Virus record (IMG/VR): IMGVR_UViG_3300025009_000004
Coordinates: 53,662-117,661 of that record
Reading direction: 5' to 3' (one strand)
Source: a virus
DNA: 64,000 bases
Below the pieces are notes generated by a model. That model ran no database searches. It saw only the letters and a list, made by a program, of their open reading frames with translations, and was not told the DNA's origin. Every line of letters starts with the position of its first letter. Position 1 is the stretch's first letter. Position numbers and translations under genes: made by a program. Below, piece by piece: positions 1 to 64,000 of this stretch.

Positions 1-444
1 ATATGTCCTGATTGCCATAAGGCTACTAGAGGATTATTTGATAAATGTCCATCTTGCGGGTCAACGGCAGCGTATGGCATAGGGAGAATAACAGGATATT
101 ACAGCCCAATAAGGTCGTGGAGCAAAGGCAAATCAGCAGAGCTTAAAGATCGCACAAGGGTCAACTTTGATATGCCCGTTTATAATTCTAAATCAGATAA
201 CATTGAAAAGATATTGTTCTTCTCAACGCCTAATTGTTCCAAATGTGATGATTTAAAACATATACTCGCAGAGAAACAGATACAGTTAGAGGTCATTGAT
301 ACTCAAACATCAGAGGGATTAGCTTTGGGGTGCTACTATGACGTTGTTGAACTTCCATGCCTCGCTAAAGTAAAAGGCGATAAGGTTATATCAAAGATAT
401 CTGGCAAAGGTTCATATTTAAAATGGCTTAAAGAGAATAAATAA
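1..444 (+). CDS. nrdD: Class III anaerobic ribonucleotide reductase, C-terminal part (5' end outside window), fused to a glutaredoxin/thioredoxin-like domain
   Basis: Frame 1 from base 1 reads ICPDCHK...KCPSCGS...RITGYYSPIRSWSKGKSAELKDR (zinc site plus glycyl-radical RITGY motif). It continues without a stop into the 172..444 ORF (FSTPNCSKC). Confidence 0.92.
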   Translation: MCPDCHKATRGLFDKCPSCGSTAAYGIGRITGYYSPIRSWSKGKSAELKDRTRVNFDMPVYNSKSDNIEKILFFSTPNCSKCDDLKHILAEKQIQLEVIDTQTSEGLALGCYYDVVELPCLAKVKGDKVISKISGKGSYLKWLKENK

Positions 445-455
445 AGGAGTTTATT

Positions 456-650
456 ATGCCAGAAAATAACGATAATAATTATCAATTAATAATATCTAAA
501 GACGATATGCCTCACTTTAAAAACATATTATTATCGAGTTTAAATTCATGTACTTATTTATCAAAACGAGGGAAGCGCATTGCTCAAAAAATATTAAAAG
601 ATGAATTTAATATTGACGTAAACATAAGTAGTACGGGTGGACATAGATAA
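456..650 (+). CDS. Hypothetical protein
   Basis: AAGGAG RBS upstream; packed between nrdD and the next ORF. Confidence 0.6.
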   Translation: MPENNDNNYQLIISKDDMPHFKNILLSSLNSCTYLSKRGKRIAQKILKDEFNIDVNISSTGGHR

Positions 651-690
651 ACAGAGAGGGGCCTTGGCCCCTTTCTTTAAGGAGATATAT

Positions 691-951
691 ATGAAAAATA
701 TGACAGCATTCGATGTTGATAAATTTGGGTCATTATGCTTTACCATACAATATCAGAGTGGCGGAAATCTTATTAATCAAGAACTATTAAATTTAAAGGA
801 TAATAAAAACGCAACGGTACAGGATTTATTAACGGCTATGGGCATAAAGTTAAATGATAAAATAAATTGTCATATAATTGAGAATGTTCAAGAAGATATG
901 CCTTTTTATTGTAACTTAAATGTTGTATGTGAATACGGGTCAGTTGAATAA
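691..951 (+). CDS. Hypothetical protein
   Basis: Track ORF 637..951; ATG at 691 follows AAGGAGA. Confidence 0.6.
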   Translation: MKNMTAFDVDKFGSLCFTIQYQSGGNLINQELLNLKDNKNATVQDLLTAMGIKLNDKINCHIIENVQEDMPFYCNLNVVCEYGSVE

Positions 952-960
952 GGAGATATA

Positions 961-1572
961 ATGGAATACAATCGTGATTTTAAACGCAATATAAAAGCAT
1001 TTGGTTATCATAGGTCATCATTAGTCGATTATCCTGGAGAAGTGGCTGGCGTATTGTTTCTTAAGTATTGTAACCTGTCATGTGACTACTGCCATAATGC
1101 AAAGAATATGAACTTCCTTGAATCTAAAACTGAAGAGCAATTTAATGATATTCTTAATGATATGATATGCAGTCCATCAACCGGATTGGTAATAACAGGG
1201 GGGGAACCCCTTTTGTATGGTCGGGACGCTTTGTTAATGCTTAAACACCTAAGGTCATGTACCAAAAAGAAAATTAAATTAGATACCAATGGAACAATGC
1301 CAGAAGTATTAAAGCCCATCATTAAAGACAAACTCGTTGATATGATTGCCATGGATGTCAAGGGCCATTTCGATAACTATGAGAAGTTTGGCTATCATGG
1401 AGATAAATCATTGCTATATGAAAGCGCCTTTATGATAAGAACAAGTAATATACCGTATCAATTCAGAACAACAATGTGGTCTGGCCTTGACTCGAATGAT
1501 TATGGATTTATACTTAAAAACTTCCCAGATATACGATGGCAGAAGGAAATAAAAGAATTATCTAATATTTAA
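961..1572 (+). CDS. nrdG: Anaerobic RNR activating radical-SAM enzyme
   Basis: SLVDYPGEV, CNLSCDYC (CxxxCxxC), ITGGEP, KLDTNG, FRTT motifs; next to nrdD. Confidence 0.92.
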   Translation: MEYNRDFKRNIKAFGYHRSSLVDYPGEVAGVLFLKYCNLSCDYCHNAKNMNFLESKTEEQFNDILNDMICSPSTGLVITGGEPLLYGRDALLMLKHLRSCTKKKIKLDTNGTMPEVLKPIIKDKLVDMIAMDVKGHFDNYEKFGYHGDKSLLYESAFMIRTSNIPYQFRTTMWSGLDSNDYGFILKNFPDIRWQKEIKELSNI

Positions 1573-1580
1573 GAATGTTC

Positions 1581-1609
1581 TTGACATTCTATTTAAATTA
1601 TGATATTAT
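1581..1609 (+). promoter_or_regulatory. Sigma70-type promoter
   Basis: TTGACA-17 bp-TATTAT with TG extension, followed by a GGAGG RBS and ATG at 1633. Confidence 0.8.
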
Positions 1610-1632
1610 AGTAAATATGGAGGAGATAATAT

Positions 1633-2286
1633 ATGGGAGAACTTCATCTAATAGTTATCAGAGGGCGCAATGGCGTTGGCAAAGATACATTTGCATGGCA
1701 TATCATGGATATGTGTAAAAACTTTAACATCAGTACAAAGCTATGTCCTTTTGCCGATGCGGTTCGTAAAGAAGCAGCAGAGGTTTATAATCTTGATTAT
1801 GATAAATTATGCACTGACTATGTTTATAAAGATTTAAACAGGCATTTGTTAATCAAAATAGGCAATAAAAGAAGAGAAGAAGATAATTTATATTGGTTTA
1901 ATAAGAATTGGGAAAACATACAGAAGTGGTATAAAGAGCAGACATCCGAATATAGCATAGGCATTATAAACGATTGCAGATATAATAACGAAATGTATGG
2001 CGCCGAACTATTACAGCGTGATGAGAAGATAGATAAAGCATGGCCTGTTTATATATATGCTAACGATGTATCAATGCTTAAGCGCCTGGGTCACGATCTC
2101 AAACGATATGCTAACTGGAAATTACTTGAGAATGATGTATCAGAGAGAGATGTAAGAATTGACAATTATCCATACTATATGATTGTAGATAACTCAAACG
2201 ATAAATCATTTCTTTATATGGATGCAGCCAAGATAATAAGTCAGATAACTAATATAGGAATGGTTGAACTGATTAACAAGATATAG
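1633..2286 (+). CDS. P-loop kinase, deoxynucleoside monophosphate kinase-like
   Basis: GRNGVGKDT Walker A, FADAVRK, INDCRYNNE and DVSE motifs typical of phage dNMP kinases. Confidence 0.75.
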   Translation: MGELHLIVIRGRNGVGKDTFAWHIMDMCKNFNISTKLCPFADAVRKEAAEVYNLDYDKLCTDYVYKDLNRHLLIKIGNKRREEDNLYWFNKNWENIQKWYKEQTSEYSIGIINDCRYNNEMYGAELLQRDEKIDKAWPVYIYANDVSMLKRLGHDLKRYANWKLLENDVSERDVRIDNYPYYMIVDNSNDKSFLYMDAAKIISQITNIGMVELINKI

Positions 2287-2307
2287 GGATTTGTAAGGAG
2301 CGAATAA

Positions 2308-4428
2308 ATGGTTAAAAGAGCGAAGAAAGAGAATATAACATGGGAACCAATCGAAGGGTTAGAGCATAGCGAATCAGTCATGTATTCAAAAACAGAAGAT
2401 ACGGTAACAGAAGGAGATCGCATACCTACATCATCGTTTAAATATATGAAGTTTAATTATGAATCTTTTAATCCGATGCAGAGCAAAGTAATTCCGCACA
2501 TAGACAGCGGGGCGAACATATTGGTGTCAAGCCCCACAGCAAGCGGCAAAACAGTGGTTATCGAAGCATGCGCTGCTTATGCAATATCCAAAGGCAAGAA
2601 AGCGATATATATATCTCCACAGAAGTCATTGTCAAACGAAAAGTTAAGTGAATGGGAAGATTTAGAGCATGATTTCGCTCAGTATAAAATAGGAATACTT
2701 ACTGGCGATTTCACTAAAACATCGGCAACTATGGCTAACTTAAATAACTGCGATTTAATAATACTTACAAATGAAATGTTAAATAGTGTAGCTAGAGTAG
2801 CAAGGCCAGATAAAGAAGAATATAGCTGGCTATTCTCTGTGGGAGCGGTTATCATCGACGAAATTCATTTAGTCGGGGATAGAAATCGAGGGGATAAACT
2901 CGAAGTGGCACTTATGTTATGTGCAGAGTTATGCCCAGAATCAAGAATCTATATGTTCAGCGCAACCGCCCCTAATATTGAAGATTTACAGAAATGGGTT
3001 CAAAAGATTACAAACAGAGAAACATTAATGTTTAAAAGTAATTATCGCCCATGCACTGTTACTAGGCATTATATAAAAGTGTCTCCAACCACATCAGAAA
3101 AACAAGCCAAAGTGGAGTTAACAAAGCATTTAGTAAATCACAAGCCTGATGAAATATTCTTGACATTTATTGGAGCAAAGAAATACGGCGCACATGTTAT
3201 GAACGAATGCATCGAAAGCGGTATTGATACTAAATTTTTTAAGGCCGATCTGTCTATACAAGAAAGAAACGAACTATACCGAGCCTTTTGTAATAAAGAA
3301 TTTCGCCATATGGTCGCTAGCACGGCGATTTCAGCCGGAATAAATTTGCCCGCCCGCAACGTGATCGTATCTGATATGAATCATGGCGCACAGCAGATTG
3401 TGTCTACAACAAACTTAATTCAAGAGATTGGTCGCGCTGGTCGCCCCAAATATGATAAAGTTGGCGATGCTTATATATTTATTAAAGATGGGAAGAACTT
3501 TAAACGCGACTTTGAAAGAGTTCAAAAAGGCGAATCGGTTATATCACAGCTACAAGATGCCGATACATTAGCGTTTCATGTTCTCGCAGAAGTATATAAT
3601 AAAAAAATAAAAAATCCAGAAGATTTAATAAAGTGGTATGAAAAAACATTAGCATGCTATCAGACACGCGCTATGGAGTTTTATGAAGCGAAAGAGGTAT
3701 TTAATCGTCTATTAAAGTGCGGCTGTATTATTCTTGATGTTGATGGAGAAAATTACACGATAACTCAAACTGGCATAATCGGAGTGTGCTTCTATCTTCT
3801 CCCAGAGGACTTGTTAGCATGGAAGAAAAACTTTGATATATTCTATAAAGTTAAAGGAGAAAATAGCCTAACATTACATCAGCAGGATTTATTGTTCGCC
3901 CAGGCTTTATCACACATCCCCACATGGGAAGTTAAACAGAAAGCATGGATATCGCAGGAAGAAATATCAATGGCATATGAGTTCTTCAATGTTCCTCTTA
4001 AAAAAGGTAGCGATAAAATAGCGTTAGGATATTATCTCATACTTAATAGCGATGCATATCAATCAGCAATAGCGCAGGAGTCTAAAGTTAAATTCTTCCA
4101 TAACACAATTGAACAGATTAAAATGGATAGCGAAAGAATAATCAGCGCACTATCTTTACTTGATGTTAGAACCAAAAAATGGCAGCAGGGCGATTTCTGG
4201 TCAATGATGGCAACTCGCTTAAAATATGGAGTTCCGCCTGAAAGATTAGAATTATGTAAGGTAGAAGGCATTGGTGGTGCAAGGTCCAAAATGTTATGGG
4301 ATAATGGCATTCGTAGCATCAACGATCTAATTAAGAATCAGCATAAAGTAAAAGAGATAGTTGGAGATAAAGTAGCAGATAAAATAATACCAAGCGCAAT
4401 GACGTTAGGACAGGAAAGTTGGTGGTAG
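2308..4428 (+). CDS. SF2 Ski2/Hel308-like DExH helicase
   Basis: NPMQ Q-motif, SPTASGKT, DEIH, SAT, GINLPAR, QEIGRAGRPKYD and a C-terminal HhH (VEGIGGARS). Confidence 0.92.
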   Translation: MVKRAKKENITWEPIEGLEHSESVMYSKTEDTVTEGDRIPTSSFKYMKFNYESFNPMQSKVIPHIDSGANILVSSPTASGKTVVIEACAAYAISKGKKAIYISPQKSLSNEKLSEWEDLEHDFAQYKIGILTGDFTKTSATMANLNNCDLIILTNEMLNSVARVARPDKEEYSWLFSVGAVIIDEIHLVGDRNRGDKLEVALMLCAELCPESRIYMFSATAPNIEDLQKWVQKITNRETLMFKSNYRPCTVTRHYIKVSPTTSEKQAKVELTKHLVNHKPDEIFLTFIGAKKYGAHVMNECIESGIDTKFFKADLSIQERNELYRAFCNKEFRHMVASTAISAGINLPARNVIVSDMNHGAQQIVSTTNLIQEIGRAGRPKYDKVGDAYIFIKDGKNFKRDFERVQKGESVISQLQDADTLAFHVLAEVYNKKIKNPEDLIKWYEKTLACYQTRAMEFYEAKEVFNRLLKCGCIILDVDGENYTITQTGIIGVCFYLLPEDLLAWKKNFDIFYKVKGENSLTLHQQDLLFAQALSHIPTWEVKQKAWISQEEISMAYEFFNVPLKKGSDKIALGYYLILNSDAYQSAIAQESKVKFFHNTIEQIKMDSERIISALSLLDVRTKKWQQGDFWSMMATRLKYGVPPERLELCKVEGIGGARSKMLWDNGIRSINDLIKNQHKVKEIVGDKVADKIIPSAMTLGQESWW

Positions 4429-4429
4429 C

Positions 4430-4624
4430 ATGTATATTTTAATGAATGCCAAATGTGAACATTGTGATGGAAATATCGGGATAGTAGTTTATTGGGATGC
4501 AAAAAGAAAAGAAGAAGTTATAGATCATGGTCGCTGTATTAATTGTTTAAGAAATATTGTTCTTCCATGTGAACCCTTTAGAGATTTTAAAAAATATTGT
4601 GTTAATATTGAATCAATAAATTAG
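4430..4624 (+). CDS. Small zinc-ribbon protein
   Basis: CEHC...CINC pairs; abuts the helicase stop. Confidence 0.6.
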   Translation: MYILMNAKCEHCDGNIGIVVYWDAKRKEEVIDHGRCINCLRNIVLPCEPFRDFKKYCVNIESIN

Positions 4625-4636
4625 GAATGGTGTAGT

Positions 4637-4873
4637 ATGAACAATAACAATATAACATGCTCAAATTTTTTCTGTCAATTTCAATATAACGCTAACATGT
4701 GCAGGGCGGGAATAACGTCTAATATATCAATGGATAAAACTGGCAAATTAACATGTAGTAACTTTAGGCATATACGCAAACAATATGGATGTCAACTTGA
4801 TTCATGTTTATATTTAAAAGATGGCCTATGCACAAAAGATTATAAGTGCCAGCATTTAAAGGAGTTATCATGA
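4637..4873 (+). CDS. Small Cys-rich hypothetical protein
   Basis: Multiple Cys residues; RBS upstream. Confidence 0.55.
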   Translation: MNNNNITCSNFFCQFQYNANMCRAGITSNISMDKTGKLTCSNFRHIRKQYGCQLDSCLYLKDGLCTKDYKCQHLKELS

Positions 4874-5103
4874 TTAAATTTTGGGAAGTTGAATATGTAG
4901 CAGAGTTTAACGCACCTGGATATGAAGACTTAAATAATAAACCAGTTAAAAGAGCATATTTAATCGAGGCAAACGTAAATAAAGCAGTAGAGGACTGCAA
5001 GGTGTGGCTTAACAAGTTGAAAGAGAAGGGTATAGTAGGAAATATAATAAGAGACCCGTATTCATATGAAGTCTGGTCATATGATAAGGAGATATTTCTA
5101 TGA
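4870..5103 (+). CDS. Hypothetical protein
   Basis: Track ORF 4846..5103; ATG at 4870 after AAGGAG, ATGA coupling at both ends. Confidence 0.6.
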   Translation: MIKFWEVEYVAEFNAPGYEDLNNKPVKRAYLIEANVNKAVEDCKVWLNKLKEKGIVGNIIRDPYSYEVWSYDKEIFL

Positions 5104-5315
5104 AAATACACTGGAAGTTAATAAACCAATATATAGAAAAAGCAGAGTGTGGATGCGACTGTAGTAGATATAATTGCGATGACAATGGCTGTCTTACTTA
5201 TGTTAGTTGCGGTCCAAAAAATAGATGCCCTCGTCCTTGTAAACACTGTTTATATTGGACTGGATATGGCCTTGATTATGAAGATTCATTAGAAGAAAGT
5301 GGAGTGATTTTATGA
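5100..5315 (+). CDS. Small Cys-rich hypothetical protein
   Basis: CGCDC...CKHC; ATGA overlaps. Confidence 0.55.
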   Translation: MKIHWKLINQYIEKAECGCDCSRYNCDDNGCLTYVSCGPKNRCPRPCKHCLYWTGYGLDYEDSLEESGVIL

Positions 5316-5512
5316 AACTTTCGTTTAAAGTTGGAGATAAGGTTCGGTTAATAACATCTACGGATAAAGATGAAGGCGTTATAACAAAGGTCGACAAAAA
5401 GATGTATAAAAACCTTAACAAAACAATATATACCGTTGAAAATGATAAGTTTATAGCTGAGTATATTTCAGATGAGGATATGCAGCTTATCGAAAAACGA
5501 GGCGCTAAATGA
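5312..5512 (+). CDS. Small SH3/KOW-like beta protein
   Basis: FKVGDKVRL...EGVITKV pattern; ATGA coupling. Confidence 0.55.
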   Translation: MKLSFKVGDKVRLITSTDKDEGVITKVDKKMYKNLNKTIYTVENDKFIAEYISDEDMQLIEKRGAK

Positions 5513-7260
5513 TTTTAATAATCGGTGGTTATATCGCTCATACTCCTCATAAATACTCTCATCTAATCGACATTGAGGACAAGAAATTAACAGAAGCAAT
5601 AATAAATAAATATCCTAAAGAGGTCATTCACATTGTATCTTCGCCTGGATGCTTCAATGATACTTTTAAAGAGAAAGGCGCTCAATATAAATTGGTGTCA
5701 GAAGACCAAGATGTAGTACAAAATTGGGTTAAGTCTAATTACGGCAAATATGCCACAATTATAGCATTATCCGATGGCTGCATCCCCCCTTCATTGGCCG
5801 GATTAAGTCTGAAGAAATTCGTTATGTTTAATACAGATATTTTATCTAACGAAGGGGAGTCTGATTGGACATATAAAAATATAATAGCTGCTAACGCTGA
5901 TTCAATTGATATATTCTATGCTCGTATGTCTATATTTAGATTTATACAGGATTCAGAGCAATTCTATGTAACTGATAATCATTTTAGCACTCATTCAATA
6001 TATGGCATTGAAAACGTCATTGATTATATATCTAAAATAACAGCAGCAATCGAATGCGAGGTCGAATTATATCAGCCCAAAAAGTTCCCAGAAGATGAAT
6101 TGGTTGATATTTATAATTCATATCAAAGTGTCATAAATAATTTCAATCTTAATATGTCGCTATTGGTTTATGACCGTAGTAAATTGGCATACATGATGTC
6201 AGAAATGAAAGATAATAAAACATTTGCTATGATCTATGAAGGATATATCGGCACTGAAACAGGCAGAACTAAATCGGCCTATGATATTTCAATGGATTTC
6301 TTTAAAATGGCAGTGGCGCTTAAATCAATCTATGGCAAGATGAGTTGCTGTGTTCATTGGAATGCTTCATACAACTACATTCTAACACGCTATACTGTGT
6401 CGCCTTGCCCTTTCGGATATCTACCGAATAAAGAACTATGGAGCGACCAGATACGCAAAGTTGAGCCTATAAAGAATGGCATTGTTGATAGCAATTGGGG
6501 TCTTATCTATGAAGAGGGCCATGGTTATTATTTAATAGCAACATCACCAGAAACATTAAGATATGCTATTAAAGAAATGGCAATGATGAACGCTCCGCTT
6601 GGTGATAACGAATATGTTTTGAATAGCACTCAAAATAAGTTAAATCTTAACTATGATTTAAGTCTGCAAGTATATGATAAGTTGGTTAGGCCGATTGTAT
6701 CAGAGTATCAAAACGCAAATATATTAGCCATGAATAACATCGATGATAATGTTGGCGCTTTAACAGGATTAAGCCGGCATCAATTATTCTTTAGCAATCC
6801 ATTCGGGAAGATGAAGGCTGCATTTAACGGTCCGATGCATCCGCTGATGAAATACGATATTATCTTATTTTATGGCTCTTATGAATATCAACAGTTAAGT
6901 TTTTCTGAACAGTTACTCAAATGGAAGAAAATGAAATCAATGCTTACAAAAGGCGGGCGCATACTTGTAGTTGGAACATATCAGAAGAAGCATGACAATG
7001 AAGCAAGCGATGAAGTTTATATTGACAGATTTAAGGGCAAAGTAGTATCATACAGATTCTCACCGGCAAGCGTAGCAGAGAACAAAAGGACAATAGCAAT
7101 TAATTCATCTGATATGGCTTTAACTTTACCATATAGTCCCTTGGAAAATGATTTACTTAACTTACTCGATAGTGAGTTTGTAATAACAAAAGAAAAATAT
7201 AAAACGTATGACATTTATTGCTATTGCTTTAAGCCCAGAACGAAGGAGAGCGCGGAATGA
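5509..7260 (+). CDS. 583-aa multidomain protein (divergent CoaB-like, class II aldolase-like and SAM-methyltransferase-like segments)
   Basis: Long ORF. Weak motif resemblance only: ILIIGG...IIALSD; VHWN...GHGYYLI; YDIILF...LTKGGRILV. Confidence 0.4.
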   Translation: MILIIGGYIAHTPHKYSHLIDIEDKKLTEAIINKYPKEVIHIVSSPGCFNDTFKEKGAQYKLVSEDQDVVQNWVKSNYGKYATIIALSDGCIPPSLAGLSLKKFVMFNTDILSNEGESDWTYKNIIAANADSIDIFYARMSIFRFIQDSEQFYVTDNHFSTHSIYGIENVIDYISKITAAIECEVELYQPKKFPEDELVDIYNSYQSVINNFNLNMSLLVYDRSKLAYMMSEMKDNKTFAMIYEGYIGTETGRTKSAYDISMDFFKMAVALKSIYGKMSCCVHWNASYNYILTRYTVSPCPFGYLPNKELWSDQIRKVEPIKNGIVDSNWGLIYEEGHGYYLIATSPETLRYAIKEMAMMNAPLGDNEYVLNSTQNKLNLNYDLSLQVYDKLVRPIVSEYQNANILAMNNIDDNVGALTGLSRHQLFFSNPFGKMKAAFNGPMHPLMKYDIILFYGSYEYQQLSFSEQLLKWKKMKSMLTKGGRILVVGTYQKKHDNEASDEVYIDRFKGKVVSYRFSPASVAENKRTIAINSSDMALTLPYSPLENDLLNLLDSEFVITKEKYKTYDIYCYCFKPRTKESAE

Positions 7261-7649
7261 TGGAGTTCATAATCGTAATAGTATTGATATTAGCGACCTT
7301 GCATTTTCTTCATGATGTGATTTATAATAAGCCTATCATCAATAATGAAATAAATATTGTTGAGCTTAAAAAATGGATGAACGCACAGGAAGATATAAAT
7401 AAAGATATGTCGCAAATCATTAAACTAACTGATGTATACTTTGACCAAATAAAAGAAAAGCATAATGGCTTAAGTGTTTATACAAGAAAAAGTATGGCCA
7501 TCTTATTATATGAGTTCGAAAAACTTTATAAGGAGCAATACAGATGCAAAACGCAAAAAATGAGGCAATTCGCTTCTATAAGAAACAACTTCAAGAAAAC
7601 CAGATCGCGCAACAGTATCTCCTTAATAGGGGTCTCAGTAGGGAAATAA
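7257..7649 (+). CDS. Membrane-anchored hypothetical protein
   Basis: N-terminal hydrophobic helix; AAGGAG RBS; overlaps the primase start. Confidence 0.55.
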   Translation: MMEFIIVIVLILATLHFLHDVIYNKPIINNEINIVELKKWMNAQEDINKDMSQIIKLTDVYFDQIKEKHNGLSVYTRKSMAILLYEFEKLYKEQYRCKTQKMRQFASIRNNFKKTRSRNSISLIGVSVGK

Positions 7650-8599
7650 TAGACTTTTTCGATATAGGTTATGCCCCCAAATCTGGAGGGCTCAAGCAAC
7701 ACCTTATATCTCAAGGTGTATCAGAAGAAACTATGTTCGGCGCCGGCTTATTACGCAAAGCATATGACAATGAATGGGAAGACCAAGATTTCTTTAAGAA
7801 TAGAATCGTCTTTCCAACCAAGTCTGGTCCGAACGTAGTATTCATTTCTGGGCGAGATTTAGGCAATAAGTCTTCAAGAAAGTATCTTAACGTACCTGGG
7901 CCTAATGATGCCCTTATAAACGAGGATATACTGTATAAGAAAATACCCTATGTTATCCTTACCGAAGGGTTCATCGATTGCTATACGCTTATACAGAATA
8001 AATTCCCTGCTATTGGCTTGGCCGGCTGCAATCGCAAGAAGAAATCATTAATGGACAAATTACTTAAAATCAAAAGGGTTTATATCATGTTTGATGTTGA
8101 CCCTAATGGCGCTGGACTTAAGGGCGCTATGAATACAGCCTATCAGTTATGCAGAAAAGGGCACATGGATGTTCGCATAGCTAGTCTTCCAAACAATGGA
8201 ATTGATAAAACAGATATCAATCAACTATATCTTGAAATGAAGACTGGATTTAAAGATATTATCGCAAACATACTAACACAAAGCACAAGGTCGTTTCATG
8301 AAACAGAAGATTATAATAAAATGGAAGCTGATGAACAGTTTAAACCGATCACATATAACGATATGAACGCACAGGACTCAATAGCAATATATGAAAAGTA
8401 TTTAGATTTACAAGTAATAAGTGGCAAATATTTAAGGTGCTGCTGCCCATTTCATGGAGAAACACAACCATCATTTACCGTCTATATATCATCTGGTTTA
8501 GGAAGATGTTTTGGCTGCGGTCTTGAATTTGAAAATGGCAAAGACTTTGAAGAGGCACTAATGGCGAAAAGAATGTTAGAGAAGGTGCAGTACGCATGA
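7544..8599 (+). CDS. dnaG: DnaG-type DNA primase with C-terminal CHC2 zinc finger
   Basis: YLLNRGL, FDIGYAP, FKNRIVFP, KYLN, TEGFID and FDVDPNGAG (TOPRIM); CPFHGETQPSF...CFGCG at the C-terminus. Confidence 0.9.
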   Translation: MQNAKNEAIRFYKKQLQENQIAQQYLLNRGLSREIIDFFDIGYAPKSGGLKQHLISQGVSEETMFGAGLLRKAYDNEWEDQDFFKNRIVFPTKSGPNVVFISGRDLGNKSSRKYLNVPGPNDALINEDILYKKIPYVILTEGFIDCYTLIQNKFPAIGLAGCNRKKKSLMDKLLKIKRVYIMFDVDPNGAGLKGAMNTAYQLCRKGHMDVRIASLPNNGIDKTDINQLYLEMKTGFKDIIANILTQSTRSFHETEDYNKMEADEQFKPITYNDMNAQDSIAIYEKYLDLQVISGKYLRCCCPFHGETQPSFTVYISSGLGRCFGCGLEFENGKDFEEALMAKRMLEKVQYA

Positions 8600-9084
8600 C
8601 ATCAGATCATATCTTGCAGTTGTTTCAAGCGATTAACAAAGAGCTTCCACATTGTTTGGCATGTGGGGGAAGCCTAAGTTACAAAAACAAAGAGATATAT
8701 CGTATGGTTGACAATGGACATTTCAAACGAAATATTTGCTTTGATAAGATAACTATATCTTGCGAGTGCGGATGGATATCAGAAGTCGCGATGCCTGATA
8801 AGCTGTTCTATGACCCAAATATTTTTGCTAAAGATGGAGTAATTAAATATAACGATGTGATTAACAATATGGATGAAAGCGCTTATATAGTTTTCTTTGC
8901 GCCACGCTGTAAATCACATCCTATGGAATGGGCGCTTAATCATAGACTAATTGAACAGATAACACAGGCATTGATAAACAATGGAGTTAAAGGAGAATTG
9001 GAATGCGAATCATCAAACAAACTAACGACCTCATCGAAATGTTTGGAAGAACCATTGACGGAACCGAAGAGACAATTAAAATGA
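8596..9084 (+). CDS. Zinc-finger hypothetical protein
   Basis: CLAC...CECG; ATGA coupling with the primase. Confidence 0.55.
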   Translation: MTSDHILQLFQAINKELPHCLACGGSLSYKNKEIYRMVDNGHFKRNICFDKITISCECGWISEVAMPDKLFYDPNIFAKDGVIKYNDVINNMDESAYIVFFAPRCKSHPMEWALNHRLIEQITQALINNGVKGELECESSNKLTTSSKCLEEPLTEPKRQLK

Positions 9085-9203
9085 GAAGATTTCAGCCAAC
9101 ACAGAGTTGGATAATTATTAGAAATAATGATATAGAAAATCATTTTGAATACAGGAATGATGCAATTGAATGGTTAGACTATAATATTTGGGCAAAGGAG
9201 TAA
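9003..9203 (+). CDS. Small hypothetical protein
   Basis: AAGGAG upstream; fills the gap before the PMI gene. Confidence 0.45.
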   Translation: MRIIKQTNDLIEMFGRTIDGTEETIKMRRFQPTQSWIIIRNNDIENHFEYRNDAIEWLDYNIWAKE

Positions 9204-9208
9204 ATATA

Positions 9209-9724
9209 ATGGATATCAGAAAAAAAATAGATTGCCTTGGAACTAAATCAACAGAACACAACGATACTATCTGGGGTAACGAAATGATTCTCAAATTGAC
9301 TGGTGAATCTAATATAGAAATCAAAATATTAGATAGCAAAGATGGACCTTTATCAATACAGAGCCATCCAAACAGTTGGGAGATATGGAAGATATTAGAC
9401 ATTGAACCTGGGGCATTTATAATAGGTGGATTAAAAGAAGAATATACCCGAACTACTAATGAGTTTTACGCTCATCAAAATAAAACTATTGTACCATTTT
9501 GCAATATTATCTTTCCTAAAGTTGGAGATACTTATTTAATCCCAAAAGGCTTAATTCATGCTTTAGGAAAGGGAATAGTAGCATTAGAAATTAAACCATC
9601 TGTTAATAATAAAACAATTCGCATATACGATTGGGATAGAGCTAGAGAACAACAATCTCTTAAACTTGGGATAAAATGGTATGATGTATGTAATCAAAAT
9701 GAGAAGATAATTCAGTTAAATTAA
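9209..9724 (+). CDS. manA: Miniature type I mannose-6-phosphate isomerase (cupin)
   Basis: IWG, LSIQSHP..WEIW, GDTYLIPKGLIHALGKG and RIYDWDR motifs; ATG 9209 after AAGGAG. Confidence 0.8.
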   Translation: MDIRKKIDCLGTKSTEHNDTIWGNEMILKLTGESNIEIKILDSKDGPLSIQSHPNSWEIWKILDIEPGAFIIGGLKEEYTRTTNEFYAHQNKTIVPFCNIIFPKVGDTYLIPKGLIHALGKGIVALEIKPSVNNKTIRIYDWDRAREQQSLKLGIKWYDVCNQNEKIIQLN

Positions 9725-10494
9725 CGAAACTTTTCTACATTAATTTCAAAATCATCAGTAGTTCTGTTAAATTTAACATGTATTAGCTTCTGGCCATTTG
9801 ATAGCGGTTTAAAATATGCCTTCGCGGCGTATCCGCAATCAGATGCCAGAGCAGACCAACCGCAAACATAATATTGTATTTTTTGAACTAATTGATATTT
9901 TTTATTTAAATAATATATTGGCATTTCAGAATCAGCAACATCATGAGTATGACCAGAGATGATTAAATCCGCGCCTGGACTACGGAAATGCATCGCCTGT
10001 AAGCGATTTATTTTGCTGCCCGCCGTCCCGCCGCCCCCCGCGCCATGCCCAGCATAGCCCTCCATCACATTACCATGTTTACATTGCAGTGCGAAATGAT
10101 ACTCTGGGCCATAGTAATCTACGCCAACATCGCCACAGAGAACTTCCATTAAGTCAAGCGTAGTAGCCTTCTCAACGCGGTTCGAATGATTGCCAGATAA
10201 CATAAATAAAGTCTTATCTTTAACGCGACTCAACAATCCTTTAACTATTTTATATTGGTCGCTCATCATATATTTTTGTTCATGAACAGAGCCTTTACTC
10301 CCATAGATCGCGCACTCAAGTAAATCGCCAAGGCCAATAAGATAATAGTTATTTTTACTTTCTACAAGTTTAATAAATCTTTGAATTAAATCTAATTTTG
10401 AAGCAGGAGAGCCAACATGCCAATCTGAGCCAACAGCTATGGTAAATTCATTGGTGTTAAACTTAAACTTTCTGCCATCTTTTACAAACTTCAT
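9721..10494 (-). CDS. Calcineurin-like metallophosphoesterase
   Basis: SDWHVG, LGDL, SGNH, HG and SGHTH motifs. Confidence 0.88.
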   Translation of the reverse strand: MKFVKDGRKFKFNTNEFTIAVGSDWHVGSPASKLDLIQRFIKLVESKNNYYLIGLGDLLECAIYGSKGSVHEQKYMMSDQYKIVKGLLSRVKDKTLFMLSGNHSNRVEKATTLDLMEVLCGDVGVDYYGPEYHFALQCKHGNVMEGYAGHGAGGGGTAGSKINRLQAMHFRSPGADLIISGHTHDVADSEMPIYYLNKKYQLVQKIQYYVCGWSALASDCGYAAKAYFKPLSNGQKLIHVKFNRTTDDFEINVEKFR

Positions 10495-10886
10495 GCCCGT
10501 TTACGCCCCTTTTTTAATTTAATCTTAGCCTCTACATCTGCTGCTTTAATCAAGCAATCATCAATCATCATAGCATTTGTTTTCCTTTTACTTTTCTTTT
10601 CTGCCAATGCTTTTGATAATATATCATTTGATTGTTCTATTTTGGTTTCTATTATCGCATCAACAGTGCGAGATTGATCTTCCTGCTCTTTTTCAAACTT
10701 CTTTATTCTCTTTTCGATATCAGCGTCTGTGCTTAAGTAAAAATCTCTGGTATCGTCTGGCTCTAATCCTTGTTTGCAATATCTGCATATTCTTTCTTTA
10801 TAATCTTCAAAAAAATATCTGTGTTGTTCGAATGATCTTCCGCATTTAAGACAGCTTAAGAATTTTGGGATAATTACATCTGTCAT
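10491..10886 (-). CDS. Zinc-finger hypothetical protein
   Basis: CLKC...CRYC, followed by a charged helical tail. Confidence 0.6.
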   Translation of the reverse strand: MTDVIIPKFLSCLKCGRSFEQHRYFFEDYKERICRYCKQGLEPDDTRDFYLSTDADIEKRIKKFEKEQEDQSRTVDAIIETKIEQSNDILSKALAEKKSKRKTNAMMIDDCLIKAADVEAKIKLKKGRKRA

Positions 10887-10905
10887 ATGGTCGCCCCTTT
10901 ACGGT

Positions 10906-11403
10906 TTATTTAGCCGATAACCCTATTGATTCTACTACCTTTTGATATATGTCAATTAATTCGTTTTTACTTCCCTTTTGAATAAATGATACTTGTCCTA
11001 TAAACTCTGGTAATATATATTTCTGCCAATGTTTCATTGCTGAATATACAATGACAGGAACATCTTTCTTGATAAGTATCTTAATTAAATCATTGATATT
11101 GCCGCCCATTACACCGAAATCAATGTCTAATACTGCTATACCAACTATATGATGAAATCCTCCATTTAACCTTGTTATTACCGACATTGCACTGTTAATA
11201 TTCTCAGATAATATAAAGTTATTTAAACCATGACTCTGCATAAACACAGACATCAGCGATAATACAGCAGGATTATCATCAGCGAACAATACATACTTAC
11301 GCGATGAATCAATATTAACAAGTTGTTCTGCTAAATTACGATCTGCGTTATCGTTTAATGTTTGTATTAATCTCTTTGTTTCAGATGTCATGATGTCCTC
11401 CAT
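10906..11403 (-). CDS. Stand-alone response-regulator receiver (CheY-like) protein
   Basis: LFADDN acidic pocket, AVLDID phosphoacceptor Asp, VIVYSA Ser, FIQKG Lys. Confidence 0.82.
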   Translation of the reverse strand: MEDIMTSETKRLIQTLNDNADRNLAEQLVNIDSSRKYVLFADDNPAVLSLMSVFMQSHGLNNFILSENINSAMSVITRLNGGFHHIVGIAVLDIDFGVMGGNINDLIKILIKKDVPVIVYSAMKHWQKYILPEFIGQVSFIQKGSKNELIDIYQKVVESIGLSAK

Positions 11404-11405
11404 TA

Positions 11406-11750
11406 TTAATCTTTTAAACCACAGCGACTTGTTGCTTGTTTAATTTCTGCTACTGCTGTATTCATCGTTTTAAACTCTGATAAAGCCTGTAACATACTTT
11501 GATTATTCAACTGTATCGTGCTATTTAATGTGCTTATTGTTTGAGTAAGCGCCTGGATTGCAGTGTCGCTATTCTTTTCGTTATCAGAAATAATCTGTTC
11601 TAATTTAGTAACATGTTCAAAGTGTTTTTCTATGAATATTTTGAATACCTGAAATGCAGAATAAAGCAGATACATGATAAATACGAAACTTATCGCTGTT
11701 CCTGCCTTAGAGCCGTATTCAATAAATGGTGCAAACTGTTCTGGAGCCAT
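11406..11750 (-). CDS. Putative holin-like membrane protein
   Basis: One TM helix followed by a coiled coil; located in the lysis region. Confidence 0.5.
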   Translation of the reverse strand: MAPEQFAPFIEYGSKAGTAISFVFIMYLLYSAFQVFKIFIEKHFEHVTKLEQIISDNEKNSDTAIQALTQTISTLNSTIQLNNQSMLQALSEFKTMNTAVAEIKQATSRCGLKD

Positions 11751-11809
11751 TGCTAATTCCTTTACTTTAAATTCTGCGAAACCATTCTACTGCAATTCTA
11801 ATTATAACA

Positions 11810-12133
11810 TCATTTGGTGATTGAGTCAACTATGTTTGTCTGTTTTATTTGCACATTGTTCAAATGATATTTCTGCACATGGTCATTTCTAACATCATCA
11901 ACTACAGATAACATCACTAAAAATATAACTACCATAGCAAACATACAGAGCATAAACTCCATGTATAACGAGTCTTTCTTAGGCTCTGAGACGGGAATAT
12001 ATTCGACTAATATTATATCAGGCTCTGGCTGTTTAATTTCTTCTGTTATGCTTTTTTGTTTATTTTTATTCTTCCAAAATTTCATTGAGGAAGTTTCATA
12101 TCTGAATTTATCTAATAATTGACGCATTTTCAT
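11810..12133 (-). CDS. Single-TM membrane protein
   Basis: Hydrophobic FMLCMFAMVVIFLVMLSVV segment. Confidence 0.55.
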   Translation of the reverse strand: MKMRQLLDKFRYETSSMKFWKNKNKQKSITEEIKQPEPDIILVEYIPVSEPKKDSLYMEFMLCMFAMVVIFLVMLSVVDDVRNDHVQKYHLNNVQIKQTNIVDSITK

Positions 12134-12157
12134 TTCTTCTTTTTCCCCTTTTCATCT

Positions 12158-12385
12158 CTAATTCGTTGTTTCTAAGATTTGATTTACTAAATTTTTATTG
12201 TTTGCCATAGATATAAATAAATTAGTTAGACCTCCAACAATGGCTTCTTCGTGTTCGAGCGGGAGCAATCCTTTGATTTGGTGTTCACACAATACTCCTC
12301 TCATCATCGCACTTGTTATAATAGAACAAACATCTTCTCTTTCACAATTCTTAGATATAGAAATTTCTTTTTTGATGAATCCGCA
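12158..12385 (-). pseudogene. Start-less reading frame (-1 frame of the upstream ORF), 3' half of a degenerate phage metallopeptidase-like gene
   Basis: Reads CGFIKKEISISKNCEREDVCSIITSAMMRGVLCEHQ...HEEAIVGGLTNLFISMANNKNLVNQILETTN*. An in-frame TGA lies just upstream and there is no start codon at its 5' end. Confidence 0.45.
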
Positions 12386-12813
12386 TCTTGAAAAACTACT
12401 ATAAATCTTGTTGTATCAAGAGCAACTGCATTACAATAACTCGTTGCCGCCGCATTGAACACATTCTCCGCGCCATTTGGGCTTATGTTGACCGATAACG
12501 CCTGATTGTAAGCCTTCATCGTGCCGCTTTCGTTTATCAAAGACACGACCTGCCCCGCCGTAAGAGCCTCGCCTGCCGTTACCGTAATTGTCTGATTTAC
12601 GCTTGCCGCCGGTATCGCCGCTATTGCATTTTCAACGGTAGAATTAACCTCTGCTTTGGTATAAACATCAGCACTCTTAGCATAACTTTCCCTAACTTGA
12701 CCATCGCTTATCTTATTTTGTGCATATCCATTAGTATATATTCCCATAATTAATACACCAATGGTAAACAAATACACTATTGCCTTAGGCGGCTTCATCA
12801 TAATTGCACACAT
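12316..12813 (-). CDS. Signal-peptide-bearing tail-fibre-like protein, apparently truncated
   Basis: KPPKAIVYLFTIGVLIMGIYTNGYA|QN signal; DVYTKAEV; TAGEALTAGQVV; a single propeller-like blade, then an abrupt end. Confidence 0.6.
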   Translation of the reverse strand: MCAIMMKPPKAIVYLFTIGVLIMGIYTNGYAQNKISDGQVRESYAKSADVYTKAEVNSTVENAIAAIPAASVNQTITVTAGEALTAGQVVSLINESGTMKAYNQALSVNISPNGAENVFNAAATSYCNAVALDTTRFIVVFQDADSSKKKFLYLRIVKEKMFVLL

Positions 12814-12860
12814 CCTTTAAATAATCTCGATACAATATCCCGATCATTATTTCAATTAAT

Positions 12861-13178
12861 TTAATCATTTATTTTCTTCCTTTTTCTTTTAATAACTCTA
12901 TAGCCAATATATATTCCAGCATAAATCATTAGCCATGCTATCATGTGAGCGATCATAAAATAGAACATAGCATAATCATTAGTTTGTATATTAACGAACA
13001 ATGGCATTATCTTAGCCACCATCATTGCTACAAAAGGAGGTAGTCCTATTTTGTCCATTAAGGTTTCAGGGAATGTTAAGATAAGATATGGCCATTTTAA
13101 GGTAGCGCACCAAGACATCGCTATATAATATTCGGCATAACCATGTCCTTTGTTGGATTTGCTATTTTGTATTTTCAT
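12861..13178 (-). CDS. Small multi-TM membrane protein starting MKIQNSKSNKGHGY
   Basis: ATG 13178 preceded by AGGAGA; 2-3 hydrophobic segments and a basic C-terminus. Confidence 0.65.
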   Translation of the reverse strand: MKIQNSKSNKGHGYAEYYIAMSWCATLKWPYLILTFPETLMDKIGLPPFVAMMVAKIMPLFVNIQTNDYAMFYFMIAHMIAWLMIYAGIYIGYRVIKRKRKKIND

Positions 13179-13461
13179 TGTTATTCTCCTCTGTTCTCTT
13201 CTTCCATTCTCTTTCGAGTTTCCAATATTCATAACGCTCACATGCCATGAATGTTAATACGATAAAACAATCTAATCCGAATACGAGCGCCCATGTATTA
13301 TATTCTAATGGAATGCCGATTAATCTTATAGCAACAATCACTGAGAATGAAAATCCAGAAAGCAATGTTATCAAACCAATAAAGGTCAGATAAGCAAGCC
13401 AATCTGGGAAAACAATACCATAACCGTGTCCTTTATTGTTGTTTGACTTTTGTATCTTCAT
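13162..13461 (-). CDS. Two-TM membrane protein starting MKIQKSNNNKGHGY
   Basis: Two hydrophobic helices and a charged tail; directly downstream of the endolysin. Confidence 0.65.
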   Translation of the reverse strand: MKIQKSNNNKGHGYGIVFPDWLAYLTFIGLITLLSGFSFSVIVAIRLIGIPLEYNTWALVFGLDCFIVLTFMACERYEYWKLEREWKKRTEENNNENTK

Positions 13462-13468
13462 AATGGCC

Positions 13469-14059
13469 TCACAGTAATTTATTCACTTCTTTTATAAATG
13501 GATTATTACTACCATCAATAAACGGGCATCCAGGCTTACCAAAATCTGTATGCGTGTTAATTATTTTAACAGGGTGCTTTGACTTAAGATATAGCACTAG
13601 CAATTTACCTGATATTTCCTGTTCTGGTGTAAAATGTTCTCTATTAGTGCTACCCGCAAATTCAACGCCTATGCTATTCTTATTTCCATTAGTGCCGGCA
13701 TGATATGCCACTGCATCGTCAGGAACGAGTTGATGAATATCGCCATTAAAATTAACAAAATAATGAGCAGATGATTTGCCATGCTCTCTTGATGATGTAA
13801 ACCAATTGCATATACTCGACAATGCCTTAACGTCGCCAAAATTATCAGGAACGCCCTGAGAATGGAATACTATCTTGTCTATATTAAGATTAGTTCCTCT
13901 TGCACGAGCATTGCCCGCTTTTATAACTTTATCTCCTAAATCTGATTTAATAACTAACTCCACTTTAGGTTTATCATCTATCTTTAACACAGGAGTCACC
14001 GCCTTTTTCAATGTAATCGTATCTATAACTATATCGTTATTGCAATGTGGACATTTCAT
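13469..14059 (-). CDS. Endolysin, N-acetylmuramoyl-L-alanine amidase (Amidase_2)
   Basis: IVFHS, SSAHYFV, AYHAG, NSIGVEF and HTD..KPGCP motifs. Confidence 0.9.
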   Translation of the reverse strand: MKCPHCNNDIVIDTITLKKAVTPVLKIDDKPKVELVIKSDLGDKVIKAGNARARGTNLNIDKIVFHSQGVPDNFGDVKALSSICNWFTSSREHGKSSAHYFVNFNGDIHQLVPDDAVAYHAGTNGNKNSIGVEFAGSTNREHFTPEQEISGKLLVLYLKSKHPVKIINTHTDFGKPGCPFIDGSNNPFIKEVNKLL

Positions 14060-14080
14060 AATGTGTCACCTATTATAACT

Positions 14081-14560
14081 TTATTTCTGCCATGTATCAA
14101 TAACATCCCAATGCTTGTAATCACTCTTATACTCTGCCATTGATTCTGGCGTTAATGCGTTTACAAAGATATTTGATTGTATGTATTGTTTACCTCTATC
14201 AGATATTATCATAATGTAGTGCCAATTACCAATCTCGCCATTATATAAGAATATCTCTTCAACGCTATCAGCACACTTCTTATATCGAATAAATTCTGAT
14301 ATTAGCCGCATTGCATCGCTACAATTATACATTTTTCTGGCTAATACCTGTGATGGCCTTGCGAATGTATCTAAACGATGAATGGGCAATACATTCATAC
14401 CGTCGGGTTTATACTTAAAGCCATATGTTTGTAGATATAAAGCTAATTCAAAATAGTTACTAAACTTATCGTAGAATGCTTTAACTTCTGCGTCTGTCCA
14501 TTCAGGATAGATAAAATTCCAAAATGTATTAACTATCCAGAGCATTATCTTCTTAACCAT
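14081..14560 (-). CDS. Transglutaminase-like (BTLCP/LapG-like) cysteine protease
   Basis: FKYKPD...DTFARPSQVL...NCSDA...WHYIMII, a Cys-His arrangement. Confidence 0.55.
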   Translation of the reverse strand: MVKKIMLWIVNTFWNFIYPEWTDAEVKAFYDKFSNYFELALYLQTYGFKYKPDGMNVLPIHRLDTFARPSQVLARKMYNCSDAMRLISEFIRYKKCADSVEEIFLYNGEIGNWHYIMIISDRGKQYIQSNIFVNALTPESMAEYKSDYKHWDVIDTWQK

Positions 14561-14840
14561 TATCATCGTCCTTATTCTTGTATTCAAATTTAAATTCATG
14601 CTTAATTTGCGTTGTATCAACAGGATAAAGCATTGTCTGTCTGCCACTATCTCCTATTTCGACCTCAGCGCCGATATAAACTCCTGTACCGCTATGATAA
14701 AACTTACCAACTCGAACTGTTGCATTTTCTGCCTTATACACTGTTATAGATGGCGTTGCTATATAATTGCCCTTGCCATCAACCGTAGCTTTCTTACGAG
14801 CGATTGCTAACGCCTCTTTTAAGATAGCGTTAGCAGCCAC
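14553..14840 (-). CDS. Hypothetical protein
   Basis: Packed ORF in the lysis region. Confidence 0.5.
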   Translation of the reverse strand: MAANAILKEALAIARKKATVDGKGNYIATPSITVYKAENATVRVGKFYHSGTGVYIGAEVEIGDSGRQTMLYPVDTTQIKHEFKFEYKNKDDDNG

Positions 14841-14862
14841 TGTTAGATAATGATTATATAGT

Positions 14863-15396
14863 TCAAAGTGCCACCTTAGCGACTTTAAGTTTAATCTGAT
14901 TTTCTATTTCAGCTTCAATATCATAGCCAGTTACTTTAGCTAAATCTTTAGTTGAATTAGTAACTTTAGGGATTGCTATTGTCATTGCCTCTGCTTTAAG
15001 TTCATCTAAATTAGTTATAACAATAGAACCATCGGATTTACGTTCAACCTTAGCCTTACCAGCAATACCAAGTAAATCATCTGTGCAAGTGTTAAGTATT
15101 ACTGTAAGCTCAACAAGGCGCTTTGCAATGCGTTCATTCTTTATTTTTTTAGACTGCTCTGCTAAATACTCCCATAACGCATCAAACATCGAATCACCTT
15201 TACGCGATATAATAGGGATAACAACTTTAGCAAGCCATGATAATGCTAGTAAAGCAATCGACATAGCACCTTTAAGCAATGTATCTGTCCATGTAGCAGT
15301 TGTTGCTGTTACATCGGCCGATGCTACTGTAGCTGCAAATGCAATGCCCATAAAGATTAAAGTGAATAAGATCGATAAAGATATGATTTTTTTCAT
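14863..15396 (-). CDS. Holin-like membrane protein with N-terminal signal peptide
   Basis: MKKIISLSILFTLIFMGIAFA|A signal, second TM helix, C-terminal IEAEIE...VAKV as in LL-H-type holins; GGAGG RBS. Confidence 0.5.
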   Translation of the reverse strand: MKKIISLSILFTLIFMGIAFAATVASADVTATTATWTDTLLKGAMSIALLALSWLAKVVIPIISRKGDSMFDALWEYLAEQSKKIKNERIAKRLVELTVILNTCTDDLLGIAGKAKVERKSDGSIVITNLDELKAEAMTIAIPKVTNSTKDLAKVTGYDIEAEIENQIKLKVAKVAL

Positions 15397-15427
15397 AAAG
15401 TTTCCTCCTAATATTTATACTGAATTT

Positions 15428-15456
15428 ATAATAGCATTTATTTTATGGAATGTCAA
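15428..15456 (-). promoter_or_regulatory. Sigma70-type promoter for the lysis region
   Basis: TTGACA-17 bp-TATTAT with TG extension. Confidence 0.75.
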
Positions 15457-15479
15457 ATGGAGAACATGCCTGCCTATTA

Positions 15480-15536
15480 TTAATTATTCAAAATATGCTC
15501 TGCCACATTTGCTAATATTAATGATAGTTTTTCCAT
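15480..15536 (-). CDS. 18-aa mini ORF MEKLSLILANVAEHILNN
   Basis: AAGGAGA RBS well spaced before the ATG. Confidence 0.35.
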   Translation of the reverse strand: MEKLSLILANVAEHILNN

Positions 15537-15560
15537 GTGATTTCTCCTTTATTTATATGC

Positions 15561-16841
15561 CTATTTTATGCCGTAGAGAGTAAAAGTTCCGGTAAAATTA
15601 GCGCCTCCGTTAAAAATAGTTATTGATGATATGGCGTTAGTGCTTTTCCATACACCGCCGCCAGTTGTTGAATACCCGGCGCCCGTTCCAGAATCGACGC
15701 CAATGGCATTGAAAAGAACGCCGTGATATGTTGTCGTTATATTGCTGATTGTTATTTCAATTGCATTATATTCCCGCGAGTCTTTTCCTATTTTCATTTG
15801 AGCTTCATTTGTATTAATTGACGCCCCGACTGTGCTACCGCTTGTATAAACACCATTATTACTATAATTATTGCCCGTATCACCATTAAATCGCAAAAGC
15901 GTATCAGCATCACTACACCCAAAGAGTGCAACCACTTTATAACTGTTATAGTCCGTTGAAAACCCCGTGCTAAATGTTAAAGTCGAGGCGTCGTTGGTTC
16001 TGGTTATAGTTTCGATTTTTACTAAATCCTGGCTTGCCGCCGGAAAATCATAATATCCAGAAGTGCCGCCGCTATTCGTTCCATAGTATTTTGAATTGCC
16101 TATGGTGGCTGGATTGATTTTAGTTACTTGTGTTTCAAGCGTGTCAAAACGATTACTATGTGCTGATGAGCTTTCATTATGCACCAGCACTTCTTCCGAG
16201 GTTACCGCGTTTGCTTCAGCCTTAGTGTATCTATCATCTAAATCATCCTGTAAATATCCATCAGTAGTTAATACATTAGTCGATTGTATTACCGCCATCA
16301 AGGGCAATGTTTCATAATATGACACTCGTACATCACTTGTTTCATCAACGTCATATGTCATTGTCACTCTTAGCTTATCTGTGCCAGAATCATCCCATGT
16401 GCTAAGTGCATAGTGTGTAGTTTCATATTGCAATAAGCCGTTCTGTGTAACTCCAACAGTACCACTTATAATAATAGATGATGTAGCATCGTAATCAAAT
16501 ATTCTATAATATCCACTTGCAGCATCACCTTGAGACCTCGCAGTATATTCAAGATTTAAAACACATTCAACAGTAGCGCCAGAACTTGAACTTGATGCAT
16601 AATATCCATATCCTGTTGCTGTTTTATATCCCCATGCTGTGCTATCATCGGGTAATGCCAATGGATTGATCTGGTCAAGGAGTATCTCCGCACTTAATCC
16701 ACTTGCATAATCATAAAATGTATTTGGTTTAATTGCCGATCCTTTTATATAGGTTGGTTCTGCGTTAATAGGGCATATCATGCCGAATAATATACTAATT
16801 AAAAGAATATACCCTATTAAAAATTTAGTTATTGTCTTCAT
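15561..16841 (-). CDS. Signal-peptide-bearing tail-fibre-like protein
   Basis: MKTITKFLIGYILLISILFGMICPINA|E; RYTKAE; HNESSSAH; C-terminal fibre domain (LRFNGDTGNNY...AISSITIF...GTFTLYGIK). Confidence 0.7.
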   Translation of the reverse strand: MKTITKFLIGYILLISILFGMICPINAEPTYIKGSAIKPNTFYDYASGLSAEILLDQINPLALPDDSTAWGYKTATGYGYYASSSSSGATVECVLNLEYTARSQGDAASGYYRIFDYDATSSIIISGTVGVTQNGLLQYETTHYALSTWDDSGTDKLRVTMTYDVDETSDVRVSYYETLPLMAVIQSTNVLTTDGYLQDDLDDRYTKAEANAVTSEEVLVHNESSSAHSNRFDTLETQVTKINPATIGNSKYYGTNSGGTSGYYDFPAASQDLVKIETITRTNDASTLTFSTGFSTDYNSYKVVALFGCSDADTLLRFNGDTGNNYSNNGVYTSGSTVGASINTNEAQMKIGKDSREYNAIEITISNITTTYHGVLFNAIGVDSGTGAGYSTTGGGVWKSTNAISSITIFNGGANFTGTFTLYGIK

Positions 16842-16858
16842 TTCAATACTCCTTTAAA

Positions 16859-19800
16859 TTAATACGCTTCGGTTGTATAGCCATTCCATGGGTTAGTCCA
16901 ACCAGATGCGCCAGCTGGATAATATATCTTAAAGGTCGCATCACAATCTACAAATACATCAGTTCCAAATGTTGTGGGGGCATCGCCAGCGAATGTAGCA
17001 CTTGTTAAGAATGTATTATATGAAAATGCATAATCGCCAATTGTAGTAACGCTGGCTGGTATCTCTATATCACCTTGAAAATTACATGCACTAAACGCGC
17101 CTTGCTTTATTTCTACAAGTCCTTCATGTAAGGTCATATCTGTCAATGGAGTCTGATTGAATGCATACTCTCCGATTGTTATTACAGTTGCGGGTATTTC
17201 AATAAAAGTAAGAGCATAGCATGAATTTAATGCGAAATTGCCGATCGATGTTACCCCAGAATGTATAGTAAACGAATCAATTAAACTACCCTTTAGAGCA
17301 TAATTGCCAATAGATTCAACTGTTGCAACCATGCCATAATTTGTTATCGCTGATGGCACCGCGTATAATATCGTTAAATCTTCACTTAATAAAGCATAGC
17401 CGTCATCTTCGTATACTGTATTAGCCTCTTCAACTGTTATTGTTTCTAATGATGAACATAAGTCAAATGCCTGTTCGTGTATATTTGTTACTGTCGAAGG
17501 AATATTAATTGTTGTAATTGGGGCAGTCCAAAATGCATTTGCGCCTATCGTAAGCAATCCCTCTGGAAGCGTTATAGAGCCAATATTTGGGTTCATAAAC
17601 GCATAGGCATATATTTCAGTAACAAGCAAGTTTTCTACCGTTGTCGGCACAATAAGGCCAGTCCATATATCGCTTGAGCCAGTATAGCTCTCTATCCTTA
17701 TATGAGTGCCAGAGTCTATGGGGGAGTAATTAAAGAAATTACATCTTAACGCAGACATCGCAACAGTTGATTCATTATCAATATCCGTAAGAAATTGCAC
17801 TAATAAACCAAATGTTTCCTCATCAATATCGATAGAATAATCGAACCCTGGGCGCTGTAACACGCCATCAAGGAATATTTGGCATTCTCCAGTCTGCATT
17901 CCGCTTGTATATATGCTAACAAATGCGTCAGCGACTGAGCCTTTCTGATTAAGATATTCAGTAATATTTTGCATATTATCTATTGATAATAATGTTCCCT
18001 GAACAGTAGTTCCAGTTATCTTAATAAATGAAGAATCTACAATAACTTGTTCGTCAGGGATTGCAGCCAAGAGATTTGTTATTTCAGCACTTGTATAGTA
18101 ATTAGTAACTAACAAACTTTCGATGCTATCAATGTCTAATTCTAATTGAGCATGCGTTTTCGTTCCTATGTTAGTTAGCAGCAAGTGATCGATAACACCC
18201 TGTGCAGGAGCTGCCCACATAAATCCATCATCGGTCCTAGTGATGACTTCTCCGGTGGAACCTCCCTCAAACACTACTTCAACGCTTGCTAATCTTAAAT
18301 CAATATTATTTATTTTAGCTTCTGCACTATCTAATCTCAAATCAAGATTATTGATAGCAACTGCTATCGAGTCTAAATCAATATCATGCGCTAATAACAT
18401 TACTGCAATCGTATCAACGGCAGTTTGAACAGTCGTTGCGCCAATGCTACTCGTATCTGTATAAACAGAAGATGATGCTGGCAAAGAATGTATTTTAGTT
18501 ATCTGTGCATTGCTATCTGTTTTATGATTAATATAATCAATAATACCGCCAGCACTTTCATCAAAAGAGCCGGTTTCAGATATTCTATCATAGCAATCAT
18601 AAAGTGTTATCGCGTTTGAACCGTTGATGCTTCTATAGGCATAGCCATTATAGGCTCCGCCTCTATCTACTATTGCCTCTGCGCCACAGCCCATTACTGA
18701 TATTGATTTGCTATTATCAAAATAATAACCTACGCCAGCACCTTCAGCCGCGCAACCTTGCAGTGTGCAATATGTCATTGTTGTAAGTATAAAGCCTGTT
18801 TCAGTCGCGTTATTCGCATAGCAGTTTAAGAATGAAGTTGATGTTCCGCTCCATACGTTAAAAGCATCGCCAACGCACTTCCTTACTGTTACATTCTTAA
18901 AGTTATTCATAATCGGTGTGCTTATTGCGATACCACCATTAGATATATCACTTATGAACAAATCCCTAAATGAATGATATGGGTTGTTTGAATTGCTTGA
19001 TAAGCTAAAATATAAACCACCAACACCAAAAGAAGAGTCTTGCCCTTCTGCAGTTAAGTTCATATTTTCAACGCTTATGCCAACGCAATCTATAAATCTG
19101 AAGTGATGACCGTTAAAGCCGGTTGCATATATATTAGTACCTAAGTAAGTTGTATTTTTGCCATGGCCAACGCCACGAAGCGTAATTCCATGTTTGCTTG
19201 TAAGCGTTATCTGTGATGCTATTCTATAATATCCAGCAGGGAATAACACAACGCCACCAGATGTTAGTGAATTGATAGCGTTATTAATTGCAGTAGCATC
19301 ATTCACTATGCCATCGCCAACTGCGCCAAATTCCATTACGTTAACATACGCCTGAGTTATATCAGTATGTATTTCTGCACTATCTGCTTTGAGATTTATA
19401 AGCGTTTCATGTGTGTCTAAATTGGCCTTATTTGCCTCTGTAAGAATAGATATTGTGTCAAGGTTATCATTTATTAAACTTATCTCAGCCGTTATATCTG
19501 CTAATTCTAATTCAATCGTATCGAGATTATTAACAATACGATCTTCTAAAGTGCCAAGATTGTTTTGAATCGCCAATATTTCAGCAGTTATTAATGCAAT
19601 CTCATTAGTTGTCCATGCCATATTAGCATTAACTAAATCTTCAAGAGTGCTTAAGTTACCCTGTATCGCTAATATTTCAGAAGTGATATTTGCTATTTCT
19701 AATTCTTGCGTTGAATCGTTAAGAATAAGATCATCTAAAGCAGATTCTATTGTATCAAGATTGTTCTGTATTAATTCTATTTCAGCGGTTACTAAGCCTA

Positions 19801-19969
19801 TCTCAACAGTGTTTGAGCCGATATTAGAATATAATGCATTAATATCGCTCTGCACATTGCCATTGGTAGTTTTAATCGCAGTGCCTGGATGAGCATACTG
19901 CGCTTCTGCTATATTTATATTGATAAGTAAAGCAATAATTATAATCAAACTAAATAATATCTTTTTCAT
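16859..19969 (-). CDS. Signal-peptide-bearing tailspike/adhesin: coiled coil, pectate-lyase-like beta helix and BspA-type LRR
   Basis: MKKILFSLIIIIALLININIAEA|Q; heptad repeats; VNVMEFGAVGDGIVNDATAI...FPAGYY; IFLDGVLQRPGFDY; C-terminal IPxTVTxIGxxAF repeats. Confidence 0.82.
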   Translation of the reverse strand: MKKILFSLIIIIALLININIAEAQYAHPGTAIKTTNGNVQSDINALYSNIGSNTVEIGLVTAEIELIQNNLDTIESALDDLILNDSTQELEIANITSEILAIQGNLSTLEDLVNANMAWTTNEIALITAEILAIQNNLGTLEDRIVNNLDTIELELADITAEISLINDNLDTISILTEANKANLDTHETLINLKADSAEIHTDITQAYVNVMEFGAVGDGIVNDATAINNAINSLTSGGVVLFPAGYYRIASQITLTSKHGITLRGVGHGKNTTYLGTNIYATGFNGHHFRFIDCVGISVENMNLTAEGQDSSFGVGGLYFSLSSNSNNPYHSFRDLFISDISNGGIAISTPIMNNFKNVTVRKCVGDAFNVWSGTSTSFLNCYANNATETGFILTTMTYCTLQGCAAEGAGVGYYFDNSKSISVMGCGAEAIVDRGGAYNGYAYRSINGSNAITLYDCYDRISETGSFDESAGGIIDYINHKTDSNAQITKIHSLPASSSVYTDTSSIGATTVQTAVDTIAVMLLAHDIDLDSIAVAINNLDLRLDSAEAKINNIDLRLASVEVVFEGGSTGEVITRTDDGFMWAAPAQGVIDHLLLTNIGTKTHAQLELDIDSIESLLVTNYYTSAEITNLLAAIPDEQVIVDSSFIKITGTTVQGTLLSIDNMQNITEYLNQKGSVADAFVSIYTSGMQTGECQIFLDGVLQRPGFDYSIDIDEETFGLLVQFLTDIDNESTVAMSALRCNFFNYSPIDSGTHIRIESYTGSSDIWTGLIVPTTVENLLVTEIYAYAFMNPNIGSITLPEGLLTIGANAFWTAPITTINIPSTVTNIHEQAFDLCSSLETITVEEANTVYEDDGYALLSEDLTILYAVPSAITNYGMVATVESIGNYALKGSLIDSFTIHSGVTSIGNFALNSCYALTFIEIPATVITIGEYAFNQTPLTDMTLHEGLVEIKQGAFSACNFQGDIEIPASVTTIGDYAFSYNTFLTSATFAGDAPTTFGTDVFVDCDATFKIYYPAGASGWTNPWNGYTTEAY

Positions 19970-19970
19970 A

Positions 19971-20684
19971 TTAATGTGACGCTCCTTCGCGTTTGAATTC
20001 TATTAACATTACGCCACTATTGGCTCCAGTTATATTTATATTAAACTCATTGCTTCCCGCTACAAAACTATCGACTGTTGTAGATATACTATCAGGGTTT
20101 GTTTCAAAAGTAAAGCCTTCATAATAACTTGGCAATCTTCCTGAATAATGGCTAATCGTATATGAACGATTTAAAATATCCGCACTACCAGAATTTGTAA
20201 TTGATAATGCCAATGTATATACGGCTCCAAGTAAGCCAGAATATGTATAAGCGAAGGGGTCTGATGTAATAGGAACTTGTATTTGTGTGGGATTAATGCC
20301 AAGATAAGCTGTTTCAATTGCAGTAATAGAATTACATAATAATTTATAATGTCCTGATGTGAAAGGCTGTCTTACATACGCGCCGGCATAATGCTCTATT
20401 GCTGTTGAATCGCCGCGCCCTCTTGTGCAACTTTGTAGTGTAATAACACCACCAACATCAGCAATACTTTCAGCCCATATTATTTCTTCATCAATACTCA
20501 TCCATGAGGGACACTCAACATCAGAAATAGTCTTACCCGTTGGCAAGACTATTCCGATTGATGTTGCGTCAATAGTTATATCGGCGGCAAGTGTTAACCC
20601 GCCATATTTATACGAGTTATTCTGCTTCGGAAATGTATCTATAGAAGCAGGAAACAACGCAGATATTAAATTAGGTTCAGACAT
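19971..20684 (-). CDS. Tail/baseplate-associated protein
   Basis: FPASIDTF; TLAADITIDATSI...IDEEII...TRGRGDSTAIEH module common in phage tail proteins. Confidence 0.6.
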   Translation of the reverse strand: MSEPNLISALFPASIDTFPKQNNSYKYGGLTLAADITIDATSIGIVLPTGKTISDVECPSWMSIDEEIIWAESIADVGGVITLQSCTRGRGDSTAIEHYAGAYVRQPFTSGHYKLLCNSITAIETAYLGINPTQIQVPITSDPFAYTYSGLLGAVYTLALSITNSGSADILNRSYTISHYSGRLPSYYEGFTFETNPDSISTTVDSFVAGSNEFNINITGANSGVMLIEFKREGASH

Positions 20685-20707
20685 CTTGCTACCGCCTTTT
20701 AATCATC

Positions 20708-20980
20708 TTATTTTTGCGTCAGACTTGTTTTTACATCATCTGGCAATGCTTCAAAATCTCTTGCTCTTTCGATATCTTTGATAACGAAATCAAGTGCTTG
20801 TTTCGCTTTCATTAAATCAGCAGCGCCAAGAATCGCAGGAGAGAGCATTTTGCCATTATCAAACTTAAATACAATAGCGCCTTTATCCGGTGCTTTACTT
20901 TCTTCTAAAGTAATACCACTAATAAATGATGCTGTCTCTTTAATTATCTCTTTGGCTTTCTCGATGTTATTCCCGTTCAT
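20708..20980 (-). CDS. Hypothetical protein
   Basis: RBS present; within the tail operon. Confidence 0.55.
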   Translation of the reverse strand: MNGNNIEKAKEIIKETASFISGITLEESKAPDKGAIVFKFDNGKMLSPAILGAADLMKAKQALDFVIKDIERARDFEALPDDVKTSLTQK

Positions 20981-21000
20981 TTAAATCACCACTCCTATAA

Positions 21001-21279
21001 TTATGAATTAATTATTGCAGATTGTTCTGCTGCCATATCCGTCTGATTCTGCTTTAAAGGCGCTATTAATGCCTCTAATGATTTTTTAAAATTAGATTCT
21101 TTCGCTTGGCATTCTTTACATATTTTGAACATAGAAGAATATGTTGGGATCGGTATAGGAGAACTAATATTAGAATTAACATCAATTCTAATAGTATCAA
21201 AGTTTTTAGGACTTTGGCGATAAGCCTCAGTTTGATTTAATGATTTGCATTCATCGCATTTATAAGTAACGATATCCAT
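21001..21279 (-). CDS. Zinc-binding hypothetical protein
   Basis: CDEC...CKEC; AAGGAG RBS. Confidence 0.55.
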   Translation of the reverse strand: MDIVTYKCDECKSLNQTEAYRQSPKNFDTIRIDVNSNISSPIPIPTYSSMFKICKECQAKESNFKKSLEALIAPLKQNQTDMAAEQSAIINS

Positions 21280-21318
21280 ATAAATTACTCCTTACAATAG
21301 CATTATACTACCTTTATT

Positions 21319-24300
21319 TTACTCTGTTTTTATTAATGTGTCAATCTTATTTTTAAGTTCTATTATCATATTTTCTAATATTTTGATTCTACTCTCGTGT
21401 TGTTGGGTGGCAAGCACATTGTAGACGCTGAAACGATCATATTTTAAAGACTCTGGCTGTCCATTGTTATTAAAATTAACTAAGCTTGGAAAAACATTTA
21501 AAATATCTTCCGCAATAAATCCTATGTCATAATCACCAGATTGTTTAAATCTATAGGCATATGGAGTTAAACAATTGAATTTATCCATAGAAAAGTCTTC
21601 TATTGTCGAGATAATATCTTTATATCGAATTGAGGATGACTTAAGTTTTACAAATCCATTCGCGTCAATAACTAAATCTGTCCCCGTACCCGCCGCCGAT
21701 AAATTTTGGAATTGAACCGTTCCATATGCAAATATCGCAGCGCCAAGGCTTGAGAAATATCCCGCCGTTCCAGTCGCAGACTCGCATATTCCAACGGTTG
21801 CCGATCCGGTTCCACTCGTGATATGGCCGATTATGCCATTGCCCCCGCTTGTAGTGTTTTTCCCATAAACTGCATATTTACCGGAAGCGCTACTCGTTGC
21901 AAAAATTCCATGATTTGAGACAGACGCAAAATGTCCCGCGTACCATTGAGTTGATGTTCCTTTTACGCCGGTGCTGTAGGTGTTTCCTGCTCCCCAAACA
22001 CCAGGAATCCCGGCATTCTCGTCCGTAGGGTTAGATTGGGTATATGACCCGCCGACAACGCCTCCAACTCCATAAATAGTTCTTCCTTCTATAGCAGAGG
22101 AAGCCGCACTACTGTAGGTGTTAGTGACGAGTAAAGCACTATATGCATCAGTGCAAACAATAACCGCTTTTGAGTTTTCAGAATCTGTCGTAAGCGGGTT
22201 ATCCGTTGAGGCGTTACATAATAATAACCTTTTCGCCCATATTGTATTAACATTATTATTATTTATTTGATACTGTCCAACTTTGAAGAAGGCCGTATTG
22301 TCATATCCAAGCATGGCAATCTCGCTAGCAGTAAGGCTTAGTTTATACGTTGTACCAGAGGAAACATGCCCAAGATAAATAGCAGACGATGTCAATTTTG
22401 TATTATAGTATAAGTTTGTATAATCGACACATCCGATTTTAATGTCCGTGCCATTTAAGACAGTATTATAAACGGTTGTTGCGCCATTTATAACATATAT
22501 CCCTAATCCAATATCACCGCTTGCTAAAATCCTTGCCCTATAGTGAGCAACGTCGCTAACAACATTGCCGCTATGCCCTAAATAAACTCCAGTAGCATTA
22601 ATCTTGACGTTGTAGGACTGATGATACTCTGCATAGCCCGCATGATATCCAAGATATACCGCCCCACTTTGGATAATTGTATCAAAATAATATTTAGACC
22701 CCCCATAGGTTACGTAGCCTATGCCTATACCGTCTAAATATGACTGCCCACTAATCATTACTTGCCTGGCGGCTGTGGTTGCATCACGAAATAATAGATA
22801 GTTGCTATTCAAGTAAAACTGATGGGAAGAATATGCAGCGCTATAGCACATGGTTATGCTTCCTGAGCTTATTTGCGTATCATAAATATTAGTCGTCCTA
22901 TACCCCAGATTAATTGCTGTTGGCGTCACAACTAAATTTGACAATGCACATGTCGTTCCGCCAAGGTATATATTGTCTTTGGCCCATAATCCATATGTGG
23001 CATTATCTAAATATCCAAGCTCAACTTTTTTAACATTACTCGCGTCGAATACGTTAAACGCAGTCGAATTTATTTCTACTCTACCATTACCAACTGCGTT
23101 ACGAATGGAAACACCAGTTGTAGTTGCACTAAAGGTATTAACATTGCTTTGATAAATCTGCAATCCGCTTTTAGTCAAATAACAATAATTACTTGCGTCT
23201 GCTTTACTTCTAATCGACAACAAGAAATCCAGATTTATTTCAGAGCCATAAAATATATTAGCAATGCTCGTTATAACAGGCTGAAATTCAACCAAATTAA
23301 CCACAGTTGAATCAGGACTATAAAAATATATAGCAACTGATTTTGCTAATATCGCTTTGCCAGTAGAGAAGTTTTCATAATGAAGCAGGGCCATATCAGC
23401 AACTCCAGAGCCAGTTGTGCTATATTCAAAATATCTATCTGCATCTGGCTTAGTTGCTGATGTAACTATATCGCCAGCATTATTAAACGTATGATCGCCA
23501 GAGTTAAGACATTGTAGCCATACATCTTGAGTCCCTGTGCTTGTTATTTCTTCAAGTTTAATTACAAATCTAACATTGCTTGTCGTATGCTTAAATTTAA
23601 GTTTGATATCAGATATCCATTCAACTTTATTCAAATCTATCTTAACGTAGTTATTTGTCGTTGAAGCAATCGTAAATGTGACGAACTCATTATCAAGATA
23701 ATTAGCATCTAATATATGCTCAGTTGAGCCAGTTTGAACAGCGCCAACGTAAGGAGTTAAAGTCAAATCAGACGATAATTTAAACTTAAATATATTATTG
23801 CCCATATCAACGGCAGTGACATTTTTAGGTACCACATTGTTAGCAACAGAAGGAACGCTTCTTGCACCCCAATAGTCTGTTGCATCAACACGCACCCATA
23901 GTTTTAATGCAGTGTTGGCCGTGAATAAATCCATTTCAGTGGCAGATAATGATATATTTATTTTAGTAGTGAATGTTTCATATAATTTGGGATTATTAGG
24001 GTCTGGATTACTCCAACCTGGAAATTTCCAATCTCCGCTGCCAATTGCTGGTTCTGTTTCTGCAATAGCATATTGAATCCAATATTTCTCTACTTCTTCT
24101 ACTCTTGGAGGAGTGCTTGTGTCGAGCGTAACTGCATCCCAAAATACTTCTGCGCCACCGACCATTGAATTAAGTCTTAAATTAGCAGGAGCCGCAGGAG
24201 GTGTATTGGTTATCGTTATTAAATAAGGATTTACTTGCACGGCTCCGGCCTCATTTAAATAAGTTAAGTTATCTGCTATATCATATGCAGCTAAATATAA

Positions 24301-27300
24301 CTGAACAGGAGATGCGGTTGGCTTAAATATAAACGGATTGGAGTCTAAAGTATATTCTTTCGCTGTATTTAACGTAGCGCCAATAAATAACTTAAGGCCA
24401 TCATATAAGTTTCTGCTTACTTTTGCCGGATTAATCCATGATAATTTTATATCTCTACCGAATGCCCATGTTAACCCTGTAGGTAAATCAGCGGAAGAAG
24501 GCCCAACTGTATCTTTCTTAAATCTAACTACTTGTTCAATGCTATTCTCTGCATTATCAAACGCTCTTATCTTAACTTCAAATTCTTTATATACACCATC
24601 AACCGTATCAGCGCCAAGCATCGCATTTGTTATATTAATTGGCGATCCTGTTGCAGTAGTCCATGTTATTCCGTTATTATAATTATACTCAACTCTATTG
24701 ATTCCAGAGTTAGCGTCTTTTTCATACGCTCTATAATAAATATCGATTCCATTGGTTAATATCTTTTTGTTGATATAACCATTCTTATTTATGGCAATTG
24801 TATTATCTTCTTTATACCATATCTTCTGTATATCAAGATTCGGCGTTGCTGTATCTATTTTACAGTAACGAGAAGCCGTGGTTGCGATAAGACTTCCTTC
24901 TGTTCCATCAGGTCTATATTGAACGGCCTTAACTTGAAACAATACCTTATCCGAAGGGAAAGAATACGCTTGTTTAAATCCAGCAGGAATGAGCATAGAT
25001 ACGTTTGTTGTTTCTTTATCGAATCTTGTTTCGGTAGCAAGAACATATGGCCCTCCACTTGTAGAGATATACCATCTTATTCTGTCTACATATATGCCTT
25101 TAGTAAATTCATTTTGTATCGTAAATTGCATTGATCTGGTATTATAAACGTCTATTAACTGACTATCATTAATCGGAGTTTCGCTAAAGCTATTAAGTTC
25201 AACAGGGAGAGACCTTATTACGGTTGCGCCAGTAATACTTGCTTGTGGCAATATGGCTAAAGTTGACGCAGGGGCATTGCTAAATATTTGAGAGGCAACG
25301 CCAGGAACATCATGAAAGTCTACCGCAACGACCATAAAATAATATTGTGTTGCATAATTTAAAACAGTCCCTGTTTCATCTTTTTCTATTACGGCGCTAT
25401 TCGTCGGACCAACCCAAGCCCTATATGCTATATTAACTGTGGCTAAATTTGCAGGGTCAGTAGACATAAATAACCAAAATTCTTTAAACTGTCTTTGTAA
25501 ATCAGCAGTTCCATAACTCATTGTCCAATTAAGACGCATTACTTTACCATCGAGTTTAGCAGAGCTATAAGTTGGAGAGCCAACTACCGTAGGCGCGGGA
25601 AGCTGCTGCAAAACGGATGCAGTTCCAACTGCTGATTCTTGCGAGTATACTATTTTAGACAAAGTAGTCGATGCATATTTATAATCAACAAAAAAATCAC
25701 CAACGGCTCTTATTAAAAAGAAATAAGCAATGGGAGATGACGGACTAGGATCAATATCGGATGGTAATTGCCAGATATAACTTTGAGCATCTTTGCCGAG
25801 TCTTATTGTGTCATTTAATCTTTCTGCACTATCCCATATGGCCCTTCTATCTGTAATGTTTGTCGGAGTATTACCTATGATTAAAAGCAAAGCATCATAT
25901 TGTGCTTGTGATATTTTTTTAATTTCATATCCTGTTAAAAATGCATCTGTATTTTTTGTCCACTTACAATCAATCTGATGCCTTATTGGGTCATATGTCG
26001 TGGTGAACCCTTGTACATCTGCTGGTTTAGGATTAATTAATAAAGTCTCGCTTGCAATCCTTGCCCTTCTAACGCCAGCATTTGTTGCGTTGTAAACCGA
26101 CCCTATTTCAATAGAATAATTGTGTGTTGTCTCCCAAGCATCTATGTTGAGAAAGTCCTTTGCATCTTGTTCTTTAAAATCTTGTAATGTAATAGTATAT
26201 GTTTTTATTGTGTTAGCAAAGTCTTTTTGAAATAATATCCTTTTTTCCCCATGGTTTTCTCTAAAGGCTAAATATGTTCCATGATAGCCGCCCGCATATG
26301 TCCAATCAACTTGAACAGGAAAATTACTTCCTGTCTGAGTTAGTGTAATTTCACTACTGTCAACAATTAAAGCCGCTAATACTGGATAAGTCCAAGTAGC
26401 TGCTGATGAGTTTTCTGCTGTACTATTGTCATATGCATAGATTTCGTAACCATAGTACTTATTCGCCACTGTTCCATCAATATATGACCATGAAACCATA
26501 TCTGGAGCCGCAGACGCATCTAAATCAGTTAATAAAGTTCTCGTACCATCGACATATTGATCTGATGAACTGTTATATTCAGAACGATATATTTTAAATC
26601 CTTTTAACCCATTATTGCCATATCTTAACGGAACGCTCCAGTTCAATTGAAGAATATAATTAGTTGAGTCGCTTATATTAACTGCATAGAAGTTCTCTGG
26701 TTTTTCTGGAGCTACAAAATCGCCGGCAATAAACTGTATTGATGTAGACCAATCAGAGACATTGCCCGAATTTCTTTGCGCTCTAACCTGGACTTCATAA
26801 AATGTTCCCCTTATTAAATTAAGCATCGGAATATAATAATATCCACTGGTTAGCGCAGTTCCTGCCAAAACATTAGGTTGCTTTGACCAAATAACTGTAC
26901 TTTTCTCTTTATATTGTATTTCAAACATTCTAAAATCATCATCATCATGTTGTTTGATTTTTAGTATAGCGTTACAATTGTCTCCGTTTGAGGCGGTATC
27001 AATTGAAGAAGTAAGGACAACAATTTCATCTAAACCAGTGATAGGATCAACGCCAACGGGTGGAGTGTATGGAGTTACATTATCTGATGTTGATACGATT
27101 ATAGGATCGCTCCATGTCTGCTGTCTATTCGCCATGTTCTTAAGTAATATTTTATAACGAACGACTTCATCTTTAGGAACGTCTCTATCAATAAATTTAT
27201 TTGTTATCTGTAAGTCAATACTATCGATATGTTCATCGTCTTCGAATGTACCACTGTTATCTTTATCACGATATATATCAGCAATAACCTGGCCCGTTAC

Positions 27301-27573
27301 ATCATGGCCAAGTTTGTCTTTTCCTGAGAATATAATCGTCATTTCAACTAACGGCTTGCCGGCTTCAAATCTCGTTACCCATTGTATTTGAGGCATAGCG
27401 GGCGGTATGTTAGAATCAAATGAATTATTGAGTTGAGACACATATAGTGGCTCAATGCCATCCTGCATCGTGGTAGCAACAGATTGAGTGTTAACATCAT
27501 TTACTTGTGTTTTCTGTTCTATCTGTCTATTAATTTGTTCAGGTAGATTTGTATAAAGATTTCTTGTTTCCAT
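21319..27573 (-). CDS. Central tail fibre/host-specificity protein with FN3 domains and C-terminal peptidase S74 intramolecular chaperone
   Basis: Several FN3-like units (YEVQVRAQ...SDWS; PEKPENF; PAAPANL). C-terminus SSIRYKDII...GFIAED...LKYDRF followed by a coiled coil. Confidence 0.85.
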   Translation of the reverse strand: METRNLYTNLPEQINRQIEQKTQVNDVNTQSVATTMQDGIEPLYVSQLNNSFDSNIPPAMPQIQWVTRFEAGKPLVEMTIIFSGKDKLGHDVTGQVIADIYRDKDNSGTFEDDEHIDSIDLQITNKFIDRDVPKDEVVRYKILLKNMANRQQTWSDPIIVSTSDNVTPYTPPVGVDPITGLDEIVVLTSSIDTASNGDNCNAILKIKQHDDDDFRMFEIQYKEKSTVIWSKQPNVLAGTALTSGYYYIPMLNLIRGTFYEVQVRAQRNSGNVSDWSTSIQFIAGDFVAPEKPENFYAVNISDSTNYILQLNWSVPLRYGNNGLKGFKIYRSEYNSSSDQYVDGTRTLLTDLDASAAPDMVSWSYIDGTVANKYYGYEIYAYDNSTAENSSAATWTYPVLAALIVDSSEITLTQTGSNFPVQVDWTYAGGYHGTYLAFRENHGEKRILFQKDFANTIKTYTITLQDFKEQDAKDFLNIDAWETTHNYSIEIGSVYNATNAGVRRARIASETLLINPKPADVQGFTTTYDPIRHQIDCKWTKNTDAFLTGYEIKKISQAQYDALLLIIGNTPTNITDRRAIWDSAERLNDTIRLGKDAQSYIWQLPSDIDPSPSSPIAYFFLIRAVGDFFVDYKYASTTLSKIVYSQESAVGTASVLQQLPAPTVVGSPTYSSAKLDGKVMRLNWTMSYGTADLQRQFKEFWLFMSTDPANLATVNIAYRAWVGPTNSAVIEKDETGTVLNYATQYYFMVVAVDFHDVPGVASQIFSNAPASTLAILPQASITGATVIRSLPVELNSFSETPINDSQLIDVYNTRSMQFTIQNEFTKGIYVDRIRWYISTSGGPYVLATETRFDKETTNVSMLIPAGFKQAYSFPSDKVLFQVKAVQYRPDGTEGSLIATTASRYCKIDTATPNLDIQKIWYKEDNTIAINKNGYINKKILTNGIDIYYRAYEKDANSGINRVEYNYNNGITWTTATGSPINITNAMLGADTVDGVYKEFEVKIRAFDNAENSIEQVVRFKKDTVGPSSADLPTGLTWAFGRDIKLSWINPAKVSRNLYDGLKLFIGATLNTAKEYTLDSNPFIFKPTASPVQLYLAAYDIADNLTYLNEAGAVQVNPYLITITNTPPAAPANLRLNSMVGGAEVFWDAVTLDTSTPPRVEEVEKYWIQYAIAETEPAIGSGDWKFPGWSNPDPNNPKLYETFTTKINISLSATEMDLFTANTALKLWVRVDATDYWGARSVPSVANNVVPKNVTAVDMGNNIFKFKLSSDLTLTPYVGAVQTGSTEHILDANYLDNEFVTFTIASTTNNYVKIDLNKVEWISDIKLKFKHTTSNVRFVIKLEEITSTGTQDVWLQCLNSGDHTFNNAGDIVTSATKPDADRYFEYSTTGSGVADMALLHYENFSTGKAILAKSVAIYFYSPDSTVVNLVEFQPVITSIANIFYGSEINLDFLLSIRSKADASNYCYLTKSGLQIYQSNVNTFSATTTGVSIRNAVGNGRVEINSTAFNVFDASNVKKVELGYLDNATYGLWAKDNIYLGGTTCALSNLVVTPTAINLGYRTTNIYDTQISSGSITMCYSAAYSSHQFYLNSNYLLFRDATTAARQVMISGQSYLDGIGIGYVTYGGSKYYFDTIIQSGAVYLGYHAGYAEYHQSYNVKINATGVYLGHSGNVVSDVAHYRARILASGDIGLGIYVINGATTVYNTVLNGTDIKIGCVDYTNLYYNTKLTSSAIYLGHVSSGTTYKLSLTASEIAMLGYDNTAFFKVGQYQINNNNVNTIWAKRLLLCNASTDNPLTTDSENSKAVIVCTDAYSALLVTNTYSSAASSAIEGRTIYGVGGVVGGSYTQSNPTDENAGIPGVWGAGNTYSTGVKGTSTQWYAGHFASVSNHGIFATSSASGKYAVYGKNTTSGGNGIIGHITSGTGSATVGICESATGTAGYFSSLGAAIFAYGTVQFQNLSAAGTGTDLVIDANGFVKLKSSSIRYKDIISTIEDFSMDKFNCLTPYAYRFKQSGDYDIGFIAEDILNVFPSLVNFNNNGQPESLKYDRFSVYNVLATQQHESRIKILENMIIELKNKIDTLIKTE

Positions 27574-27580
27574 CTTAACC

Positions 27581-30500
27581 TCAATCTTTCAAATAAAATA
27601 TTGCACTCGTTCTGGGGCTACCAGCGGGATCGGTATATTCGTCGGGAACGTCTGCGCCAGTGCCAAACTCAACGCTATCAATGCCAAGGTATTCTTTAAC
27701 AGGGTTATTGGTGCCATATGGCATTGCTACATATTCCAATAGAGCGATTGGAGCTTCTGTATCTAAACACCTTAATTCTACACCAACTGCCTGTATAATG
27801 TCAACATCTGATAAATTAGCAGTTCGGCTAAGAACGACCGAACAAGTCTTCCATAAGTCTCTTGTCTCATCTATCGTTAATTTAAAATACTTTATTTTAC
27901 ATTCTCTGGTCTCTGTATTATCGCGATATTCTATAAACAAGTACGGGTTCCATATCTGATTGAGAGTAACACCAGATATTTCTTTGCCACCGCTTCCCTT
28001 AGTCGATAAAGTAAACATTCTAAAATAGTAGTTATCTATTTCTGTCGATATCTTAACTGTTTGTTCTAAGGCATGTTTAAGCAAGGCCGGCGCAGAAAGT
28101 TTCTTGTCGCTTTTATCCCATGCTGTTACTTTATTGCTCTTCCAGAAGGCAAATTGAATATAGCCATCAGTGCCAGTTTGACCGCCAGTTGGTTGCTCAA
28201 TATAATTAACCTTAGTAACATTGGTTGTCGTTGTGTTGCCACCATTGCGAAATGGATGCCAAGGACCATTTTGCAGATTTTGATTGGCACTTATTGATGG
28301 GTCGTTTGGCTCTCCCTTGCCTTGTCCTACAATGCTCCATTTATTTATTGTCCACATCGGGTTATTGGCGAAGAAGTTGCCATATTCGATCTGAATGGGC
28401 TTCATTGAGCCATCAATCAAGTTCGTTGCAGCACCGTCTACAATGACCTCAACGCCTTCGCCATAAATATCAAATACATTTAATATCGTCATTTTATATC
28501 CAGTGCCAGTTGCCGATGAGCCGGCGGTTACAGTCTTTCCCTGGCTATCAGTAAAGTCCCATTGTATAATTTGATTTAATCCTATCGGCACAACCCAACG
28601 CCTTGCTGTTTCAGTATTAGTCGTTGTGGTATTCATTAAATTAACATTGCCGCCATCTGCCGTTGATACATAAGCATCAAAATAAACAGCGTCATTAATG
28701 TCTTGATACGCACCGGCATCTGTCTTAATCTGTATAGGAAGGCTTACCGGCTGATATGAAGCCAAATAACTTGTTGCAGGGATGGGGGCTTTCCATTTAA
28801 GTTTATACACATGGCAATTGGTCTTAATAGCAATAGTTTTACGCTCTGTTGCAATTATGCTTGTATTGCCAGAGAAGCCATTTAATACAGGCTTAATAAT
28901 AAGCGAAGCATCATATTGTGTTGCTGTCTTAATCCATCCCGCTGATGTTGCGTTTGCTACATTGCGGCTATCTGGATATCCTGCTTTTATATCTTGGTCA
29001 AACTGCCACCAGTAGAAGTTATACTTAGCGTCTTCCCAGCCCGTAGTAGCGCCGATATGAAACATCCTGTTATACATATAATTGAAGCTATCGTTTGGCA
29101 TTAAATATATCTTATTAACGCTTTCTGGCCATACTTTAGCAAAGTTAATTCCACCGTCCCAGCGTATGCCATTCTCTCTTTTATAAACGCCAGCGTCTAA
29201 TATCTTTTCTTCCATAACATAGGCAAGAGTGTGTTTGCGATGTAGTACGCCAACAACGATCTGAACCTTTTGCTGTCTGGTTAACGCGAAGTTAAAAGTT
29301 AAATATTCATCGGGAGGTTGGAAATCTGCACATACCTCATTAGCAGTTACAACAGCATCTATTAAATGCACGGCGGCTAATGTGTAGTTCTTTGCGCGGG
29401 TGCATACTATTGCGCCACGGTATTTGCCAGAAGGAACATCCAGAGTTACAGTACAACTTGAAACTAATATATACTCAGTATCAACTTGTATTAAAGTATT
29501 CGCTGCAATAGTAAATGTTTCATCGCAGTAAACCGTAAAAGTTGTATCTATCGCTGCAATCGCAGTTAGCAGTCTAATAGGCGTTCTTTCAACATATGCA
29601 GTCTCAGCAATTTCTGTATTGCTACTTACTTGTTTCCTTGTAATAGAAAAGCCATATGCTTTATTAGCAAGGAATTGTGTTGCAGGAACCGGAGGTTTGA
29701 TATAAGATTGCATCGGGGGCAAAGCAACAACTGTTAATGTATCAGTTGAACTTATTCTGCTTATCTCAGTGCTGATGCCAGTAATCCATAAGCGCGTGTC
29801 ATTAAATGCACCAACTTCGGGGGCCGCTACAACGCCACAATCTCCGATTTCAATATAAGGGTTGCTCAAACTGGATATCGAGAATTGTTTAATATTACGT
29901 CTATGCATTTCTAATTGTGTGAGTGATATCCAATCTGAGGTTGCTTTATCAGATATATTTTTCTTAACAACTATCGTTTCTTTTTTATGTCCAACAAAAT
30001 TATATGCAGGATCGTATTCGTAACACTCAATTTCAGATATATATAGGTCAGTAGCACAATATAACTCAATTGTGCTTTGAGTATAGAGCGCCGGCAGTTT
30101 AAACATAATACCACCAGATGTTAAATCATTAGCAGTTACGGTATGTGATACAATATGAGTTGTCGCATCCTTTAAGGATACAATAGCACCTAAAGGAGTT
30201 GTTTGTGGCTTTAAATAAACAAACATTAAATTAAGATTGCTCGTTAATAATTCTATAATCGCAGGGGCGCTTGTTTTTAATAACGCATATTTGTCATATC
30301 TTCCGTCCATAAGTACATGTCCGGTTGAAAAGGTTATAGTGCCATCAGAGCCGCCCTTAATGGCGTTGTTGCCATTATATATGGATGTAGTGTCAATTGA
30401 CCTTGATATGATAGGCTGTGGGCTTTCTGGAAGTCCTATGATGGTCATTTGATTCCTTACTTCAGCAGATGAATTAACTGCCGATGATACAATCGCATTT

Positions 30501-32188
30501 AAAGTGTTATCGCAAGTAAATGATATGACTTCATCATTATTGTCTAAATAAAGAAGTCCATTAAAATAAGGAGCTGTAGTTGGCAATGGCGCTACCATTA
30601 CAACGCCATAAGTATCAGGAACAAATGCCGTATCAGCGTTTGTAGCCCTATATATTTCTGCTTCATAGTATTGATATTTCTTCAACGCAGGGATTGTAAT
30701 CGTTGCGCCAACATTTGTCCATGTACCACCGTCTGATTTCTTTAACTGAATAGTCGCACTATCTGTATTTGACGTATTTGCTATAAATCTTACTCTAAGA
30801 TTGCGGATGCTTGCTGCGGTTGGTATTGTTCCAACGGTTAAATCAAATGTATATCTATGCGTTGACAGCGCCTTAATATTCCATGCTGTCCATGACCATA
30901 CATGATTCTCAATTATTTCACTATTTTGGCTTTCTTCTGTTCCATTTGATGGGGCGAGCCAGGTGTATTGACGAACCGCTTTGATTGTAAGTACGCCCTG
31001 CTCATTAAAGAACACCTTAAAGCCAAAGCCTTCCGTCAATGTTAATATTGCATCCCATAATGATTGACCAAATTCTAATTTAAACTTAGCGTCATTAAGC
31101 ATATCTTCATCTATGCCGGCATATACTTTCTTTTCTATAACAGGAGCGTAGCCAGTAGTGCCATCGCCAGTATATGAATCCCTGTCCATTTTTGGGGCCA
31201 CACCAGAGTTAGCCTGTAATAATCTTTCAAATATAGATTTAGATTGCATATACGGATATTTATCTGCTCTACCGAGTCTTATCGTAGCAAAATCATTATA
31301 TGCTATTGAAAGCAGATTAAGAGGAAATTTAGATTTAATACATAAATCTCTTATTGCATAATCTAAACGCCAGTTATCATAAGCAGGAACATATTTATTT
31401 AAGAGGCTATCGTTATAAACGTCATCAGGCATTACTAAATATTCATCGCCTAAATAGACTTTATTTGCAGGGGATATCGCATGTGTAGATACGCCAGATA
31501 ATCTCTGAACAGTTAATTTAGCCTCTGCTATCGTAACATTAAGAACTAACATTACCTCAGAGTCTATTTTAATCTTAGAGCCTACGCTAAATAAAGTGGC
31601 ATCGCTTACATAAATAAACTGGTCAGTTGCGCTTATAGGCGCCGTTATAGTTGCAGTTGAATCGGTCCATGGCAAATCTCTATATGAATTGATATCTGGA
31701 TAATTATAATTAAGCACATTCATGAAGATAACAGAGAAATCAACGCCATTAACTTCCATAATGCCATCATCGTTCGGAACTATACTTTCAATAATACCCG
31801 TAAACCTTAACTTAACATGCTCTGTATAAGGTGACGTAAAATCACAATAGCCAGAATAAGCTCTAATTAAAAATCCCTTTGATAATTTAGAGCCATCTGT
31901 GCCTGTGTAAATTCCAGTATCATAATCATATTCAAGTGCGCCACCGGCATTTCTAAATAATTCAATCGGAAGAGATGCTGATATAGTTTTAGATTGACCT
32001 TGTTGAAAATTTAAATTAAGCGTAGAGCAATCAATACGATTCCATACGGCAGTTGTGGGGTCAGCTTGCCATTCATATATACTGCCTTCATAAATCTCTA
32101 TGTAATATGCTGGCCTTGCTGTTTTAGCGTAATTAGCGTCATTAAGGGCTAAGACTGTATTTACTAAGGTTTTATCTTTAGTTTGCAC
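27581..32188 (-). CDS. Baseplate hub / tail tip protein
   Basis: Follows the Dit-like genes. FTGIIES, FFNEQGVL, VRNQMTI and NPYIEIGD hub motifs; FlgD-Ig-like segments (IRWDG, QWDFTDSQGKTV). Confidence 0.7.
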   Translation of the reverse strand: MQTKDKTLVNTVLALNDANYAKTARPAYYIEIYEGSIYEWQADPTTAVWNRIDCSTLNLNFQQGQSKTISASLPIELFRNAGGALEYDYDTGIYTGTDGSKLSKGFLIRAYSGYCDFTSPYTEHVKLRFTGIIESIVPNDDGIMEVNGVDFSVIFMNVLNYNYPDINSYRDLPWTDSTATITAPISATDQFIYVSDATLFSVGSKIKIDSEVMLVLNVTIAEAKLTVQRLSGVSTHAISPANKVYLGDEYLVMPDDVYNDSLLNKYVPAYDNWRLDYAIRDLCIKSKFPLNLLSIAYNDFATIRLGRADKYPYMQSKSIFERLLQANSGVAPKMDRDSYTGDGTTGYAPVIEKKVYAGIDEDMLNDAKFKLEFGQSLWDAILTLTEGFGFKVFFNEQGVLTIKAVRQYTWLAPSNGTEESQNSEIIENHVWSWTAWNIKALSTHRYTFDLTVGTIPTAASIRNLRVRFIANTSNTDSATIQLKKSDGGTWTNVGATITIPALKKYQYYEAEIYRATNADTAFVPDTYGVVMVAPLPTTAPYFNGLLYLDNNDEVISFTCDNTLNAIVSSAVNSSAEVRNQMTIIGLPESPQPIISRSIDTTSIYNGNNAIKGGSDGTITFSTGHVLMDGRYDKYALLKTSAPAIIELLTSNLNLMFVYLKPQTTPLGAIVSLKDATTHIVSHTVTANDLTSGGIMFKLPALYTQSTIELYCATDLYISEIECYEYDPAYNFVGHKKETIVVKKNISDKATSDWISLTQLEMHRRNIKQFSISSLSNPYIEIGDCGVVAAPEVGAFNDTRLWITGISTEISRISSTDTLTVVALPPMQSYIKPPVPATQFLANKAYGFSITRKQVSSNTEIAETAYVERTPIRLLTAIAAIDTTFTVYCDETFTIAANTLIQVDTEYILVSSCTVTLDVPSGKYRGAIVCTRAKNYTLAAVHLIDAVVTANEVCADFQPPDEYLTFNFALTRQQKVQIVVGVLHRKHTLAYVMEEKILDAGVYKRENGIRWDGGINFAKVWPESVNKIYLMPNDSFNYMYNRMFHIGATTGWEDAKYNFYWWQFDQDIKAGYPDSRNVANATSAGWIKTATQYDASLIIKPVLNGFSGNTSIIATERKTIAIKTNCHVYKLKWKAPIPATSYLASYQPVSLPIQIKTDAGAYQDINDAVYFDAYVSTADGGNVNLMNTTTTNTETARRWVVPIGLNQIIQWDFTDSQGKTVTAGSSATGTGYKMTILNVFDIYGEGVEVIVDGAATNLIDGSMKPIQIEYGNFFANNPMWTINKWSIVGQGKGEPNDPSISANQNLQNGPWHPFRNGGNTTTTNVTKVNYIEQPTGGQTGTDGYIQFAFWKSNKVTAWDKSDKKLSAPALLKHALEQTVKISTEIDNYYFRMFTLSTKGSGGKEISGVTLNQIWNPYLFIEYRDNTETRECKIKYFKLTIDETRDLWKTCSVVLSRTANLSDVDIIQAVGVELRCLDTEAPIALLEYVAMPYGTNNPVKEYLGIDSVEFGTGADVPDEYTDPAGSPRTSAIFYLKD

Positions 32189-32565
32189 TATGCCACCATC
32201 CTGAACGAAATCATTATTGACCGTATCACTTCGCTATTATTTATCGTCTTTAAATTATTAATTGCTCTATTCGTGATCTGAATATTAAACTGTTGCCCTA
32301 CAATTCCATCGACAAGTATAATCGTTTTATGCATTGGAACTGAGGCTAAATCTTCATATAAAGCAGATGTAACTAATGGCCAATCCATTGTATAGGTAGG
32401 ATAAATCTCAAAATGAGACAAAGAATCAGCAGTGTTCCGATTCATTGGCACTTTGATTACGTTATATTTCTTTCTCATGGCGTTATTGGTGATTATATAA
32501 TCAACCGTTTTTGGGCCATAAGCAAGCGTATATGTAGTTACACCATCAATAAAACTCCAAGCCAT
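32188..32565 (-). CDS. Distal tail protein-like
   Basis: Size and position between tape measure and hub. Confidence 0.5.
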   Translation of the reverse strand: MAWSFIDGVTTYTLAYGPKTVDYIITNNAMRKKYNVIKVPMNRNTADSLSHFEIYPTYTMDWPLVTSALYEDLASVPMHKTIILVDGIVGQQFNIQITNRAINNLKTINNSEVIRSIMISFRMVA

Positions 32566-32575
32566 AGTTTATCCT

Positions 32576-32986
32576 TTAATCGTGGCAATTAACCACAAGA
32601 GTACATCTATATCCGCGTTTATCACCTTTAAACACCATGCCTTCGTGTAGTTCGAATATACAATCAGATACTTGACCTGAATAACTTGTCCATGTGGGCG
32701 TAGGCGTGGCTGTTAAATCTTCACCATACATTGTATCAAATTCAATTGTATCACCATCAAAACCAAGTGTTTCAAGTGTATTGAATGTCGCTGTGTCTTC
32801 AATTAATAAATCCCACACCCATTGTTGCTCTCTATTGATAACACGAGAACCATTGTAATAAACGCCAGGAAGCACGATAGCCTTGCCTCTTGAGGGTTTA
32901 AATTCACCGTCTTGAGGCAAGGTCTCATTTATATTTGATGGCCCTAAAGCCAGTTGTACATTATTAATCTTAAATTTAGCTGCCAT
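32576..32986 (-). CDS. Distal tail protein-like
   Basis: FKINNVQL..PS N-terminus; position after the tape measure. Confidence 0.5.
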   Translation of the reverse strand: MAAKFKINNVQLALGPSNINETLPQDGEFKPSRGKAIVLPGVYYNGSRVINREQQWVWDLLIEDTATFNTLETLGFDGDTIEFDTMYGEDLTATPTPTWTSYSGQVSDCIFELHEGMVFKGDKRGYRCTLVVNCHD

Positions 32987-33002
32987 ACTACCTCTTGTTT
33001 AA

Positions 33003-33117
33003 TTATTTTGGTAATTCCTTCTTCAACCTGTCCGACCTCGATTGCTCTACTATCGTTTGTATAACAGTCCAAAGGCGCAAATTCCCGTGTAGCCCACGGT
33101 ATATATATAAGCAATAT
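33003..33117 (-). ncRNA. Putative omegaRNA / IS right-end scaffold of tnpB
   Basis: Immediately 3' of tnpB: ACCGTGGGCTACACGGGAATTTGCGCCTTTGGA...GGTTGAAGAAGGAA, including a CCGTG/CACGG hairpin. Resembles IS605/IS607 tnpB 3' ends; boundaries approximate. Confidence 0.6.
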
Positions 33118-34263
33118 TTATGTTACTATCTTATATTTTATTGCTTGTTTAAGATTTAATGATGCATTTAAATCTCTATTAATAGTTAAACCACAATCGC
33201 ACTTATAAACTCTATCTGATAGTTTTAAATCTTTCTTTATTTTACCACATTTGCTACACATTTTACTTGAAGGATAAAACGTATCGACTTGTCTTAATTC
33301 TATAGAGTTTTCAATGCATTTGAATTTTAACTTCTGTATGAAACTATAAAATCCTTGTTTAGATATTGCTTTTGATAGATGTCTGTTCTTCATCATTCCC
33401 CTAATATTAAGATTTTCTATCGTTATATACTTTGGCTTGGTTTTCGCTAAAGTATTTGCTATTTGGTTCCGATGGTCTTCTCTTATATTAGACAATCTTA
33501 AATACAATCTTTGGACTTTAATAGATTGTTTATATTGATTCTTTCCAACCGCGTCTCCTTTCTTTTTATTCTTAAATTTGCGAGACAACTTTCTTTGTTC
33601 TCTTTTTAATTTTTTTTCTATTTTGCTTATTTTAGTTGTTTTATTAATATTTTTAAATATCTGGCCATTAGAGGCAATTGCAAAATATTTTATCCCCAAA
33701 TCAACTCCAATGCCATCGTTATAATTATTCTTCTTAATTTCTAAAGACTCTTCCGTGTTAACAGCCATATAAAATCTCCCCGCTCTTTCTATAATATGGC
33801 CACTAGTTATTTTACAAGATAAAGGGATATATCCAAATTCTTTTATTTTAACCCAACCCAAGACTGGAATCTTTATTCTTTTTTCTTTTATTCCAATAAC
33901 ATGTTTACTGTTTGAACGAACAAAATACATGGATATATTGTTATCTTTCTTTTTTTTGAATCGAGGGAATTTATTTTGCCCACGGAAAAATCTTTTATAT
34001 GCCTGTTCTGCATTAGAAATACTTTGCCTTGTTGCCTTCGTCGAAGACTCTTTAATCCAATTGAGGCTGGGATTGTTAGGCAAATAAAAATTGTTGAGCC
34101 ATTTTGAAAAAGATATTGCATTTAAAAATGGGATTCCATGCAAATATCTTTCTTTATTCTCTTTAATAAATAAATTATAAGTGTACCTACATGTTCCAAC
34201 TGATTTTCGAAACATTATAATTTGTTTATTTGTTAACTGTATTTCTATTTTATATGATTTCAT
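33118..34263 (-). CDS. tnpB: TnpB RNA-guided endonuclease (IS200/IS605/IS607 family), no tnpA alongside
   Basis: N-terminal HTH (GTCRYTYN), PRFKKK, RuvC GVDLG / ITIENL / RDLNAS, zinc ribbon CSKC...CDCG. Confidence 0.93.
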   Translation of the reverse strand: MKSYKIEIQLTNKQIIMFRKSVGTCRYTYNLFIKENKERYLHGIPFLNAISFSKWLNNFYLPNNPSLNWIKESSTKATRQSISNAEQAYKRFFRGQNKFPRFKKKKDNNISMYFVRSNSKHVIGIKEKRIKIPVLGWVKIKEFGYIPLSCKITSGHIIERAGRFYMAVNTEESLEIKKNNYNDGIGVDLGIKYFAIASNGQIFKNINKTTKISKIEKKLKREQRKLSRKFKNKKKGDAVGKNQYKQSIKVQRLYLRLSNIREDHRNQIANTLAKTKPKYITIENLNIRGMMKNRHLSKAISKQGFYSFIQKLKFKCIENSIELRQVDTFYPSSKMCSKCGKIKKDLKLSDRVYKCDCGLTINRDLNASLNLKQAIKYKIVT

Positions 34264-34300
34264 TAACTATCCTCAAACTATTTTTAGCCCTCATGATTAT

Positions 34301-34328
34301 ATTATAACATATAGAAGAGAATTATCAA
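34301..34328 (-). promoter_or_regulatory. Promoter upstream of tnpB
   Basis: TTGATA-16 bp-TATAAT with TG extension. Confidence 0.6.
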
Positions 34329-34337
34329 ACATTATTT

Positions 34338-37300
34338 TTAACCCCAATTAGAGGTTGATGTTGCAATCTTTCCTAATGACGATTGATACGCATTGCTAAC
34401 TGCTGCGTTCACTTCAGATGCGATAGCTTTAGGCGATGAACTCGTAGCGTTTATCGTAATATTAAAAGTTGGTGAAGTCATGTTTCTTTCAGCCTGTACT
34501 TTGTTAAGGTCAAATACACTGGGGGCGTTCCATACACCATCAGACAACTTTAACAAAGCGTTTGTGTTGCGATCAAGAGCGTCAACGTTACGGAACAGAG
34601 GGTACATCTCTCGAACCGGCTGTACTGGCGGCGCTTCATCTCCATTCTTTTTTCTCCCCAGCAATCCGCCGATAGCGCCAAGTATCGCACCAATCGGTCC
34701 ACCAGTTAAAAAACCAGCAGCAGCGCCACCAAGGACACCAACTGTTCTATTACTCGTCGATGAACCAATAGCATATCCAAGCATTGCTGATGTTAAGTAT
34801 TGCGATGTGCCATATTTCTTCGCACTGCTCATCTGATCTACGCCTCTGCCGGTATATCCATTCCTCGCAGCCGCTGAATAATTAGCAGGAAGCAATTTAG
34901 AGCTGCCACCGCCAAATCCACCAAGCATGCTCATTAACCCGCCGCCGGCGCCACCAGCGCCACCCGCTGCATTAATATTATACTGAACGGAACTATTCGA
35001 TATGCCAGGCATAATCATATCAGTAACGCTCATTGCTCTTTTGCCCATTCCCAAACCACCCATTGCAAGAGCACCTAAAGCAGAACGAGGGTCAGATAAC
35101 GCAGGAGCATTACTTTTCTTCCCGCCGCCGCCCATGCCGTCTATTCCACCGAATATCATACCGAACATATCGCCTAATCCAGTTTTATTGATAAGCATTT
35201 CAGCGAATTTATCTGCTAATTTCTTAAGAACGCTATCGCCAATATTCTCAAGCACTTCTTTCCATTTATTGGTGGAATTATTTACCTCGTCCATTTTCTT
35301 ACGGGCTTCTTCGATCTGACGATTAACTTCATTCCACTTATCTCTCGATGAATTAATAGCGTCAATGTTACCCGTTGATTCAGCTTGAGCAATACCATAA
35401 GCCGCTGTATTTGAGTCCTCGCCTAACTTGGAAAGTTCTTTTGCTATTTCAGCTAATTGTTTTTTGCGCTCGTTTTTATTCTTCATCGATAAAGCGTCAA
35501 ATATGCCAGTTGAAAGCATGCCTTGAACTTCTCTAACTTGTTCATTTATTCTCTGCTTTTTCTTAAGGTCAAGCTGTCTATCAATAAGGCCAAGCATTTG
35601 TTCTTCTTTGTTTATCTTAAGGTCAAGCAATTGAACTTCTTCTGTTGACATTGCAATAGATAATGCTTCTGCTTCATTTTTACCATTCTGCATTGCAACT
35701 ATCTTCTGAGTTTCAATCGCAATCATTCGCTGTGCTTCAAGCTCAACTAAAGCAGATTTAATCTTCCATTCCATGTAGCTCTTTTCGTCTGATCTGGAAG
35801 CACTATATAAAGCAGCATATTCCATGTCATAGATTTCTGATTTGATAGACAATTCAGTTCTAAGACGTTCCATGCCTACACGATTATCGCTTTCCCATTT
35901 CTCAAATGCAGCTATTTCTTCTGCCTGTTTTCGATATTTGCTCTGTAAGTTTATCTTCTCTTGTAATACTGCTATTTCTTCTTTAAACTTCTTAACTTCA
36001 TCAGGTTTAAGATTCTTTTCTTCTGAGGCAAGAGCAGCTTTCTTAGCTTGCATTTCAGATTCATATTTAGCCGTTTCAGCGTCATATTTGAGCAGATATT
36101 TATCGGGCATTTTGCCTTCCCAATACGAAGACATCTGCTGCTGTTTTTGAAGGTCTGCTTCTGCTTTTTTGATACGCTCAAGTGCATTATAATGAGCTGT
36201 TGATTCACGGTCACGTTTGGCTGCGCCACCGGAAGGCTCTTTATATTCAAGCGCTTTCTGATTCTTGGCGTATTGTATCTGGTCGGCTATCCCCTTGGCG
36301 TCTCCTGGTCCGACAACTTTAGACCCCTTAACCGCCTTAAAATCCTGTGCATATGACTCTTGGGCCATTTTAGATATTTCTGCTTTTTCAGCCGGCGTTT
36401 TTGCTTCCTTAAGTCGTTTTGTCCATGCTTCGAAATTTGACTGCGCTGCCTGCGCTGGAGATTGCGTTGGCAGCTCCCCAAATAGCATTTTAGATAGCCA
36501 GCCTGGAAGCATTGATCTTAAGAATGCTTCAACTGCCACTTTAATCGTAAAAGATCGCGAAGTTAAATCAAGTAAATGAGCAGATAGCGTGTCTACGCCC
36601 TTTGTTGCAGAACTAATTGCCCCATCTAATTGTCCACGAATAGACTCAGATAAAGCATTAATTTTAGCATTATTTTCTCTAATACTATCACTTGCGCCAG
36701 TTATTTCATTGCTATATTGTTTCCAGGTCGCAATCATTTCCTTGGCATCAGTTTGGGCAGATTCTGCGGCGATTTTGTTATCATTGTTATTTTCTTTAAT
36801 CGCAAGATTAATCTTTCTTCGCGCCTCTTCTTCTTCGCTTTGATATTTTAATATCTGTTCTTGTGCGTATGCATACTGTGCGAGATAATCATCCGCAGAA
36901 GTCGTTTTAGTTGTCATGCGTTTCTGTCGCATTTCAACTTCAATTTTAGCCATTTCTCTTGCATATTCTAGGTTCTTAACACGAAGCATTGCCTCTGCCT
37001 GTAACTCTTCGTTTTTATTTTTAGTAACTTCGGGCTGTAACACTTGAGAGCTAGCCATAATATTTGTTATTTTAGAACTAGTATCATCGGAGCCAAGTAA
37101 TTGTGTAAATGCAGAGTTCGGTATTTTTCCAATAGACTTAAAAAAATCCTTAGATAATCTTCCTTTCTCAGTTTTTCCAGACATTGCCGCTTGAATATTT
37201 CTAAGTCGAATTAGCTCTTCATCGTCTAATTTACCAAGGGCATCTGTAACATCTTTGTCCTGCGCTCTGCCTGTATATTTTTTCTTAGATGCCTCTATTT

Positions 37301-40154
37301 CATTAATTCTCTCTAATACTGCCCACTCTACGTCAGGATTTGTTGCCATTAGCCCTCTGATAAGCTGTAGGGTCCGAATGACCTCTTTCTCATCCTCAAT
37401 TGTTTTTCCCACAAACCTTTTTAGCTTAGTGTCAGCTTCTTTAAAAACATTCCCTAAATCAACAATATTAGCAGTTGCGTCTGGTAAGCCAGAAATGCCA
37501 GCATTTTTAGTCGCCATAATTTCTTTATTATACTGTAAATCAGACGTTTTTGAATATGCAGGAATAAGAGCGCCCGAAAGCGGGTCTCTCTCCATTTTCA
37601 TTCCAGCCATTCCAGAAGCGCCAAGACCCTTGGCAATAGAACGAGAAATCTCTAACCTTTGGTCTTCGCTCTTAGCAGCAGAGAGTTCTTTAAATAATTT
37701 AATCGCCTCTGCAAGTTTATCATTCATTTCTTTCTGTTTTTCGGCAGCAGACTCAGTCATCGAACTATAAGAGGACCAAGCCATCGCGGCAGCGGCAATT
37801 GCCAATCCAATCGGTCCCATTGCCAAGTTCATGGCGCCCCATAACGCTCTCATTGTCCCAGCGGCCCTTGTGCCAGAAACGGCAATCATAGACAATCCGC
37901 TCGACATTATAGTCCAATTACGAGCAACCCCTGCCCACATGCCAGTATTCCCAAGCGCCTGCACAAAACCAGAGCCAACAGTTTTTGCTTTGCCCATCGT
38001 TAAAAAGAAAACCATCACAGCATTCATAGCATGACCTATTTCTTTTCTAAATGTGCTAAATAGGGATATTGCGCCACTAAATGCTAAAAATCCAGTAGCC
38101 GCTCCTGCAATTCCCGCTGATAAGCCAGGGGCCATGCTCGCCAGAGAAGAGAATGCATTTACAAGATTAGTAACTTGTCCAATTAAAGGAAGAAGCACGG
38201 CAGTAGACATTTCATACATCAATGTGCTAAATCTCTGAAATGATTTGCTAAACTTTTCCATTTCAGATGCATTTGCTTTTTGAGCATATCCTAAAGAGTT
38301 AATTGACCCAGACGTTAATTCTGCTGCTCTGCCCATATTTTCCATTAAGGCTATAAATGCATTAAGTTGTCTTGAGCCGGCCATCTGTTCGCCTATGAAT
38401 TTCTTCTGAACATCAGTTAATATTGACCATTTCTTTGCTACCGTTTCTAATATCTGAGGAGCGCCCATTATATCGCCACTTATAGGAGATACAAATTGCT
38501 GTCCTTTAAATTCTTCCATGCCCTGCAACAGATTAAGTGTTTTCATTCTCTGAGCGCGTTCAATAATCGTCTTTAACGATGTACCTATTACCTCACCGCT
38601 TAATTGTGTTTTCTCAGATACAGCAGCGATATAACCGAACAACTGATCTAAACTAACGCCCATTGTCTTAGCCATTGAGCCAGAGCGTTGCATTGCAGAG
38701 ATAAGCACTTCAGATGATGCAGATGATTTAGCCTGTACTAATGCTAATTTATCTATTAATACAGTTGTATCACTGAATTGATCTTTCCATACATTTGTAG
38801 CGGTAGTTAGATAAGTAACAGTTGTTGCGAAATCAGTTGATGCTACATTAACGCCAAGTAGCGCTGAACGAGTCATATCTATGATTTCATTCGCAGCTTT
38901 ACCTTGCTTAGCAAATTCAGCATATGAACCTAACACTGTATCAATAGGAACGCCAAACTCAGCAGCCATACCATATGCGCTCTGTCTTAATCCACCAATA
39001 TTAGAGCCTTCGGGCAAGAACTTTTTAAGTTCAAGCATCTGGTCTTGCATCGCAACAGCTTGGCGCATAGCTTCGGTAAATTGTTGTATAGTTGACGTAA
39101 TCGCGAAGAATGATATATAGTAACGACCAAGGCGCAAGACAGCATCGCCTTGCTTACGCATTATATCGTTAATCCATGTCATTTTATTGCCATATTCATT
39201 AAGGCGAGATGTGCCACCAGCGATCTTATTTAAATAAGCCGATGTCGCTTCTAAGGTTTTTTGCTGTTCTGATAGATTTAGGCCAAATGTATTAAAGCCA
39301 GCATTCCCGCCAGTGCCAGGAATTTCTTTCTGTATTAATGGCCTTACTTTATTCATCGCCTGTTTAACAGACATGCCCATTTGCTCAACTAAGAATTTGC
39401 CATATGCCTGTATGTTTGGGACAACTTGACCACCCGTGCCGAAGTTCTTATCGAGGTAGCCCTGTGGGAGCATTGTTACATCTTTACTTGTATATGTTTT
39501 AGGAGATGGAGTTATTCTTTCTGCGCGTTGCCTTGCCATCAAATCCATGGCATATTGATGAGCAGATAACGGAGTTACCCTTTGTCTATCGGCTGCTTCT
39601 AATTTTTCTATTTGCTGCCGATATTTACGACTTTCTTTGGCGCTCAATGCTCTTTGCCTTATCTCTGCCTGTGTGTCCTGAAACTCAGAATATAGATGTT
39701 CCCCTGATTTTGATATTCGGCTTTTGCCGAGAACTCCCATAGCACTCGTAGTCGATCCAATTGGCTGCTGCTTTCCATTTACTGTCTGAGTTACTTCAAC
39801 ATCGACCCTGGCTTTGGTCTTTTTAGAAGCGACTTTATCCATTGATTTTGATACTTCATCAACAGCATTCTTACTTCTAGTGGCTGATTGTTCGAGAGAA
39901 GAAAAGGTTTTAGACATGGCTTGAGGCAATGATTTAACGGCAGATTCAACTTGTTTAATAGCAGAAACCATATCAATGAAAATACTGCTCTTTAAACTGC
40001 CTTTCTTACTGAAAGATAGTTCAAGCGCTTTTCCTATTAAACTCGCTTGATTCTTCGCTTCTTCCGTTAGTCTCTTTAAGTCTGCAATAGCCCTTGAAGT
40101 GTCCAACTGAGATTTAATGAGTACATCTATAGTTGAAGTATTTTGTCCAGCCAT
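34338..40154 (-). CDS. Tail tape measure protein (TP901-like core)
   Basis: 1938 aa, helical. TMP core (FAKQG...AMQRSGS...GEVIGTSLKT...AGSRQ), TM region and Gly-zipper near the C-terminus; follows the chaperones. Confidence 0.92.
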   Translation of the reverse strand: MAGQNTSTIDVLIKSQLDTSRAIADLKRLTEEAKNQASLIGKALELSFSKKGSLKSSIFIDMVSAIKQVESAVKSLPQAMSKTFSSLEQSATRSKNAVDEVSKSMDKVASKKTKARVDVEVTQTVNGKQQPIGSTTSAMGVLGKSRISKSGEHLYSEFQDTQAEIRQRALSAKESRKYRQQIEKLEAADRQRVTPLSAHQYAMDLMARQRAERITPSPKTYTSKDVTMLPQGYLDKNFGTGGQVVPNIQAYGKFLVEQMGMSVKQAMNKVRPLIQKEIPGTGGNAGFNTFGLNLSEQQKTLEATSAYLNKIAGGTSRLNEYGNKMTWINDIMRKQGDAVLRLGRYYISFFAITSTIQQFTEAMRQAVAMQDQMLELKKFLPEGSNIGGLRQSAYGMAAEFGVPIDTVLGSYAEFAKQGKAANEIIDMTRSALLGVNVASTDFATTVTYLTTATNVWKDQFSDTTVLIDKLALVQAKSSASSEVLISAMQRSGSMAKTMGVSLDQLFGYIAAVSEKTQLSGEVIGTSLKTIIERAQRMKTLNLLQGMEEFKGQQFVSPISGDIMGAPQILETVAKKWSILTDVQKKFIGEQMAGSRQLNAFIALMENMGRAAELTSGSINSLGYAQKANASEMEKFSKSFQRFSTLMYEMSTAVLLPLIGQVTNLVNAFSSLASMAPGLSAGIAGAATGFLAFSGAISLFSTFRKEIGHAMNAVMVFFLTMGKAKTVGSGFVQALGNTGMWAGVARNWTIMSSGLSMIAVSGTRAAGTMRALWGAMNLAMGPIGLAIAAAAMAWSSYSSMTESAAEKQKEMNDKLAEAIKLFKELSAAKSEDQRLEISRSIAKGLGASGMAGMKMERDPLSGALIPAYSKTSDLQYNKEIMATKNAGISGLPDATANIVDLGNVFKEADTKLKRFVGKTIEDEKEVIRTLQLIRGLMATNPDVEWAVLERINEIEASKKKYTGRAQDKDVTDALGKLDDEELIRLRNIQAAMSGKTEKGRLSKDFFKSIGKIPNSAFTQLLGSDDTSSKITNIMASSQVLQPEVTKNKNEELQAEAMLRVKNLEYAREMAKIEVEMRQKRMTTKTTSADDYLAQYAYAQEQILKYQSEEEEARRKINLAIKENNNDNKIAAESAQTDAKEMIATWKQYSNEITGASDSIRENNAKINALSESIRGQLDGAISSATKGVDTLSAHLLDLTSRSFTIKVAVEAFLRSMLPGWLSKMLFGELPTQSPAQAAQSNFEAWTKRLKEAKTPAEKAEISKMAQESYAQDFKAVKGSKVVGPGDAKGIADQIQYAKNQKALEYKEPSGGAAKRDRESTAHYNALERIKKAEADLQKQQQMSSYWEGKMPDKYLLKYDAETAKYESEMQAKKAALASEEKNLKPDEVKKFKEEIAVLQEKINLQSKYRKQAEEIAAFEKWESDNRVGMERLRTELSIKSEIYDMEYAALYSASRSDEKSYMEWKIKSALVELEAQRMIAIETQKIVAMQNGKNEAEALSIAMSTEEVQLLDLKINKEEQMLGLIDRQLDLKKKQRINEQVREVQGMLSTGIFDALSMKNKNERKKQLAEIAKELSKLGEDSNTAAYGIAQAESTGNIDAINSSRDKWNEVNRQIEEARKKMDEVNNSTNKWKEVLENIGDSVLKKLADKFAEMLINKTGLGDMFGMIFGGIDGMGGGGKKSNAPALSDPRSALGALAMGGLGMGKRAMSVTDMIMPGISNSSVQYNINAAGGAGGAGGGLMSMLGGFGGGSSKLLPANYSAAARNGYTGRGVDQMSSAKKYGTSQYLTSAMLGYAIGSSTSNRTVGVLGGAAAGFLTGGPIGAILGAIGGLLGRKKNGDEAPPVQPVREMYPLFRNVDALDRNTNALLKLSDGVWNAPSVFDLNKVQAERNMTSPTFNITINATSSSPKAIASEVNAAVSNAYQSSLGKIATSTSNWG

Positions 40155-40183
40155 TATCTTCTCTCCCTTTTCTTCATCTCACA

Positions 40184-40456
40184 TCAAAATTTATCTTTAA
40201 ATTCTTCGGCCTTTCGTTTCATTATAACATCGTCCAAATGTCTATCAAGTTCATAGTCACTATCAATGACCTCTGCACTTGGTTTTTCCTTTGGAGTCAT
40301 GTCACGCAATTCATAATAAAACTTACACCAACTTAAGAATAGCGTTTTATTTAAATCCCAATCTGAGACGCACCCATCGAACATACTGCCTAAATCTTTA
40401 CGACTTAGTTCGTACTTTCTTTGCCAGATATACTCGCGGGCAATTGCTCTAAAAAA
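40184..40456 (-). CDS. Tail assembly chaperone extension (GT), reached by -1 frameshift
   Basis: The -1 frame from T TTT TTA at 40456-40450 is open and in frame with track ORF 40184..40384. Confidence 0.8.
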   Translation of the reverse strand, partial: FFRAIAREYIWQRKYELSRKDLGSMFDGCVSDWDLNKTLFLSWCKFYYELRDMTPKEKPSAEVIDSDYELDRHLDDVIMKRKAEEFKDKF

Positions 40457-41082
40457 CGCTCACCAACTCCCATCCAGAAGGTAGTGCAATCTCTTACAAG
40501 ATTAATTACGGCCTCGCCATTGGGATAACTCTCTAATTCATTCTCATTTTTAAATAAAGGCTCAGTCATATTAGCGTCTTTAAACGCGCACATAACTACC
40601 TGTTTAACAATCTGTTCATTCTCTATTATCTTCTCGATAGTATGAGTGAACATGCTTTCTCTATCAGTGAATAATTTCATATAATTAAGCGTTGCTTTAG
40701 TGTAATGATTGTCTGCATCATCAAATGCAGGGTTATCTATTCTATCTTCGTATTTAAAAGAATACCATTCTTTATACGCTTCCATATATGTTTTTTGCGC
40801 TTCGGTGAATATATTCTCGTCGGCTTCTGTCCACATGCCATTGGCTTCAAGTTCTTTGCGCCATGCTCTCATCGTAGGGAACTGTTTCTCTCTTATCATT
40901 TTGAGATATTTGAGTGAATATTCTTTATCTAAAATATTCTTTTCCTTTAAGCGAGGAAACCTTACATAAATAGTTACACCGTCAAAAGTAATCTCTTTTG
41001 CCCCACTGAATAATATTGCCTTAGTGTCTGATAACTGTTCCATGTCTTTCGCTTCTTGAGTAACGACTTTCAATTCTTCCAT
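40405..41082 (-). CDS. Tail assembly chaperone (G)
   Basis: Between tail tube and tape measure; slippery heptamer near its end. Confidence 0.8.
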   Translation of the reverse strand: MEELKVVTQEAKDMEQLSDTKAILFSGAKEITFDGVTIYVRFPRLKEKNILDKEYSLKYLKMIREKQFPTMRAWRKELEANGMWTEADENIFTEAQKTYMEAYKEWYSFKYEDRIDNPAFDDADNHYTKATLNYMKLFTDRESMFTHTIEKIIENEQIVKQVVMCAFKDANMTEPLFKNENELESYPNGEAVINLVRDCTTFWMGVGERFLEQLPASISGKESTN

Positions 41083-41096
41083 TTCATTTCACCCCT

Positions 41097-41139
41097 AAAA
41101 TAATAATAGTGACAACAGATTTTACACTGCCGTCACTAT
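41097..41139 (-). terminator. Intrinsic terminator after the tail tube gene
   Basis: ATAGTGACGGCAG-8 nt-CTGTTGTCACTAT (G:U pairs on this strand), followed by TATTATTTT. Confidence 0.65.
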
Positions 41140-41140
41140 C

Positions 41141-41169
41141 ATTATATCGATTTAATTATCGAATGTCAA
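41141..41169 (-). promoter_or_regulatory. Consensus sigma70 promoter for chaperone/tape measure genes
   Basis: TTGACA-17 bp-TATAAT. Confidence 0.85.
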
Positions 41170-41184
41170 GGTTATTGTTATTGT

Positions 41185-42981
41185 TTATACGTCAAGAGCA
41201 TTTCCGCTGCTGACCCAAGTTATATTGTCAGTCTGAAGAGTCGCTCTCCACTGGCCGGCAGAGTTACCTACACGGGCCGTATCGCCTTCGGTGACAACTT
41301 TGCAATTAGAGAGAGTTATCGTTTTAGCAAGCGTAGTAGCGCTAGCAGTATAAGCATCAGTATAAACTTCAATCTGAACGTCGCAATTATCTATGAAGTC
41401 TTTAACGTCCATAGAGGTTAGTGCAGCAAATTCACCAGCAGCATTTTTACCCTGTGCTATTGCCATCGTTTTAAGGTCGGCTTGATTGAAGGTCATATCA
41501 AACCTTACATTCAGCGGGTAGGTAGTCGGTTTGTCGATATAACGCTGAGTGCCAAGTTCGTATATTTCCTGTCTGCCAAAATCTAACGAGCCGCTTACGC
41601 TCTGGCAACGGAGCAATCTTTCTTTTTCGCCAGCAAAGCCATGCTGCCATGCATACACTTTAATACAACCCCTGCGAAGCCCACCACGAGTTCCGGTGTT
41701 GGTAGAGGTAAGTTTCGGAAATGCACGAGGAGTATTAACGTAATAAACTATTTCTATTCTATCGCCGGCAAGGAAGGGAGTGCCACTTGCTGCCGTTAAA
41801 ATGTTTCCGGCCCAAGTGATACCATAGGTATCAACCGATTTAGCTACATTCTTTACTTCTTCTTTATTTAAAAATACCGCCACAAGAGTATTGCCTGTCG
41901 CAATCGCGTTGGTCGTTGCAGTAGCAGTCGTAGCGAATGTTGCAAAGTCAATATCTATGTCTTTTTTAGTGCCAAGATACCATACTTTATGGTCGCCAGA
42001 AAAGCGATAGCTTTCTTTTGCAAGACCGCCAACTTCATATGAGAACTCTATCGAGTCAAGATAGGCGCCCTGCATATGGCAGCTTCTGGTTAATACGGTC
42101 GTATTCGGTTCGCTTACTTTGAATACAAATGACGGGCATCTCTGATGGTCGAGATCAAACGTGGGATCAGCCATTGTAACTGTTTCGGTTACAGCAACAG
42201 AGGTAGTCGTTATTACAACGACAACTTCACTACCAGCGAGAGGAGTTCCGCCAGTGCAAGTCAAAACGGCAGTTGCAGCAGTGCTAAGAGTGGCAGCAGT
42301 AAATCCGCCAGTAACCGCTTCGAGTCTATCAAACTGTTTTACTCCATCTACATACACTTGGTCTACGGTATAAATGGCAGGGTCATTATCTAACGCAGTA
42401 GTTACCACGCCTAATACGGCAGTAGAGGTGTCTGCTACAACAGCATGATAATGAATATCTATTACATCATGAAGCGTAGGGGTAACTCCGCCAGTGAGAA
42501 CCATAACCGAATTAGTAGCGGTTTGGTCTAATTCAGCGGCGGTAAATCCACTGGTAACGGGGGTTAATCTATCGTATTGTTTTACGCCATTGACATAAAC
42601 ACGGTCGATAAGATATCCAGCGGGGTCATTGTCTATATTCGTGGTCTGTGTTAACGAAGCCGCTGCGTCTATTCTGTCTACTAAGCCTGGTTTATAATAT
42701 GTTCCCATATAAATACCAGTAGCGTCACGATTCACGCCTACAAGTTGCGTACCTGATTTAAGCATTACTAAGTTGGCCATCGAGCCAACATCATTGGTTT
42801 CTATTGATATGGATACTTTAGGCAAATCTTCCAGTTTTTCTACATAGCTGGCATTAGCCAATTCTTCTATGTTTTCAACTGCAAGATCTGCGCCAAGGTC
42901 AACATTTTGTACTCTCTTTACGATATCATTATTCATGAATATCGCTTGACCCTTACCTTGAATTTGGGTTGTTACACTCAT
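41185..42981 (-). CDS. Major tail tube protein, tandem-duplicated tube domain with inserted Ig-like repeats
   Basis: Two tube-like halves (RVQNVDL...ENIEELA and RCQSVSG...QEIYELG); follows the tail terminator; followed by a transcription terminator. Confidence 0.8.
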   Translation of the reverse strand: MSVTTQIQGKGQAIFMNNDIVKRVQNVDLGADLAVENIEELANASYVEKLEDLPKVSISIETNDVGSMANLVMLKSGTQLVGVNRDATGIYMGTYYKPGLVDRIDAAASLTQTTNIDNDPAGYLIDRVYVNGVKQYDRLTPVTSGFTAAELDQTATNSVMVLTGGVTPTLHDVIDIHYHAVVADTSTAVLGVVTTALDNDPAIYTVDQVYVDGVKQFDRLEAVTGGFTAATLSTAATAVLTCTGGTPLAGSEVVVVITTTSVAVTETVTMADPTFDLDHQRCPSFVFKVSEPNTTVLTRSCHMQGAYLDSIEFSYEVGGLAKESYRFSGDHKVWYLGTKKDIDIDFATFATTATATTNAIATGNTLVAVFLNKEEVKNVAKSVDTYGITWAGNILTAASGTPFLAGDRIEIVYYVNTPRAFPKLTSTNTGTRGGLRRGCIKVYAWQHGFAGEKERLLRCQSVSGSLDFGRQEIYELGTQRYIDKPTTYPLNVRFDMTFNQADLKTMAIAQGKNAAGEFAALTSMDVKDFIDNCDVQIEVYTDAYTASATTLAKTITLSNCKVVTEGDTARVGNSAGQWRATLQTDNITWVSSGNALDV

Positions 42982-43001
42982 CTTAACACCTCTTTGTTAA
43001 A

Positions 43002-43544
43002 TTAGTCTCTGATATACCGAATTGTTCCTGCTAATGTGCTTTGATAGCGCTTCGCATAGTTAGGTTCGGTGGTATTGGTTAGTTTAAGTACCGATTGAGA
43101 AAAATCTTCCTCGCTCGTTACTTCCCATTGAGTTGTTATAACCGCCGGCAATGAACTTGGGTCATAAGTCGCATTGACATCGGGTATATCTGCGTTTGTG
43201 TTGAAGTCATAAAAATTATGACTACCTATTAAACCATTGAGAACTTGTTCTGCTATATCCATGCTTTCTGCCTTATTAACACAGATTATATCAACTGTAA
43301 CACTTGCTACATCCCAGAATGAGCCACCTATTTCTATAGGCTCCATCTCGAAATAATCTGCATCAACAACACATACGGGCATCTTATAATTAATATCTTC
43401 GACATAATCAGCGGCAAATACGATCTGCTTATCATCATCTGGCATTTCTAATAAATATGTGAAGTCATCTCTGCCTATCACTGTTTCAATAATACGCTTC
43501 ACTTCAAAACATAAATTTATTATTGCCATTCTTCTTAATTTCAT
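43002..43544 (-). CDS. Tail terminator-like protein
   Basis: PVCVVD...PIEIGG...VTVDII pattern; position before the tail tube. Confidence 0.6.
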   Translation of the reverse strand: MKLRRMAIINLCFEVKRIIETVIGRDDFTYLLEMPDDDKQIVFAADYVEDINYKMPVCVVDADYFEMEPIEIGGSFWDVASVTVDIICVNKAESMDIAEQVLNGLIGSHNFYDFNTNADIPDVNATYDPSSLPAVITTQWEVTSEEDFSQSVLKLTNTTEPNYAKRYQSTLAGTIRYIRD

Positions 43545-43554
43545 TTTATATCCT

Positions 43555-44433
43555 TTATGCTAATGATACCCTAATGTCAAACCCAGATGCTCTTAAATAA
43601 TTTGATAATGTTTTTGCAAATAAATCTTTATACATTTGTCTTAAAACATTGTTTTCTTCATATATTAAATGCATACCTTTTGCTTTCTTCCATTTAGACC
43701 TTTTTCTAAAGACATATTCATTGCTTGAGCCTGGAACTGGAATTAACAATGCCGACCTTTGATTTCCAAGAGTTAATTCGCCTTTGTTCTTCCCACTCTT
43801 TTTTTGTTTTAATATTGCGTTATTATCAACTACAGAAAAATATTTCTTTTTCTTTTCTTGCCCAGGGCGTATTGTTCCAGAACTAGTACGACCAAATTCA
43901 AATATAACTCCCATTCCAAGGTGTCCAGACTTTGAACCATATAGAGGATTCTCTGCAAATATACTTTGTATTTTAATGTCCCTATTTTTTGCTTTAACAA
44001 CGCCAGCCGGTCGATAATACATCTGTCTAATCTTCATTGTTTGCGTGTTATAAACTTGCATATTAAATGGTCTTGCTCGAACCATTATTGAGTCCTTACC
44101 CTCTGGCTTAATATTAAAATATTTAGACGAATTATTCTGCATTTCAGAGCAAACCCCGCCAAGAACATCTAATACTTGTTTCGCTATAGGATTCTTGCTG
44201 CCTTTTAGCCGCCTTCTATATTCAGTATAAATCTTGTATGTTACTGCATACATTGCCGCTTCGCTGCCAGCCCTAATTGTTTTCATTAATTTACTCTGTT
44301 GGCCCGTTACAGAATGAAACGCATCTCTCATTTTTTTAACAACATTCTTTAATCCACTTAAATCGAGAGAAACAAATTTTCCCATCTGATATTTTCGTAA
44401 GAAAGATTCAAATAGCATAAATTTATCGGCCAT
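43555..44433 (-). CDS. Basic neck/tail-completion protein
   Basis: Lys/Arg-rich with FEFGRT; position in the neck cluster. Confidence 0.5.
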   Translation of the reverse strand: MADKFMLFESFLRKYQMGKFVSLDLSGLKNVVKKMRDAFHSVTGQQSKLMKTIRAGSEAAMYAVTYKIYTEYRRRLKGSKNPIAKQVLDVLGGVCSEMQNNSSKYFNIKPEGKDSIMVRARPFNMQVYNTQTMKIRQMYYRPAGVVKAKNRDIKIQSIFAENPLYGSKSGHLGMGVIFEFGRTSSGTIRPGQEKKKKYFSVVDNNAILKQKKSGKNKGELTLGNQRSALLIPVPGSSNEYVFRKRSKWKKAKGMHLIYEENNVLRQMYKDLFAKTLSNYLRASGFDIRVSLA

Positions 44434-44435
44434 AA

Positions 44436-44975
44436 TTACACCTTATTCGTTCTTTTAACTTTAACTTCAATTACGAATCTCTCTCCAAGTCCCGTCCACA
44501 TGGGCATGCCATCTAATATCCATTTCTGCTCATCAAAGTCCATATAGCGCATTACATCAAATACTACCTTACCGCTAAATGTGCCAGAATTAACATAACA
44601 CTCGCTTTTAAGGAATGATATATTAGCGCTCTGATTATCAAACACTCCGCCTTGCATTGGCTCTCTATCGTGCGTAAATAGGCCAGGATAAAATATATTT
44701 CCCTTAATACTCAACTTGCCTGTCGTTGTCAGCATACCTTTGCCTAAGCAATAAGGACATGTATGTCCACCAGAAAATGCAATAGGGCCAGCCGTTTTAT
44801 ATCTATTCGTAGATACTTTATTAACAGAGTCATAATAGCAATTCGGACATTTAGCCTCTTCTTCATTCCAAACGATATCAGCAAGCGTTCCAAGCTGATG
44901 TTTGATCGCTGTGATATTAGATTGATATGTTTCTATTATATCATCTGTTAGAAGTTCAGGTTCTACAATTGCCAT
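44436..44975 (-). CDS. Head-closure/stopper-like protein with zinc finger
   Basis: CPNC...CPYCLGKG; position in the neck cluster. Confidence 0.55.
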   Translation of the reverse strand: MAIVEPELLTDDIIETYQSNITAIKHQLGTLADIVWNEEEAKCPNCYYDSVNKVSTNRYKTAGPIAFSGGHTCPYCLGKGMLTTTGKLSIKGNIFYPGLFTHDREPMQGGVFDNQSANISFLKSECYVNSGTFSGKVVFDVMRYMDFDEQKWILDGMPMWTGLGERFVIEVKVKRTNKV

Positions 44976-45418
44976 TAGATTACATCACTTTCACTTACAT
45001 CAATTGCCCTTGGGCCTAATAATGAATTAATCTTATTAACACATTTCTTATAATCTTTTTCGTTATCTATAATCGAGTTCTCATAACCACCAACTGCTTT
45101 AGTTGTGTCAACTTCGTCACGACCAGATTTAACTCTAACCGCCTTTGCAGTTGCCGTCTCTTTGGCTTTAACTAAATAAAATGCTTTTACTTTATAAAAT
45201 ATAGCAAGGCGATATGAACCATTCTCGATGCCGGATAAACTTGGCGTTATTTCAAAACTTGTTTCATCAATAAATTCTAATTCAACGCCAGTGTCATTAT
45301 AGATGTCATCAAATGTATCACCTATTTTATAGGCAATAGCAGAATCAGTATCAGTGCCAACGGTGGCCTGTCTTTTTATTTTATCTATTATCGTTTGTGT
45401 AACTGAATGTATTGCCAT
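44975..45418 (-). CDS. Head-tail adaptor-like protein
   Basis: First gene of the neck cluster; GGAGG RBS. Confidence 0.5.
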   Translation of the reverse strand: MAIHSVTQTIIDKIKRQATVGTDTDSAIAYKIGDTFDDIYNDTGVELEFIDETSFEITPSLSGIENGSYRLAIFYKVKAFYLVKAKETATAKAVRVKSGRDEVDTTKAVGGYENSIIDNEKDYKKCVNKINSLLGPRAIDVSESDVI

Positions 45419-45444
45419 GTTCCCTCCGTATATACTTCAATTTA

Positions 45445-45473
45445 ATTATAAGTCAAAAGAGCCGATATGTCAA
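45445..45473 (-). promoter_or_regulatory. Consensus sigma70 promoter for neck/tail genes
   Basis: TTGACA-17 bp-TATAAT. Confidence 0.85.
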
Positions 45474-45474
45474 T

Positions 45475-46110
45475 CTATTTTCTTATAAATAGCGCGTCTC
45501 GATTATTCATGTCTTCCTGGATAACCTGAAACCTTTGACCCTCCATCCATTGCCTATATGAGCCATATAAGCAAATGCCATCATATAATTCATGGGTAGA
45601 TATTTCAGAATGTATAACTTTAACAGTTTTCAAAATATTAGGAGACGCTTCAAGCGTTTCTTTTTCTACGCCTTGCATATCCAGCCACATTATATCAATA
45701 TTATTTATGTTATTGTCCTGCGCCCATTTGTCTATTGTTGTAAATTGAACTTGTATTTTATCTTCGTCTTTAAATAATATCTGAGGAAAACATTTTAAGT
45801 GATCTTTCGGTTTTAACGCAGAACTAGAAGCATCTGCAAAACCAGAGCATACATAAAAATCAGATATATTATTGTGATTATATAACGCTAAATTAAATAT
45901 TTTAATGTTTTTATATTCCTTAGTTTTTGCTAATAAATTGTTGAATAATCTGGGAACTGGCTCAAACCCATATATCATCGCTTCTGGGAATTTTTTAGCG
46001 AAATCAATTGTATCTCTTCCGTCGTGGCATCCAGCCTCTAATATAACTTTTGGATTCGGGCAATAAATTTTAAATAAATCTTTATTCATTTTATCCCTTC
46101 TTTGCAACAA
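45475..46110 (-). CDS. FkbM-family SAM methyltransferase
   Basis: ILEAGCHDG, YGFEPVP, IDIMWLDMQGVE. Confidence 0.88.
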   Translation of the reverse strand: MLQRRDKMNKDLFKIYCPNPKVILEAGCHDGRDTIDFAKKFPEAMIYGFEPVPRLFNNLLAKTKEYKNIKIFNLALYNHNNISDFYVCSGFADASSSALKPKDHLKCFPQILFKDEDKIQVQFTTIDKWAQDNNINNIDIMWLDMQGVEKETLEASPNILKTVKVIHSEISTHELYDGICLYGSYRQWMEGQRFQVIQEDMNNRDALFIRK

Positions 46111-46777
46111 ATCTATAACCGTAACACAAAATATCGCTTGAGCCTGTGTCCAATGCAGATATCCTTTTTAGTGAATTAGCAACTAATTTAAAATTAGAAA
46201 TCTCTTCTAATGAAAACGATGTCTTACAATATCCTTGTGCTACCGATTGAAATCTACCAATTTCTTGACACATATAATCAAAGTAATTTCCCTGGGCAGT
46301 TACTTCTGTTACTATTAACCCAAAATCTTTTAAAAACTTATTAAAAAAATACTTATTAAATCCAGAATAGAAATGAAACGGGGCATAGTGAGTTAAACTA
46401 GCAAACGGAGCTGTAATTATTAAGATGCCATTAGGCTTTAATAATCTTGATAATTCTTTTATAGCTCGTATCGGCTCCGGCAAATGCTCTAACACCTCAA
46501 TACAAATGATTGCATCGAATGATGCATTTTTTTCGGGTATATTCACGATATCACATAAAATGTTAATTTTTGATTTATCCCATGCCCCGACCTGTAATCC
46601 TTTTCCATCTCCAGAACCATCGTATCCATCAAAATCCTGTGATACATAATCGAGATGGTTGCAATACTTTTTATATTTACATTGGCCGGCACCGGCGTCT
46701 AAAACCCTATGACCATTCGGTATTTTTTTTATCTGTTCAGACACCCATAATTCTCTTAATCCGTCACTATCCATCAA
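46091..46777 (-). CDS. Class I SAM-dependent methyltransferase
   Basis: VLDAGAG, FDAIICIEVLEHLPEP, LLKPNG. Confidence 0.9.
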   Translation of the reverse strand: MMDSDGLRELWVSEQIKKIPNGHRVLDAGAGQCKYKKYCNHLDYVSQDFDGYDGSGDGKGLQVGAWDKSKINILCDIVNIPEKNASFDAIICIEVLEHLPEPIRAIKELSRLLKPNGILIITAPFASLTHYAPFHFYSGFNKYFFNKFLKDFGLIVTEVTAQGNYFDYMCQEIGRFQSVAQGYCKTSFSLEEISNFKLVANSLKRISALDTGSSDILCYGYRFVAKKG

Positions 46778-47606
46778 TCTGCCCCCTTTTAATAAATGAA
46801 AAGTCTATTTCTTGATGTGCGCTTTCAGGAATAATGCCATATATCTTACTACTATCTATTTGTAATCCCTCTTGCCATTTGGACAACAAGAAATCTTGAT
46901 GAATATGACCGCAAACATTATTATTTGCAGTTTGCACTCTATTAACAGGTAGGTTCAAGGCGACCGGAAGATTAAAGCATAATCCCTTTCTTGACACGAA
47001 ATCCTTAAAATATTTTTGCATAGTTGCCTCTAAGGGATTTGGGGCAGTAAACATAATATTATTTAACATTTCTTTAATTTCTTTTGTGCTAAAGATAAAT
47101 TCATTGACCGATAGCGGATAGTTCCAGTTGCAGTCTCCCTTTGACCATTCCCACGATAATATACCGTTCCCTTCGTCTTTAAACAATGGGAGTTTCTGGT
47201 CACATTGTCTGGTGTAGCACTTGGTCAAACAAGTTCCAAGGCGTAATGTAAATATATATTCACTTGGATTAAAATTAAGGCATGTTCTAAAATCGATATC
47301 ATTTATAAAAACATCGTCATCACAGGCAAAGAACATTTTATCTGTTTTAATGCTATCAAAACATTCTAGCGTATATGGCCTAAATTCACTTATATAATTT
47401 TGTTTTATAAACTTAATGGGATATTTCGCCCATATAGATAATAGTTCATTATAGGATTGTTCATGCGCTTCATCGGTCGTTCTATAGATAATATACATAT
47501 ACGGCATAGGCTTTGTTTTTTCAATAATAGATGTTAAAAACAAATGTAGTTGCATCGCTCTATTCATTGAATATACAATAATAGATACATTGTCATTCAT
47601 ATACAA
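46767..47606 (-). CDS. GT-A-fold glycosyltransferase-like protein
   Basis: IIVYSMNRAMQL, CDDDVF (DxD), NWNYPLSV. Confidence 0.6.
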   Translation of the reverse strand: MYMNDNVSIIVYSMNRAMQLHLFLTSIIEKTKPMPYMYIIYRTTDEAHEQSYNELLSIWAKYPIKFIKQNYISEFRPYTLECFDSIKTDKMFFACDDDVFINDIDFRTCLNFNPSEYIFTLRLGTCLTKCYTRQCDQKLPLFKDEGNGILSWEWSKGDCNWNYPLSVNEFIFSTKEIKEMLNNIMFTAPNPLEATMQKYFKDFVSRKGLCFNLPVALNLPVNRVQTANNNVCGHIHQDFLLSKWQEGLQIDSSKIYGIIPESAHQEIDFSFIKRGQIDG

Positions 47607-48397
47607 TCATCGCTCTTTACGAAGTATTTCATGTTCTTATTTAATTCTTTATACATTTCAGCAATGCGAGAGAAACATGCTTTCATCGTATGTTGCCATT
47701 GAGACGAACGAGTGTTTTGTTCTCCAGAATGAGTCCTATACAAATATAATCTCTCAGGGATAGACCCCATTTTAATATTCATTGCTGCCAATCTGAGCCA
47801 TAACTCATAGTCAGCACCACCAAGCATAGCATTATTATAGTGAACTAAACCATCATAAACAAGTTTAGCATTAAAAATAACGGAAGGATCAATAAAAAAA
47901 TCAGACGTGGGGGTTTTCATGAATAACATATTAATATCATCGGTATGATTTGCATATTCCCAGGTATTGCTTTTAACCGACCCATCGTCTTTAATTAGAA
48001 TGCCCCAAGTTCCGCATACACTAATCTTTTTATCTATCATATGATTAATCTGGCGCTCTATCTTGTCTTCGTGCCACATGTCATCTGCATCAATTCTTGC
48101 AATGTAATCATATCTACAATTCCATGATAGTCCTATTACATGGTTAATAATATAATTTAACCCACCAGACAGCCCGCGCCGAGTATTATCTTTCAAGATA
48201 ATAATGCGTGAATCATCTGGTGGGATATAACCATTGTCAGCGCCGTCAAACCAAACAAATAACTTTAAATCGTGACTTGTCTTTTGATTTAATACAGACA
48301 TAATCGCATCATCTAACCACTTAGAATTTGGGTTATATGCTGGCAAAATAACGGCAACCTTCATGTTATTATTTCCTTCCTTTTTTCGATTTAGCAA
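47597..48397 (-). CDS. Family 2 glycosyltransferase
   Basis: VILPAYN, GLSGGLN, YIARIDADD, DYELWLR; likely start at 48364. Confidence 0.9.
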   Translation of the reverse strand: MLNRKKEGNNNMKVAVILPAYNPNSKWLDDAIMSVLNQKTSHDLKLFVWFDGADNGYIPPDDSRIIILKDNTRRGLSGGLNYIINHVIGLSWNCRYDYIARIDADDMWHEDKIERQINHMIDKKISVCGTWGILIKDDGSVKSNTWEYANHTDDINMLFMKTPTSDFFIDPSVIFNAKLVYDGLVHYNNAMLGGADYELWLRLAAMNIKMGSIPERLYLYRTHSGEQNTRSSQWQHTMKACFSRIAEMYKELNKNMKYFVKSDDCI

Positions 48398-49070
48398 AAC
48401 GCTTAACTTGTTCTTCTTGTTTTGCTTCTTCTTTCGTCTCTATTTTTGCTTCTTCTTTTATTTCTTCTGAAATAACAATAGGTTGTTCGACAAAATCTGA
48501 CTCTATTTTTAATTCCGGTTCAACTATCGGAATCGGCTCTATATAAACATAGTGATTCGTGGGTTCAGCGATAGGCTCTTCTACCACAACTGGAGCAACG
48601 ACAGGCGATATAACTTCTTCTGCTATTGATATCTCTTTTATTGTAGGAATTTCTACGATCTGAACCGGAACTGGTTTCAGTGCCGGCTTAAAAACATTTA
48701 ACGGCTCAATCACTAAGCACATATGATTGCCAATAGTAATTGTAGAGTTAATCATATAATTGCCTAACTGCAATAAGACATTATTAGTAACGGCAATCTT
48801 TTTTGCAAGGGTTAGCCTATCTTGTATAAAATCTACCGGCGCATTTATAAATATAAGCATATCAAGTTTGCCACGATAATCATTTAATTCGCGCATAAAC
48901 TTTATATGAACGTCGGTTCCCTTTGTAGTCCTCTGAATGTCGCGCTCATATTCTTCTTTGACAAAAGCAAATACATTATCGTATGGTAAATTTCGCCTTG
49001 ATTCTATTATATTATCAATATTATCTTTAAATGTTACAATTCCTATGTTTTGCATTAATTCACCTTCCAT
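48369..49070 (-). CDS. Hypothetical protein with Pro/Glu/Val-rich low-complexity C-terminal half
   Basis: PVVAPVVVEEPIAEP...EEAKIETKEEAKQEE. Confidence 0.6.
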   Translation of the reverse strand: MEGELMQNIGIVTFKDNIDNIIESRRNLPYDNVFAFVKEEYERDIQRTTKGTDVHIKFMRELNDYRGKLDMLIFINAPVDFIQDRLTLAKKIAVTNNVLLQLGNYMINSTITIGNHMCLVIEPLNVFKPALKPVPVQIVEIPTIKEISIAEEVISPVVAPVVVEEPIAEPTNHYVYIEPIPIVEPELKIESDFVEQPIVISEEIKEEAKIETKEEAKQEEQVKRFAKSKKGRK

Positions 49071-49071
49071 T

Positions 49072-50205
49072 TTATCTTTGTTTCTCTATTATAGCAACTA
49101 CATCTTCCCAAGTCAACCCTTTTAAATACTGTTTGCAATCTATATCTGTTCCTGCTTGCCAATTACTATATGTCTCTCTCAAGCAAGTTTTGATATGACT
49201 TATATTAGGTTCAAAATATCTAAATACAGTGCCTTCTGCTCCGCCACCGTCAGGGAAATGATGTCTCCCACTTTTCTTATTCGTCCAGCTCATAGTACCG
49301 CCCACCCAGAAAGGGTAGTCCTCTTTGATATAATCAAGTGGTCCATGATATTCAGATATGATAATCGGCACATTACATGCCAACGACTCTAATCCTATCA
49401 TCCCAAATCCATCTCCACGATGAGGAGACATTATTAGATTACATGACCTATAAAAGTCTGCCATTTCCTGCACGTTACAGTTCTTCTCATAGTAAAATAT
49501 CTTTAGTTGCTTCTCAGGATATTTATTCATAATTTTAAGAAGAAATGGGTAATACATCCCATGCTTATCACTGGGGGATTTTCTTTCAATTGTTTGAAGC
49601 CATAACTCAACTGTATCTTCAGCGATAAACTCATCAATAAATGCATCAATGGCTAAATCAGCGCCCTTGAAATCGCATATCGCGTTGCACATTCCTACTT
49701 TAAATACTTTGTTATTATTCGGTTTAGGATAGAACAAAGTTTTTTCATATCCATGAGGCACGACAACAATAGGCTTATCGCATAAGCGAGTTGCTTTTAT
49801 TGAATCAGCGTTAGCTTGAGATGGCGTCCATACTTCATCGTATTTATTACATTCTTTGGCCCATTCTTCGGGATAGTTCGCATGTGACCATACGGTATAA
49901 AATATATGTTTCTTTGCTTTTATTTTATCATCTCTGCGATTAAATATAGAGCCTACAGGAAAGTATATCGCCATATCATACTCATCGGAATATAGATTCT
50001 CTACATATATTCCTTTCATAACTTCTGCCGCATCGCTTAGATGAGGCATATATTTCTTACACTGTTCTTCTATAGATACCGTTTTAGTCTCCATGGCATT
50101 TACATGGACGGTATGGCCTTTTTTAATAAGATGATATATTAAGTGCGTATTAACATTGCTATATGAGAAATGGCCAAATATAAGGCCAGTAAGGGCAATT
50201 TTCAT
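49072..50205 (-). CDS. Family 4 (GT-B) glycosyltransferase
   Basis: DEVWTPS, VVPHG, KGADL, RGDGFGMIGLESLAC. Confidence 0.88.
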   Translation of the reverse strand: MKIALTGLIFGHFSYSNVNTHLIYHLIKKGHTVHVNAMETKTVSIEEQCKKYMPHLSDAAEVMKGIYVENLYSDEYDMAIYFPVGSIFNRRDDKIKAKKHIFYTVWSHANYPEEWAKECNKYDEVWTPSQANADSIKATRLCDKPIVVVPHGYEKTLFYPKPNNNKVFKVGMCNAICDFKGADLAIDAFIDEFIAEDTVELWLQTIERKSPSDKHGMYYPFLLKIMNKYPEKQLKIFYYEKNCNVQEMADFYRSCNLIMSPHRGDGFGMIGLESLACNVPIIISEYHGPLDYIKEDYPFWVGGTMSWTNKKSGRHHFPDGGGAEGTVFRYFEPNISHIKTCLRETYSNWQAGTDIDCKQYLKGLTWEDVVAIIEKQR

Positions 50206-50206
50206 T

Positions 50207-51175
50207 TTATAACCCCGCTTCCTTTAAATCATGATCTACCATTTCTTTAATTAATTCATTAAAAGAAATCTTAGGTGTCCATCCGAGAACAGTTCTTGCC
50301 TTTGTAGCATCGCCAATAAGCAAATCTACCTCTGCCGGTCGTGTTAAATTACTATCAAATTTGACATAATCTTCAACTTTAAGCCCAGCGTATTCAAATG
50401 CTTTATGTAAAAATTCATTAACGCTATGTGTTTCTCCAGTCGCTAAAACGTAATCGTCAGGCTTGTCCTGCTGCAACATTAAGTACATTCCAAGGATATA
50501 ATCGAGTGAATGCCCCCAGTCTCTTTTAGAATCTAAATTTCCAAGGAGCAGTTCTTTTTGCTTGCCGAGCTTTATATTTGCAATTGCTTTTGTTATTTTA
50601 CGAGTTACAAACTCTTCGGAACGCCTGGGACTACTGTGGTTAAACAGGATTCCATTACAGATAAACATGCCATATGACTCTCTATAATTGACACACATCC
50701 AGTACGCGTACATCTTCGCAACCCCATATGGACTACGAGGGTAAAATGGAGTTTTCTCTGTCTGCGGAACTTGCTGAACTTTCCCAAACATCTCCGAAGA
50801 TGACGCTTGATATATTCTTATTTTAGGGTTATGTTGCCTCGCTGCCTCTAATAATCTTGTTACGCCAACGCCAGTTACGTCTGCTGTAAATTCTGGCATG
50901 TCAAAGCTAACTCTAACATGGCTCTGCCCCGCTAGGTTATAAATTTCATCAGGGTCAGATTCCCTAATCGCGGCATGTAATGATGGCGTATCTGACAAGT
51001 CTCCATTTAAAATTACAAAGTTTTCATTATCTAGTAAATGCTTAATGCGATTAACATTAGTTGCTGAACTTGAGCGCCTAACTAACCCAAATACTTTATA
51101 TCCTTTTTCTAATAATAATTCGGCTAAATAACTTCCGTCCTGGCCTGTACAACCAGTAATTAAAGCTCTTTTCAT
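50207..51175 (-). CDS. gmd: GDP-mannose 4,6-dehydratase
   Basis: [50 protein letters not shown]. Confidence 0.97.
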
Positions 51176-52281
51176 CCCTGTGCCACCGCCTTTATTAAGT
51201 TCATAGTTTCGTTTATCTTTTCACCTTTTAAATCAAACTGGTCTTTAAACATTTTAGCGCCTATCTCCCATTTATCTCTCTGCTGATTGACTACCATGTT
51301 CATCATCTTAAAAGATAAATCTTTTGCATCTGTATCAATCCACATCATATTTCCATTGTAATGAGGATTATGCGGGAACCTCCACGCAGGAATTAATGTT
51401 GACTTAACGGTTACAGCTAAATTATCGTTTATATAGTCGATTTGACCGCCACGGCTAGGGCATATAATAGGTAGACCATGTGACATCGCCTCTAAATAAG
51501 GAATGCCACAGCCTTCACCTCTGGATGGCAATACAAACGCATCAGCAAACTTATATAAATGCCAGACTTCTCTTATGTCCATAATGTCGTTAATAAGCAT
51601 TACAGGACACTTGCCGGCAGTGCGATGTCTCTCTGCATTAATTTGCGCCAAGATAGATGAAGTTGATTCCACCTGAGAAAAGCAACATGTTTTAATAACA
51701 AGCGATATATCCTCGTAATCAGCAAATACATCATAGAATGATTTAAGCAGAATATCCCAACCTTTGCGTGGGGTCCACTCTGAATTAGCAAAGAATACAA
51801 AGCTGGATTTTTCTCTAAGTTTAATTAATTCTTGCAGCGTATCATTATTCGTAAATCTTGATGATTCAACGATCTGCTTCGTATCAACCGGCATTGCAAT
51901 TGCCCTAACAGGAACTCTTACACCAGAATGTATAAACGCAGCCTGACTATAATAACTTGTAGTCCATACCTCATCTGCTTCATTACATTTAGCGACCCAA
52001 TCGGGCGCCACGCTATCCGTCTCCGCGAATGTCATCAGTATATTTTTCTTGGTGCCAAGTCTTTTAAAACAGGGCGGAACTACATTCTGCACTATAATGT
52101 CATACTCATATCCTTCTGCTGCTTCCCACTGTTGCATTATATCTTTTTCTGGATAATCTTTATGCCCAAGCGTTAAGAACTTAGTTGTCATTCCATTAGC
52201 ATTAAGCGCCTTTATAAACTCACGAGAGTTACGCGCATATCCTGACTGCTCATGTATTCCATAAAGCCATAAAACATTCAT
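51172..52281 (-). CDS. Family 4 (GT-B) glycosyltransferase
   Basis: [36 protein letters not shown]. Confidence 0.9.
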
Positions 52282-53519
52282 TATTCTACCACCTGGACTT
52301 TCTTGTTTTTACCCACACACTCTTTAATTACATCCGCGAACTGAGGGGCTATATTATCCCAATCCAACGCTTTAGCAGCGTTAAATGCCATATCATAAAT
52401 GCCTTTGTTATATTCATCCGCGTCCTGTTCCATTACACAATTATAATATGTATCTGCAAGCGCCTGTGCTAATACTTTGCAATTCGGCGTAAATCTTATC
52501 TGTTCCATATCCATGCCAAACCATGTAGGAGGCTGGCCATCCGTGGGAACCAATACCATAGGGAATGTCTTACTTAACTCATGCTGAACTGAATTATCCA
52601 TTGCAATTGTAGGCTTACCACAGGCCGCTGCGTTAATCGTGGGAAGGCCATAGCCCTCGCCAATTGATATTAAACAGTTAACATCCATCATGTTATAAAT
52701 CAGGTTCATTTCTTCATCGGGCAAGCCAAATGCTGAGTTTGTCTGAATTATAACAATATCGTTATCTTTGGCGCCGGCTACCTTAGCCATATTCTCTAAG
52801 TTAAACTGGCCTCGCGCATGCGTAGGACATAAAACAAGAATAGGTTCTCTTGTGAATTTAATTCCACTTTTATATTTGAATATCGTAAATGCCTGTATCA
52901 GTTCGGGATATCTTTTACGTTCGAAATTCTTCGCTACCATCCCAAATATGAAAGCGTCTTCATTCTGGTCTCCAAGCATATATTTCTTATAGTGTTTAAT
53001 TATGTCCTTTTCCACGGGTTTAAAAATCTTTGTATTAACGCCATAGCTTATAACTTTACATTTAAGACTTGGCATTATTTTATTGATTTCTTGCTTCTGC
53101 CATTCCGTAGGGAATATAACAGCGTCCATATGATTAAGGGCATCTCTCCACCTTGCTATAGGAGTACCATCAAATGTTATGTAGCCTATCCATGAACATG
53201 TGTCTAATCTTGCGCCAAGTATCTTCTGATACAACGGCATAACATGGCCATCGTTAAGTGTAAATAATATATCAGGCTTAACCTTATCAAATACCTCTGC
53301 AATCTCCCCTAATGCATATGTAGTTTTACATTCATAAATAGGAAAATAAATAGGATAAACAGGGTCAGGGCATTCGCGATTAACAGCAAGAACATGGAAC
53401 TCGAAATCATCCCCGCCAACAAGCCTATGCAATATATTCTTATTTACTTCTGCAAATCCCGTAGGGCAATTATAATCTCCAACCCATAATACCTTAATCC
53501 TTTTTGTCCCCATCGCCAT
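52281..53519 (-). CDS. Family 4 (GT-B) glycosyltransferase
   Basis: PTGFAEV, NFERKRY, GEGYGLPTINAAACG. Confidence 0.88.
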   Translation of the reverse strand: MAMGTKRIKVLWVGDYNCPTGFAEVNKNILHRLVGGDDFEFHVLAVNRECPDPVYPIYFPIYECKTTYALGEIAEVFDKVKPDILFTLNDGHVMPLYQKILGARLDTCSWIGYITFDGTPIARWRDALNHMDAVIFPTEWQKQEINKIMPSLKCKVISYGVNTKIFKPVEKDIIKHYKKYMLGDQNEDAFIFGMVAKNFERKRYPELIQAFTIFKYKSGIKFTREPILVLCPTHARGQFNLENMAKVAGAKDNDIVIIQTNSAFGLPDEEMNLIYNMMDVNCLISIGEGYGLPTINAAACGKPTIAMDNSVQHELSKTFPMVLVPTDGQPPTWFGMDMEQIRFTPNCKVLAQALADTYYNCVMEQDADEYNKGIYDMAFNAAKALDWDNIAPQFADVIKECVGKNKKVQVVE

Positions 53520-53694
53520 TCCCCTCCTCTTTTTTCTCCGGTTCTTTGACTTCTTCTTTCTTCAGCGCCGGCTGGATTGTCTCACAAAATTTATCATACG
53601 ATGGAAACATTTCTTGGAACTTTTTATTTGTTTTAGTAGTATTATCATATTTGTCTTTTATAAACAGATCTTCTTTCACCCATTCCCCGCTCAT
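53494..53694 (-). CDS. Small charged hypothetical protein
   Basis: GGAGG RBS; overlaps the GT4 start. Confidence 0.55.
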   Translation of the reverse strand: MSGEWVKEDLFIKDKYDNTTKTNKKFQEMFPSYDKFCETIQPALKKEEVKEPEKKEEGNGDGDKKD

Positions 53695-53703
53695 AACGCC
53701 CTC

Positions 53704-54201
53704 CTATCTGACTTTTGCTGCCTTTAAAAGTTCTTCTACTTTCTTAATTGTGCTATGTAATTTCTTGTATTTGTCTTCCTGCACGAGTGAATAAATACGT
53801 TTAAGGAAGGTTCTCTTTTTAATCTCTGCTACTTTATTAAGGAACTCAACATCATCAAGCGCCATGAGATTTTCTAAATCATCATTATTTGATAAGTCAA
53901 GTGCATCAGCAGACTTTACACTTACCGCCGTTAATTCTTTTAATCTCTTGTCATCGATCTGCACCATTGTGCCATCCATCATGATTGAGCGGTTCTGATT
54001 GCTTACAACTTCAATATCGGTAAGTTCAATGAAATCGCCAGGTTTCAGCGTAATATCCCTGCCGTCTGATTTCGAGAAACCAACCATATCGTTCTCAGAT
54101 GCCTTCGGGTTAAACATATACCATTTCTTCTGTGATTTAGTTAAATTAGGGTTCATGTCTTGATAGAGTTTCATGTATCTTGTCTCCTTCATAATATTCA
54201 T
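53704..54201 (-). CDS. Hypothetical protein, first gene of the post-capsid cassette
   Basis: Likely start ATG 54174 after AAGGAGA. Confidence 0.6.
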   Translation of the reverse strand: MNIMKETRYMKLYQDMNPNLTKSQKKWYMFNPKASENDMVGFSKSDGRDITLKPGDFIELTDIEVVSNQNRSIMMDGTMVQIDDKRLKELTAVSVKSADALDLSNNDDLENLMALDDVEFLNKVAEIKKRTFLKRIYSLVQEDKYKKLHSTIKKVEELLKAAKVR

Positions 54202-54212
54202 TTTATACTATT

Positions 54213-54241
54213 ATCTTATCAAACCTTTTATTGAATGTCAA
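54213..54241 (-). promoter_or_regulatory. Sigma70-type promoter heading the glycosylation cassette
   Basis: TTGACA-17 bp-TAAGAT, just downstream of the capsid terminator. Confidence 0.7.
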
Positions 54242-54261
54242 GTCATATTTATATAATTCCA

Positions 54262-54299
54262 ATAAAAATAGCCCTATGAGTCGAAACCCATAGAGCTAT
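54262..54299 (-). terminator. Intrinsic terminator after the major capsid gene
   Basis: ATAGCTCTATGGGT-TTCG-ACTCATAGGGCTAT, followed by TTTTATT. Confidence 0.85.
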
Positions 54300-54337
54300 C
54301 GGGTGAAATTAGCGATGTTTAGTCGCTATCGGGGAAA

Positions 54338-55267
54338 TTACGATATATTGTATACGCCGACTTTCTTTTCATCAACGATTATCGCTGCATAGTCGAAGAA
54401 CGTATTTTTAACTTCTGCGCCTAAAAGGACCTCCTGGCCGGACATAGTCTGAACGGGATTTTCACCATCGTAGCCAGCTTTTTCACCAAGGAGTATAAGC
54501 TGATCGGCAGGAATTTGAGCCGTTTCAAATTTGGCACCAGCGGCGTCAACTATGGTCGTTCTATAGTCTTTGAGACCGATAAGTTTCGCGCCACGATACT
54601 GACCGAATACGCCCATTTCGATTTCGCGAAGGGTTGCTTCCGACCAGCCAGAGAAACCCATAATCTGAGTGATTAAGGATTCGCGACCGATTATCGTGTT
54701 AACCGAACCCGATACATCCTGCATGGTAGCCATGATGGCGTCGAGATTGGTTTTGTTAACGGTAGCTGCCGATATGTATATCGGGTCGCCAGTGGTTATC
54801 GTAGCTTTTACGAGTTCCCAGATATATTTGAATTTGCGCAGACCAAGTTTGAAACGAATTTCAGCAGCGTCTTCCAGAAGTTTTACAACATTCTGAGTGC
54901 GAACTGCGTTAACGTCGATTTTGGATGCGAACGAAAAACGATTCAGTTTGGTCGATACGCGATCAATATACGCCTGAGACAGAATTGCCGAGGAGCCTAT
55001 TTCATGCATATACGCGATTCCGCCGTAGCCGAGTTCTACGTCGAGGATGTCGCCATTGACCGTGCCAGGATTAAACAGTAAGGAGCTGAGGTCTAACAGC
55101 GAGGGATTTGATTCGATATAGTCGTTAACTACGAACGTGCCGGCTTTAACTAACTCATCGTGCGATGCGTCTTTTGCATCTTTTAAAACTTCTTTGTAAG
55201 ATGCTACTATGGTTTCGATGCTTTCTTTATCTTTTTTGGTTAAATAATTGGTTCTCATTCTATTCAC
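54338..55267 (-). CDS. Major capsid protein (HK97 fold)
   Basis: 309 aa after protease/scaffold/decoration genes; followed by a strong terminator; GVFGQYRGAKLI P-domain-like motif. Confidence 0.8.
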   Translation of the reverse strand: MNRMRTNYLTKKDKESIETIVASYKEVLKDAKDASHDELVKAGTFVVNDYIESNPSLLDLSSLLFNPGTVNGDILDVELGYGGIAYMHEIGSSAILSQAYIDRVSTKLNRFSFASKIDVNAVRTQNVVKLLEDAAEIRFKLGLRKFKYIWELVKATITTGDPIYISAATVNKTNLDAIMATMQDVSGSVNTIIGRESLITQIMGFSGWSEATLREIEMGVFGQYRGAKLIGLKDYRTTIVDAAGAKFETAQIPADQLILLGEKAGYDGENPVQTMSGQEVLLGAEVKNTFFDYAAIIVDEKKVGVYNIS

Positions 55268-55289
55268 TCACTTTCATTTTATTCGTTAA

Positions 55290-55742
55290 TTAGATCATGA
55301 AGTCAACGTCTGCTACGAGGATACCAGAATTGGTATTGCCCACGAAGGAAACGAAACGCATAAAGGTCGTAGTATTAGCGGCAGACGAGCCAACTTTTGC
55401 TACTTTACCAGAATTGGTTATGCCAAGGTAAGCGCCAACGGTTTCGGTTGCGAAGTTGTCCGTAGGCAGATTTAAATTCGGGGTGCTAAATTCTACGCGA
55501 CATGCGTTAGAAAGACGAACCTGGTCGCCAGCGGCGATTACATTCGAGAAACCAGCATACTGGCAAGAAAATTCAGGGTTTTTGACAGCTAAAAATCTAG
55601 CGGTTGCTGCGGTGCTAGCATCAGTCGGAGTTGCGGCCTCGCCATCGGAATTGATGTATACGAAATCGCCAGATATCATAGCGGCATGTGCTACTGCGTA
55701 TTTTTCATTTTTCGGTTCATTTAAAAGTCTCATTACTCTCAC
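55290..55742 (-). CDS. Capsid decoration/cement protein
   Basis: 150 aa, Ala/Gly/Thr-rich (GDFVYINSDG, IAAGDQV); directly upstream of the capsid gene. Confidence 0.65.
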   Translation of the reverse strand: MRVMRLLNEPKNEKYAVAHAAMISGDFVYINSDGEAATPTDASTAATARFLAVKNPEFSCQYAGFSNVIAAGDQVRLSNACRVEFSTPNLNLPTDNFATETVGAYLGITNSGKVAKVGSSAANTTTFMRFVSFVGNTNSGILVADVDFMI

Positions 55743-55757
55743 TCACTTTCAATTATT

Positions 55758-56354
55758 TTACTTTGATATTTTATCGATAGCTTTCTTGCTAACGGTTCTG
55801 AATTTCTCAGAGAACGACATTTTTTCGCTTAAGTCCATCTCAGAGGCGCCACCAGTATTAGCAACGATAGTCGCTAATTCCTCTTGGCCTTTCTGAATGT
55901 CTACTTTTTTACTTTCAATAACTTTTTTCTGTTCAGCAACGGCAACTTCGGAGAACGTAGCGAGCATAGTCTCGAACCCTTCTTCGTTAACAGAAACGGC
56001 CATAGCTATTGCTTTTTCGCTAGTCACTCCGGCTTTAGCCAACTCTTCTTTTCTACGATTAACTTCAGCTTCTTTTCTTATAGAGGCTTGTACGAGTTCT
56101 TTTTCTGTTTTTTCAACATAGGCGCTACATTCGCTTATGATTTTTTCCGTTTCAAAAGTATCGCATTTTGCAGAAACAGATTCTAATTTTGCCTCTAATT
56201 CAGCGGTTTTAGCATTAGCAGCAGTAACAGATTCTACAGACGCTGCGTTTGCCGATTTAAGTTCGTCAAGAACAATCGGATCAATGACAACTTTATCGTC
56301 AAGCAGTTTTGTATTTTCTGCTATCTTAGCTAATATTGCTTCAAAGTCTTTCAT
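55758..56354 (-). CDS. Scaffolding protein
   Basis: Glu/Lys/Ala-rich coiled coil between the protease and capsid genes. Confidence 0.65.
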   Translation of the reverse strand: MKDFEAILAKIAENTKLLDDKVVIDPIVLDELKSANAASVESVTAANAKTAELEAKLESVSAKCDTFETEKIISECSAYVEKTEKELVQASIRKEAEVNRRKEELAKAGVTSEKAIAMAVSVNEEGFETMLATFSEVAVAEQKKVIESKKVDIQKGQEELATIVANTGGASEMDLSEKMSFSEKFRTVSKKAIDKISK

Positions 56355-56362
56355 TTTATCAC

Positions 56363-57271
56363 CTATCTTATTTTAGATTTAATTAATTTATTCAGTTCTT
56401 CAACTGCCTGTGCTAAACGCACAACCTCTGTTTTGCTGGCCGCGATTAATGCTTTGCTTTCTCCGAATGCCGGCTTATCTGTGACGCCCTCGCCAATAGG
56501 AATAAAGTTGGTCATTATTCTGCTTACTTGTGACCCAGGCTCGAAACGAGCCTTCAAGTGAGAACAATAATGATCTTTTTTCATATTAACTAAAGCAGGG
56601 TATTCGTTGCCACATTCTGAACAAGCTACCTTTGCTACTATTATTTCAAAACTAAATTTTAAATTTCTTCTTTTATACCTATTTTTTACTTCTTCTACAA
56701 AGCCAGCACATTCTGGTCTAGCTTCCCAAAACCGAGTATTTAAAAGCATAATATTAGTCGGATAGTGGACTGTCGCGTTAATTACTGATCCGATTAGTAT
56801 CTCCATATCGTGCTTCCAAGTACACCCTTGCCCAACCACGGATTTTAAATAATAATCAATTTTATCCATAGGAACAAGGTCTTTATTTTGATTCCGTTCT
56901 CCAAACTTTAATAAAGAGTGACCAACAGTAAAAGAACCGACAACTGGACTAAACCCATAATTCACTTGGGTTAACATCTCGTCCATAGTTGAATTTGCAC
57001 TTGTATCGGTCGATAATGAATTGAAAATATTTGCATTGCATAGCTCTTCTATCTCATCATCTTTCATGTCAAGAAGCATGCTTTTCATAGCTTCGCTAAC
57101 TGAAGCGTCTGATTCCTCAAGTATCTCTTTTATGTCTTCTCTCTTTTTGCCCTTCGCCCATTCTTTGCATTTAGCTTTAGTTTCTTCTCTTTTACATTTT
57201 GCTTCATCTATATAATGGGTTTCAAGGCCATCAGCAATCGTAACTTCATAATTTTCAAAATCTATCTTCAT
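56363..57271 (-). CDS. Prohead protease
   Basis: NQNKD...WKH..IGSV...KFSFEI...CSECG...GVTDKPAF; follows the portal. Confidence 0.7.
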   Translation of the reverse strand: MKIDFENYEVTIADGLETHYIDEAKCKREETKAKCKEWAKGKKREDIKEILEESDASVSEAMKSMLLDMKDDEIEELCNANIFNSLSTDTSANSTMDEMLTQVNYGFSPVVGSFTVGHSLLKFGERNQNKDLVPMDKIDYYLKSVVGQGCTWKHDMEILIGSVINATVHYPTNIMLLNTRFWEARPECAGFVEEVKNRYKRRNLKFSFEIIVAKVACSECGNEYPALVNMKKDHYCSHLKARFEPGSQVSRIMTNFIPIGEGVTDKPAFGESKALIAASKTEVVRLAQAVEELNKLIKSKIR

Positions 57272-59130
57272 TATCTTACCTCTACTTCATGAGCAATCGT
57301 GTTCTGTAAATACTTAATATACAAATCATCAACTAATTTCTTAGTCATATCTTTGGCTTTATCTGTATTAACACTGCCTTTAATAACATCTTGCTGTAAG
57401 TCAATCGAGAACTCATTACACTGTGCCATTGCTACTTCAAAAAATTCTTTGGGGCTATCTATTTCATCTGCTATTTTATTACAGAAAAGATTTGTAATTT
57501 GACATGCAGTAATTAGAGGTAATTCAAGTTTCTTCTGTAAATCGCTTTGTGCTTCTATACCATTAAGCATTGCTGTCACTAAATCTTCAGAAATCTCCAT
57601 AATGCTGGCTTTAACATTAAGTTTTCGTTTCTGGCTATCATTCTGCTTCTGCACTTTATCTTTAGGATTACTTGGATCTGTCGCTTTAGGTCTGCCATTT
57701 CCACCATTTTTAGTTGTCTGTGCAGGAGCGCCATTTAATCCGCCCTGACCTTGGAACGGAACCGAAGGAGGAGTGCCAAATTTATAATCTGGATTTTCTT
57801 CCTGTTCTTTTCTTTCTTTATTAACCAGAGTCTGTTCCAATTTGGAAGATACTCCAAGTTTCAATGCAGAGCTTGTATCTGACAATATACCACGATCTCT
57901 CATGTTGTCTACTTTGCTTATCAGAACTGCGTCATTATCAAGATTAACGGCGGAGAATCTATATTCAACCATATTGACTTCTAAATTATTTAATTCAGCG
58001 ATCTTATAAGTTAAATATTTCCACCAATCGCCAATCGTATTCTGGCAATCTTCAAGGTTAGTCTTAAACGGCTTTACAGAATAATCTGCGCCATTAGTGC
58101 CACCCTGTAATTGCCCATTAACAAGGAACATCGGACAACCAAGCGCCTCTGCTATGTCTTTGTCTTTGCTATGATACTTCTCATCATATTTAAGTATCTC
58201 ACCATTAGGGCCAGCTTGTATCATCTTCACCTGACCGCCCCATGTCATATAACGAGCCTGTCCTGGACGACCATCTAACATATTTGCAAATGCATTAACT
58301 ACTTGTGTATCTGCTACTAAGCCGGCTTTATCATCGTAAAGCGAAAATATTGTTATCAAAGAAATTAATCCCTGGGTTGTAAATTCATCTAATTGTTTAA
58401 TTCTTTCTTTAGCTGCTAATGCTGCGAACGCTCTTGTTAAGAAGGGGACTCCCCAAAAGAAATATTGTCTACCTCTTCTTGTCAATCTATGCATATTATT
58501 CCTACGAATAACCTGTTCACCATTGGCGTTCTTGCTTATATTTGAATTACCTAAATAATTATTATATCCATTTCTATAAATAACTTGTTCGCCCATTAAA
58601 TCTTTCGTAGGTCTTATCGAGATCGACAATGGATTCAATGGCATTATATTCATCGGCAAGTAATATTCTTTCCCTTTAACTTTACGGGTTTCCCAATATT
58701 CATAAGGGAATATATTGCCATCAAGTAACAAACTTAAAAACATTTCCTCATGCAACTGTCTGCGGCCCATCATTGTTCTTGGATTGTCATAATTAACAAA
58801 ATCCATGATATGTGCCATTATCTTATTGAGTTCTTCATTATCTGTTTCAATCTCCATAATAGTATTTGCCATGATAACTTGCAAATCTACCACGGTTGAA
58901 GCAACGCCACCCATAAGATATAATTTATTAGAGAGCAATATACAGTCGCGAATAATAGGCTCAGAAAATGTTCCTTGTGTAATTGATACATTGAAATCAT
59001 TCAAAGTATTCAAATAACTAATAGACGGAGTGATAGTTATGTCCGTAACTCTTCCAATTACAGTTTCGATATCGCCATTAGGAGTTACATTTTTTATTCT
59101 AACTGTCTTTGACATTTTTCCTCCGTCCAC
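57271..59130 (-). CDS. Portal protein
   Basis: LLLDGNIF, LNPLSISI, WGVPFL, IAEALGCP; follows terL. Confidence 0.82.
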   Translation of the reverse strand: MDGGKMSKTVRIKNVTPNGDIETVIGRVTDITITPSISYLNTLNDFNVSITQGTFSEPIIRDCILLSNKLYLMGGVASTVVDLQVIMANTIMEIETDNEELNKIMAHIMDFVNYDNPRTMMGRRQLHEEMFLSLLLDGNIFPYEYWETRKVKGKEYYLPMNIMPLNPLSISIRPTKDLMGEQVIYRNGYNNYLGNSNISKNANGEQVIRRNNMHRLTRRGRQYFFWGVPFLTRAFAALAAKERIKQLDEFTTQGLISLITIFSLYDDKAGLVADTQVVNAFANMLDGRPGQARYMTWGGQVKMIQAGPNGEILKYDEKYHSKDKDIAEALGCPMFLVNGQLQGGTNGADYSVKPFKTNLEDCQNTIGDWWKYLTYKIAELNNLEVNMVEYRFSAVNLDNDAVLISKVDNMRDRGILSDTSSALKLGVSSKLEQTLVNKERKEQEENPDYKFGTPPSVPFQGQGGLNGAPAQTTKNGGNGRPKATDPSNPKDKVQKQNDSQKRKLNVKASIMEISEDLVTAMLNGIEAQSDLQKKLELPLITACQITNLFCNKIADEIDSPKEFFEVAMAQCNEFSIDLQQDVIKGSVNTDKAKDMTKKLVDDLYIKYLQNTIAHEVEVR

Positions 59131-59160
59131 ACATAATAAAACATTGTTACAAATCTAAGA

Positions 59161-59202
59161 ATGTCCTATCTATATTGTAATTTAATAGATAGGACATGTC
59201 AA
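59161..59202 (-). promoter_or_regulatory. Promoter for portal/head genes embedded in a 13-bp perfect inverted repeat
   Basis: TTGACA-17 bp-TACAAT; arms ATGTCCTATCTAT (59161-59173) and ATAGATAGGACAT (59185-59197). Confidence 0.7.
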
Positions 59203-59225
59203 GAACTATTTTAAAATATTTTATT

Positions 59226-61004
59226 TTATCTCCAAGCCCCACCTGGAATATTTGAGCGTTGTGTCACATTAAGATGGTCTAGCCTCCATTTCCAATACAT
59301 TGCGCCGGCGTACAAGAAAGATGAATATCTATCTTTCTGCCCCGATCTAACAAAGAATTTTAAATAATTACTCGTTGCCTCTGTTTCAACAGATGTCAAC
59401 TGTGTCTTTAATACATGTAAATCTCTATACAACTTATCAATATCTGCCTCTGGTCTTTTCTCATATTGTGGGATACGATTGTCTCTATCATAATCAAAAT
59501 GTCCATGTGTTGTAAATGGAACTATAATAGTTCTACGTTGTAACATATTTTTTAATGACTCATTATGTATCGTGTTGAACTCATCAGTTGGTGACAACAG
59601 CCGTAACATATCTTGATAAGGGGTACAACTTGTAGGGTCAAGGAATGGAGCATTATCTGGATCGGTGGGGTCTATTATAGGAATATGACTAAAATTACTC
59701 GATCTTAAATTATCTCTTATCGGAATACCGCCACCTCTCGCGTCCATGCCTATGAGTGTTGTGCGCGGGAACCTTTTAAGATAATCAAGTATTATATTTG
59801 TAGCTCCACCATAATCTATATTTCTAACGCCAATACAATGAACCAATTGTGCATGATCTTCTAATAGTTCTAATATCGTCAAAGCAAATTCAGCATTTTT
59901 ATTCTGTGTTTTCTGGCCCTTAGCGCTTCCGTAAAAAGGGTCAATGCCCATAAAGCAAATCCCACTTGATTCAAACTTAAGGCATGCCATCGAGTCATTG
60001 CCATTAGCCAATTTATAACTATCATAAACAAGAATAGGTGGATAGAACTTGCCCTCTGATGCCACAGGGATATTTTTCTGTTCTGCAAGCCAATGTTCAT
60101 AGCTTACATTTTCTTCTTTTAATGGCGCTATTATTTCGCCCAAATCCATTCCATAATAAACCTTATAAATTACTATGGGAACATTCGGGTCAATGCTCTG
60201 TTCGCCTATATAACTATCTTCAAAATCAAAAAAGATAACAGCATATTCGTCATTTCCGTCGAGCATTTGCTGTTGATACTCTTTAATAAGCTGGAAGTAA
60301 TAAGTGAAATCATATGAAATAGTTCCAGACAATAGCAAGAAGTTTTTCTCTTTTCTTCTATCTCTAAAGCCAGGAACAGGGCAATATGCAGTTCGTCTAT
60401 CAAAATTCATCGGGTCGTACAATACGTTAAGGAAAGGACGCAATACCTTATCCATGCAATCGCGTTCTATATCATTAGCTTCGCCAACCGTCAACTGATT
60501 AGCACGGAATCCACGATTACCGCCCTTGATAGCTAAGCCTCTACTTATACCCTTGGCCATCTTCATTGACCAGTTAGAGGGCTGTCGCGTTAATACCTTA
60601 TCAACTCTTGGCAGTAATTTTCTTGCATAATTCTTTTCGCTCTGTCCTAATACTTCACTCTTAACGATAGATTCAATATAGTCAAAAGTCTGTTCGGTCT
60701 GTTTAAATGAACCGCCGGCTGTTGATTGTATTTTATATGAAGGATATAACATTTCTAAAAGCGAAATCAGTACGGCTTCCGTAAAGGTCTTAGCCATACC
60801 GCGAGAGAATTGCCATATACATCTTGGGGTCTGCCATGCCGTATTGATTGCTATACGTTGATGAGGCGCTAACCTCAAACCTAACATCATACGCGCAGCC
60901 ATATGTGGATATGTTCTAAAAAACCATATCATACGAAGGTATCGTTTTTTAGTGGCCCAATCTGTTTTAACTGAATGATTTTTAAATTGACTTAGTATTG
61001 CCAT
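59226..61004 (-). CDS. terL: Terminase large subunit
   Basis: PHQ, SRGMAKT Walker A, RGFRAN, LSGT; nuclease motifs GIDP, MDARGGG, KDRYSS. Confidence 0.9.
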   Translation of the reverse strand: MAILSQFKNHSVKTDWATKKRYLRMIWFFRTYPHMAARMMLGLRLAPHQRIAINTAWQTPRCIWQFSRGMAKTFTEAVLISLLEMLYPSYKIQSTAGGSFKQTEQTFDYIESIVKSEVLGQSEKNYARKLLPRVDKVLTRQPSNWSMKMAKGISRGLAIKGGNRGFRANQLTVGEANDIERDCMDKVLRPFLNVLYDPMNFDRRTAYCPVPGFRDRRKEKNFLLLSGTISYDFTYYFQLIKEYQQQMLDGNDEYAVIFFDFEDSYIGEQSIDPNVPIVIYKVYYGMDLGEIIAPLKEENVSYEHWLAEQKNIPVASEGKFYPPILVYDSYKLANGNDSMACLKFESSGICFMGIDPFYGSAKGQKTQNKNAEFALTILELLEDHAQLVHCIGVRNIDYGGATNIILDYLKRFPRTTLIGMDARGGGIPIRDNLRSSNFSHIPIIDPTDPDNAPFLDPTSCTPYQDMLRLLSPTDEFNTIHNESLKNMLQRRTIIVPFTTHGHFDYDRDNRIPQYEKRPEADIDKLYRDLHVLKTQLTSVETEATSNYLKFFVRSGQKDRYSSFLYAGAMYWKWRLDHLNVTQRSNIPGGAWR

Positions 61005-61008
61005 TTAA

Positions 61009-61028
61009 GGCGGGGCCGAAACCCCGCC
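61009..61028 (-). other. GC-rich UUCG hairpin between dnaN and terL
   Basis: GGCGGGGT-TTCG-GCCCCGCC, 4 nt before the terL ATG. Confidence 0.7.
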
Positions 61029-61041
61029 ATTCACATCCTAT

Positions 61042-62163
61042 TTATTTTTTCATTCCGATCATATTAACAGCGCTCTCAGCACCATCGCCGTAGTCAGCTT
61101 CTAATATAAGAGCAATCGGGCCTTGTCTAAGTTTTATTTCATTAGCCGACATACTCTCAAGGGAAGATTTTAGTTTAACATCAGAGTATTTACCTTTAAA
61201 CTCTCCGCTAACTTTAGCTGCTGTTCTTATTGTTCCATGGCTCTGCGACATTGACGTAGCTTTCATAACCAACTTGTCATCGCCGTCATTATCAAGCTCA
61301 ATCCAACAGAACTCGCCATTGCCAGTTAAGGGCAGTATCGACTTCACGTCAGCGTTAATCGAAACGCTAGGAACTATTGCGATATTCTTCGTTTCCATCT
61401 GTTTTTCCATTATGCTATCAAACGGAAGAAATGCAGAGGCCGATGTTCTTATTATATATGAAGCGTTATCAAAACGCAAGCATGTATAATCGCTAAATAT
61501 CGACATAATAATATTCTTTTCATGCGGTTTGTATTTCGCGATTTTAAGTAATATCTTCGGAGGAAGGATAAACTCAACAGCTTCTCCACTCCAACCATTG
61601 TTTATCGAATATTTAGATATTGCTTCCTTGCAAGTAGTATAGCATGTTAAAACGCCATCTCCGCCCCTAAAATAGAACCAACAGAACTCTATGTGTTCTT
61701 TCTTCGGTAATGACCAGGCGGTGGCGTTAATCATCCTCTGGAATGCATCTACGTCGTATTCGGTTTCCTCTAATACTTCGTTTCCGGTTATAGCCGGCGT
61801 AGCAGGGAAATCATCTGCTTTAAATCCTCTTACTTCATAGTTTTGTTTCGGAGTTGAAAGATAAAGCGTTATCGTTTCGGGGTCATAGCATACTTCGGTC
61901 TTAGGCGCCTGTATGCCGTTCAATATCTGGCATAATAAATTAACATTGAACAATGCAGAATATTGAACAGCGTTATCGCCAATCAGTCCAACTGATATGT
62001 CAACAAACGCTTCCATATCTGTAGCGTATAAGCGTAACTGTTCTTTTTCGAATGATATCTTTGCATTAAGTAACATCGGTGATGCTGCGGACGTAGGAAC
62101 AACCTCAGCACATCTTTTTAACTGTCTCAGTAACTCTCCGGTTTTAACCTCAGCTTTGAACAT
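61042..62163 (-). CDS. dnaN: DNA polymerase III beta sliding clamp
   Basis: 373 aa; LRLYATDME, ADDFP and three-domain clamp pattern. Confidence 0.85.
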   Translation of the reverse strand: MFKAEVKTGELLRQLKRCAEVVPTSAASPMLLNAKISFEKEQLRLYATDMEAFVDISVGLIGDNAVQYSALFNVNLLCQILNGIQAPKTEVCYDPETITLYLSTPKQNYEVRGFKADDFPATPAITGNEVLEETEYDVDAFQRMINATAWSLPKKEHIEFCWFYFRGGDGVLTCYTTCKEAISKYSINNGWSGEAVEFILPPKILLKIAKYKPHEKNIIMSIFSDYTCLRFDNASYIIRTSASAFLPFDSIMEKQMETKNIAIVPSVSINADVKSILPLTGNGEFCWIELDNDGDDKLVMKATSMSQSHGTIRTAAKVSGEFKGKYSDVKLKSSLESMSANEIKLRQGPIALILEADYGDGAESAVNMIGMKK

Positions 62164-62175
62164 TCGTATCGCTCC

Positions 62176-62343
62176 TTAATTCGATTTTTTCTTTAATTCT
62201 GATTTTTTAAGTTTATCAAGTTTCTTCGTATAGCATTTCTGGCATACATAATTTTTGATGCCAAGCCTTTTGACATTATATTTGTTTTCATTGGTAATAT
62301 CGAGATTACAGTCCTCGCAAATTATTTTCTTAGCCATTTTCAT
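62176..62343 (-). CDS. 55-aa zinc-finger protein (not in ORF track)
   Basis: AAGGAG + MKMAKKIICEDC...VCQKCYTKK... Confidence 0.6.
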   Translation of the reverse strand: MKMAKKIICEDCNLDITNENKYNVKRLGIKNYVCQKCYTKKLDKLKKSELKKKSN

Positions 62344-62353
62344 ACTCCTTGCT

Positions 62354-63475
62354 TTAAAACTTTATTTGACTTGCCTCTTTGTCTAAATCTTCCATCAACC
62401 CCTTGTTATCTGCTAATATTTTCCGCGCCTCCTCAACTGATGTGCCTTTTGTTAAATATTTAAATGAATGCTCTGATAATTCTTTTGTCCCCCTAAATTC
62501 GCCACGATCATATTTTTGTAATAACATTTCTATCTCTTCAAGAGCAAACAAATTCGATAAATCAATATGGTGTTCTTGTATGTATGCTTCAAACGTATCA
62601 GCAAGATCAGCTATGGTATCCTTCGCAACGCCTTCTGCATCTATACGCTGTTCTCTGGATATGCCAAGCGACTTCTGCGCCTTACATAACCCTTCAAACA
62701 CTTTATCACGAGCATCGCCAGTGAAACGATTATGATGCTTGGCCATGTATTCATCGAAACGAGCCAATTGTATTTCGCGCATAACCACTTCATTTAACAG
62801 AGGAGCGTCAGCGCTACTATTAAGATTATACGAATCACGATAGTCTCTTTTGCGCTTAAAATAATAATCACGTTCCTTCACATAGTCAAATGTTTCAGGG
62901 TCTTTTATCATTGCCTCCGTATCAGGCTCTAAGCAAAGTATCTTATCTAAATCTTCTTTGGGTATTTCCCTTAAATCACTAAGCTGCTTATCAATTTTAG
63001 GAGCGTTCTTTTCGATACGTTCCATTTTGTCTATGTTATCCGTCTGACGATCTAATCTATCCTGTATTGCGTCTCTACCAGCTTGTCCTGCCCAATCTTC
63101 ATCCGGTCTTGACCTATCATAGCCAAAAGCACGTTTAATAGCAGTATTAAAATCTCTGGGGTGGTCGCCATATTGTTGATAGATATCGAACATCTTTTCG
63201 CGAACAAATATCCAAACTATTATATCTGGTTCATTTCTCTTTTTAATATTACGCAGAAACGTATATAAATCTCTGAATATTTTCTCGTAATCTATCTGCG
63301 TAGTTTTTGGTATTTTAGACGAATATAAAAATTCATCTAACGTAGCCGGAAATGCACCAGGCCATAACGAAGATAATTCTTTTTTGATCTTACCTAATGA
63401 AATGTCAAGAGAAGAAGCCATTAGCTTAACATCTTCCTTTTTAAAATAAGATTTTGCTCTTTGCACTGAGGGCAA
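62354..63475 (-). CDS. Possible terminase small subunit
   Basis: Helical protein upstream of terL with KSLGISREQR; call is mainly positional. Confidence 0.4.
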   Translation of the reverse strand: MPSVQRAKSYFKKEDVKLMASSLDISLGKIKKELSSLWPGAFPATLDEFLYSSKIPKTTQIDYEKIFRDLYTFLRNIKKRNEPDIIVWIFVREKMFDIYQQYGDHPRDFNTAIKRAFGYDRSRPDEDWAGQAGRDAIQDRLDRQTDNIDKMERIEKNAPKIDKQLSDLREIPKEDLDKILCLEPDTEAMIKDPETFDYVKERDYYFKRKRDYRDSYNLNSSADAPLLNEVVMREIQLARFDEYMAKHHNRFTGDARDKVFEGLCKAQKSLGISREQRIDAEGVAKDTIADLADTFEAYIQEHHIDLSNLFALEEIEMLLQKYDRGEFRGTKELSEHSFKYLTKGTSVEEARKILADNKGLMEDLDKEASQIKF

Positions 63476-63660
63476 TGAACAAGAACGCGATCAGTATTAT
63501 AATCGAAACACATAACATCCGTAGACTGAAATCTTAAATTACATTCTTTGCAGATAATCGGTCTAGGGGCAATATACGTCTGCCTAAGTCCAGTAATATC
63601 AATGTTTAACTTTTCTTTGAATAGCCCTGTAATTAACTCTTTAGAAGCAACTTTACTCAT
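63421..63660 (-). CDS. Zinc-ribbon protein
   Basis: CKEC...CPQC. Confidence 0.55.
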   Translation of the reverse strand: MSKVASKELITGLFKEKLNIDITGLRQTYIAPRPIICKECNLRFQSTDVMCFDYNTDRVLVHCPQCKEQNLILKRKMLS

Positions 63661-63677
63661 TTGCGATATTCTCCATT

Positions 63678-63857
63678 TTACTTTAATTTATTTTCTAACC
63701 AATTGATAAATCTGTAAACATAAACATTAATAACCATTCCAACATAATCAGCAGCAAAATACATAGGGTCACTGCATGTAACTGTACTTGCCATTGCTGT
63801 AGCCTTAGCGTCTAACTGTTTATATGTTTGAATCGCTGTTAATAATTTCTGTTTCAT
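63678..63857 (-). CDS. Small hypothetical protein
   Basis: ATG 63857 after GGAGG and downstream of a promoter (track start 63947 is unlikely). Confidence 0.5.
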   Translation of the reverse strand: MKQKLLTAIQTYKQLDAKATAMASTVTCSDPMYFAADYVGMVINVYVYRFINWLENKLK

Positions 63858-63879
63858 ATTTATCGCCTCCACGCTTCTT

Positions 63880-63908
63880 ATTTTAGCATACATCAAAATG
63901 AATGTCAA
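63880..63908 (-). promoter_or_regulatory. Sigma70-type promoter heading the packaging operon
   Basis: TTGACA-17 bp-TAAAAT with TG extension. Confidence 0.78.
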
Positions 63909-64000
63909 GAACTTTTTTAGAATAATTAAAATAATTTTCCTATACACATGATAAGATTAAATTATTATCATAATAACTTTAATCTATTATCTATCTTATA

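Follow-up and report, generated by a model that had tools for sequence, protein, structure and literature searches.

Four minus-strand genes in a 64,000-nucleotide stretch of DNA (the window) from an uncultured long-tailed phage, with starts at 19969, 16841, 15396, and 12813, open with Ala-ended leaders of the n-h-c type, and most of them encode fibre-like proteins. We consider it likely that these fibre-like proteins are exported. As to whether the leaders function as Sec signal peptides and the proteins act on the surface or matrix of the infected cell, we regard the case as about evenly balanced, although we favour such surface action over docking on virions at or after lysis.

All four ORFs are present as an earlier note on this DNA had given them, and a hand-written n-h-c rule flagged exactly these four among the 63 ORFs of the window, all inside positions 12316 to 19969, which make up 12% of it. 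The leader calls rest on this rule together with comparison with relatives. Hydropathy over 12 N-terminal residues was 2.65 to 3.46 in the four leader ORFs and at most 2.3 in every other window ORF. Each of the four leaders has an n-region of charge +2 (MKK, MKTITK, MKK, and MMKPPK), an h-region of 13 to 16 residues, and Ala at -1, with A, I, A, or G at -3. The n-regions contain no twin-arginine (Tat) motif, the leaders contain no lipobox (a regex scan of the minus strand from 9000 to 21000 found none at an N-terminal leader), and the four proteins have no type IX sorting-domain Pfam match (e.g., PF18962). Neither an excess nor a pairing of cysteines was found; the 1036-aa protein has 13. AGGAG or AGGAGG lies 7 nt ahead of starts 16841 and 15396 and 12 nt ahead of 19969. 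At 12813 the Shine-Dalgarno motif directly touches the ATG, so the true start is more likely a Met at codon 5 or 6, which leaves the leader unaffected. The tape measure and the endolysin are leaderless, as are the 2084-aa S74 fibre and the 1535-aa protein, whose N termini show no comparable hydrophobic segment, in agreement with the earlier note. That note had also placed all four genes between the tail and lysis modules, but the 165-aa gene lies 3' of the endolysin and holin-like genes.

Table 1. Positions of genes, domains, and signals in and around the leader-bearing region of the window
Feature	Position	Strand	Remarks
2084-aa conventional tail fibre	21319..27573	-	fn3; C-terminal S74 chaperone domain; no leader
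Sigma-70-like promoter match	21316..21344	-	11/12; ahead of the 92-90-237-1036-426 gene run
237-aa protein	19971..20684	-	no leader; directly precedes first leader-bearing fibre gene
1036-aa mosaic protein	16859..19969	-	leader, repeat coiled coil, pectate-lyase-like beta-helix, BspA-type leucine-rich repeats
Leader of 1036-aa protein	19901..19969	-	23 codons; predicted cut after AEA, then Q
Repeat-rich helical stalk of 1036-aa protein	19370..19837	-	~residues 45-200; read from translation; weak coiled-coil-type phrog_77 match
Beta-helix (tailspike/depolymerase-like) body of 1036-aa protein	18227..19348	-	~residues 208-581; Pfam, PHROG, tblastn, PDB
BspA-type leucine-rich repeats of 1036-aa protein	16898..17653	-	~residues 773-1024; Pfam LRR_5 (PF13306), PDB
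1.48-kb cassette	16673..18150	-	absent from L001
426-aa fibre-like protein	15561..16841	-	own leader, codons 1-27 (16761-16841)
Beta-sandwich tip domain of 426-aa protein	15564..16034	-	C-terminal residues 270-426; AlphaFold, BFVD
Second promoter match	15428-15456		11/12; upstream of 177-aa gene
177-aa protein	14863..15396	-	leader (21 or 27 codons), second membrane helix, charged helical tail
Lysis genes	12861..14059	-	endolysin plus holin-like pair (next two rows)
Amidase_2 endolysin	13469-14059	-	no leader
Two holin-like membrane proteins	13162-13461 and 12861-13241	-	
165-aa (more likely 161-aa) fibre remnant	12316..12813	-	leader 12721-12813

Leaders are kept within the same phage group, with the same grammar on homologous bodies, which answers the earlier note's question about homologues. 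Among the 13 leader types found in this group, with cut sites placed by eye or by the hand-written rule, all have Ala at -1 and an n-region charge of +2 or +3. The h-region is uncharged and 12 to 16 residues long in 12 of the 13, reaching 23 in the 198-aa protein of L014. The -3 residue is A in seven, S in two, and I, G, V, or L in one each, and Gln stands at +1 in seven, three of which are possibly of common ancestry. K or R occupies 1 of 65 positions in the first five mature residues, a depletion that is not significant (P = 0.14). Four diverged relatives carry a separate leader on each separately translated fibre-like gene 3' of the 237-aa gene. These leaders are often unrelated in sequence, even inside one genome, and homologous bodies can bear unrelated ones; such shared grammar on unrelated sequences seems to fit a generic targeting signal and not a specific docking surface. 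The earlier note had also raised the possibility of translation starts downstream of the hydrophobic segments. The leader codons of the 1036-aa gene differ from those of L011 at 10 synonymous and 3 replacement changes, and comparison with L010 gives 9 and 4. These changes are mostly synonymous or conservative, which indicates that the leader is translated and conserved under protein-level constraint.

Outside the group the picture is different. Of 12 beta-helix-bearing matches, the 6 from this phage group were flagged by the leader rule and the other 6 were not; likewise, 111 of 112 small tip-domain relatives went unflagged. Because domain relatives outside the group mostly lack leaders, the leader is, as far as these comparisons go, an added, lineage-specific feature. 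Six or seven ORFs in a row carry leaders in the tail module of L060, an unrelated IMG/VR contig, and one of these ORFs has a tip 83% identical to that of a member of this fibre family.

Fibre hallmarks had been claimed for three of the four proteins, and these were borne out. In the 1036-aa protein, the beta-helix scores 47.3 bits with Pfam PF12708 (curated cut-off, 27; residues 208-273) and also matches tailspike PHROGs 14558 and 7458 and PDB entries 7chu and 2vbe; phage tailspikes found by tblastn are 25 to 32% identical to it. The leucine-rich repeats of this protein score 144.3 bits against LRR_5 (PF13306; curated cut-off, 27.7) and match PDB entries 4h09 and 4gt6 (E = 1e-21); such domains are characteristic of surface proteins that bacteria secrete, which counts for export. 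Residues 24-200 gave coiled-coil-type matches only in Pfam, PHROG, and PDB. The mature N terminus, QYAHP..AIK..NGNVQ, is conserved and common to proteins with very different bodies. In the 426-aa protein, the tip domain (AlphaFold pLDDT, 91 to 98) matches fibre-type proteins of uncultured phages, with 187 matches in BFVD at E <= 0.001 (the best at 9.6e-14), whereas its lectin- or CBM-like matches in PDB are only weak. YTKAE-type motifs were seen in the fibre-like sequences by direct reading. Tips are exchanged as modules among relatives, the genes being positioned in the tail module, and modules of the leader-bearing fibres also occur in leaderless fibre-type proteins. The 165-aa body ends ~38 residues into a domain that is hundreds of residues longer in P0006, which marks the gene as a truncated remnant. 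The inclusion of the 177-aa protein among the fibres did not hold up, as it is a membrane protein without fibre features. It has no family match, even at E <= 10, and is conserved at 82% in L001 and L007.

The cassette that L001 lacks contains the leucine-rich-repeat end of the 1036-aa gene along with its stop codon, and also a ribosome site and the first part of the 426-aa gene (the new leader plus 29 residues). Its L001 counterpart is 44 nt, and a single 872-aa ORF reads through. One ORF in L001 is two in the window, the second with a new leader, which appears exactly where the new N terminus arises.

Our inferences on the export and cleavage of the leader-bearing fibres, on their oligomeric state and targets, and on the timing run as follows. 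A unit that begins ahead of the 92-aa gene and extends through the 237-aa gene would give rise to the 1036-aa and 426-aa proteins, as it would to the corresponding proteins of related phages; the promoter match ahead of it is weak evidence, as the region holds 61 promoter-like sites against 58.7 +/- 8.0 in shuffles, which is no excess. Host Sec would thread both proteins across the membrane, and signal peptidase I would cut the leaders after Ala, often leaving Gln exposed. The proteins would not be mounted on the tail inside the cytoplasm but would fold beyond it as stalked, fibre-like molecules. Their heads (beta-helix, leucine-rich repeats, lectin-like beta-sandwich) may cleave surface glycans or bind to them, either on the envelope of the infected cell itself or in the surrounding matrix. 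Receptor removal or masking could spare sister phages futile binding to debris and to cells already infected, and loosening of capsule or matrix could aid release. Some observations speak against surface action: the genes sit at the siphovirus receptor-binding-protein position, they swap module by module as receptor-binding proteins do, and the conserved mature N terminus with its tight coupling to the 237-aa gene would also be expected of a virion fibre that docks by one end. The non-significant K/R depletion and the lack of a cysteine excess or pairing likewise count against it. From a single-membrane host, exported proteins that are soluble would be lost by diffusion if they did not bind the wall. 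The host is probably not a member of the Bacteroidota, which rarely use Shine-Dalgarno motifs, because their use is heavy here.

The beta-helix body matches the Sf6 tailspike (PDB 2vbe), PDB 7chu, and proteins annotated as Streptomyces and Vibrio phage tailspikes, which are also modular, with swapped distal parts. Phage tailspikes and depolymerases, however, have an N-terminal particle-binding domain and no leader, whereas the 1036-aa protein has a cleavable-looking leader, a short motif, a helical stalk, and a bacterial-type leucine-rich-repeat C terminus. Bacterial BspA-type surface proteins carry LRR_5 behind a Sec-type leader, as here, but not fused to a tailspike body. Lachnospiraceae phage PV036455 has a leader-bearing leucine-rich-repeat protein, encoded among replication genes and again not tailspike fused. 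PblA and PblB of Streptococcus mitis phage SM1 are tail-fibre-like and act on the bacterial surface, but they are not known to carry a leader and depend on phage lysis to get there.

The mosaic adhesive trimer (MAT) fibres of Bdellovibrio bacteriovorus, which are cell encoded and were demonstrated on the cell surface, resemble the phage set in having a signal peptide, a conserved N-terminal part, a fibre body, and mosaic phage-like tips, according to the available text of PMC10769870. By the description given there, the MAT fibres have a conserved beta-rich part of ~130 aa directly after the signal peptide, whereas the phage proteins have ~25 residues and then a helical stalk. Pantoea stewartii WceF is an exported trimeric glycan enzyme of tailspike fold that acts on its producer's own polysaccharide, as we propose here, but it is described in the accessible part of PMC7949094 as chromosomal, in an EPS gene cluster, and with a Tat signal, unlike the Sec-type leaders and phage-borne genes of the window. 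Some Porphyromonas gingivalis phage genes have predicted SPase I leaders with Gln at +1 (the Bacteroidetes Q-rule); within the available portions of PMC10367356 and PMC5837995, they are of unknown function and no tail fibres are named, in contrast to the fibre-like genes here. In the literature as available to us in part, leader-bearing phage genes are found only for these unknown-function Porphyromonas phage genes. The earlier note had spoken of an undescribed route, an interpretation that is partly supported. Its core, an export signal, came through both checks that sequence allows, but as a general claim "undescribed" is too strong because secreted fibre- or tailspike-like cell proteins and the leader-bearing Porphyromonas phage genes are known.

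It is possible, though unlikely, that assembly is split between two compartments, with accessory virion fibres that undergo export, processing, and extracytoplasmic folding and then attach to freed particles at or after lysis, perhaps via the tail-tip 237-aa protein. The leader genes lie directly 3' of tail genes, modules are held in common with leaderless fibre-type proteins, L060 has its run of leader-bearing tail-module ORFs, and the conserved mature N-terminal module on differing bodies is reminiscent of fibre anchor regions. The 237-aa gene is, moreover, invariably coupled to fibre genes, abutting or overlapping (by 1 nt) the fibre gene in the window, L001, L011, and L014. The Shine-Dalgarno motif of the 1036-aa gene lies inside codons for the conserved C-terminal residues EGAS of the 237-aa protein, whose C-terminal half is strongly conserved and which has a weak tail-protein PHROG match. 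On the other hand, this protein has no match in PDB or phage records, the mature N terminus offers ~25 residues before the stalk and no recognizable anchor domain, mature N termini differ in other leader-bearing fibres, and a giant leaderless fibre is already on the virion. We find somewhat more doubtful a specific version in which Sec-exported accessory fibres, processed so that they begin with Gln (pyroglutamate) and folded extracytoplasmically, join finished particles only at lysis, with the leaderless 237-aa protein as adaptor; if it were true, L060 would suggest that this branch of assembly, so far undescribed, is widespread among tailed phages.

Alternatively, the hydrophobic N termini could be a membrane tether, an oligomerization element, or a removable assembly element on ordinary cytoplasmic fibres, which we regard as improbable. 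Tailed phages assemble in the cytoplasm by the textbook account, and the genes lie within the structural region. Predicted leaders of Porphyromonas phage capsid proteins are read by Matrishin et al. as protease-removed segments in the available text of PMC10367356. However, the many unrelated leaders among the 13 types bear full signal-peptide grammar, including the Ala at -1, and their h-regions, with the one exception, have a length that suits cleaved leaders and not membrane anchors. Within one genome, a specific structural element should keep its sequence, which the leaders do not, and the gene split was accompanied by a new leader. It also seems improbable that the proteins are host-serving cargo, adhesins or matrix enzymes that alter the surface behaviour of the carrier cell (e.g., for attachment of an epibiont to its partner) and do not serve the lytic cycle: the BspA-type repeats are adhesin-like, a sigma-70-like promoter match precedes the unit, a related whole phage genome was binned with a Patescibacteria MAG, and Bdellovibrio has cell-owned secreted fibre sets (available text of PMC10769870), but binning is a weak host link, late structural and lysis genes surround the unit, and no integrase or lysogeny gene was found among the part of the window ORFs searched.

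Returning to export with action on the infected cell, if the leaders work, some phages export tailspike- or fibre-like proteins from the infected cell before lysis, which would be a step of the infection cycle absent from textbook accounts. The exported proteins might destroy or mask the infected cell's own receptors, loosen the matrix, or represent virion parts that mature outside the cytoplasm. The case is a useful one in that a conventional leaderless fibre stands beside a leader-bearing set in one genome. If true, it would bear on the prediction of receptor-binding proteins from metagenomes, on host range deduced from "fibre" genes, and on the search for soluble depolymerases.

The four open reading frames (ORFs) whose N termini resemble Sec-type signal peptides (leaders) constitute a real, conserved, and informative observation. 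Translation of the window ORFs returned all four N termini as the earlier note had described them, and each has an n-region of +2, an h-region of 13 to 16 residues, and alanine at position -1 of the predicted cut. Leaders were called with a hand-written n-h-c rule and by comparison with relatives. This rule flags 4 of the 63 window ORFs, exactly these four, which are also the only ones with an N-terminal hydropathy above 2.3. In the complete related phage genome C16, 5 of 153 ORFs are flagged, including three within this module, and on the bacterial contigs of G001, the metagenome-assembled genome (MAG) that contains C16, the count is 31 of 343, so the rule is neither blind nor indiscriminate. 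Lysine and arginine were not significantly depleted after the predicted cut (P = 0.14), and the leader-bearing proteins showed neither an excess nor a pairing of cysteines. Three of the four starts have AGGAG or AGGAGG upstream at workable spacing, and the true start of the fourth leader-bearing ORF, the 165-aa gene, is more likely Met 5 or Met 6.

A start codon downstream of the hydrophobic segment, or homologs without that segment, had been raised as ways in which the leaders could prove illusory; both possibilities are contradicted within this phage group. Related loci came from IMG/VR (L001, L002, and L007), metagenomes (L009 to L013), and one genome-collection contig (L014, the locus corresponding to C16). 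Over leader codons 1 to 23 of the 1036-aa gene, we counted 10 synonymous and 3 replacement changes relative to L011, 9 and 4 relative to L010, and 7 and 8 relative to L014. Amino acid changes consist of exchanges within K/R, I/V/L/F, and E/D, and both cut-site alanines are invariant. Translation thus does not start downstream, and the leader segment is under protein-level constraint. Across these loci and the relatives found by protein searches, there are 13 leader types, many unrelated in sequence and all with the same grammar. They include leaders at 12721 to 12813, 16761 to 16841, and 19901 to 19969 of the window and others from L001, L011, L014, P0006, P0174, and P0183.

Gene order is constant in the window, L001, L011, and L014. 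A leaderless 237-aa gene, whose products are 45 to 98% identical among these loci, is followed by a fiber gene that abuts it or overlaps it by 1 base. The leader of this fiber gene is common to the loci, and the mature product starts with QYAHP..AIK..NGNVQ. Beyond it lie one to three more fiber-like genes, each with its own leader. The bodies behind the shared leader vary widely, with or without a beta-helix, with long helical repeats, and with differing tips, and a relative from the protein searches, P0006, combines a homologous beta-helix with a different leader. An IMG/VR scan with another such protein, P0183, found no relative. In the window, L001, L010, L011, and L014, the 237-aa protein has a conserved C terminus, EGAS, whose codons contain the Shine-Dalgarno motif of the fiber gene, suggesting that this protein and the fiber are made together; the stretch may thus be doubly constrained. 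For the 237-aa protein, AlphaFold with 5 sequences gave no usable model (mean pLDDT, 41.9), and an Atlas look-up gave only leads below 0.85.

The 1036-aa protein consists, in order, of the leader, a helical repeat stalk, a pectate-lyase-like beta-helix, and BspA-type leucine-rich repeats (LRR), whose closest solved relatives in the PDB are bacterial cell-surface proteins. In the 426-aa protein, the leader is followed by a middle part common to other family members and a C-terminal beta-sandwich tip with pLDDT of >90. At E ≤ 0.001, this tip has 187 matches among predicted viral structures, some of which contain collagen or lambda Stf fiber repeats. Because Foldseek found no PDB match for this tip at E ≤ 0.001 and its VIA Z did not exceed 7.7 ("middling" on the tool's scale), we name the modeled fold, which weakly matches solved structures, no more specifically than a lectin/CBM-like beta-sandwich. 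PDB sequence searches with the 426-aa and 237-aa proteins gave nothing at E ≤ 1. Pfam and PHROGs yielded no family for the 426-aa and 177-aa proteins, the 480-aa and 156-aa proteins of L001, the 582-aa protein of L011, or three small tip homologs.

We read the 165-aa gene as a putative remnant. Its leader and YTKAE-type start resemble the intact 177-aa gene of L001, and its body enters a domain that spans hundreds of residues in P0006 but ends early; here, DNA homology to L001 stops at 12595, and ~2.9 kb of L001 is absent from the window. The window's own 177-aa protein, which carries a second membrane helix behind its leader and then a charged helical tail, heads the lysis-side unit and is not a fiber. 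A possible likeness of this protein to LL-H-type holins was set aside after a Pfam search at E ≤ 10 returned no match of this sort.

The most telling case among the relatives is a split gene. L001 has a single 872-aa ORF running from a leader through a beta-helix to a body equivalent to the window's 426-aa protein. In place of 44 nt of L001, the window has a 1.48-kb cassette. It supplies the LRR end of the 1036-aa gene with its stop codon, followed by a ribosome site and by a new leader with 29 further residues. Regardless of which form came first, the new N terminus of the split form bears a leader, whereas the fused form has none there.

Outside the phage group, the same domains usually appear without a leader. 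Among 12 beta-helix-bearing matches, all six from this group were flagged by the n-h-c rule and the other six were not, although one of the latter, P0046, looks leader-like by eye. For relatives of the 426-aa protein, 9 of the best 150 of 619 representatives (E ≤ 0.001) were flagged, and within those 150, 1 of the 112 with at most 260 aa. In an unrelated IMG/VR contig of 49% GC (L060), leader-like N termini occur on six or seven tail-module ORFs in a row (6051 to 15209), one of them with a lipobox, and the C-terminal tip of its 838-aa protein is 83% identical to that of P0174, a member of the fiber family. A Lachnospiraceae phage (L054; PV036455.1) encodes, among its replication genes (5710 to 7506), a 598-aa BspA-type LRR protein with a leader-like N terminus. 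In L014, an ORF at 15384 to 16346 starts like a GIY-YIG homing endonuclease, as judged by eye, and ends in frame as the C-terminal knob of the fiber family, which looks as if an endonuclease gene had been inserted into a fiber gene. More endonuclease-like ORFs are present at 13126 to 13770 of L014 and 18639 to 19673 of L001.

The window (GC, 0.33 to 0.42) comes from the roughly 117- to 120-kb genome of an uncultured siphovirus-like phage, and members of its cluster lie on contigs of up to 120,104 bp.

Features of the window, with positions and strands
Feature	Position	Strand	Remarks
Terminase-like and portal-like genes		-	
Three GT4-type glycosyltransferases and GDP-mannose 4,6-dehydratase	49072-53519, with 9188-9724	-	Dehydratase, 452 bits; inside structural block, between head and tail genes
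1938-aa tape measure		-	PhageMin_Tail, 80.9 bits
TnpB-type transposase gene	33118-34263	-	phrog_506, E = 9e-99; between tape measure and distal tail genes
1535-aa protein		-	
2084-aa fiber		-	fn3 and C-terminal S74 chaperone domain, 27.1 bits (cutoff, 22)
237-aa gene	19971-20684	-	Leaderless
EGAS codons with Shine-Dalgarno motif	19971-19990		
1036-aa gene	19969 (start)	-	Leader
Cassette of split gene	16673-18150		
426-aa gene	16841 (start)	-	Leader
177-aa gene	15396 (start)	-	Leader
165-aa gene	12813 (start)	-	Leader
Amidase_2 endolysin and two holin-like genes		-	Upstream of 165-aa gene
The same two holin-like genes (adjacent)	12861-13461		
114-aa protein	11406-11750		
Sigma-70-like matches (11/12)	21344, 15456, 14100, 11829		In intergenic gaps

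With the glycosyltransferase/dehydratase block, the phage may glycosylate one of its own components or one belonging to its host. There was no close cultured phage: neither megablast of 12000 to 32200 nor tblastn with the portal, 426-aa, and 237-aa proteins found a match in 50,697 phage records, and the terminase shares 20 to 25% identity with its counterparts in phages of Bacillus and Clostridium. In the leader-gene region, counts of promoter-like and terminator-like sites were not above those in shuffles; as the sigma-70-like matches are not enriched overall, the operon limits are a guess. The two adjacent holin-like proteins are nearly identical over their first 14 residues and then diverge, as they do in L001 and L007. 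The 114-aa protein, conserved in L001, L007, and L014, combines one membrane helix at the N terminus with a helical ectodomain and a cysteine at the C terminus, an i-spanin-like layout for which no lipoprotein partner was found. A lipobox scan near the lysis genes gave no o-spanin candidate, which hints at a single-membrane host without proving it.

Shine-Dalgarno sites are rarely used in Bacteroidota. Their heavy use here, in 45 of 63 window ORFs by a loose rule, 37 of 63 by a stricter rule, and 111 of 153 in C16 by the stricter rule, is therefore evidence against a Bacteroidota host. Seven of the 13 leader types have glutamine directly after the predicted cut (probability, 1e-4 at a 10% background and 0.007 at 20%), and three of these seven may share ancestry. 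According to the portions of PMC5837995 consulted, glutamine at +1 reaches such a level in Bacteroidetes and in a small number of other groups, Ignavibacterium among them, and stays below 20% in most groups. This Bacteroidetes-like frequency stands beside the heavy Shine-Dalgarno use, and no one explanation yet fits both.

C16 (116,531 bp) was binned in the 1.1-Mb G001, whose RpoB is 79 to 83% identical to proteins named Magasanikbacteria or Patescibacteria; an Atlas look-up of this RpoB gave no useful taxon. The resulting link to a patescibacterial host, which rests on co-binning, is weak, because ~438 kb of other G001 contigs yielded no spacer-like match to the window, just 2 of the 63 window proteins have counterparts on those contigs (33 to 41% identity), and Shine-Dalgarno use in the bacterial contigs (76 of 262 genes) is well below that in C16. 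Within G001, the 1036-aa protein is matched by C16 only, and Omp85, LpxC, and plant-type glutaminyl cyclase had no matches in this incomplete MAG. Given the usual 1.5 Å of tail length per tape-measure residue, the tail would be about as long as an ultra-small cell, which also speaks against Patescibacteria. Homologs of the GDP-mannose dehydratase that are ~65% identical occur across many phyla and are uninformative on the host.

Judged from their sequences, the leader-bearing proteins are probably exported, as the earlier note had proposed. The reading that we favor, with moderate confidence, is that they then act beyond the cytoplasm, on glycans of the infected cell itself or on the matrix around it. 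The fiber-like proteins would be exported and cut after alanine, and would then reach surface glycans or matrix, with receptor destruction or masking, or matrix loosening for release, as possible effects. We favor this reading because the leaders are generic and not conserved in sequence, conventional tail parts have no leaders, the LRR has the character of bacterial surface proteins, and an anchor domain is lacking. That the exported proteins instead dock onto particles after lysis is unlikely by our estimate; the conserved mature N terminus, the coupling of the 237-aa protein to the fiber gene, and the exchange of modules as in receptor-binding proteins argue for it, and we regard virion assembly as possible, not favored. 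It is less probable still that the leaders are not used and nothing is exported, and equally improbable that the proteins are adhesins serving the host.

The nearest described counterparts to the surface-acting proteins that we favor would, by analogy of function, be two cell-encoded systems, as presented in the sections consulted: the MAT fibers of Bdellovibrio (PMC10769870), which have a signal peptide, a conserved N-terminal part, and mosaic phage-like tips and were demonstrated on the cell surface, and WceF (PMC7949094), a Tat-exported enzyme with a tailspike fold. Matrishin et al. (PMC10367356), in the part consulted, describe Porphyromonas phage genes whose function is unknown and whose leaders obey the Q-rule. 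The consulted portions of PMC9658697 and PMC5723332 make no mention of leaders on fibers, and a search that covered neither subscription journals nor supplements turned up no paper reporting Sec leaders on tail-fiber-like proteins of phages. As predicted from sequence, the proteins described here would form a class of phage-borne, Sec-targeted, fiber-like proteins that bind and cut glycans.
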